This document shows, one piece after another, positions 1-32,000 of a stretch of DNA of 32,000 bases. The notes beneath the pieces were generated by a model. It worked only from the letters and a program-made list of their open reading frames with translations, ran no database searches and was not told where the DNA came from. The translations under genes were made by a program, and so were the position numbers. Position 1 is the first letter of the stretch. Each line of letters opens with the position of its first letter. This DNA is from Ruminococcus albus 7 = DSM 20455 (GTDB taxonomy: Bacteria > Bacillota > Clostridia > Oscillospirales > Ruminococcaceae), in NCBI RefSeq assembly GCF_000179635.2, contig NC_014833.1, positions 1,290,001-1,322,000 of the forward strand, read 5' to 3'.

Positions 1-503
1 CCCGAATATGTATCTGACGACCAAGTTCGCCAGTTATCATAAAATGGAGCTTTATCTTTTGCGTGAATACTTCCAACGTAATTTGGTTCAACATACACAA
101 GGTAATAACATCTTACATCAGGAGTTTCTATTCCATTACCGCCTTTTATTATTTCTTTCTTTGCTTGAATCGAAATAGCTAAGTTACCATTATTGTCACT
201 GTAAACCTCGATTGCAGTGAATACGGGATAGTCACTATCTTTTTGATATTGCTTGTTAAGACTATCAAGTATTTCGTTTATTTCATTGGGAGTGTTCTCG
301 TCACTAATTATAACTGTACCACTGAGGTTGTAATTTCTGATATATGTTGGGAGTGCATCAAAGTATTCTATGTTTGATTGCAAGCAATTCTCACAATAGC
401 GATATGGAGCGCGATAAATAAATTGAATAATTATAGGTATGGATATTATCGCAATCATCAGTATTATTCCAATAACAAATCGCTGCTTTCGCTTGATTAT
501 CAT
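1..503 (-). CDS. Hypothetical membrane-anchored protein; C-terminus lies outside the window
   Basis: Hand translation of the minus strand from the ATG at 503-501 gives MIIKRKQRFVIGIILMIAIISIPIIIQFIYRAPYRYCENCLQSN... with no stop down to position 1. GGAGG (512-516, minus) lies 8 nt upstream. There is one N-terminal hydrophobic helix. It is absent from the ORF track because it runs off the edge. Confidence 0.6.
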   Translation of the reverse strand, partial: MIIKRKQRFVIGIILMIAIISIPIIIQFIYRAPYRYCENCLQSNIEYFDALPTYIRNYNLSGTVIISDENTPNEINEILDSLNKQYQKDSDYPVFTAIEVYSDNNGNLAISIQAKKEIIKGGNGIETPDVRCYYLVYVEPNYVGSIHAKDKAPFYDNWRTWSSDTYS

Positions 504-572
504 TTCATTAACCTCCATAAACAGTAAAACAGCTATGTTTAGTCCGTATTGAAAGATTACACCTTATGTATA

Positions 573-601
573 ATTATATATCGTCCCCCCGAAAAAGTCA
601 A
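573..601 (-). promoter_or_regulatory. Sigma-A-type promoter for the 1..503 gene
   Basis: The minus strand reads TTGACT (601-596), a 17-nt spacer, then TATAAT (578-573), about 70 nt upstream of the ATG. Confidence 0.5.
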
Positions 602-799
602 CCATAGTAACGACAGTTGCAATCGATTTTATAAGCGGGTCAGAGAAAGTTGTAATAATTATCTGCGTATTAAACAAACAGACCTTGATAATTATGTGTA
701 TTATTCACATAGAATATCGGTCATGGGGTATCTTCCCGCTTGTTTTTATTCGAGTAAGATCATTCAACTAACATGAGTAAAATTCTCCCTATGTTCCTA

Positions 800-828
800 T
801 TGATTAAGATATTGAGATGTGCTATAAT
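800..828 (+). promoter_or_regulatory. Promoter of the WYL regulator gene
   Basis: TTGATT (800-805), a 17-nt spacer, then TATAAT (823-828), with TG at 820-821 forming an extended -10. Confidence 0.5.
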
Positions 829-858
829 ATACCCATAAATTCGGGAGGAGGAATAACG

Positions 859-1902
859 ATGGCAGTTAATGAGCCCAAGAAACTTGCGATAATATACATA
901 CTGAAAGCCCTTGAAAGCCACAGCAGTCCTGAAAAAAGGTATTCACAGCAGCAGATAATTGATCTGGTGTACGATGAATACGGTATGAAGCTTGACCGCA
1001 AGACCATACGACATAATCTATCCATGCTTATCGAAGCAGGTTTTCCGCTGAAATATGAGGAATATCACCGCACAAATAAGGACGGCCAGCAAGAAAATAT
1101 ACTGACCAACTGGTACTACGATCATGAACGTAAGTGGGACGAAAGTGAGCTGAAGGTCATGATCGACAGTCTGCTTTTTTCAAACTATCTTCCTCCGAAA
1201 CAGTGTCATGAGCTGGTGAAAAAGATTGCTGAGCTTGGAGATGAGGGATCTCAAAAACATCTGGCTAATTCTTTTGGTACTGTGCAGCAGCGTCCTGTGA
1301 ATAAGTCACTGTTCTACAATATCTCCGTTCTCAGTGAAGCGATAGCTGCCAGGAAAAAGGTGACATTCCACTACTGCGACTACGACACAGATCTGAAGCT
1401 GCATCCCCGTGCTGACAGTGAAGGCAGTACTAAGCTTTACACCATAAGCCCGTACAAGCTGCTTTCAATGAATGGGAGATACTATATGCTTGGTAAGAAC
1501 GATACCCATGATGACATCAGTACATTCCGTATCGACAGGATAAAAGATATAGAGATGACCAGGATAAATGCTGTATCTGTGCGTGTGATCAAGGGGCTTG
1601 AAAACGGTATCGACCTCGCAGAGTTCACCGCCGAACACCCGAATATGTGGGGCGGTGATGTATGCACCTGTACGTTCATCTGCCCGAGATATATTATGGA
1701 TGATATAGTTGACTGGTTCGGCAGCAGGGCAAATATCCGTCAGCTCGAAAATGATATGCTGGAGATACGTGTGCGTATCAGCGAGAGTGCTATGAAGCAC
1801 TGGGCGATACAGTATGCTGACTGTGTCGAGGTGATATCTCCGAAGCGCGTGAGGGAAGATATTGCCGTAACTCTGAGAGAAGCGGCAGAGAGATATAAGT
1901 GA
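859..1902 (+). CDS. WYL-domain transcriptional regulator (N-terminal winged HTH plus WYL)
   Basis: ORF 817..1902. The preferred start is the ATG at 859 (MAVNEPKK...), preceded by GGAGGAGG. The N-terminus looks like a DNA-binding HTH. The central segment VTFHYCDY...YTISPYKLLSMNGRYYMLGKND...FRIDRI is the typical WYL-domain pattern. Confidence 0.8.
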   Translation: MAVNEPKKLAIIYILKALESHSSPEKRYSQQQIIDLVYDEYGMKLDRKTIRHNLSMLIEAGFPLKYEEYHRTNKDGQQENILTNWYYDHERKWDESELKVMIDSLLFSNYLPPKQCHELVKKIAELGDEGSQKHLANSFGTVQQRPVNKSLFYNISVLSEAIAARKKVTFHYCDYDTDLKLHPRADSEGSTKLYTISPYKLLSMNGRYYMLGKNDTHDDISTFRIDRIKDIEMTRINAVSVRVIKGLENGIDLAEFTAEHPNMWGGDVCTCTFICPRYIMDDIVDWFGSRANIRQLENDMLEIRVRISESAMKHWAIQYADCVEVISPKRVREDIAVTLREAAERYK

Positions 1903-1919
1903 GAAATTGATATCAACTA

Positions 1920-2012
1920 CACCGCCGCTTTTTTACCCATCTTATATGTTATACTATATACCGAAGATGAAAAAGCTTCGGTATATTTTTTATCATTGAA
2001 AGGAGCGCACAT
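1920..2012 (+). promoter_or_regulatory. Repeated promoter/palindrome cassette, copy A, upstream of the LRR gene
   Basis: Extended -10 TGtTATACT (1947-1955), followed by the 10-bp inverted repeat TATACCGAAG/CTTCGGTATA (1957-1985), a T-run (1986-1991) and SD AAAGGAG. It is near-identical to 5013-5104. Confidence 0.5.
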
Positions 2013-2981
2013 ATGGGATTTATTATCAACGGAGATTTCCTCGAAAAGTACACCAAAGAAGAGGGCGTGACAAGGGCGGTCATTCCCGAGGGCGTTAAGG
2101 ACATCAGGTATCATGCTTTCGATGATCGTGACGAACTTACTTCCATTCATATCCCCAACAGCCTCTACCCCTGGGAAGAAGGCGAAATTAATTTTGGTCT
2201 GTGGAACTGCGACGAGCTTGTTGAGATAACTGCAAACGAAGATAATCCCAACTATGTAAGCGTGAACGGCGTTCTGTACAGCAGGGACATGACCGCGCTG
2301 ATACGCTGTCCGAACGCTATCGATACGAAACGATTCGTGATACCAGATACGGTGATCGATATACTTGATGACGCTCTCGCAGGGTGCTATAACATCGAGG
2401 AGATCGTCATTCCGTCTTCGGTAAAGCTGATCTGTCCCGGTGCCTTTACTGATTGTTCTTCATTAAAAAAGGTAGTGTTCCCGAAATATATGCCCTTTTC
2501 TATCAACGACGATATGTTCATGTTTTGTACTGCTCTGGAAGAGATAACCATTCCCGCAGGAGTTACTTCATTATATACGCAGGTCTTTAACGGCTGTACA
2601 TCGCTGAAAAAGATCACCATTGGAAAAGATGTGGAAGATTTCGACGATCTTTCATTAAGTGCGCCTGCTCTTGAAGAGTTTGAAGTTGACCTGTTCAACC
2701 AGCACTACACCAGCAGTGACGGCCTTCTTTACAATAATGAAAAGACTATCCTGCTGAGATGCCCCGTGGAAAAAAGCGGTGATATCATCATTCCCGAAAG
2801 CGTCACGCAGATAGGTGATGAGCATTCATTCGGTGGATTTGTTGGCTGCCGCAAGGTGAAGACTATCTACGTGCCCGCAAGTGTGAAGCGTATCCTAAAT
2901 GATGCTTTCAGAGACTGCTCTGCAAAAGTGACCTACGAAGACAAGGATTCCATTGAGTTTTTTAAGGCGGAGAGGTTTTGA
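2013..2981 (+). CDS. Leucine-rich-repeat protein (BspA/LRR_5-like), no obvious signal peptide
   Basis: 322-aa ORF with SD AAAGGAG. It contains repeated units of about 23 aa of the type IP.sV..I...AF.gC.sL..i.i (for example FNGCTSLKKITIGKDV, AFTDCSSLKKVVFP). Confidence 0.8.
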   Translation: MGFIINGDFLEKYTKEEGVTRAVIPEGVKDIRYHAFDDRDELTSIHIPNSLYPWEEGEINFGLWNCDELVEITANEDNPNYVSVNGVLYSRDMTALIRCPNAIDTKRFVIPDTVIDILDDALAGCYNIEEIVIPSSVKLICPGAFTDCSSLKKVVFPKYMPFSINDDMFMFCTALEEITIPAGVTSLYTQVFNGCTSLKKITIGKDVEDFDDLSLSAPALEEFEVDLFNQHYTSSDGLLYNNEKTILLRCPVEKSGDIIIPESVTQIGDEHSFGGFVGCRKVKTIYVPASVKRILNDAFRDCSAKVTYEDKDSIEFFKAERF

Positions 2982-3021
2982 TATTTAAAATTTGTTATAT
3001 ATTTGAATTTGTTTATTTACG

Positions 3022-3050
3022 TTGACTTTTGTTTGCGGGTATGGTATAAT
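3022..3050 (+). promoter_or_regulatory. Promoter of the 3107..3907 gene
   Basis: TTGACT (3022-3027), a 17-nt spacer, then TATAAT (3045-3050). Confidence 0.5.
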
Positions 3051-3106
3051 AGGGTTATAGCTTAGGCCTTGGACGTAGAGTTTGAAATATGAATGGAGGG
3101 ATTATA

Positions 3107-3907
3107 ATGGATACCCATGAGAAAAATCGTATTATCTTTAATGAAGCAAAAAAATACTTGGAGCAAAATGCAAATTCGTTGAAATATCAGCAATACTTTA
3201 TTATGCCTAAAACTGATACATTAGAAGAAGCATTCGAAGTAGCTGTTAGTTCCGTCAGAGATATTACCGTTATTAGTGGTGTTATACATTATAACGAAAA
3301 CTATTCAATAATCAAGGAATGCCTATTTGATTTTGATTATAAGAAAGTTCTTAATCAATACGGCTCTGGAAAAGACGAACGCTATCAAAAGCTTTATAGA
3401 CTTTTTCGTGACAAAATAATTTCAGACGGAGAAGATACCCCAAATAATTCTTGGTGTAAATTTGCAAGAAACATATGTGGAGTAGCAGACTATCTTTCTA
3501 ACTTTAATTCCATTGAAGAATTGCTTTGCTATTTAAATCAACCCAATAATACTGATGAAAGAATACAGCTTGCGAAAGAAATCGTTTCTCGAAATATTTT
3601 TCTTTGGAAATTTAAAATGGTATGTAATTGGTTAAAAGACATTGGAGCAAATGGTTTTGCAAAACCTGATAATGTTTTAACTTATATTATGACAGGACTT
3701 AAATTAGCAGATGATAATGACGAATCTGTATTTAAGGCAGTGAATTTAATGGCTGAAGATACAAATACATCTGTTTTTATTATAGATAGAGTTCTTTGGC
3801 TTATAGGAACAAGTGATGCATCTGTAATAAAGGAGATTGAAAGAAAAAGAGGAAGTAATAAAGAAGATTTTGTTAAAATTGTGTTGAGCAAGATAAACGA
3901 TAATTAA
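3107..3907 (+). CDS. Hypothetical protein (family not recognised)
   Basis: ORF 3089..3907. The ATG at 3107 (MDTHEKN...) is preferred because GGAGGG lies 6-7 nt upstream. The gene has its own promoter, and its original terminator appears to be at 4969-5002, beyond the IS. Confidence 0.6.
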   Translation: MDTHEKNRIIFNEAKKYLEQNANSLKYQQYFIMPKTDTLEEAFEVAVSSVRDITVISGVIHYNENYSIIKECLFDFDYKKVLNQYGSGKDERYQKLYRLFRDKIISDGEDTPNNSWCKFARNICGVADYLSNFNSIEELLCYLNQPNNTDERIQLAKEIVSRNIFLWKFKMVCNWLKDIGANGFAKPDNVLTYIMTGLKLADDNDESVFKAVNLMAEDTNTSVFIIDRVLWLIGTSDASVIKEIERKRGSNKEDFVKIVLSKINDN

Positions 3908-3909
3908 TT

Positions 3910-4931
3910 ATGGTTATCCCTTTAACACACCACAAGTAAGATCACTGCACCAAAGCAGCCAAAAGCCTTAAATACGCACTGTTTCCCAGCTTACGACGGT
4001 TGAATTTGTAGCAGTATTCGGCAGCATATAACGCTGTGTGGATCTTTTCGTTTCCGTGGTAAGTTCCCATGATCATTGCTTTGAAGTTTGATATAACTTT
4101 ATGCATCCAGTTCAGCTGACCGCTTGTCGGATCATATGTTTCAAAAACATGGAAGTATTTCTGTGCCAACGGTTTCTTGTAACTTCGAGCATTATCACTC
4201 TCGATCTTCGAGCCTGCGCGGATATTATCCCTGGCAAATCTACCAACAGTTATACCCTTTAAATTCGGCACATCGCTCATTTTAACGTACTCGGGATTTC
4301 CTGCTGCGTTCTTTGACAAAGCTACTATCATCTTGACTTTTTCAGTTCCTCTGCCACGCTTTTTACCGTGAGTCGGAGCACCGAGATACGTGTCATCAAG
4401 TTCAACGATCCCGTCAAGCAAATAGCGTTCTTCACGGCATTTCATAGCTTTTCTGATGCGATGAAGGATGTACCATGCAGTCTTGTAGGTCACCCCCAAA
4501 GACCTCATCAGCGTAACAGCAGAAACGCTGCATTTGTTGCTCATAATGAGGAATGCGGTGACTATCCACAGTCTGAGCGGAATATGTGTTCTGTGCATAA
4601 AAGTTCCGTTTGTGGCGGATATATCTGCTTTACAGAACTTGCATCGCAGCAGATGGCGTGACCTTATCCTGCGGTACTCAGAGCCACCGCAAAACGGGCA
4701 GGCAAAACCCTTTTCAAAGCGGATATCAAGCAGAAAATCCTTGCAAAAGCTTTCATCTGCGAACTTTGAGTATATCCCATCAAGTGTGATCTCAGGTTTC
4801 GGAAATCTTTTTGACATAGCGACAGCTCCCTTCGGTTTCTGTCACTATTATACTATATTTTCTGAGTTTTGAGGTCTGTTTATTTGGACAGCATTGTAAA
4901 TTATCTGTGGTGTGTTAAAGGGATAACCATG
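3910..4931 (-). mobile_element. IS1595-family insertion sequence, intact
   Basis: Terminal inverted repeats TGGTTATCCCTTTAACACACCACA (3911-3934) and their reverse complement (4907-4930). A single transposase ORF lies inside. The element is flanked by the direct repeat TAATTAATT (3901-3909 and 4932-4940). Confidence 0.85.
3942..4817 (-). CDS. IS1595-family transposase (N-terminal Zn-ribbon plus DDE domain)
   Basis: 291 aa. Contains CPFCGGSEY...CKFCKAD (transposase zinc ribbon) and an ISXO2-like DDE core (VELDDTY...IESDNARSY). Confidence 0.9.
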   Translation of the reverse strand: MSKRFPKPEITLDGIYSKFADESFCKDFLLDIRFEKGFACPFCGGSEYRRIRSRHLLRCKFCKADISATNGTFMHRTHIPLRLWIVTAFLIMSNKCSVSAVTLMRSLGVTYKTAWYILHRIRKAMKCREERYLLDGIVELDDTYLGAPTHGKKRGRGTEKVKMIVALSKNAAGNPEYVKMSDVPNLKGITVGRFARDNIRAGSKIESDNARSYKKPLAQKYFHVFETYDPTSGQLNWMHKVISNFKAMIMGTYHGNEKIHTALYAAEYCYKFNRRKLGNSAYLRLLAALVQ

Positions 4932-4968
4932 TAATTAATTATAAGGTATAAAGAATTTATAAGTTAAA

Positions 4969-5002
4969 GGGAACAGACAATTTGCTGTTCCCTGATTTTT
5001 TT
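4969..5002 (+). terminator. Rho-independent terminator, probably the original terminator of 3107..3907 displaced by the IS
   Basis: Stem GGGAACAG/CTGTTCCC (4969-4992), followed by TGA and a T7 run (4996-5002). Confidence 0.6.
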
Positions 5003-5012
5003 AGAGCAAACA

Positions 5013-5104
5013 CACCGCCGCTTTTCTCCCCATCCCATATGATATACTATATACCGAAGCCGAAAATGCTTCGGTATATTTTTCACCCGAAAGGAGCAAA
5101 AATC
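5013..5104 (+). promoter_or_regulatory. Repeated promoter/palindrome cassette, copy B, upstream of the esterase operon
   Basis: Extended -10 TGaTATACT (5040-5048), inverted repeat TATACCGAAGC/GCTTCGGTATA (5050-5078), a T-run and SD AAAGGAG. By hand alignment 63 of 71 positions are identical to copy A. Confidence 0.5.
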
Positions 5105-5602
5105 ATGCGTATACTTAATATCCACGGCTACAACGGAAGCCCCGAGAACAGCGCTTATAAGGCGCTTGCAAAACTTGGTCACGAGATCATTTCACCCGCT
5201 TTTGACTATGAAAACGAGTCGCCCGACGATATCATGGGCAGGCTTAGCAGGTTCGCCGATGACGAGCAGCCAGATATCATTGTCGGCACAAGTCTGGGAG
5301 GTTTTTATGCGGCGGCGCTGTCCGTGAAAAGTGATCTCCCCGTGATACTGGTGAATCCGTTCCTCATGGCTTTTCTGGCTTTTCCCGAGTATACAAAATA
5401 CATGATAGGACTGTTCGGTGAGTTTTCAAAGCTCAAAAGCGAAAAAGTCAGCTGTATCGTAGGTTCGCAGGATGAAGTGCTGGGAGATCACACGTTCACC
5501 AAAGATCTTCTGAATTATCAACGTTTTCGCATCATCGAGGGCGGCGGACATTCGGGTGCTACGCTTCCTCTGGATGAATATTTCAGTGAGGTGATCAAAT
5601 AA
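5105..5602 (+). CDS. YqiA/UPF0227-like alpha/beta-hydrolase (esterase)
   Basis: The preferred start is the ATG at 5105 (MRILNIHGYNGSPENSAY...) after AAAGGAG. It has the nucleophile elbow GTSLGG and a C-terminal GGGH. The longer track ORF (4982) begins inside the regulatory cassette. Confidence 0.75.
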   Translation: MRILNIHGYNGSPENSAYKALAKLGHEIISPAFDYENESPDDIMGRLSRFADDEQPDIIVGTSLGGFYAAALSVKSDLPVILVNPFLMAFLAFPEYTKYMIGLFGEFSKLKSEKVSCIVGSQDEVLGDHTFTKDLLNYQRFRIIEGGGHSGATLPLDEYFSEVIK

Positions 5603-5604
5603 CC

Positions 5605-5934
5605 TTGAAAAAAGGAGTGTTCTGGCTGATAAACGGCGAACTGCTGACTTTCCCTTTTGACGGAAAATACCCCGAGGGCACAGCAAAGTCGGGGGACACT
5701 TACAATCATCAAAAACTGTGGGAAATAATCCGACCCAAGGACTGTAAAAAGCTTTTTGACTATTACCCGCGGGGCAGAGTTGACATTTCAAACAAAGGCA
5801 AAGCTGTGATCTATATGAGCGTGCATATCGGCGAAGAGTTTGTTCCGAAGATAAAGTCAGCCTTTGAGATTTCGGGCGATGCCGTTATCAGATATGACCA
5901 CTGCAGACATTATATGTGCTATCTCGACAGGTGA
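5605..5934 (+). CDS. Hypothetical 109-aa protein
   Basis: TTG start 2 nt after the esterase stop, with GAGGTGA upstream. It is tightly packed between two genes on the same strand. No family recognised. Confidence 0.5.
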   Translation: MKKGVFWLINGELLTFPFDGKYPEGTAKSGDTYNHQKLWEIIRPKDCKKLFDYYPRGRVDISNKGKAVIYMSVHIGEEFVPKIKSAFEISGDAVIRYDHCRHYMCYLDR

Positions 5935-5949
5935 ATTGAGGAGGATAAT

Positions 5950-6888
5950 ATGAACGTGACCATACTTTCCCGCAAGCAGGCAGAAGAACTTATCGCCGAT
6001 GGCAGATTTCCCGAAAACAGCGCTGTTATTAGCTTTTACGATCCTCAGGAATATGCAACCGATGGTTACAGCCGTGTAGATTTCAGCCGCATAAATACAG
6101 AAGTTTTCTATGTTGAAGCCCCCGATATCGACTGGGATAGTTTTGAAAATATATCACCCGCTGAAGTCAGACTGATAAAAGATATTTCCGAACTTGCAGA
6201 CTTTATCTATGCTGCATTTGATCAAGATAAAAATATTATCTGCCAATGCGATTTCGGTCAAAGCCGAAGCGCAGGCTGTGCTGCCGCGATAATGGAACAT
6301 TTTAATTCGTCAGGCAAAACCATATTTGAGGATAGAAAATATTTTCCGAACCAGATGATATTCGCCGAAGTTTTACATGCGCTGATACGAAAGAAACGAG
6401 AAATGAAAGGAAATAAAGCTCAGATGAAAGTATATATCTATTCCCGTGAACAAGCCGAGAAAATGATAGCAGAAAATCGGTTCCCGACAAATACCGCTGT
6501 TATCAGTTTTTACGATCCTGCCATTAAGCACATCAACAAGAATTACACCCATATCGATTACAGCGGAGTCTGCGATATGGTATTTTACAGCGAACTTGAT
6601 GACCTGGATATCGATGTGCTTGGCAACAAGGGTTATACTTTTGAGAGCTATTTTTCCGAAGCCGATGACATGGCTGCGTTTGTTAAAAAAGCTTTCGAGT
6701 GCGGGCGGGATATCGTCTGCCAGTGCGAATATGGTCAAAGCCGAAGCGCAGGCTGTGCTGCGGCTATTCTGGAACATTTCTATCATACTGGCATAACAGT
6801 GTTTGCGGATTATGCGCGGTTCCCTAATCAGCTGGTGTTCAATAAGCTGTTTGAGGCGTTGGAAAAGACAGAAAAGGGAGTTATATAA
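5950..6888 (+). CDS. Tandem-duplicated CX5R (protein-tyrosine/dual-specificity phosphatase-like) protein
   Basis: SD GAGGAGGA. The two halves are homologous, each with AVISFYDP...D.D and a P-loop-like motif: CQCDFGQSRSAGCAAAI and CQCEYGQSRSAGCAAAI (C-x5-R-S). Confidence 0.7.
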   Translation: MNVTILSRKQAEELIADGRFPENSAVISFYDPQEYATDGYSRVDFSRINTEVFYVEAPDIDWDSFENISPAEVRLIKDISELADFIYAAFDQDKNIICQCDFGQSRSAGCAAAIMEHFNSSGKTIFEDRKYFPNQMIFAEVLHALIRKKREMKGNKAQMKVYIYSREQAEKMIAENRFPTNTAVISFYDPAIKHINKNYTHIDYSGVCDMVFYSELDDLDIDVLGNKGYTFESYFSEADDMAAFVKKAFECGRDIVCQCEYGQSRSAGCAAAILEHFYHTGITVFADYARFPNQLVFNKLFEALEKTEKGVI

Positions 6889-6970
6889 CAAAAGAATTCC
6901 TTGATCAGACAGAATACTATCTCACTGCGAATATAGATTTCAGTTCATATATGGAATAATTGGCCGGCTT

Positions 6971-7012
6971 AACAGCAATACGATCAAAAGTGACCGTATT
7001 GCTGTTTTTTTT
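6971..7012. terminator. Bidirectional rho-independent terminator
   Basis: 12-bp stem AACAGCAATACG/CGTATTGCTGTT followed by a T8 run. It sits between convergent genes ending at 6888 (+) and 7015 (-). Confidence 0.7.
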
Positions 7013-7014
7013 GC

Positions 7015-7188
7015 CTATCTTCTCATAATAAAATCAATAACACTATACTTATATATCCTCCACCTGTTGCCGATCTTGAATCCCTCCAGCTCACCTGAAT
7101 GAAGATATTTCAGCATAGAATTTTTCCCAATTTTAAGAAGCTGCATACACTCCTTGGGGGTAAGGATATCAGGTACTTTTTCAAACAT
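7015..7188 (-). CDS. Small HTH DNA-binding protein (excisionase/MerR-like HTH_17 type), 57 aa
   Basis: Below the track's size cutoff. Hand translation gives MFEKVPDILTPKECMQLLKIGKNSMLKYLHSGELEGFKIGNRWRIYKYSVIDFIMRR. SD AAAGGAG lies upstream and the stop is TAG at 7017-7015. Confidence 0.7.
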   Translation of the reverse strand: MFEKVPDILTPKECMQLLKIGKNSMLKYLHSGELEGFKIGNRWRIYKYSVIDFIMRR

Positions 7189-7351
7189 GATAAAACTCCT
7201 TTCGCATGAAAAATGTTGGTTTAAAACGGTTTGTTATGTGTTATTTAAGTGTTCAATAAACTGTACACTATTAAAATCGCATAACGAGTTTTTACAGCTA
7301 TACATTATCCTTTTGTAAACCATTGGTTTAACTGAAAAGGAGGTTTTAATA

Positions 7352-7447
7352 ATGAAAACAAAAGGTATCATGATGCTGATCGGTTCGGTGCTGATGAATA
7401 TAACAGGCAGACTGATCATCAACGCAGTAAAGAAGAAGGTGAGATGA
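7352..7447 (+). CDS. Possible 31-aa hydrophobic peptide, translationally coupled to the exonuclease gene
   Basis: AAAGGAGG lies 7 nt upstream of the ATG. Sequence is MKTKGIMMLIGSVLMNITGRLIINAVKKKVR. Its stop overlaps the next ATG (ATGA at 7444-7447). Confidence 0.4.
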   Translation: MKTKGIMMLIGSVLMNITGRLIINAVKKKVR

Positions 7448-8397
7448 ACATGAATGCAAAAGTATTTGCAGACACATCTTCAATGAGCCGTGAGGAGTGG
7501 CTGAAATACCGTACAATGGGTATAGGCGGCTCGGACGTTTCTGTTATCGCAGGGATAAATCCCTATCGTTCGGTTTTCCAGCTGTGGCTGGAAAAGACAG
7601 GTCAGACCGAGCCATGCGAAAGCGGCAACGAGTGTACACATTTTGGTACAGTTCTTGAACCCATAGTAAAGCAGGAATTTACCGAAAGAACAGGTATAGC
7701 AGTAGCTGAGCCTAAGTACATCTTTCAGCACCCCGACTATCCCTTCATGTTCGCAAACCTTGACGGTGTAGTCAACGTTGACGGAGAAGACTGTATCTTT
7801 GAAGCAAAGACAGCATCAGCCTACAAACAGAACGAGTGGAACACAGGCGTACCGCCCGAGTATATGCTGCAGATACAGCACTATATGGCGGTGACAGGAC
7901 TGAAGAAGACCTACATAGCCGCTCTTATCGGCGGTAATCATTTCGTGTATAAGACAGTTGAGCGTGACGATGAGATGATCGCTGAGATCATCGAAATGGA
8001 ACGCAGATTCTGGGAAGAAAATGTCCTTGGCGGTGAAGAGCCTTTACCCGACGGCTCCGAGGGTACAACATCATGGCTGAGCGAACACTATTCCGAAAGC
8101 AACGGTGAGAGCATCGAACTCCCAGAAGAAACTGTTTTTATTTGTGATGAGTATGAGGATATATCCGAACAGATAGAAGCACTGTCAGCCGAAAAGGATG
8201 CTCTCGGCAACCGCCTGAAAGCTATGCTCAAAAACAATGAGACAGGTCTGGCAGGGAAGTACAGGGTCAGCTGGAAAACAGTAAACTCCTCCCGCTTTGA
8301 CAGCATAAGGTTCAAGGCAGAAAATCCCGAGCTGTACGGTAAATATGTAAAACATTCAAGCTCCCGCAGGTTCGGTATATCCGGAGGTGCTACATGA
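7444..8397 (+). CDS. YqaJ-like viral recombinase exonuclease (PD-(D/E)XK, lambda-Exo-like)
   Basis: N-terminal EEWLKYRTMGIGGSDVSVIAGINPYRSVFQLWLEKTG, then ...NLDGVV...IFEAKT..., typical of the YqaJ family. Confidence 0.85.
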   Translation: MNMNAKVFADTSSMSREEWLKYRTMGIGGSDVSVIAGINPYRSVFQLWLEKTGQTEPCESGNECTHFGTVLEPIVKQEFTERTGIAVAEPKYIFQHPDYPFMFANLDGVVNVDGEDCIFEAKTASAYKQNEWNTGVPPEYMLQIQHYMAVTGLKKTYIAALIGGNHFVYKTVERDDEMIAEIIEMERRFWEENVLGGEEPLPDGSEGTTSWLSEHYSESNGESIELPEETVFICDEYEDISEQIEALSAEKDALGNRLKAMLKNNETGLAGKYRVSWKTVNSSRFDSIRFKAENPELYGKYVKHSSSRRFGISGGAT

Positions 8398-8930
8398 ATA
8401 AACTGAGCATAAGACTTCTTCGTGCCGATGAGATCGAATGCCGTATAGGTACTATAAGCGATAAAGGACTGTCCCTGCTGCTTTACAAAGACGCTCGTGC
8501 AGATATGAAGATACTGGACGAGACCTTCGGTGTGCTGGGCTGGAAAAGATCTCACCAGAGTATAAACGGAAATCTCTACTGTACCATAGAACTATGGGAC
8601 GAGGACAAAAAGCAGTGGATATCCAAACAGGACGTTGGTACAGAAAGCTATACCGAAAAGGAAAAAGGTCAGGCATCGGATAGCTTCAAAAGAGCCTGCT
8701 TTACTCTAGGCATAGGACGAGAATTGTATTCTGCACCTCATGTATGGGTGTCAGCGCAGAAATGCCGAATCCAGAGGCGCGGAGATAAGTTCGTCTGCTT
8801 TGATAAATTCTCTGTCGGACATATCGTGTACAACGATGACCGCGAGATAATCGGGCTCACGATAATCAATTCCGATACAGGTGAAGTGGTCTATAACGGC
8901 TACAAGAGATCACAGAAGAAAACAGCGTGA
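8394..8930 (+). CDS. Rad52/Sak-like single-strand annealing protein
   Basis: ATGA overlap with the exonuclease gene. Contains LDETFGVLGWKRS...KGQASDSFKRACFTLGIGRELY, which matches the Rad52_22-type signature. Confidence 0.8.
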   Translation: MNKLSIRLLRADEIECRIGTISDKGLSLLLYKDARADMKILDETFGVLGWKRSHQSINGNLYCTIELWDEDKKQWISKQDVGTESYTEKEKGQASDSFKRACFTLGIGRELYSAPHVWVSAQKCRIQRRGDKFVCFDKFSVGHIVYNDDREIIGLTIINSDTGEVVYNGYKRSQKKTA

Positions 8931-8935
8931 GTTAT

Positions 8936-8967
8936 GCCCCTTGGCGATGATCGTCAAGGGGCTTTTT
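8936..8967 (+). terminator. Hairpin plus T-run immediately before the amidoligase SD (terminator/attenuator)
   Basis: Stem GCCCCTTG/CAAGGGGC followed by TTTTT. The SD GGAGGAA of the next gene begins 7 nt later. Confidence 0.55.
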
Positions 8968-8985
8968 GTATTTGGAGGAACTTTT

Positions 8986-10104
8986 ATGAATGAGATCTAT
9001 GAGTGTGCAAACTGCGGATGCACCATTGAAAATGAGGAAGAACTTTATGAAGTTGAAGATGAGATAATATGTGAGGACTGCTTCAACGATGAAACATTTA
9101 CCTGCAGTCACTGCGGAGAAAGATATTTCTACCGGAATTCTGTATCCGATGAAAATACAGCGATCTGCCAGAACTGCTATGATAACTACTACCGCCGCTG
9201 TGAACGCTGCGGGTGTATCATCCACGATGATAATGTGTACTGGGACGGTGATTATCCTTATTGCAGTGACTGCTACGATGAAGAAGAACAGTGCAGGCAT
9301 ATACATGATTACGGATACAAGCCTGTGCCTATATTCTACAGATGCAGTGACGAAGATGAAAATGTCCGCTGTTACGGCGTTGAACTTGAAATTGACAGGG
9401 GAGGGAAGGACGATGACAACGCAGATACCCTTGAAAGCATAGCAAACAGGGAAGAAGAGATCCTGTACATAAAATCGGACGGTTCTCTTGACGAGGGTAT
9501 GGAGCTTGTAAGTCATCCCTGTTCTCTTTACTACCATAAATATGACTTCCCCTGGGCTGAGATAATGAAAAGAGCAGTGCGTCTTGGTTACAGGTCACAT
9601 AACACAAGCACCTGCGGACTTCATGTACATATAGGCAGGTCAGCCCTTGGAAACACATACGAACGTCAGGAAGATGTCATAAGCAGGATATTGTTCTTCT
9701 TTGAAAGTCACTGGAACGAGCTGTTCAGATTCAGCAGACGTTCCGAAGAATCAGCCGAACACTGGGCGGCAAGACACGGATATGAAGACCACCCGAAGGA
9801 GATACTTGAAAAAGCCAAGAAGAGCAGCAAGGGCAGATATGCCTGCGTGAACATAACCAACATCAGCACAGTGGAGATAAGGCTGTTCAGAGGTACGCTG
9901 AAGTGGAATACCTTTATGGCATCTCTTGAACTTGTGGACGCTATATGCGAGAATGCGATACGCCATAGTGATGAAGAACTGCATAAGCAGTCATGGGCGG
10001 ATTTTGTGATGAATATAAACAATGAAAATACTGAACTGATAAAGTACCTGAAAGAGAAAAGGCTCTATGTGAACGAGCCTGTTGAAACAGAGGAGGATAA
10101 TTGA
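8986..10104 (+). CDS. Amidoligase_2-family (glutamine-synthetase-fold COOH-NH2 ligase) with an N-terminal triple CxxC Zn-ribbon region
   Basis: ATG at 8986 after GGAGGAA. The N-terminus has three CxxC...CxxC units (CANC..CEDC, CSHC..CQNC, CERC..CSDC). The core contains YGVELEIDRGG, GLHVHIG and EIRLFRGTL. Confidence 0.8.
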   Translation: MNEIYECANCGCTIENEEELYEVEDEIICEDCFNDETFTCSHCGERYFYRNSVSDENTAICQNCYDNYYRRCERCGCIIHDDNVYWDGDYPYCSDCYDEEEQCRHIHDYGYKPVPIFYRCSDEDENVRCYGVELEIDRGGKDDDNADTLESIANREEEILYIKSDGSLDEGMELVSHPCSLYYHKYDFPWAEIMKRAVRLGYRSHNTSTCGLHVHIGRSALGNTYERQEDVISRILFFFESHWNELFRFSRRSEESAEHWAARHGYEDHPKEILEKAKKSSKGRYACVNITNISTVEIRLFRGTLKWNTFMASLELVDAICENAIRHSDEELHKQSWADFVMNINNENTELIKYLKEKRLYVNEPVETEEDN

Positions 10105-10105
10105 T

Positions 10106-11074
10106 ATGTGCGCTATATTTGGATTTGTGAACTACCGTCATGCAGTAAGCGGAAGGCATCTGAAAGAGTTGGTGAACAGGCTGGCAGTTGAATCGGAAGT
10201 AAGGGGAACGGATGCAACGGGAATAGCTTACATCAAAGAAAATGAGCTGAAAGTATACAAGAGACCGAAGCCTGCCCACAAGATGAGGTTCTATTTCCCC
10301 GAAGATACTACCATACTCACAGGTCACACCAGAATGACCACACAGGGCAATGCGAAATACAATTACAACAATCACCCCTTCACAGGACACACTGCGGAGG
10401 GTGATTTTGCGCTCTGTCACAATGGAGTTTTATTCAATGACGATATTCTTCAGAAGGATGAAGATCTGCCGAAGACACAGATAAAGACAGACACCTATGC
10501 GGCTGTACAGCTGATCGAAAAATACGGCAGTTTAAGCTTTGAGACTATTGCTAAGATGTGCGAGACAGTTAAAGGTAATTTCGTGTTCACCATTCTTAAT
10601 GAGGACAATACGCTATATCTGGCAAAGGGAGATAATCCTCTTTGCATTGTACATTTCAAGCAGCTGGGGCTGTATGTGTATACCTCTACCAGAAAGATAA
10701 TGGAGGAAGTGATAATGAACACATTCCTGAAAATATACAAGTTCGATTTTGTAACGTCAGAGGAAGGAGATATTATCCGCATAGACAAGAACGGCGTACT
10801 GACAAGGAGCAAATTTGAATTTGAGGACTATTTTGCACTTGAACGTCATTGGAATCATGCATCATACGGTCATCACTCTGATTATCTTTACGAGCTTTGC
10901 AATCTGTTCGGGCTGACGGTGGATGATATATCTCTGCTGTATGAAATGGGTTACTGCGATGAGGATATAGAGATGATGCTTGATGACAGGGAATATCTCA
11001 ATATGTGTCTAGAAGAGGCTAAGGAATACTACGGAGACTGGCTTATGGAAGAAAGCTATGGTGTTAAGGTTTAG
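10106..11074 (+). CDS. Class-II (Ntn) glutamine amidotransferase-like protein
   Basis: ATG at 10106 after GAGGAGG. The protein begins MCAIFGFV (catalytic Cys2), followed by RGTDATGIAY, GHTRMTTQG and CHNG. Confidence 0.85.
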   Translation: MCAIFGFVNYRHAVSGRHLKELVNRLAVESEVRGTDATGIAYIKENELKVYKRPKPAHKMRFYFPEDTTILTGHTRMTTQGNAKYNYNNHPFTGHTAEGDFALCHNGVLFNDDILQKDEDLPKTQIKTDTYAAVQLIEKYGSLSFETIAKMCETVKGNFVFTILNEDNTLYLAKGDNPLCIVHFKQLGLYVYTSTRKIMEEVIMNTFLKIYKFDFVTSEEGDIIRIDKNGVLTRSKFEFEDYFALERHWNHASYGHHSDYLYELCNLFGLTVDDISLLYEMGYCDEDIEMMLDDREYLNMCLEEAKEYYGDWLMEESYGVKV

Positions 11075-11093
11075 GGAAAGGAAGCAGATATTT

Positions 11094-11408
11094 ATGGGTT
11101 ACAGATTTGACGGAAACAAGTATATTACAAGCGGTATTGAAGCGGAGATACCGCTTGCCATACAGATAATGATGTTTGAAAGCCTTGCGTTAATGGAGCG
11201 CAAGGCTGGAGAACTGGACAGGTTACAGGTGTTCAGGCTGACTACAACAGAAAAAGACGGTACCTTCCTGCTTAACATAAGGCATGAACAGGAGATACCG
11301 GAAGCTTCGATGGATTTCTTTATGCCGGTGGATGCGGCGATCAATACTAAGGTCTATATTATTGATGATGTAGATCATGTTACTATGCTGCTGGCGGAGG
11401 AGTATTAG
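11094..11408 (+). CDS. Hypothetical protein, DUF960-like by recollection
   Basis: The preferred start is MGYRFDGNKYITSG... The C-terminus VYIIDDVDHVTMLLAEEY resembles DUF960 proteins found on Firmicutes mobile elements. This comes from memory only. Confidence 0.5.
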   Translation: MGYRFDGNKYITSGIEAEIPLAIQIMMFESLALMERKAGELDRLQVFRLTTTEKDGTFLLNIRHEQEIPEASMDFFMPVDAAINTKVYIIDDVDHVTMLLAEEY

Positions 11409-11446
11409 TTTCTATGTATTTTTATTTATGAAAGGCGTGATAAAAA

Positions 11447-11842
11447 ATGGTAGTAATGAACCCAAAAGGTGAGGTAGTGATCGCTCACCATGGAAAAAAG
11501 GAACTCCGTGTAAAGTTTTGCAAAGACGGGATCAGAGCACGTTCAGAACTTGGTTACAAGTCCTTTTATCTGTACAATAAAGATATGTATATAAGATCGA
11601 CAGATAAAGGATATGTCACTGAAAATATGCAGTTCGCACTTATAAGGATCGAGAGATTCCTGATAAATGCTATTAACGTGATCGGTGCCGGGTTTGAAGA
11701 AAATGCTATACCATCCGAATCTCATAAAGCAGCGGTTTTGCTTATGCAAAATGTAAGCGATACTAAAATGACTTCGATCGAAAGATGGGCTGACTTTGAC
11801 AAAAAGGTTGAACGATTGGGCGGATGGTTTGGAAACTGGTAG
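11447..11842 (+). CDS. Hypothetical protein
   Basis: 131-aa ORF, co-directional with the preceding genes. The SD is weak and no family is recognised. Confidence 0.45.
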   Translation: MVVMNPKGEVVIAHHGKKELRVKFCKDGIRARSELGYKSFYLYNKDMYIRSTDKGYVTENMQFALIRIERFLINAINVIGAGFEENAIPSESHKAAVLLMQNVSDTKMTSIERWADFDKKVERLGGWFGNW

Positions 11843-11849
11843 AAAAAAT

Positions 11850-11878
11850 ACAGTGGCTGTTGTGGAAACAGCCACTGT
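11850..11878. terminator. Hairpin terminator between convergent genes; its T-run is on the minus strand
   Basis: 11-bp stem ACAGTGGCTGT/ACAGCCACTGT. An A-run lies upstream on the plus strand, which is a T-run on the minus strand. Confidence 0.6.
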
Positions 11879-11951
11879 AAAATACTAAAGTCTCGTACTA
11901 TGAATCTGTAAAATGAGTAAGTTAAATTGTATACTCTTGAAAGAATGATTT

Positions 11952-12893
11952 TTACTGTTGAATCAGCTGATTCAGTAGTTCTTTGAATAAAATTCTCTTT
12001 TCTTCATTTTTTAAGACATTGTGTTCAATTTCTGAGCAAAACTTTTTATATGCTTCTGTATAATTCGAAAAGGGTTGAATGTTGTATTTATTGAAAAAAA
12101 TTGAATAATCAGGATGTTCCTCTAATACATATGCCGCAATAAGGTTCAATTGAGGCATTCCGGACTCAAGAAGATTAAAAATATGCTTGATTTTTTCTTT
12201 TCCTATTATTTTCAAAAGTTTATATATAAGGTTACTCTGGAAGGTAGTATCACACATTGAGATTTCTTCTGAAAATGCATCATATATAGGGTTCATATTC
12301 AATTCTTGATTAAAGCTATGCTGTATGTTTTTTTTGAAAATTGATTCTATATCAGCTATAGAATTGATTTTGGAAAGATTAAAGCCTCGTTGCTTATATC
12401 TTGAATCTTCATGTGTGATCTTGGATTTAATGTAGTTCTTAACAGCCTGGAATGCATAATTATCTGATTTTTTTAGAAGATAACGATATGCATCCATAAC
12501 ACCAATCATTTCGGCCTCTATTTCATATGGTAAATATTTATAATTATTATCATAAAACTTTTTATTATTTTGAGAAGCTAAAAGACTAATTGCTATTTGG
12601 GGTTTTGCTGTACCTTCTTTTATATCGTAAAACTGTTTAACATGATGAAATTCATGAAAAATAGCAATGAGCGCAGCCACATAAACAGATTTATCATTTT
12701 CAAATTCAAGTTCAAGCGGATGTAAATAGATATCGACGTAGCGTTTTATTTTTTTGTTTTTATCTGGAATTTGAGTGGTAGTTTTACCTGGGATAAAAAA
12801 TTTTTTGAATATGTGCATTCTGAATTTGAATTCTGTATTCTTAGATAGTTTTCTGCCTAATATCAAAAGTTCTATATATTGCAGACAATTCAT
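11952..12893 (-). CDS. AT-rich hypothetical protein with an HExxH metallopeptidase-like motif
   Basis: 313 aa. Contains AALIAIFHEFHHVKQF (HEFHH) and a downstream acidic segment, PYEIEAEM. It has its own consensus promoter. Confidence 0.55.
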   Translation of the reverse strand: MNCLQYIELLILGRKLSKNTEFKFRMHIFKKFFIPGKTTTQIPDKNKKIKRYVDIYLHPLELEFENDKSVYVAALIAIFHEFHHVKQFYDIKEGTAKPQIAISLLASQNNKKFYDNNYKYLPYEIEAEMIGVMDAYRYLLKKSDNYAFQAVKNYIKSKITHEDSRYKQRGFNLSKINSIADIESIFKKNIQHSFNQELNMNPIYDAFSEEISMCDTTFQSNLIYKLLKIIGKEKIKHIFNLLESGMPQLNLIAAYVLEEHPDYSIFFNKYNIQPFSNYTEAYKKFCSEIEHNVLKNEEKRILFKELLNQLIQQ

Positions 12894-12923
12894 TATGATC
12901 CCCTTTTCGTTTTTGTTGTATAT

Positions 12924-12952
12924 ATTATAGCTTTCTTTATGATTAATGTCAA
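12924..12952 (-). promoter_or_regulatory. Promoter of 11952..12893
   Basis: The minus strand reads TTGACA (12952-12947), a 17-nt spacer, then TATAAT (12929-12924). Confidence 0.5.
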
Positions 12953-12992
12953 TGATTATAGAACATAAAAATCTATCTCTCAGGAATTCTAG

Positions 12993-13450
12993 TGAAAAAA
13001 AGCGTGGCAGAGGAACTAAAAAGTTAAGATAATCGTAGCTTTATCAAAGAATGCAGCAGAAATTCCAAAGAACATGAAAATGAACGATGTGCCGAATTTA
13101 AACGGTATTACGGTGGGAAGATTTGCCTGGGATAATATCTGCGCTGGTACTATGATTGAGAGCGATAATGCTCGAAGCTACAAGAAGCCGCTGGCACAGA
13201 AATACTTCCATGTTTTTGAAACATATGATCCGACAAGCGGTCAGCTGAACTGGATGCATAAAGTTATATCAAACTTCAAAGCAATGATTGTGGGGACTTA
13301 CCACGGAAGCGAAAAGTTCCACACAGCGTTGTATTTTGCCGAATACTGCTATAAATTCAACCGCCGTAAGCTTGGAAACAGTGCGTATTTAAGGCTTTTG
13401 GCTGCTTTGGTTCAGTGATCTTACTTGTGGTGTGTTAAGGGGATAGCCAT
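12993..13450 (+). pseudogene. 5'-truncated, diverged IS1595-family copy (transposase C-terminal remnant plus right IR)
   Basis: Homology to the 3910-4931 element starts near 12993 (AAAAAGCGTGGCAGAGGAACT...), with in-frame stops before ORF 13074..13418 (NARSYKKPLAQKYFHVFETYDPTSGQLNWMHKVISNFKAM...). It ends in the IR TGTGGTGTGTTAAGGGGATAGCCAT (13427-13450). No left end is present. Confidence 0.85.
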
Positions 13451-13552
13451 AATTTTTTATTATGGACAAATTATTATTAGACCATCAGAAGATAGATCTT
13501 TTTTCTGACATATAGAGCTATCTGTCAGACTGTCAGTATCCGGATCATGCAT

Positions 13553-13582
13553 AAAAAATGCAGAGCCTAAGTTGCTCTGCAT
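13553..13582 (-). terminator. Rho-independent terminator of 13618..14337
   Basis: Stem ATGCAGAGC/GCTCTGCAT. A6 on the plus strand gives a T-run after the hairpin on the minus strand. Confidence 0.6.
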
Positions 13583-13617
13583 TGGGATGATATATTCAGT
13601 TTATAGTTGCTAAAAAA

Positions 13618-14337
13618 TCAGATCTTATCTATTTTATTCAATGCTTTAATTACTATTTCAGGTATCTCGGCAGGTGGCTCAAATCTTTTATAAACATAGG
13701 CTATGTCAGACAACGCGCCTTCAAGATCATGCAGTTTTGCTTTCAGAAAACCTCTCACCCAGTAGTAAGAATACGGAAAGCAATGTTCATTTTCATCTTC
13801 AGCGATTATCCTTGTACATTCTCCGATTATATTCTCCGGTGTTTTTACCCTTTCAAACCAATCAAGCATAAAAGGAATATTTCTTCTGACAACCGCTTTG
13901 ATCTTCTCAATATTTTCAGGCGTATCGTTGCCATATGCCTGAATGAAATACTTCTCTCTGAAAGCATGATGTTCTTCAATACTGTATGCGTCGGGGTTGC
14001 CGAAGTTATATCCGATATATGGCAAAGGAGAACCTCTATGATCTATTTTTACCGCCTTTTCAGTGCGGTGGTATACAAGTTTACCTGTTGTGTTCCAAGG
14101 CTTATAGTTGACCCCCAAAAAGCAGCTTTCCCAAGGAATAAAATCAAAATTGTATCCCCAATACAATGGACCACGAGGGCCTTTCAAGGGATAAAACATG
14201 ACCACTTTACGGCAATGATCCTCCCATGGAGTGAACCAGAAATGTCCTTTTTCGCAGACTTTCACATCAAATTCTTCTTTAAGAACCTCACAAATAATAT
14301 TATCCAGATTTGGTATCAGATTTAAATAGGTTTCCAT
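13618..14337 (-). CDS. Hypothetical protein
   Basis: 239-aa ORF with GGAGGGAAA-type SD (14342-14349, minus). It has its own promoter and terminator. No family recognised. Confidence 0.6.
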   Translation of the reverse strand: METYLNLIPNLDNIICEVLKEEFDVKVCEKGHFWFTPWEDHCRKVVMFYPLKGPRGPLYWGYNFDFIPWESCFLGVNYKPWNTTGKLVYHRTEKAVKIDHRGSPLPYIGYNFGNPDAYSIEEHHAFREKYFIQAYGNDTPENIEKIKAVVRRNIPFMLDWFERVKTPENIIGECTRIIAEDENEHCFPYSYYWVRGFLKAKLHDLEGALSDIAYVYKRFEPPAEIPEIVIKALNKIDKI

Positions 14338-14397
14338 AATTTCCCTCCTATAATCACTGATTCTAATGAGACCCAGACCGCTAGCTATTACACCTAA

Positions 14398-14426
14398 ATT
14401 ATATCACACCGCCCCCGAAAAAGCAA
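14398..14426 (-). promoter_or_regulatory. Promoter of 13618..14337
   Basis: The minus strand reads TTGCTT (14426-14421), a 17-nt spacer, then TATAAT (14403-14398). Confidence 0.45.
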
Positions 14427-14805
14427 TCTTTTTTCTGAGAGAGACAACCGCTGAAGCCAATGATATTATTAGATTTTTTACGGATAACCGCGGTTTAATC
14501 TAGTGTGATAATGCGGTTTGTATTCTGAGGAGTTTTAATTGTCACTTGCCGCTGCATTAACCACACTTTCTTATCTACAAAATGCACATCTATTTTAGAT
14601 CACATTCATTGGTCCGATAGATCATGATATCGCCCTGTGGGTTTTCGGGAATTGGAATACCTCCCAATGAAATTCTGCACTATCGAAATTTGTTAGATTT
14701 ATGAATTACAGCCATATGAATCGTATCAGCGATTTTTTCATAAAGCGCAGCATGGAACTTTTGGCAGTTATGGTTATCAATAAGGCTAATGTCAGGAAAA
14801 ATATA

Positions 14806-14834
14806 TTGACTTTGCACAATTTGCGTGATATAAT
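14806..14834 (+). promoter_or_regulatory. Promoter of cas3
   Basis: TTGACT (14806-14811), a 17-nt spacer, then TATAAT (14829-14834), with TG at 14826-14827. It lies about 185 nt upstream of the cas3 ATG. Confidence 0.55.
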
Positions 14835-15018
14835 ATGCTTAACAATTATATTCTTGTCTAAACAAAGTTTAAATATATTTACACGAACCGGTTACTGTAC
14901 AAATTTATTCCCCACAAATCCGATAACATATGATATAATAATATAGAAACACATAACACTTCAAGACGTCAGCTAGATAAGAAAACAAATATCAATAACT
15001 ATTATTTGGAGGGAAGTC

Positions 15019-17367
15019 ATGTATACTGCACATATCAGAGAAAATGACAAAGTGATACAAACTGTATCGGAGCACAGCCAAAATACTGCTTTACTAGCAG
15101 AACGATTTTTGACATCTTCAAATATAGGATCAGTTGGTTATCTTTGCGGGCTTCTTCATGATGCCGGAAAACTCTTAAAAGATTTCGACGACTACATAAA
15201 TAAAAGAAACAAAATGACACGCGGCAGTATTGACCATGCTTATGCCGGTGCGAAGTATCTTATATCAATTGCAAGCAAAGATAAAGCAAATATTGCAGCT
15301 ATAAGCATGGCACATACCATTGTTTCTCACCACGGTATACATGACTGGATAGACAATGACAACTACGATTATTTCAGCAAACGTATCTCATATGATAAAG
15401 GATATGATGAGATACTCAATAATCTGAATGAAATCATAGGCGATATAAATATAAATGACCTGTTTGAAAAAGCGACAAAAGAATGGTTTGATGTTGCAAA
15501 AATGATTCGTGGTTTTTCTAAAACAAAAGAAGAAAAAGAAGAAAAAATAGATAATACCAAGTTTTACTTCTATCTTGGAATGCTGGAACGTCTCATACAA
15601 TCAGCACTGATCGACGCAGACAGAACAGATACCGCTGATTTTATGTCCGGTGTGGAAAGTGCGGAAGAAACCGACACTTCTCTTTTATGGGAACAAATGG
15701 ATAGTCGTATGAACGAAAAGCTGAAAAGTTTTGAGAATAAAACCGATGCTATTTCATTGCAGCGAAGAAGTATATCCGACAGATGTGCTGCATTTGCTGA
15801 CCATAAAGTTGGTGTCTGTCGACTTATCGTTCCTACAGGCGGCGGAAAAACACTTTCATCATTAAGATTTGCAATAAAGCAATGTAAAAACTACGGAATG
15901 AAAAAGATCTTCTATATTGCCCCGTTCATGTCGATACTTGAACAGAACAGTGATATCATAGGTGAACTTTCAGGAGAAGAAGATTTTCTGGAACATCATT
16001 CAAACATCATATCGGATATAGATAATGAAAATGAGCTGGAAAAATATCTGCTATATTCGGAACGCTGGACAAAGCCAGTTATTGCAACAACTATGGTACA
16101 GTTTCTGAACACGTTATTTTCAGCAAAAACTTCATCCGTCAGAAGAATGCACTGTCTTTGCAATTCGGTAATAATCATCGATGAAGTACAGTCTGTGCCG
16201 CTGAAATGTACTCACCTTTTCAGTCTAGCTGTAAATTTTCTGACAAAGATATGCGGTTGTTCCGTTGTACTTTGTTCGGCAACTCAGCCGACATTTGAGA
16301 GAAACGAACACAGTCTGATGCGTGATGAACGTGCAGATATGATAGAAAATTATGCAGAGGATTTTGAAGTATTTAAGAGAACCGAAATGATACCCGCCAT
16401 GCAAAAATACGGCTACGACATAGAAGAAGCGACGCTTTTATGCGAGCAAAAGTTTGAAGAAAACGGCAATCTTCTGCTTATAGTTAACACAAAAAAACAG
16501 GCACGGGAAATGTACACGCGCTTAAAGGACAAGCTGGGAGAAAAAGCACATATCATACACCTCAGCACTAATATGTGCCCTGCCCACCGAAAAGAAAGTA
16601 TAGATGATCTGAAAGAAAAGCTTGAACATGGAGTTCCTGTTGTATGTGTTACCACTCAGCTTATCGAGGCGGGTGTTGATATTTCTTTCAGCTGTGTTGT
16701 AAGGGCTTTGGCAGGACTCGATAATGCCGCACAGGCAGCAGGACGATGCAACAGAAATGGTGAGAAAGGAAGGATATGTCCTGTATATCTGATAAACTTC
16801 AAGAACGAACCTCTTGGAAATCTCACAGAGATCAAAACAGCGCAGGACATTTCACAACACGTTATCCGAAACAATGAGAATGCCGATCTGCTTTCGGTAG
16901 ATATTCAAAGCAGTTATTTTGAACAACTGTTTTCACAAAATAAAGAAAAGCTGGACTATCCTGCTAATGGCACAACACTCCTTGAACTTCTGTCAACAAA
17001 CAAGGGTAAAGCCGAAGCACATGACCTTAAACCTGATATGCTTTTGCAGGCATTCAAAACAGCAGGTAATATATTTGAAGTGATAGACAGTCACACCGAG
17101 AACGTGATAGTGCCTTATAATGATGAAGCAGAGTCGTTTATCAGCAGACTGAATGATGACCTTACCCCGCAAGAAGCAGCTGAGATACTTCGCAAAGCAC
17201 AGAAATACACTGTCAGCGTTTATATGGGAACAAAAAAGGCGTTGGAAGAAAAAGGTGCGATACACATAACCAAGAATAATAATATTATCGTACTTGATAA
17301 GAGATTTTATAACAGCGAATTCGGAATTACTACCGAGGGCGCTGAACGGGAAACATTGATGTATTGA
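15019..17367 (+). CDS. cas3: Cas3 HD-nuclease/helicase (type I)
   Basis: 782 aa. N-terminal HD motifs (LLHDAGK, IDHAYAG, VSHHG). Helicase motifs PTGGGKT and IIIDEVQS. Gene order matches type I-C. SD GGAGGGAAG. Confidence 0.95.
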   Translation: MYTAHIRENDKVIQTVSEHSQNTALLAERFLTSSNIGSVGYLCGLLHDAGKLLKDFDDYINKRNKMTRGSIDHAYAGAKYLISIASKDKANIAAISMAHTIVSHHGIHDWIDNDNYDYFSKRISYDKGYDEILNNLNEIIGDININDLFEKATKEWFDVAKMIRGFSKTKEEKEEKIDNTKFYFYLGMLERLIQSALIDADRTDTADFMSGVESAEETDTSLLWEQMDSRMNEKLKSFENKTDAISLQRRSISDRCAAFADHKVGVCRLIVPTGGGKTLSSLRFAIKQCKNYGMKKIFYIAPFMSILEQNSDIIGELSGEEDFLEHHSNIISDIDNENELEKYLLYSERWTKPVIATTMVQFLNTLFSAKTSSVRRMHCLCNSVIIIDEVQSVPLKCTHLFSLAVNFLTKICGCSVVLCSATQPTFERNEHSLMRDERADMIENYAEDFEVFKRTEMIPAMQKYGYDIEEATLLCEQKFEENGNLLLIVNTKKQAREMYTRLKDKLGEKAHIIHLSTNMCPAHRKESIDDLKEKLEHGVPVVCVTTQLIEAGVDISFSCVVRALAGLDNAAQAAGRCNRNGEKGRICPVYLINFKNEPLGNLTEIKTAQDISQHVIRNNENADLLSVDIQSSYFEQLFSQNKEKLDYPANGTTLLELLSTNKGKAEAHDLKPDMLLQAFKTAGNIFEVIDSHTENVIVPYNDEAESFISRLNDDLTPQEAAEILRKAQKYTVSVYMGTKKALEEKGAIHITKNNNIIVLDKRFYNSEFGITTEGAERETLMY

Positions 17368-17469
17368 TAAAAAACAATGCACCGCATAGGAAGAGACCCT
17401 ATGCGGTGCGTTGAGACAATTAATGTAATTGATCTAATTTCAATCCACGCTAGTTTGTTTACTAACGAC
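17368..17469 (-). ncRNA. Predicted crRNA-like regulatory RNA: degenerate repeat, pseudo-spacer and terminator hairpin (CreR/CreA-like)
   Basis: Minus strand 17469->17437 reads GTCGTTAGTAAACAAACTAGCGTGGATTGAAAT. The last 12 nt are identical to the array repeat, and a stem is retained at repeat positions 3-22. The pseudo-spacer TAGATCAATTACATTAATTG... follows. The 12-bp hairpin at 17379-17409 has its T6 run only on the minus strand. See findings. Confidence 0.5.
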
Positions 17470-17475
17470 TTGATT

Positions 17476-17484
17476 ATTATATCA
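17476..17484 (-). promoter_or_regulatory. Extended -10 promoter for the crRNA-like RNA
   Basis: The minus strand reads TGATATAAT. The predicted start is about 6-8 nt downstream, at the first bases of the degenerate repeat. Confidence 0.4.
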
Positions 17485-17534
17485 CATCAATAACACCAAA
17501 TGTGTAAATAAAATATTAATTTCACAATACGCTC

Positions 17535-17563
17535 TTGACAAATCGAATATCATCGTTTATAAT
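17535..17563 (+). promoter_or_regulatory. Promoter of cas5c-cas8c-cas7c-cas4-cas1-cas2
   Basis: Perfect TTGACA (17535-17540), a 17-nt spacer, then TATAAT (17558-17563). Confidence 0.6.
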
Positions 17564-17600
17564 TTATCTAGAATGAATTTTTAATATAATTTATCTAGAA
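17558..17600. promoter_or_regulatory. Tandem 16-bp direct repeat TATAATTTATCTAGAA x2; candidate Cascade or repressor operator sites
   Basis: Identical 16-mers at 17558-17573 and 17585-17600. On the minus strand each reads TTC-TAGATAAATTATA, that is, I-C PAM plus a seed match to the pseudo-spacer. Confidence 0.55.
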
Positions 17601-17620
17601 ATAAAAAAGGAGGTCGAGTG

Positions 17621-18370
17621 ATGAAAAAACACCGCAACACAGTAGAATTTTATGTTCATGGGAAATATGCACTTTTTTCCGATGTGCTGACCAGAGTAGG
17701 AGGCGAGAAATGCTCCTATACGATTCCCACCTATGAAGCCCTGAAAGGCATCCTGCAAAGTGTATATTTCAAGCCGACGATAACATGGTTCATTGACGAG
17801 GTGCGTATAATGAATCCCATCAAAACAGTGCGCAAGGGCATTCGTCCGATAAAGTATGACGGCGGAAACGATCTTGCATATTATACTTATCTAGAAGATG
17901 TCTGCTATCAGGTCAGAGCACACTTTGAGTGGAACATGAATCGTCCCGAACTTGAACAGGACAGGAACGAACACAAACACCACAACATTGCCAAACGAAT
18001 GATAGAACGCGGCGGTAGACGCGACATTTTTTTAGGGACCAGAGAGTGTCAAGCCTACGTTGAACCCTGCGTTTTCGGCGAAGGTGAGGGCGCTTATGAT
18101 AATGTCAGCATGGACATGGCATTCATGTACTACGGCATAATATATCCCGATGAAGCCGAAAAGGAAGAGGACAAGGGCTATATGACAGTATGTCTGTGGC
18201 AGCCGAAAATGAAAGACGGTATCATAGAATTTGTCCGCCCTTCCGAAATAGCCCCCGAACACAAACGGCATATCAAGAAGATGGAAATGAAGAAGTTTGG
18301 CAAAGAGCTGGATAATTTCACCGGACTTGAAGAATTTGAGGGAGGTGAGTTCGATGAGCTGGACGAATGA
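17621..18370 (+). CDS. cas5c: Cas5c (Cas5d) pre-crRNA endoribonuclease/Cascade subunit
   Basis: ATG at 17621, 6 nt after AAGGAGG. The track's start at 17618 is a GTG. The sequence NTVEFYVHGKYALFSD...PTYEALKGILQSVYFKP is typical of Cas5, I-C subtype. Confidence 0.9.
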   Translation: MKKHRNTVEFYVHGKYALFSDVLTRVGGEKCSYTIPTYEALKGILQSVYFKPTITWFIDEVRIMNPIKTVRKGIRPIKYDGGNDLAYYTYLEDVCYQVRAHFEWNMNRPELEQDRNEHKHHNIAKRMIERGGRRDIFLGTRECQAYVEPCVFGEGEGAYDNVSMDMAFMYYGIIYPDEAEKEEDKGYMTVCLWQPKMKDGIIEFVRPSEIAPEHKRHIKKMEMKKFGKELDNFTGLEEFEGGEFDELDE

Positions 18371-20195
18371 GTTGCTAGAAGTCTATAATAATGCAGTGAA
18401 GATAAAAGCTGAACCCAACAAACCAAAACTATTGCCAATTTCTCACACAATGGTCAAGGCTAATATCCATATTACGCTCACCGAGGACGGAGAATTGGAT
18501 AATACAGGAATTAAAGAGATTACTTCAGAAGATGATGAAAATACTATAATTCCTGATACAGGAAAAGCCAAGACCGGTATATATCCACCGCCTTATCCGC
18601 TAAATGAATCCTTGCGTTATCTGGCAGGAGATTTCAATGAATATATTTCAGATAATATTAAAAGTAATGAGCGAAATCATCAAGATTACATTGAACAGCT
18701 GAAGGATTGGAAGGATTCGGAATATTCACACCCTGCGCTAAATGCGATATACACCTATATTACAAAGAACACTTTGATATATGATTGTATTTGCAACAAT
18801 GTTTTGCTGCTCGATGATAAAACAGGAAAGCTGAAAGAAAAACAACTTGGCGTTAGCGTGGATAAATGCTTTGTCAGATTTTCTGTTCAATATGCAGATA
18901 TGCAGCATGAACCGAGAACATGGAAAGATGAAACATTATATAATTCTTTTATTGATTACCTCAATAGCAATGCCGTTGAAAAACGTCTTTGTTATGCGAC
19001 AGGTGATTATTTGCCAATAACATACACACACCCTTATGGTATCGTTAAGAGCAACGCTCGTGCAAAGCTGATATCCTCAAATGACGACAAAAACTATACT
19101 TATCGTGGGCGTTTTTCTACTAAAGAAGAAGCTTTCGCTGTAAGCTATGACTATTCTCAGAAAGTACACAACGCACTCAAATGGCTTATCGGAAGACAAA
19201 GTTTTTCTTTTGATTCACTTACGCTCGTTGTCTGGAACAGCGCCCTTGACTTTGTGCCAAACATCACGGAAAATGTCTGGGGTGATGTTGAAATTGAAGA
19301 ATACAGCTCAAAACCTATATTTTCAGAAATGCTGCGCAAAAACATCTTGGGCGGCAAGGCGGAATTTGACCCCAATAGCAAGGTCATGGTAATGGGACTT
19401 GACGCGGCAACTACAGGCAGACTTTCGATATCAATGTATACCGAACTGGCAGAATCTGAATTTGCTAAATATTTAGAATTTTGGCACACCTCAACAGCAT
19501 GGAAAAGAAAGAAATATATCAAAGATAAATATGAGTATATTTTGGATTCCTGCAGCTTACCGCAGATCGCAAACTGCCTTTACGGAACCGAACAGAACGG
19601 ACGCCTGGAATGTGACAAGAAAGTATTGGGCGACACCATACTTCGACTGCTGCCCTGTGTTACTGAACGCCGAAAGCTGCCGCGGGATATAGTTCAAACC
19701 ATATGCAATAAAGCATCGAACCCGCTTGCATTTGATAAAGAATACAACCACATGATGATCGTTGAAAATGCCTGTGCGCTGATACGCAAGGAATATTCAG
19801 ACTATAATAAAGGAGAGATAAAAATGGCATACGACCCCACTTGTACCGACAGAAGCTATCTTTTCGGATGCCTGCTGGCTATTGCAGATAAGGCTGAAAG
19901 AGACACCTATGAAAAAGACGAGAAACGCATCACCAATGCCAGAAGATACTGGAACGCATTTTCATCAAGACCGTATCAGACATGGCAGATAATAGAAGAA
20001 AAAATCGAACCGTATCTTGAGAAAGATCCCCGGCTGATGACGAAATACACCAAACACATCAATGATATAATGGCGAAAATGTCTCCCGACACCTTTAAGG
20101 ATAACAGCAAACTCTCGCCTTTGTATCTCATAGGCTTTCATCACTATAACACACTGCTTTGGAAAGGCAGCGAAGATAATAACAAGGAGGAATAA
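18354..20195 (+). CDS. cas8c: Cas8c (Csd1) large subunit
   Basis: The preferred start is the ATG at 18354 (MSWTNELLEVYNN...) after GGAGG. About 613 aa, and positioned between cas5c and cas7c. Confidence 0.9.
   Translation: MSWTNELLEVYNNAVKIKAEPNKPKLLPISHTMVKANIHITLTEDGELDNTGIKEITSEDDENTIIPDTGKAKTGIYPPPYPLNESLRYLAGDFNEYISDNIKSNERNHQDYIEQLKDWKDSEYSHPALNAIYTYITKNTLIYDCICNNVLLLDDKTGKLKEKQLGVSVDKCFVRFSVQYADMQHEPRTWKDETLYNSFIDYLNSNAVEKRLCYATGDYLPITYTHPYGIVKSNARAKLISSNDDKNYTYRGRFSTKEEAFAVSYDYSQKVHNALKWLIGRQSFSFDSLTLVVWNSALDFVPNITENVWGDVEIEEYSSKPIFSEMLRKNILGGKAEFDPNSKVMVMGLDAATTGRLSISMYTELAESEFAKYLEFWHTSTAWKRKKYIKDKYEYILDSCSLPQIANCLYGTEQNGRLECDKKVLGDTILRLLPCVTERRKLPRDIVQTICNKASNPLAFDKEYNHMMIVENACALIRKEYSDYNKGEIKMAYDPTCTDRSYLFGCLLAIADKAERDTYEKDEKRITNARRYWNAFSSRPYQTWQIIEEKIEPYLEKDPRLMTKYTKHINDIMAKMSPDTFKDNSKLSPLYLIGFHHYNTLLWKGSEDNNKEE
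19824..20195 (+). CDS. cas11c: Candidate internally translated Cas11c small subunit (in frame within cas8c)
   Basis: In-frame ATG at 19824, preceded by AAAGGAGAG (19809-19817). It would give a 123-aa product, MAYDPTCTDRSYLFGCLLAIADKAE... Confidence 0.45.
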   Translation: MAYDPTCTDRSYLFGCLLAIADKAERDTYEKDEKRITNARRYWNAFSSRPYQTWQIIEEKIEPYLEKDPRLMTKYTKHINDIMAKMSPDTFKDNSKLSPLYLIGFHHYNTLLWKGSEDNNKEE

Positions 20196-20198
20196 AAA

Positions 20199-21056
20199 AT
20201 GGCTGTACTTCAGAACAAGATAGATTTTTCGGTAATACTGACTGCTAAGAATGCAAATCCCAACGGTGACCCTCTCAATGGCAACCGCCCCAGAGAAAAC
20301 TATGACGGTTTCGGCGAGATAAGCGATGTATGCATAAAGAGAAAGATACGCAACCGTTTGCAGGATATGGGCGAAAAGATATTCGTGCAGTCGGATGACA
20401 GGTGCGGAGATGGATTCAAGAGCCTGCATGACAGAGCTAAGGGATGCGAAACTCTTGCTGCACTGAGCAAGGCAAAGAATACTGACCGCGATGAATACGC
20501 AAAGGCAGCCTGTGCTGAATGGATAGATGTCCGCAGTTTCGGGCAGGTGTTCGCATTCAAGGGCGACTCTGTTTCTGTCGGAGTTCGCGGTCCTGTATCC
20601 ATTCAGATGGCTGAAAGCATCTCGCCTGTGGATATAGTAAGTATGCAGATAACCAAAAGTGTCAACGGCGAAAGCGGAAAAGAAAGCAAAGCATCAGACA
20701 CAATGGGCTCAAAGCACCGAGTTGACTTCGGTCTGTACGTTTTCCACGGCAGCATAAATGTTCAGCTTGCCGAAAAGACAGGCTTTACCGAAGAAGATGC
20801 CGAAAAAATACATGAAGCACTTGAAACACTGTTTGAAAACGACTGTTCCTCTGCAAGACCCGAGGGAAGTATGGAAGTTAGACGAGTTTACTGGTACAAA
20901 CATGAATGCAAGACCCCTACGAACTCCTCAGCAAAAGTACATCGTCTGCTGAAAGTGACACTTAGGGACGGCATTGACAGACCAAAATGTTTTGAAGATT
21001 ATGATATAACTCTTGATAAGCTGGAGGGACTTGACCCTGAGATATTCGAGGGCTGA
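20199..21056 (+). CDS. cas7c: Cas7c (Csd2) backbone subunit
   Basis: 285 aa. Contains NANPNGDPLNGNRPR...DVCIKRKIRN, typical of Cas7 in I-C. SD AAGGAGGAA. Confidence 0.92.
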   Translation: MAVLQNKIDFSVILTAKNANPNGDPLNGNRPRENYDGFGEISDVCIKRKIRNRLQDMGEKIFVQSDDRCGDGFKSLHDRAKGCETLAALSKAKNTDRDEYAKAACAEWIDVRSFGQVFAFKGDSVSVGVRGPVSIQMAESISPVDIVSMQITKSVNGESGKESKASDTMGSKHRVDFGLYVFHGSINVQLAEKTGFTEEDAEKIHEALETLFENDCSSARPEGSMEVRRVYWYKHECKTPTNSSAKVHRLLKVTLRDGIDRPKCFEDYDITLDKLEGLDPEIFEG

Positions 21057-21057
21057 T

Positions 21058-21717
21058 ATGTATAGCGAAGACGAATACCTGATGCTCTCGGGGATACAGC
21101 ATTTCGTGTTTTGCAGAAGACAGTGGGCACTGATACATATCGAGCAGCAGTGGGAAGAAAACTACCGCACAGCTGACGGTCAGGTCATGCACAGAAATGT
21201 GCATGATGCTGATTTCCATGAAAAACGCGGCAATACGATCATCACAAGAGCTATGGCGGTGTCATCATCAAAACTTGGTATAAGCGGTGAATGTGATGTT
21301 GTAGAATTTCATGGCTGCAAAAACGGTATAGGGCTTTTCGGCGTAGAAGGCAGATATGAAGTCATACCAATTGAATACAAAAGAGGTTCTCCTAAAGAGA
21401 ACGACAGTGATATTATGCAGCTGGCAGCACAGGCTATGTGTCTTGAAGAGATGCTTTGCTGTACTATAGATACAGGCTATCTCTATTATGGTGAAACACA
21501 CAGACGTACAAAGGTAATTATAGATGCTGAACTTCGTGAACGTACTGAAAAAGCCATCGAAGAGATGCATGAACTATACCGAAAAAAGTATACTCCAAAA
21601 GTCAAACGTACAAAAGCCTGCAATGCCTGTTCGCTTAAAAATATCTGTCTGCCTGTGCTATGCTCTAAGAAAAGCGCAGCAGACTATATAAAAGATATGC
21701 TGGGAAAGGAGGAATGA
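21058..21717 (+). CDS. cas4: Cas4 (RecB-like nuclease with a C-terminal Fe-S Cys cluster)
   Basis: ATG at 21058 (MYSEDEYLMLSGIQHFVFCRRQWALIHIE...). Contains IEYKRG and a C-terminal CNACSLKNICLP. The track's start at 21013 is a TTG inside cas7c. Confidence 0.9.
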   Translation: MYSEDEYLMLSGIQHFVFCRRQWALIHIEQQWEENYRTADGQVMHRNVHDADFHEKRGNTIITRAMAVSSSKLGISGECDVVEFHGCKNGIGLFGVEGRYEVIPIEYKRGSPKENDSDIMQLAAQAMCLEEMLCCTIDTGYLYYGETHRRTKVIIDAELRERTEKAIEEMHELYRKKYTPKVKRTKACNACSLKNICLPVLCSKKSAADYIKDMLGKEE

Positions 21718-21718
21718 A

Positions 21719-22750
21719 ATGAGAAAACTGCTTAATACACTTTACATAACTTCTCCTGACAGATATCTTTCTCTTGATGGAGAAAATGTCGTGGTACAAG
21801 CTGATGGCAAGGAGATAGGAAGAGTACCGCTCCATAATCTTGAACGGATAATGACATTCGGATATACCGGCGCAAGCCCTGCGCTCATGGGTAAATGTGC
21901 TGCTAATGGAATCGAACTGATCTTTATGAGCGGGAGCGGAAAATTTCTTGCGAGGGTCGAGGGCGAGGTAAATGGAAACGTGCTGTTAAGGAGACAGCAG
22001 TACAGGTACGCTGATGAATCAAAAGTAAGTCTCGATATATCCAAAAACATAATTTGCGCCAAACTTTTCAACAGCCGATGGACTATCGAGCGCACGCTCA
22101 GAGATCACCCGATGCGTATAGATGCCGATAAATTCGATAACTGCTCACAGCAACTGAAAAAGTCGATAGATAATGCACGAAAAGCAGACGATATCGACAC
22201 CCTTAGAGGTATCGAAGGTGAAGCAGCACAGATATATTTTTCAGTATTTGATGATATGATATTGCAGCAAAAGGACGACTTTTCATTTAAGACCAGAAAT
22301 AAACGTCCGCCAAAAGATACTGTGAATGCTCTTCTTTCATTTGCATACTCGCTTGCTACAAGTATGTGTACATCTGCATTGGAAGCAGTTGGACTTGACC
22401 CTTACGTGGGTTTTATGCACACTGACCGTCCCGGAAGAAGATCGTTGGCTCTCGACTTAGTGGAGGAGATGCGATCGCCGCTGTGCGACAGATTTGTTCT
22501 GACTGTTATAAACAAAAAGATCATATCTGCTCACGATCTTGAAAAGCGTGAAGATGGCGCCGTGATCCTTACAGATAACGGAAGACGTGCGTTTATCACA
22601 GCCTGGCAGAAACGAAAAGACGATGAGCTGAAACACCCTTTTCTTGATGAAAAGATAGAATGGGGAACGGTTCCATACGCCCAGGCGCTTCTGCTGGCAA
22701 GATATATAAGAGGCGATCTCGACGCTTATCCTCCTTTTATGTGGAAGTGA
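21719..22750 (+). CDS. cas1: Cas1 integrase
   Basis: 343 aa. Contains LYITSPDRYLSLDGENVVV... and LDPYVGFMHTDRPGRRSLALDLVEEMR. Confidence 0.95.
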   Translation: MRKLLNTLYITSPDRYLSLDGENVVVQADGKEIGRVPLHNLERIMTFGYTGASPALMGKCAANGIELIFMSGSGKFLARVEGEVNGNVLLRRQQYRYADESKVSLDISKNIICAKLFNSRWTIERTLRDHPMRIDADKFDNCSQQLKKSIDNARKADDIDTLRGIEGEAAQIYFSVFDDMILQQKDDFSFKTRNKRPPKDTVNALLSFAYSLATSMCTSALEAVGLDPYVGFMHTDRPGRRSLALDLVEEMRSPLCDRFVLTVINKKIISAHDLEKREDGAVILTDNGRRAFITAWQKRKDDELKHPFLDEKIEWGTVPYAQALLLARYIRGDLDAYPPFMWK

Positions 22751-22754
22751 TATT

Positions 22755-23045
22755 ATGCTGGTATTGATAACTTATGATGTCAGCACGGCAGACAATGCAG
22801 GAAAAAAACGCCTGCGTCGTGTTGCAAAACAATGTGTAAACTACGGAGTGCGAGTTCAGAATTCGGTTTTTGAATGTGAACTTGACCCTGCACAATGCAG
22901 ACTTCTGAAACAAAAGCTAACTGAAGAAATAGATGAAACAAAAGATAGTTTGCGCTTCTACTATCTTGGCAATATCAAAAAAGCCAAGGTGGAACACGTC
23001 GGTTCAAAACAGACACTCAAAGTCGATGAGCCGCTAATTTTCTGA
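22755..23045 (+). CDS. cas2: Cas2
   Basis: 96 aa. Contains MLVLITYDVSTADNAGKKRLRRVAKQCVNYGVRVQNSVFEC. Confidence 0.95.
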   Translation: MLVLITYDVSTADNAGKKRLRRVAKQCVNYGVRVQNSVFECELDPAQCRLLKQKLTEEIDETKDSLRFYYLGNIKKAKVEHVGSKQTLKVDEPLIF

Positions 23046-23205
23046 TGCGAATCACAAGTTTCCATAAAACTTCAGGTGTATTCGCACCGAAATAATGTTC
23101 GTTTTTTCGTTATATTCAACTCTGCTGAATAAATGATGAAACGATTATTGTCAAAAATGTTCGATTCCGTAGCTGCTGATTTTTACGGAAATGTTCATTT
23201 TTGCT
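23046..23205 (+). promoter_or_regulatory. CRISPR leader
   Basis: AT-rich 160 nt between cas2 and the first repeat. It contains three copies of AATGTTC. No convincing -35/-10 pair was identified by eye. Confidence 0.6.
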
Positions 23206-26200
23206 GTCTCTCCCCACACGGGGAGAGTGGATTGAAATTCGTCACAAGGTAGCAAGACTGCGTGTTGAGAAGTCTCTCCCCACACGGGGAGAGTGGATTG
23301 AAATTAGCATAGCCTTATCATTACAATTAAGTTTGCTAGTCTCTCCCCACACGGGGAGAGTGGATTGAAATTGTCCTGCAAGTATCTGTGCGGTCTGTGC
23401 TGTCTGGTCTCTCCCCACACGGGGAGAGTGGATTGAAATTGTGAGTTGTTGAGCCAAGGGTAGAGGTAATCCAGTCTCTCCCCACACGGGGAGAGTGGAT
23501 TGAAATTGCAGACCAACGTTCTCGCGCTGTGCCTGTGCCAGTCTCTCCCCACACGGGGAGAGTGGATTGAAATCGACCTCTCACATAGCTATCTATGGTA
23601 TCGCATAGTCTCTCCCCACACGGGGAGAGTGGATTGAAATTCGATACACTGCTTGATAATCTTACCGTGTTATGGTCTCTCCCCACACGGGGAGAGTGGA
23701 TTGAAATTGCAGACCAACGTTCTCGCGCTGTGCCTGTGCCAGTCTCTCCCCACACGGGGAGAGTGGATTGAAATTGCCATTCAAGGTCAAAGTATATCGG
23801 ATATTCAGTCTCTCCCCACACGGGGAGAGTGGATTGAAATATAGCGTGTGCCGTTCTGCTTTACCTTATCAACGGGTCTCTCCCCACACGGGGAGAGTGG
23901 ATTGAAATGCAAGGGTGCGGATGATCTTCGTGGGTATCTGATGTCTCTCCCCACACGGGGAGAGTGGATTGAAATGACTGCACAGCCCATAAGTATCTCG
24001 GGGCAGTGAACGTCTCTCCCCACACGGGGAGAGTGGATTGAAATTGCGGCTTTGGTGCGCACCTAGAAAAAGGTGAAGGGTCTCTCCCCACACGGGGAGA
24101 GTGGATTGAAATAACGCTGTGATGATCTGCAGGATAACGCGGAAGTCGTCTCTCCCCACACGGGGAGAGTGGATTGAAATAGCGGTAGAATATCGCGGTT
24201 GATAGCCTCGATCGTCTCTCCCCACACGGGGAGAGTGGATTGAAATTATCGTCCAGAAAAACATAGCATAAGCCTGTGGCAGTCTCTCCCCACACGGGGA
24301 GAGTGGATTGAAATTCTCTGCCCTTAGGTTTGCAATAAACGTTTCCCGTCTCTCCCCACACGGGGAGAGTGGATTGAAATAAGATATCCCTGTATCTGAT
24401 TTCCAAAGCTTACAGTCTCTCCCCACACGGGGAGAGTGGATTGAAATTATGCCCTCCCGCTTGGTGTGCTCTATCTTCCGCTTCGTCTCTCCCCACACGG
24501 GGAGAGTGGATTGAAATAGTTATATAATGCTTTGTGCCGTTCTTATCTTCGTCTCTCCCCACACGGGGAGAGTGGATTGAAATCATAGCGTAACAATTGC
24601 CGCTATCAAGCCCGCTATGTCTCTCCCCACACGGGGAGAGTGGATTGAAATAACCTTAGAGAACACGCCACCTTCGCCGAGGATGAGTCTCTCCCCACAC
24701 GGGGAGAGTGGATTGAAATGTTAACAACAAGCACCGTTTTATCGTACTCAGGGTCTCTCCCCACACGGGGAGAGTGGATTGAAATGTGATACAAATCAAC
24801 CACTTCGGAGGCGGTTATCGGTCTCTCCCCACACGGGGAGAGTGGATTGAAATTGTGTCTGACAGGTTGCGAGCCTGTTGTCACAGCAGGTCTCTCCCCA
24901 CACGGGGAGAGTGGATTGAAATTTGTACGGTACCACATACGCGAAACCAAGTGTCTGTCTCTCCCCACACGGGGAGAGTGGATTGAAATTTGAAGTGAAC
25001 ATTTTTGAATAAATCGCGTTTGTAGTCTCTCCCCACACGGGGAGAGTGGATTGAAATAATTTCGTAGTGCTATCAGCGCAATAACTGTAACGTCTCTCCC
25101 CACACGGGGAGAGTGGATTGAAATTTGCATGAGTTTAAGAGGGAGCAAAAATAAATGACAGTCTCTCCCCACACGGGGAGAGTGGATTGAAATTCCGTAG
25201 AAAACATTGTAAAAATTTCGGGCGTGGCGTCTCTCCCCACACGGGGAGAGTGGATTGAAATCGCTTGCGCCTGTGCAAGTGCGTTTTGTGCCTTTTGTCT
25301 CTCCCCACACGGGGAGAGTGGATTGAAATAGCTAATGCTATATCGTAAGTTTGAGCCAACACTGTCTCTCCCCACACGGGGAGAGTGGATTGAAATACAA
25401 CGGTGTGTTTGTTTTTCCCCCGAATTTGATAGTCTCTCCCCACACGGGGAGAGTGGATTGAAATACTAGCAATATGACAACGGAAGAAACCGTAAACCGT
25501 CTCTCCCCACACGGGGAGAGTGGATTGAAATTGTTTACATACGCATTATATCACATATTTGCCCGGTCTCTCCCCACACGGGGAGAGTGGATTGAAATTC
25601 TTAACGCGTCCATTTCTTCCGCTGTCGCGCCCGTCTCTCCCCACACGGGGAGAGTGGATTGAAATTATCGTGTACGATATTTTCCGTATCGGAAATCTTG
25701 TCTCTCTCCACACGGGGAGAGTGGATTGAAATACTTAACGCGGCTTGATACTGTTCGGGTGTCAAGTCTCTCCCCACACGGGGAGAGTGGATTGAAATGA
25801 CCGTCCAATTATTTTCTTTCATAGCCTTTTCGTCTCTCCCCACACGGGGAGAGTGGATTGAAATGATAACCCACAAACTTTTAATATATCTATAATTTGT
25901 CTCTCCCCACACGGGGAGAGTGGATTGAAATACGTTCACACCCCCACAAATGAATTTTTGTAGTGTCTCTCCCCACACGGGGAGAGTGGATTGAAATTGT
26001 GTTCACGCCCGCTTTTTCCATTTGTGCAATTAGTCTCTCCCCACACGGGGAGAGTGGATTGAAATGTATGATTGCACATAAAACGTGTGGAAAAATTGTT
26101 GTCTCTCCCCACACGGGGAGAGTGGATTGAAATGTCCACGCGGTTGTGAATGTGGTTTTAAACCACGTGTCTCTCCCCACACGGGGAGAGTGGATTGAAA

Positions 26201-27474
26201 TTCCGCCAACACTGCATAATGTTCTGGCGAAAGAAGTCTCTCCCCACACGGGGAGAGTGGATTGAAATTTTGCTTCTGCGCTGTTTTCGCCGTACTGTTC
26301 AGGTCTCTCCCCACACGGGGAGAGTGGATTGAAATATAAACGGTCCAGACGTATCCTTAAAATGGCAGAGTCTCTCCCCACACGGGGAGAGTGGATTGAA
26401 ATCATTGGGAATCATCTCCTTTGCAAAAATGGGTTAGTCTCTCCCCACACGGGGAGAGTGGATTGAAATTCTTCTGTTTTCATGCCATGTTTGTTGGATA
26501 TTGTCTCTCCCCACACGGGGAGAGTGGATTGAAATTTTGCAGTTGAGTTCCAGTGCCTTGCGTACCCGGGTCTCTCCCCACACGGGGAGAGTGGATTGAA
26601 ATTTAAAACATTTCGGGCAGAAAAAACTTAGAGTTGTGTCTCTCCCCACACGGGGGGAGTGGATTGAAATTGCTATGCCCTCAAATGTTTTCGCACGATT
26701 TCTAGTCTCTCCCCACACGGGGAGAGTGGATTGAAATATTGGATTTACCGTCAAGCATATCTGCTTTCGGGTCTCTCCCCACACGGGGAGAGTGGATTGA
26801 AATTCTGAACCGCCTCCGCCTGTGCCATCGCCATAAGGTCTCTCCCCACACGGGGAGAGTGGATTGAAATTTTATGAACTTAAACAATCCCCAAAAGTTG
26901 TCCGCAGTCTCTCCCCACACGGGGAGAGTGGATTGAAATGACCAGTCTGTACCGTTTGAACACAGGTCTATCGTCTCTCCCCACACGGGGAGAGTGGATT
27001 GAAATAATATGTATATTGCTCGCGCTTGATGAATCTACGCCGTCTCTCCCCACACGGGGAGAGTGGATTGAAATAGCAGTTACTACGCCGCCCGAAGTTA
27101 CGGTTGCGTCTCTCCCCACACGGGGAGAGTGGATTGAAATATCAACGGTTAGTGTCATAGTGCTGTTACCGTTGTCTCTCCCCACACGGGGAGAGTGGAT
27201 TGAAATAATAATATATATCCTGGACTAACTGAGGTTCAGGGTCTCTCCCCACACGGGGAGAGTGGATTGAAATTCTCTAACCCAGCTCAGAAGTTCAAAA
27301 AGACAAAGGTCTCTCCCCACACGGGGAGAGTGGATTGAAATAAATCAGCTATGCCCGATGTGGTATTGTAGCCTGGTCTCTCCCCACACGGGGAGAGTGG
27401 ATTGAAATATTCGTCCGCCCCCTCGATGATTAGTGTGCAACGTCTCTCCCCACACGGGGAGAGTGGATTGAAAG
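23206..27474 (+). CRISPR. Type I-C CRISPR array with 64 repeats and 63 spacers
   Basis: 33-nt repeat GTCTCTCCCCACACGGGGAGAGTGGATTGAAAT, with an internal 8-bp stem and an I-C-like ATTGAAAT 3' end. Spacers are 33-37 nt. Variant repeats are at 25700-25732 (C8T) and 26638-26670 (A19G). The last repeat is cut at nt 32/33 by the IS66 end. Confidence 0.98.
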
Positions 27475-27500
27475 TAAGCGTATAACCCCCCGCATCATAA

Positions 27501-27530
27501 AAGCAAACAGCCGGGCAGATAACACCCGGC
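27501..27530 (-). terminator. Weak hairpin terminator after the IS66 fourth ORF
   Basis: Stem GCCGGG/CCCGGC (27510-27530). On the minus strand it is followed by TGTTTGCTTTT. Confidence 0.35.
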
Positions 27531-27537
27531 CGTAACA

Positions 27538-28076
27538 TCATATTCTGGCTTTGATTTCTCCATTTCTCTTTGCGTCCATGTATATTTCTTTGAAATCAGC
27601 TTTGCTGTTCGGACCGAATATGATCGGCATAACAGATACCAGGCCATCGGAAATGATCGCATTTTTAAATGGCAGAAGCGCTGCATCAAGCAAAGTTGGC
27701 ATCGGTGCATTTCTCAGCATTTCCTCCCAACTGCTGACAATGCCGTTTACAAGAAAAACAGAATTGTCATCGATCGATATAAATACCGATCCCTTTTTCC
27801 AATGTCGCTCAATGATAAATCTGCCGGTGATGCACCCTTTCCAGCTTTTAAGTATCTCCATGTGTTCTTCGGGCAGATCCGATCGCTCAAGATAATCATC
27901 AATGATCCATGTCCGTTCCCATAAAAAGTGGGCAACCTCCGCAGCGTCCTGTGGGTCGATCATTCCTTGCCCGAAATAATCTTCCTCAGGAAGTATATGA
28001 TATTCTCTGTTCACATAGTCAAGCAGTGGAAAAACAGTTCATAAAACAGCTTTGCATCTTCATTACTAAGTTTCAT
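27538..28076 (-). pseudogene. IS66 passenger/fourth ORF, frameshifted in a homopolymer tract
   Basis: A strong SD (GGAGGGAAG) and the ATG at 28076 open MKLSNEDAKLFYELFFHCLTM*. The long ORF 27538..28014 (VNREYHILPEED...) continues in another frame. The frames meet at the T5 run (plus-strand A5, 28030-28034). Confidence 0.55.
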
Positions 28077-29577
28077 TTTCTTCCCTCCATGGTAATAATA
28101 TCGTCCCCGCAGGCTGTGAAAACAGCTCGGTCAGGTATTTCTCAGCATCAACACCGTTCGCCTGTGCAGTTGAAATGATCGAATACAGCGTTGCACTTGA
28201 TCTGGCTCCGTTTGCTGTATTTGAAAACAGCCAATTTTTTCGGCCTAACGCAAACGGTCTTATTGCGTTTTCGGCTCTGTTGTTGTCGATAGGCACGTCT
28301 CCGTTTTCAAGAAACGTGTAAAGATATTTCCGTTCATTCAACGCATATCTTACTGCATCTGTCAGCTTGCCCTTACCACTGACCTGAACATTTTCAAGCC
28401 ACGCAAAAAACTCGTCAAGCAAAGGCTTTACCTTCACAAGGCGCTGTTTATATCTGTATTCTGTGGAGCTGTCGGCAAGCAGATTTTCTTCGTGATATAT
28501 CTTGTTGAAATATTCTACTGCCTTTGCCGCAACAGAAGTGCTGTGCAGCTTTTGGTCGTTCGGAAGAGCCTGAATAAAACCACGCCTTGCATGAGTCATA
28601 CAGCCGCATCGCTTAGCACCCTCGACTGCATTGTAGGCATCGTATCCGTCACAGATAAGATAGCCGATAAATCCTTTCAGGAAATTCGAGGCGTGCTCAC
28701 CCTTTCGTGTCGGCTGATAATCGAAAATGATGATGCTCCTGTCATTCATTTTGCCGTTGCAGTAGACCCACATTCTTGATGTCGTGGTAGGCTTTCGGCC
28801 TTCCTCGTGAAGCACCTGAACGGTCGTTTCATCGGCATGGATCATCTGCCCTGCGATAAGCATCTCATGCATTTTCTCCACAATCGGCAAACACCATTTT
28901 TCGGCAGCAGTGCCTACCCAATTAGACATAGTCGCTTTGAGCAGAGGTATGTTTTTGGAATTAAAGTCCTTTTCCTGACGGTGCAGAGGTACTGACTTTG
29001 CATATTTTTCGTAGATGATATGAGCCAGAAGTTCGGGAGAGCAATAGCTTCCCGGGATCATAGCGTGAGGATATGGCGCACGGATGATATGACAAGGTTC
29101 GTCCCTTTCTTCGGGCTTTTCTCCGCACTCGGGACACTTGTACTTATGTACTATATGCCTGCGGATATGATATTTTGGCGGCGTAAATATAAGTTCATCG
29201 TAAGCCTTTTCGGGAGTCAGTTCTTCCATTTCGGCGCCGCATATTTCGCATACCGGGTTGTCAATTTTGTGATGTTCTTCTTTTACAGGCAGATTGTTCA
29301 TCCATTCATCGTGAGTGCGTTTTTTCTTGCGCTTGTGTTCGGGAACAGTAATTGTTTCGGCAGATTTAGCTGCGGATTTTTCTTCATTGTTTCCGAACAT
29401 GGAAAGCTGAACACCGAACTCCTTTTCCATAACAACAGATGTCTGCTCTGTTTTTCTTCCGAATATCTGCTTTCTGAACCACGCTAACTGCTGATTGGCA
29501 AGTGCTAGTTCTTCCTTGAGAACAGCGTTTTCATTACGGAGCGATACAATTTCCGATGTCATATTTGGTTCGGACAT
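28066..29577 (-). CDS. tnpC: IS66-family transposase (TnpC)
   Basis: The preferred start is the ATG at 29577 (MSEPNMTSEIVSLRNENAVLKEEL...) after GGAGGGG. It has a leucine-zipper-like N-terminus, a Zn-finger (CEICG...CPECG) and a DDE core (HADETT...). Confidence 0.9.
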   Translation of the reverse strand: MSEPNMTSEIVSLRNENAVLKEELALANQQLAWFRKQIFGRKTEQTSVVMEKEFGVQLSMFGNNEEKSAAKSAETITVPEHKRKKKRTHDEWMNNLPVKEEHHKIDNPVCEICGAEMEELTPEKAYDELIFTPPKYHIRRHIVHKYKCPECGEKPEERDEPCHIIRAPYPHAMIPGSYCSPELLAHIIYEKYAKSVPLHRQEKDFNSKNIPLLKATMSNWVGTAAEKWCLPIVEKMHEMLIAGQMIHADETTVQVLHEEGRKPTTTSRMWVYCNGKMNDRSIIIFDYQPTRKGEHASNFLKGFIGYLICDGYDAYNAVEGAKRCGCMTHARRGFIQALPNDQKLHSTSVAAKAVEYFNKIYHEENLLADSSTEYRYKQRLVKVKPLLDEFFAWLENVQVSGKGKLTDAVRYALNERKYLYTFLENGDVPIDNNRAENAIRPFALGRKNWLFSNTANGARSSATLYSIISTAQANGVDAEKYLTELFSQPAGTILLPWREENET

Positions 29578-29669
29578 AAAGCACCCCTCCGTTCGTGATG
29601 ATACTTTAATGATACCACGAAAAGAGGGGCTTTTCAAGCACATATTCTGAATATTCGGTAAGTATTGCC

Positions 29670-30026
29670 TTAATACAGCGCCCCCGGCTTTCCCTCACGG
29701 ATAGCCTTCGGCTGCTCTATTTTCAAGCCTTCCAGAAGCCAGCGAATTTGCTGAGATGTGAGCATTACTGCTTCGGTCTCACTGCGCGGCCACTGGAATC
29801 TTCCGTTGTCAAGGCGCTTGTACAACAGCAGAAAACCATCGCCCTCCCACAGCAGACCTTTGATGCGGTCACAACGTCTGCCGCAGAACAAAAACAATGC
29901 TTTCGAGAACGGGTCAAGTCGAAGCTGAGCCTGAACGATAGTCGCAAGTCCGTCTATCCCGCGTCGAAGGTCGGTGTATCCCGTAACAAGATAGACCTGT
30001 GCGTCCGCTGCCAGATCATTCAGCAT
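29670..30026 (-). CDS. tnpB: IS66 Orf2 (TnpB)
   Basis: 118 aa. Contains VYLVTGYTDLRRGIDGLATIV...FLFCGRRCDRIKGLLWEGDGF..., typical of IS66 Orf2. Its start overlaps the tnpA stop (ATGCTGA). Confidence 0.9.
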   Translation of the reverse strand: MLNDLAADAQVYLVTGYTDLRRGIDGLATIVQAQLRLDPFSKALFLFCGRRCDRIKGLLWEGDGFLLLYKRLDNGRFQWPRSETEAVMLTSQQIRWLLEGLKIEQPKAIREGKPGALY

Positions 30027-30337
30027 AGCTCATGCACCAAAGCGGTCAGAGTGTCCGCAGATATATCTGCCGGAAGAGATATTTGAAGTCCGTTTTTCTC
30101 AATGCGGATATTTTCGTTTGAGCAAGGAACTGATACAGGAACGATGGTCGGAGAATTTTCGATATACTTTTCACGAACTTTTCTTAGGCGGTTGTAATAC
30201 GTGTTTGGCTTGATCCCTTTTTCTTTGCACCATTCCCGGATCGTCAGACCGCTTGCCTGCTGTGCTTTGATCTGCGCAGACCATTCCTGAAGCTGCATTT
30301 CTTTTTTGATTGTTGTGATGGATGTTGTTTTGTCCAT
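30020..30337 (-). CDS. tnpA: IS66 Orf1 (TnpA, HTH)
   Basis: The preferred start is the ATG at 30337 (MDKTTSITTIKKEMQLQEWSAQIKAQQASGLTIREWCKEKGI...) after AAGGAGG. Confidence 0.85.
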   Translation of the reverse strand: MDKTTSITTIKKEMQLQEWSAQIKAQQASGLTIREWCKEKGIKPNTYYNRLRKVREKYIENSPTIVPVSVPCSNENIRIEKNGLQISLPADISADTLTALVHELC

Positions 30338-30491
30338 ACCTGTTACCTCCTTGTCTAATCGTCTCCAATGAACTCCATGGATCAATTTGGATTATTCAAT
30401 TTACTTCATGGTGTTCCTTGGAGTTTATTATACTTTATTAGACTTCGGTGGGGTAGGTGCTGGGGGTTATACGCTTACACACTAACAATCC

Positions 30492-30526
30492 AAAAGCACC
30501 GATGTCGTGAAGATATCGGTGCTTTT
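30492..30526. terminator. Bidirectional hairpin terminator downstream of 30590..31453
   Basis: Stem AGCACCGAT/ATCGGTGCT, flanked by AAAA and TTTT. Confidence 0.6.
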
Positions 30527-30589
30527 ACTATAATTATTTCTATTTCACTGTCGTTCACTTAACTCTAAACCTTTTGAAATTGTCCTGCA

Positions 30590-31453
30590 TCAAAAACCGT
30601 TTCGATTTATCAGCAGGTAGTATATAAATAAATACAGATCATCCGTCACATAGAACATTTCTCTGGTGAACTCATACTGTGCGTAAAATTTACCGCTCTC
30701 GCTTATGAAGAAGTTTGCCTCTCTTTTTGCAGCAATAGTCAGCAGATCCTCGCCTATTTCATTTTGGAATTCTTTCGGATCTTTCATTCTTTTATTAGGG
30801 TAAAATCCTACATAGCAATCATCATCTGATTTAGGGATCCAGATCCTATATTTACCGATAGGGATCACCTCAAAGAATTTATTTGCTGCAGGGAAAAATG
30901 AAAATCCAAGCTCCCTGTATTTTTCTTCAATAGGCGCAGTATCAATGATCTTATCAGGATCCCAACCGTGTCTTTCAAGACTGGTATATATCCTGTCGTT
31001 CAGTATCGGAACGATCTCTTTTTCACCATTAAGAATACTCTCAACTATCTTTTCATAGTCTGTACCGAGGTATGTTCCGTCATCAAGATAAAACTCACCG
31101 TTCTCATTGATGAGTATGAATCTAAAAAAAGCTTTCTTTAGGTAAACTACAGCAGCAGGCAAATATTTTATACCGTTGTCTTTTACAAGTTTACGAACTG
31201 CTTCTTCAAGACGAATTCCGTTAAGATGAAGATTTGTATCATCATACTCAAAAGAACCACATGTTACGCCATTGTGATCGCTTAAATACCTTATAAAATG
31301 ATACTCCTTATAAAACTGCATTGCCGCATCAAAAACAGGGATATCATTAAAATGCTTCTCTAATCCTTCACAAAAAACATTGAAATGTTTTTCATAACGT
31401 GGACTGTGTCTATACTGATCATCTATTATAATACTCATTTCTGAACCTTTCAT
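30590..31453 (-). CDS. Hypothetical protein
   Basis: 287-aa ORF. The alternative start at 31438 (MSIIID...) has a better SD (AAAGG). No family recognised. Confidence 0.55.
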   Translation of the reverse strand: MKGSEMSIIIDDQYRHSPRYEKHFNVFCEGLEKHFNDIPVFDAAMQFYKEYHFIRYLSDHNGVTCGSFEYDDTNLHLNGIRLEEAVRKLVKDNGIKYLPAAVVYLKKAFFRFILINENGEFYLDDGTYLGTDYEKIVESILNGEKEIVPILNDRIYTSLERHGWDPDKIIDTAPIEEKYRELGFSFFPAANKFFEVIPIGKYRIWIPKSDDDCYVGFYPNKRMKDPKEFQNEIGEDLLTIAAKREANFFISESGKFYAQYEFTREMFYVTDDLYLFIYYLLINRNGF

Positions 31454-31504
31454 ATTATGTTTGTGCTCTGCGAATGTACGTGTCTCTTTAGATCCAGCGT
31501 ATTG

Positions 31505-31804
31505 TTATATTTGCATAAACGAAGGAAGTGGTTCAGGATAGTCCTTTGCCTTTTCCATAATCATCTTTGTCAAAGCCTTTTTCATAATACTATTCGGATC
31601 ACCGTTTGGACGAATCCAGTCTCTCAAACTATCTTTACCAAGTATCAAAGGCATCCGATCATGAATACTGCTTACAGGATCGACTGCTTCTCTTGTAAGC
31701 ACAGTGAACATCGGTATCTGAATACCTCTATGCTCTTCAAAGCGGTACAATCCTGCCAGGTATGTTATTTCCGTTCCTTCTGGTTGTATCGCATACTTTG
31801 AAGC
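31505..31804 (-). pseudogene. N-terminally truncated SOS-response-associated peptidase (SRAP/YedK-like) fragment
   Basis: The open frame ASKYAIQPEGTEITYLAGLYRFEEHRG...VDPVSSIHDRMPLILGKD... carries SRAP C-terminal motifs (AGL., HDRMP.IL). It is preceded by TGA TAG, and the catalytic N-terminal MCGR is missing. Confidence 0.6.
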
Positions 31805-32000
31805 CTATCACTTTATAGTAACAATCCCGGCATGTTTGATAGCATTTTCAGTATCCCATACGCCACCGACCCTTGCAGCGATAGCTACCTTGTAAGTCTT
31901 GCCGGGGGTGAGATTTTTGGGAGATGTGTAAACTGTATCTGTGATATTCCTAGCTGTATTCGACTTTTATGTTTGTTGGGATGTAAGTGCATCATCTTCT

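Follow-up and report, generated by a model that had tools for sequence, protein, structure and literature searches.

A putative cas-regulating crRNA-like RNA gene between cas3 and cas5c in the type I-C CRISPR-Cas locus of Ruminococcus albus 7

The 32 kb stretch of Ruminococcus albus 7 DNA that was analysed as a whole (hereafter the window) carries a type I-C CRISPR-Cas system in which cas3 is separated from the genes for Cascade and adaptation by a 239-bp module, with the CRISPR array following cas2 (Table 1). A literature search found no publication that deals specifically with the CRISPR locus of R. albus 7. A sequence-only reading had proposed that the intergenic region encodes a crRNA-like RNA (crlRNA) that guides the cell's own Cascade onto the promoter of its own operon, and on re-reading the DNA all the sequences that it quoted proved to be in place.

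Table 1. Features of the cas3-cas5c region, cas operon and array, in window coordinates
Feature	Position	Strand	Basis
cas3 (HD nuclease + helicase)	15019-17367	+	NCBIfam
239-bp module: crlRNA gene, internal promoter, both targets	17363-17601		block presence/absence between close relatives
3' hairpin, 13 bp (17409-17379), then ATTG + T6 (17374-17369)	17369-17409	-	terminator scan and fold
Pseudo-spacer (PsiS), 27 nt, TAGATCAATTACATTAATTGTCTCAAC	17410-17436	-	sequence, target comparison
Pseudo-repeat (PsiR), GTCGTTAGTAAACAAACTAGCG/TGGATTGAAAT	17437-17469	-	handle 12-mer, repeat identity, predicted stem
Extended -10 of solitary repeat unit promoter, TGATATAAT	17476-17484	-	sequence
Consensus sigma-70-type promoter: TTGACA (17535-17540), 17 nt, TATAAT (17558-17563)	17535-17563	+	12/12 consensus match
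Proximal target: PAM TTC (17573-17571) + protospacer 17570-17554; TAGATAAATTATA with TTC = 17573-17558	17554-17573	-	PsiS comparison
Distal target: PAM TTC (17600-17598) + protospacer 17597-17581, TAGATAAATTATATTAA	17581-17600	-	PsiS comparison
Ribosome-binding site GGAGG (17609-17613) + likely cas5c ATG (17621)	17609-17623	+	sequence, Cas5c family match
Operon under targeted promoter, cas5c through cas2	17621-23045	+	NCBIfam type I-C models
cas5c	17621-18370	+	NCBIfam type I-C model above cut-off
cas8c	18297-20195	+	NCBIfam type I-C model above cut-off
cas7c	20199-21056	+	NCBIfam type I-C model above cut-off
cas4	21013-21717	+	NCBIfam type I-C model above cut-off
cas1	21719-22750	+	NCBIfam type I-C model above cut-off
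cas2	22755-23045	+	NCBIfam type I-C model above cut-off
CRISPR array, 64 repeats GTCTCTCCCCACACGGGGAGAGTGGATTGAAAT, 63 spacers	23206-27474	+	repeat scan of window

The minus strand of the module holds a solitary repeat unit whose anatomy can be read directly. An extended -10 element lies just upstream of the pseudo-repeat, as had been described; the accompanying -35 is poor (TTTACA, 21 nt from the -10), the transcript is predicted to start at ~17469-17471, on the opening bases of the pseudo-repeat, and a TGnTATAaT/TATACT block stands at equal distance in an alignment of 9 homologous units. Direct counting reproduces the 19/33 identity of pseudo-repeat and array repeat, and the claimed retention of the handle-containing 12-mer GTGGATTGAAAT is exact: its sole copy outside the array is on the minus strand at 17448-17437 (within the array are 63 exact copies, with a 64th, terminal one having one mismatch), and even with one mismatch permitted ~0.3 chance matches are expected. 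The 11-nt 5' handle of the pseudo-repeat is 17447-17437. Its middle, though rewritten, is indeed predicted to form a stem, of 7 bp (17467-17461 with 17454-17448), which ends exactly at the would-be Cas5c cut. Target complementarity of the pseudo-spacer is limited to its first 17 nt (17436-17420), and genuine array spacers are 33-37 nt long.

Downstream of the pseudo-spacer, the hairpin together with ATTGTTTTTT is scored as a terminator on the minus strand, the orientation proposed for ending an antisense RNA; it is taken as the intrinsic terminator of the crRNA-like RNA, of which it is probably the 3'-end structure. The 108-nt RNA of the unit has a folding z-score of -6.3. The reported 13/18 match between the repeat 5' end and the loop plus descending arm of the hairpin is real here but absent from homologous units, so that it does not argue for a second pseudo-repeat. 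The idea that the hairpin harbours a vestigial repeat was rejected on this ground; what stands 3' of the pseudo-spacer is the conserved hairpin-terminator, and not the second repeat-like sequence that would make a two-repeat mini-array. When both strands of 17000-18000 were compared with Rfam at E up to 10, no hit came close to a gathering score. Separately, the plus strand has no T-run at the hairpin, and read-through from cas3 across it could complicate the picture.

Two sites matching the pseudo-spacer had been proposed at the promoter that serves cas5c-cas8c-cas7c-cas4-cas1-cas2 (its start is predicted), and they have fared differently. The distal one is a full 17-nt match in that all 15 positions other than 6 and 12 agree, those two being the sole mismatches in the first 17 nt; it lies in the 5' UTR, ~10-30 nt past the predicted cas5c start, where the predicted pairing partner of the crRNA-like RNA is the non-template strand. 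The proximal one, which overlies the -10 hexamer TATAAT and the predicted transcription start, is a partial seed match, with agreement at positions 1-5, 7-11 and 13 alone (11/15). Both have a TTC flank, and that TTC serves as PAM holds for the R. albus 7 array itself, where it accompanies 5 of 8 viral protospacers of the real spacers. The 32 kb window has no TTC-flanked match besides these two, and no crlRNA target site was found in it for cas3, which lies upstream of the module. A candidate third target at the cas3 promoter (14594) was discarded, having just a 7-nt seed and a TTT flank, which by rough estimate is about chance level in 64 kb of strand. No phage copy of handle plus seed was found in IMG/VR, and megablast gave no matches of the locus to plasmids or of the whole array to GenBank phages.

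The evidence of most weight is comparative and derives from natural variation alone. About one third of the related type I-C loci taken at species level from the genome collection (80 in all) have an antisense solitary repeat unit. With an own-site match taken as a site that has a TTC flank, lies no more than about 450 nt away and agrees with the unit's own pseudo-spacer at >=13 of 15 non-sixth positions, 24 of the 33 antisense units in these loci and the window have one, as against 3 of 930 foreign pairings of pseudo-spacer and locus (none reaching 14). The sequence-only reading had put forward a check of its own, whether pseudo-spacer and promoter site are conserved and co-vary across related I-C loci; the outcome is positive, and the same cross-locus control contradicts an origin of the matches by chance, which that reading had held very unlikely; its view of an RNA that would guide Cascade onto its own operon gains support accordingly from the related loci. 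The pseudo-spacers differ between loci and each of the matching ones fits a site with a TTC flank at the cas promoter of its own locus, with metagenomes adding further own-promoter cases with new pseudo-spacers; because they differ, no single recent ancestor can account for all the loci. On a finer scale, the unit of the window is about 80-81% identical to that of L082/L084, and positions 4, 7 and 10 are altered in pseudo-spacer and target alike between the window and L082-84.

The matches are periodic. Across 24 distinct pairs, the share of matches is about 90-100% at positions 1-5, 7-11 and 13-17, the weak positions being 6 (7/24), 12 (10/24) and 18 (3/24), with later ones at the random level; in the window and in related pairs complementarity stops after position 17. 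Read as a record of Cascade binding, this pattern shows that type I-C Cascade would tolerate positions 6, 12 and 18, with selection apparently keeping complementarity at exactly three 5-nt segments. Structure is conserved as well: of 32 distinct related units, 26 have a stem abutting the handle/cleavage junction, compared with 8% of shuffles, and the stem sequences differ, while the 3' hairpin has 90% of cells paired in 9 homologues, with compensatory changes in 6 of 10 pairs. Two architectures occur. In the first, where the unit occupies the spacer between cas3 and cas5c with the -10 at protospacer positions 8-13, the promoter geometry of the window (-35 at 31-36) is repeated in L012, L016, L022 and L093; in the second the unit is upstream of cas3 and its target abuts the -35.

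Minus-strand positions 17484-17369 of the R. albus 7 type I-C system thus very probably encode a Cas-regulating crRNA of the CreR/crlRNA-like kind, with the RNA resembling a crRNA in build. That the RNA is loaded into Cascade with its main role elsewhere, be it the regulation in trans of genes not linked to the locus or the titration of Cascade as a decoy, is improbable: non-cas genes are known as targets of crRNA-like RNAs (10.1101/2024.12.27.630466) and the search for sites covered 32 kb of the genome only, but in >25 independent loci it is the cas promoter, in cis, that has the best match, and within the window there is no other.

The next alternative concerns the two copies of TATAATTTATCTAGAA, a 16-bp direct repeat offset by 27 bp, of which the distal target holds the duplicate. 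Such a pair around a promoter resembles classical operators, and could be one for a protein repressor, or else tandem -10 elements, with the crRNA-like unit being unrelated; the duplication is, moreover, confined to the window, other loci having a single site. It is nonetheless very unlikely, as the module holds no regulator gene and the single site elsewhere co-varies with its own pseudo-spacer, with TTC always on the correct side, which an operator would not explain.

Distribution of the module bears on a further possibility, that the unit supplies the antitoxin of an addiction module of the CreTA type and represses a small toxin gene rather than the cas operon. CreA RNAs are built alike and are also located between cas genes (PMC10120712; 10.1101/2024.10.29.618823). 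The reading has about as little in its favour as that of protein operators, given that the ribosome-binding site and ATG of cas5c follow the targeted promoter at a distance of no more than about 45 nt, and that the ORFs overlapping the module are short ones of 20-38 aa (plus strand 38 aa; minus strand 23 aa) and the ends of four flank-overlapping minus-strand ORFs, with none toxin-like. Clean loss in relatives is also unexpected of an addictive element: in L081 the 239 bp are absent between flanks that are 93-96% identical, and since it and L002, the closest relatives (Cas5c identity 95% and 90%, respectively), both do without the module, it is dispensable. (Look-up of the exact Cas5c sequence yielded just near-identical copies of the R. 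albus 7 locus with an identical intergenic region, which for that reason carry no information on micro-evolution.) Least probable of all is that the unit is a decayed repeat remnant with chance similarity to the promoter, for while the region is AT-rich, the target holds a generic TATAAT that any AT-rich 17-mer may partly match, and close relatives lack the module, this is at odds with the excess of own-locus over foreign matches, the strict 6-nt period of the mismatches, the PAM at the target, the compensatory changes preserving both hairpins and the conservation of the unit's promoter and terminator.

For the favoured reading, an autorepressing crRNA-like RNA, we infer transcription, processing, binding and repression at the R. 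albus 7 locus to take the following course. The extended -10 promoter would start a ~100-nt transcript at the pseudo-repeat, and Cas5c, cutting where the hairpin of the pseudo-repeat ends on its 3' side, would leave the 11-nt handle UGGAUUGAAAU, the 27-nt pseudo-spacer and the 3' hairpin, for a mature crlRNA of ~50-80 nt. Cas5c, Cas8c and Cas7c would assemble on it, and the complex would read TTC and pair with the non-template strand over the three 5-nt segments (17 nt), with strong binding just downstream of the cas5c start (17597-17581) and weak binding over the -10 box (17570-17558). By established knowledge, complementarity of 17 nt would prevent Cas3 cleavage, and the proposal is that, the R-loop being too short to license Cas3, the complex would be a repressor or roadblock and not a nuclease. 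As the -10 site is seed-only and the full match is in the 5' UTR, repression might act by occlusion or as a roadblock, and with uncertain strength. The net effect would be negative feedback on the consensus-strength internal promoter of cas5c through cas2, with cas3 on its own promoter, and repression would ease upon depletion of free Cascade, e.g. by abundant crRNAs or anti-CRISPR proteins.

More tentatively, and with considerable doubt, CreR-type autorepression might be a common and modular feature of Clostridia I-C systems, with the R. albus 7 promoter-plus-repressor cassette gained or lost as a block and uncoupling Cascade and adaptation genes from cas3, and with the duplicated operator possibly sharpening the feedback. 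The recurrent position-12 mismatch (ATTACA in the pseudo-spacer versus ATTATA in the promoter) may be selected, as it would remove a cryptic -10 in pseudo-spacer DNA with Cascade binding unharmed. It has been proposed that autorepression of the CreR kind buffers the amount of Cascade and acts as a sensor of anti-CRISPRs, which makes R. albus 7, with the module, and the L081 lineage, without it, a natural comparison. The locus would be a concrete and testable case of RNA-guided autorepression in type I-C in a cultured rumen bacterium, and the about 25-30 co-varying pairs of pseudo-spacer and promoter could both inform the design of I-C CRISPRi guides that bind without cutting and lead to better annotation of how cas genes are regulated in Firmicutes of the gut and rumen.

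Type I-C crRNA-like RNAs as such are not new, cargo-gene cases being experimental and CreR-like I-C units having been noted earlier. CreR autorepression is demonstrated for I-B, I-E and V-A, and for I-C the same paper describes creA-like elements beside the effector promoter, seen by manual inspection only (10.1101/2023.03.10.532045). Like CreR, the R. albus 7 unit is a degenerate solitary repeat unit inside or beside the cas operon, whose pseudo-spacer has, beside the cognate PAM, PAM-proximal partial complementarity (the 15/15 and 11/15 sites) to an effector cas promoter, with predicted start, rather than to that of a toxin or cargo gene; a toxin is absent and autorepression without cleavage is predicted. 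It differs from CreR in its subtype, I-C (experimental autorepression for which was not found in the literature covered), in having a single pseudo-repeat plus terminator hairpin in place of two pseudo-repeats, in its two target sites, one full and one seed-only, and in that the module separates cas3 from the Cascade and adaptation genes.

Other likenesses are to the regulatory mini-arrays between cas3 and cas8 in I-E and I-F1 systems (PMC10120712), with which it shares transcription opposite to cas3, a target in the Cascade promoter with canonical PAM and mismatches at positions 6 and 12, and sporadic occurrence among close relatives; those, however, have two repeats and belong to other subtypes. 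In the I-F1 test Cascade without Cas3 sufficed for repression, and the same survey tabulated, with cases undescribed, 34% of I-C loci as having a repeat-like sequence and 7% a mini-array (PMC10120712). With CreTA the unit has in common the build of the RNA and, as predicted, Cascade-guided repression of a promoter, but no toxin gene is downstream of that promoter, which runs directly into cas5c. In contrast to viral RNA anti-CRISPRs (Racr/Cracr), which are phage- or plasmid-encoded, it is chromosomal and within the cas operon.

Closest in subtype and in cas3-cas5c position are the I-C crlRNAs from solitary units that have been shown experimentally to regulate defence genes (Nezha, Gabija and 'CRISIS'). 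One such crlRNA, which has an 11-nt handle, a TTC PAM, a 16-bp match mismatched at position 6 and its 3' end within a hairpin loop, repressed its target about 21-fold in the presence of Cascade (10.1101/2024.12.27.630466). The comparable span in R. albus 7, from handle start to hairpin loop, is ~51-53 nt. Unlike the Neisseria crlRNAs, with their inserted cargo defence genes, it has no cargo, its target is the cas5c promoter and its host is a Firmicute (Ruminococcus). The R. albus 7 unit is thus a well-supported further example of the CreR/crlRNA autoregulation already described, the mechanism itself being known.

Antisense to the plus-strand cas genes, a solitary unit for a crRNA-like RNA (crlRNA) lies between cas3 and cas5c, and all the sequences quoted in an earlier, sequence-only reading of this DNA were found where that reading had placed them. 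The 12-mer GTGGATTGAAAT, which includes the 11-nt 5′ handle of type I-C crRNAs, has 63 exact copies and one mismatched terminal copy in the array and a single copy outside it (17448-17437, minus strand), with shuffles giving 0.3 hits when one mismatch is permitted. The centre of the pseudo-repeat has diverged from the array repeat, yet a 7-bp stem persists there, its last pair adjoining the handle, and crlRNA transcription is predicted to begin at the opening bases of the pseudo-repeat. The handle is followed by a 27-nt pseudo-spacer, and this by a hairpin for which the terminator call is restricted to the minus strand; the fold of the 108-nt RNA reaches -37.3 kcal/mol (z-score -6.3). In most group A units (homologues of the window unit, alignment A1), 26-29 nt separate the handle from the foot of the 3′ hairpin, whereas the corresponding distance in real crRNAs of the window array is about 36-37 nt, so that pseudo-spacer length looks constrained, and a shorter Cascade backbone may be involved.

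Features of the type I-C locus and of the antisense unit (window coordinates)
Feature	Position	Strand	Basis or remark
cas3	15019-17367	+	NCBIfam type I-C
3′ hairpin, 13 bp, then ATTGTTTTTT	17409-17379	-	terminator scan; 3′ of pseudo-spacer
Pseudo-repeat, 33 nt	17469-17437	-	19/33 identity to array repeat
Predicted handle 5′ end of processed crlRNA, UGGAUUGAAAU...	17447	-	predicted processing
Extended -10 TGATATAAT	17484-17476	-	upstream of pseudo-repeat
cas5c promoter	TTGACA 17535-17540, 17 nt, TATAAT 17558-17563	+	12/12 consensus
Proximal site	PAM TTC 17573-17571, protospacer from 17570	-	matches positions 1-5, 7-11, 13 only
Distal site	PAM TTC 17600-17598, protospacer 17597-17581	-	15/15 identity outside positions 6 and 12
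cas5c ribosome-binding site and start	GGAGG 17609-17613; ATG 17621	+	downstream of consensus promoter
cas5c	17621-18370	+	NCBIfam type I-C
cas8c	18297-20195	+	NCBIfam type I-C
cas7c	20199-21056	+	NCBIfam type I-C
cas4	21013-21717	+	NCBIfam type I-C
cas1	21719-22750	+	NCBIfam type I-C
cas2	22755-23045	+	NCBIfam type I-C
CRISPR array, 64 repeats, 63 spacers of 33-37 nt	23206-27474		downstream of cas2

The type I-C cas set is complete, every gene scoring above the cut-off of its NCBIfam model, and the window, part of the chromosome of R. albus 7 (ATCC 27210 / DSM 20455), encodes Cas5c and Cas3 identical to ADU21655.1 and ADU21654.1. In the array, an identical 34-nt spacer, TGCAGACCAACGTTCTCGCGCTGTGCCTGTGCCA, is present twice, three units apart (23507-23540 and 23708-23741), the terminal repeat ends in G rather than T, and each of two internal repeats has a single substitution. 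Upstream of the locus is a mobile-element-like stretch (7444-11074 and 13074-13418) coding for a YqaJ-like exonuclease, a Rad52-like protein, an amidoligase_2 protein beside a class-II glutamine amidotransferase, and an IS1595-family transposase fragment. Two minus-strand ORFs directly upstream of cas3 (11952-12893, 313 aa; 13618-14337, 239 aa) have no Pfam or NCBIfam match. Nearer cas3, an extended -10 12-mer, TGATATAATAAT (14931-14942, plus strand), recurs unchanged in the crlRNA promoter, where it makes up the -10 region (17484-17473, minus strand), perhaps through AT-rich promoter consensus alone, and another promoter-like site, TTGACT-17-TATAAT with TG, is at 14806-14834.

Two pseudo-spacer targets at the cas5c promoter had been proposed from the sequence; the distal one stands, agreeing at all 15 positions outside 6 and 12, while the proximal one is reduced to a seed match. 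Positions 8-13 of the latter coincide with the -10 hexamer, and in four related loci (L012, L016, L022, L093), as here, positions 8-13 and 31-36 of the protospacer fall on the -10 and -35 boxes respectively; at sites so placed Cascade would, judging by the geometry, cover the start site as well as the -10 box. The proximal site is the ancestral one, decayed in the window at positions 14-17, and the full 17-nt match is carried by a duplicate 27 bp downstream, within the 5′ UTR, where the crlRNA would pair with the non-template strand. The sole target site of L082-84 likewise lies downstream of the -10 box. No third TTC-flanked pseudo-spacer site is present in the 32 kb window. At 14591-14613 (plus strand), about 200 bp ahead of the cas3 promoters, TTT followed by TAGATCA agrees with pseudo-spacer positions 1-7; this is probably due to chance, such a match being roughly at chance level in 64 kb of strand by rough estimate.

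The most telling evidence is comparative. When 80 species-level loci from genomes and a further 80 from metagenomes, with Cas5c 62-95% identical to the query, were scanned for antisense, solitary handle copies, such a unit proved to be present in about one third of the species-level set. In some it is just upstream of cas5c, as in the window (L004, L009, L010, L012, L022, L028, L044, L082-84, L093, L095). In a larger group, with many Clostridia type I-C loci, it is upstream of cas3, with the handle at about 1270-1490 (L018, L021, L035, L039-L042, L047, L051, L052, L054, L056-L058, L063, L065, L072, L075 and others); there the coding strand usually carries the protospacer, which either overlaps the -35 box (TTGACA) or lies just upstream of it, a second layout which would repress the entire cas3-to-cas2 operon. 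Pseudo-spacer sequence varies between loci, and almost every locus with a unit has a match to its own pseudo-spacer 70-185 nt away, beside promoter-like sequence and preceded by TTC, now and then by TTT or CTC. The co-variation anticipated by the sequence-only reading is borne out: a TTC-flanked site in the unit's own neighbourhood agrees at 13 or more of the 15 non-sixth positions for 24 of 33 units, and at 14 or more for 21; in 930 control pairings, which set a pseudo-spacer against the surroundings of an unrelated unit, the corresponding counts are 3 and 0. Identity between the window and L082/L084 units is about 80-81%, a divergence equal to that of the respective cas genes, and between them positions 4, 7 and 10 have changed in pseudo-spacer and target alike, as true compensatory double changes. 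The unit about 150-200 nt upstream of cas5c in L020 may be a decaying copy: its handle is mutated (GTGGATCGAAAT), and its pseudo-spacer looks 2 nt out of register with its TTC-flanked target.

Where pairing is retained is just as specific. Among 24 distinct pseudo-spacer/target pairs, agreement is found in 22-24 at positions 1-5, 21-24 at positions 7-11 and 17-24 at positions 13-17, with only 7 pairs agreeing at position 6, 10 at position 12 and 3 at position 18, beyond which agreement is at background level. Selection thus keeps exactly three 5-nt segments, ignores every sixth base and ends at 17 nt. In type I systems every sixth base is flipped out and Cas3 action requires a long R-loop, and the pattern is the footprint that would be expected for Cascade binding without a complete R-loop. 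Structure is also conserved: in 26 of 32 distinct units the cleavage junction coincides with the end of the pseudo-repeat hairpin, despite diverse stem sequences (8% in shuffled controls), the -10 block of the unit promoter is maintained among homologues, and in the nine units nearest the window the 3′ hairpin is 90% paired, with 6 of 10 pairs altered on both sides. A proposed likeness of that hairpin to a second repeat is absent from the homologues and is discarded.

On this comparative footing, selection has operated on RNA-guided pairing at the promoter, and a feedback loop of the CreR (Cas-regulating RNA) type is very probably the correct, and is the best-supported, explanation of the unit. 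We infer transcription of the crlRNA, cutting by Cas5c and loading into Cascade, which would then bind, over 17 nt, to the cas5c promoter and 5′ UTR at their TTC-flanked sites; the Cascade and adaptation operon would be repressed with Cas3 not recruited, and cas3 itself would be expressed from a separate promoter upstream of it. For the RNA a role in trans or as a decoy, a protein operator as the identity of the target copies, and a chance remnant as that of the unit all fail, since locus-specific co-variation with a PAM and 6-nt periodicity is left unexplained by each. A CreTA module (Cascade-repressed toxin with antitoxin RNA) fails on the same ground and on coding content, the ORFs in the 239-bp module (17363-17601: crlRNA gene, internal promoter and both targets) being short (20-38 aa) or the ends of flank-overlapping ones, none toxin-like.

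The PAM assumed in the CreR-like reading holds for the window's own system, as three IMG/VR viral contigs (L163-L165) contain protospacers of real array spacers, with TTC directly 5′ in 5 of 8, TTT in 1 and other triplets in 2. One of them, L164 (IMGVR_UViG_3300021387_001397), is matched by six different R. albus 7 spacers with 0-6 mismatches and is therefore probably a phage of this lineage; its lone perfect-match protospacer is flanked by TGC, perhaps an escape mutation in the PAM.

The module behaves as a dispensable block, as judged from its presence and absence in near relatives. The closest, L081 (Cas5c 95% identical), is 95.6% identical to the window across cas3 and its upstream region and 92.8% from the cas5c ribosome-binding site on, and at 2979-2982 lacks all of 17363-17601, so that cas5c directly follows cas3. 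The module is likewise missing from L002 (90% identical), and R. albus 8 (L001, 3820-3870) retains an orphan TTC-flanked target of the same kind as L082-84, the promoter and RNA unit having been lost through deletion. Regulatory mini-arrays are similarly sporadic in distribution (PMC10120712).

CreR autorepression has been demonstrated in types I-B, I-E and V-A, and creA-like elements were noted by manual inspection beside I-C effector promoters (10.1101/2023.03.10.532045). A survey tabulated, without describing cases, repeat-like sequences in 34% and mini-arrays in 7% of I-C loci (PMC10120712), and viral mimics directed at I-C loci have been catalogued (10.1101/2024.10.29.618823). The cas3-upstream group, with its target near the -35 box, resembles the published Nezha case. 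Supplementary lists aside, the window unit is a type I-C CreR, present in a Firmicute and aimed at the promoter of its own Cascade genes; it has only one pseudo-repeat, its operator is duplicated, and it is distributed like a cassette. The autoregulatory reading is thus upheld by the comparative data for a mechanism already known, and its value lies in unusually clean comparative evidence and a testable model organism rather than in surprise. Small-RNA sequencing and reporters have established that I-C crlRNAs between cas3 and cas5c repress inserted defence genes; their handle is 11 nt long, their PAM is TTC, they match the target over 16 bp with position 6 mismatched, and their 3′ end lies within a hairpin loop (10.1101/2024.12.27.630466). 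The window unit agrees with nearly every one of these features, and with so close a fit it joins the known mechanism rather than adding a new one.
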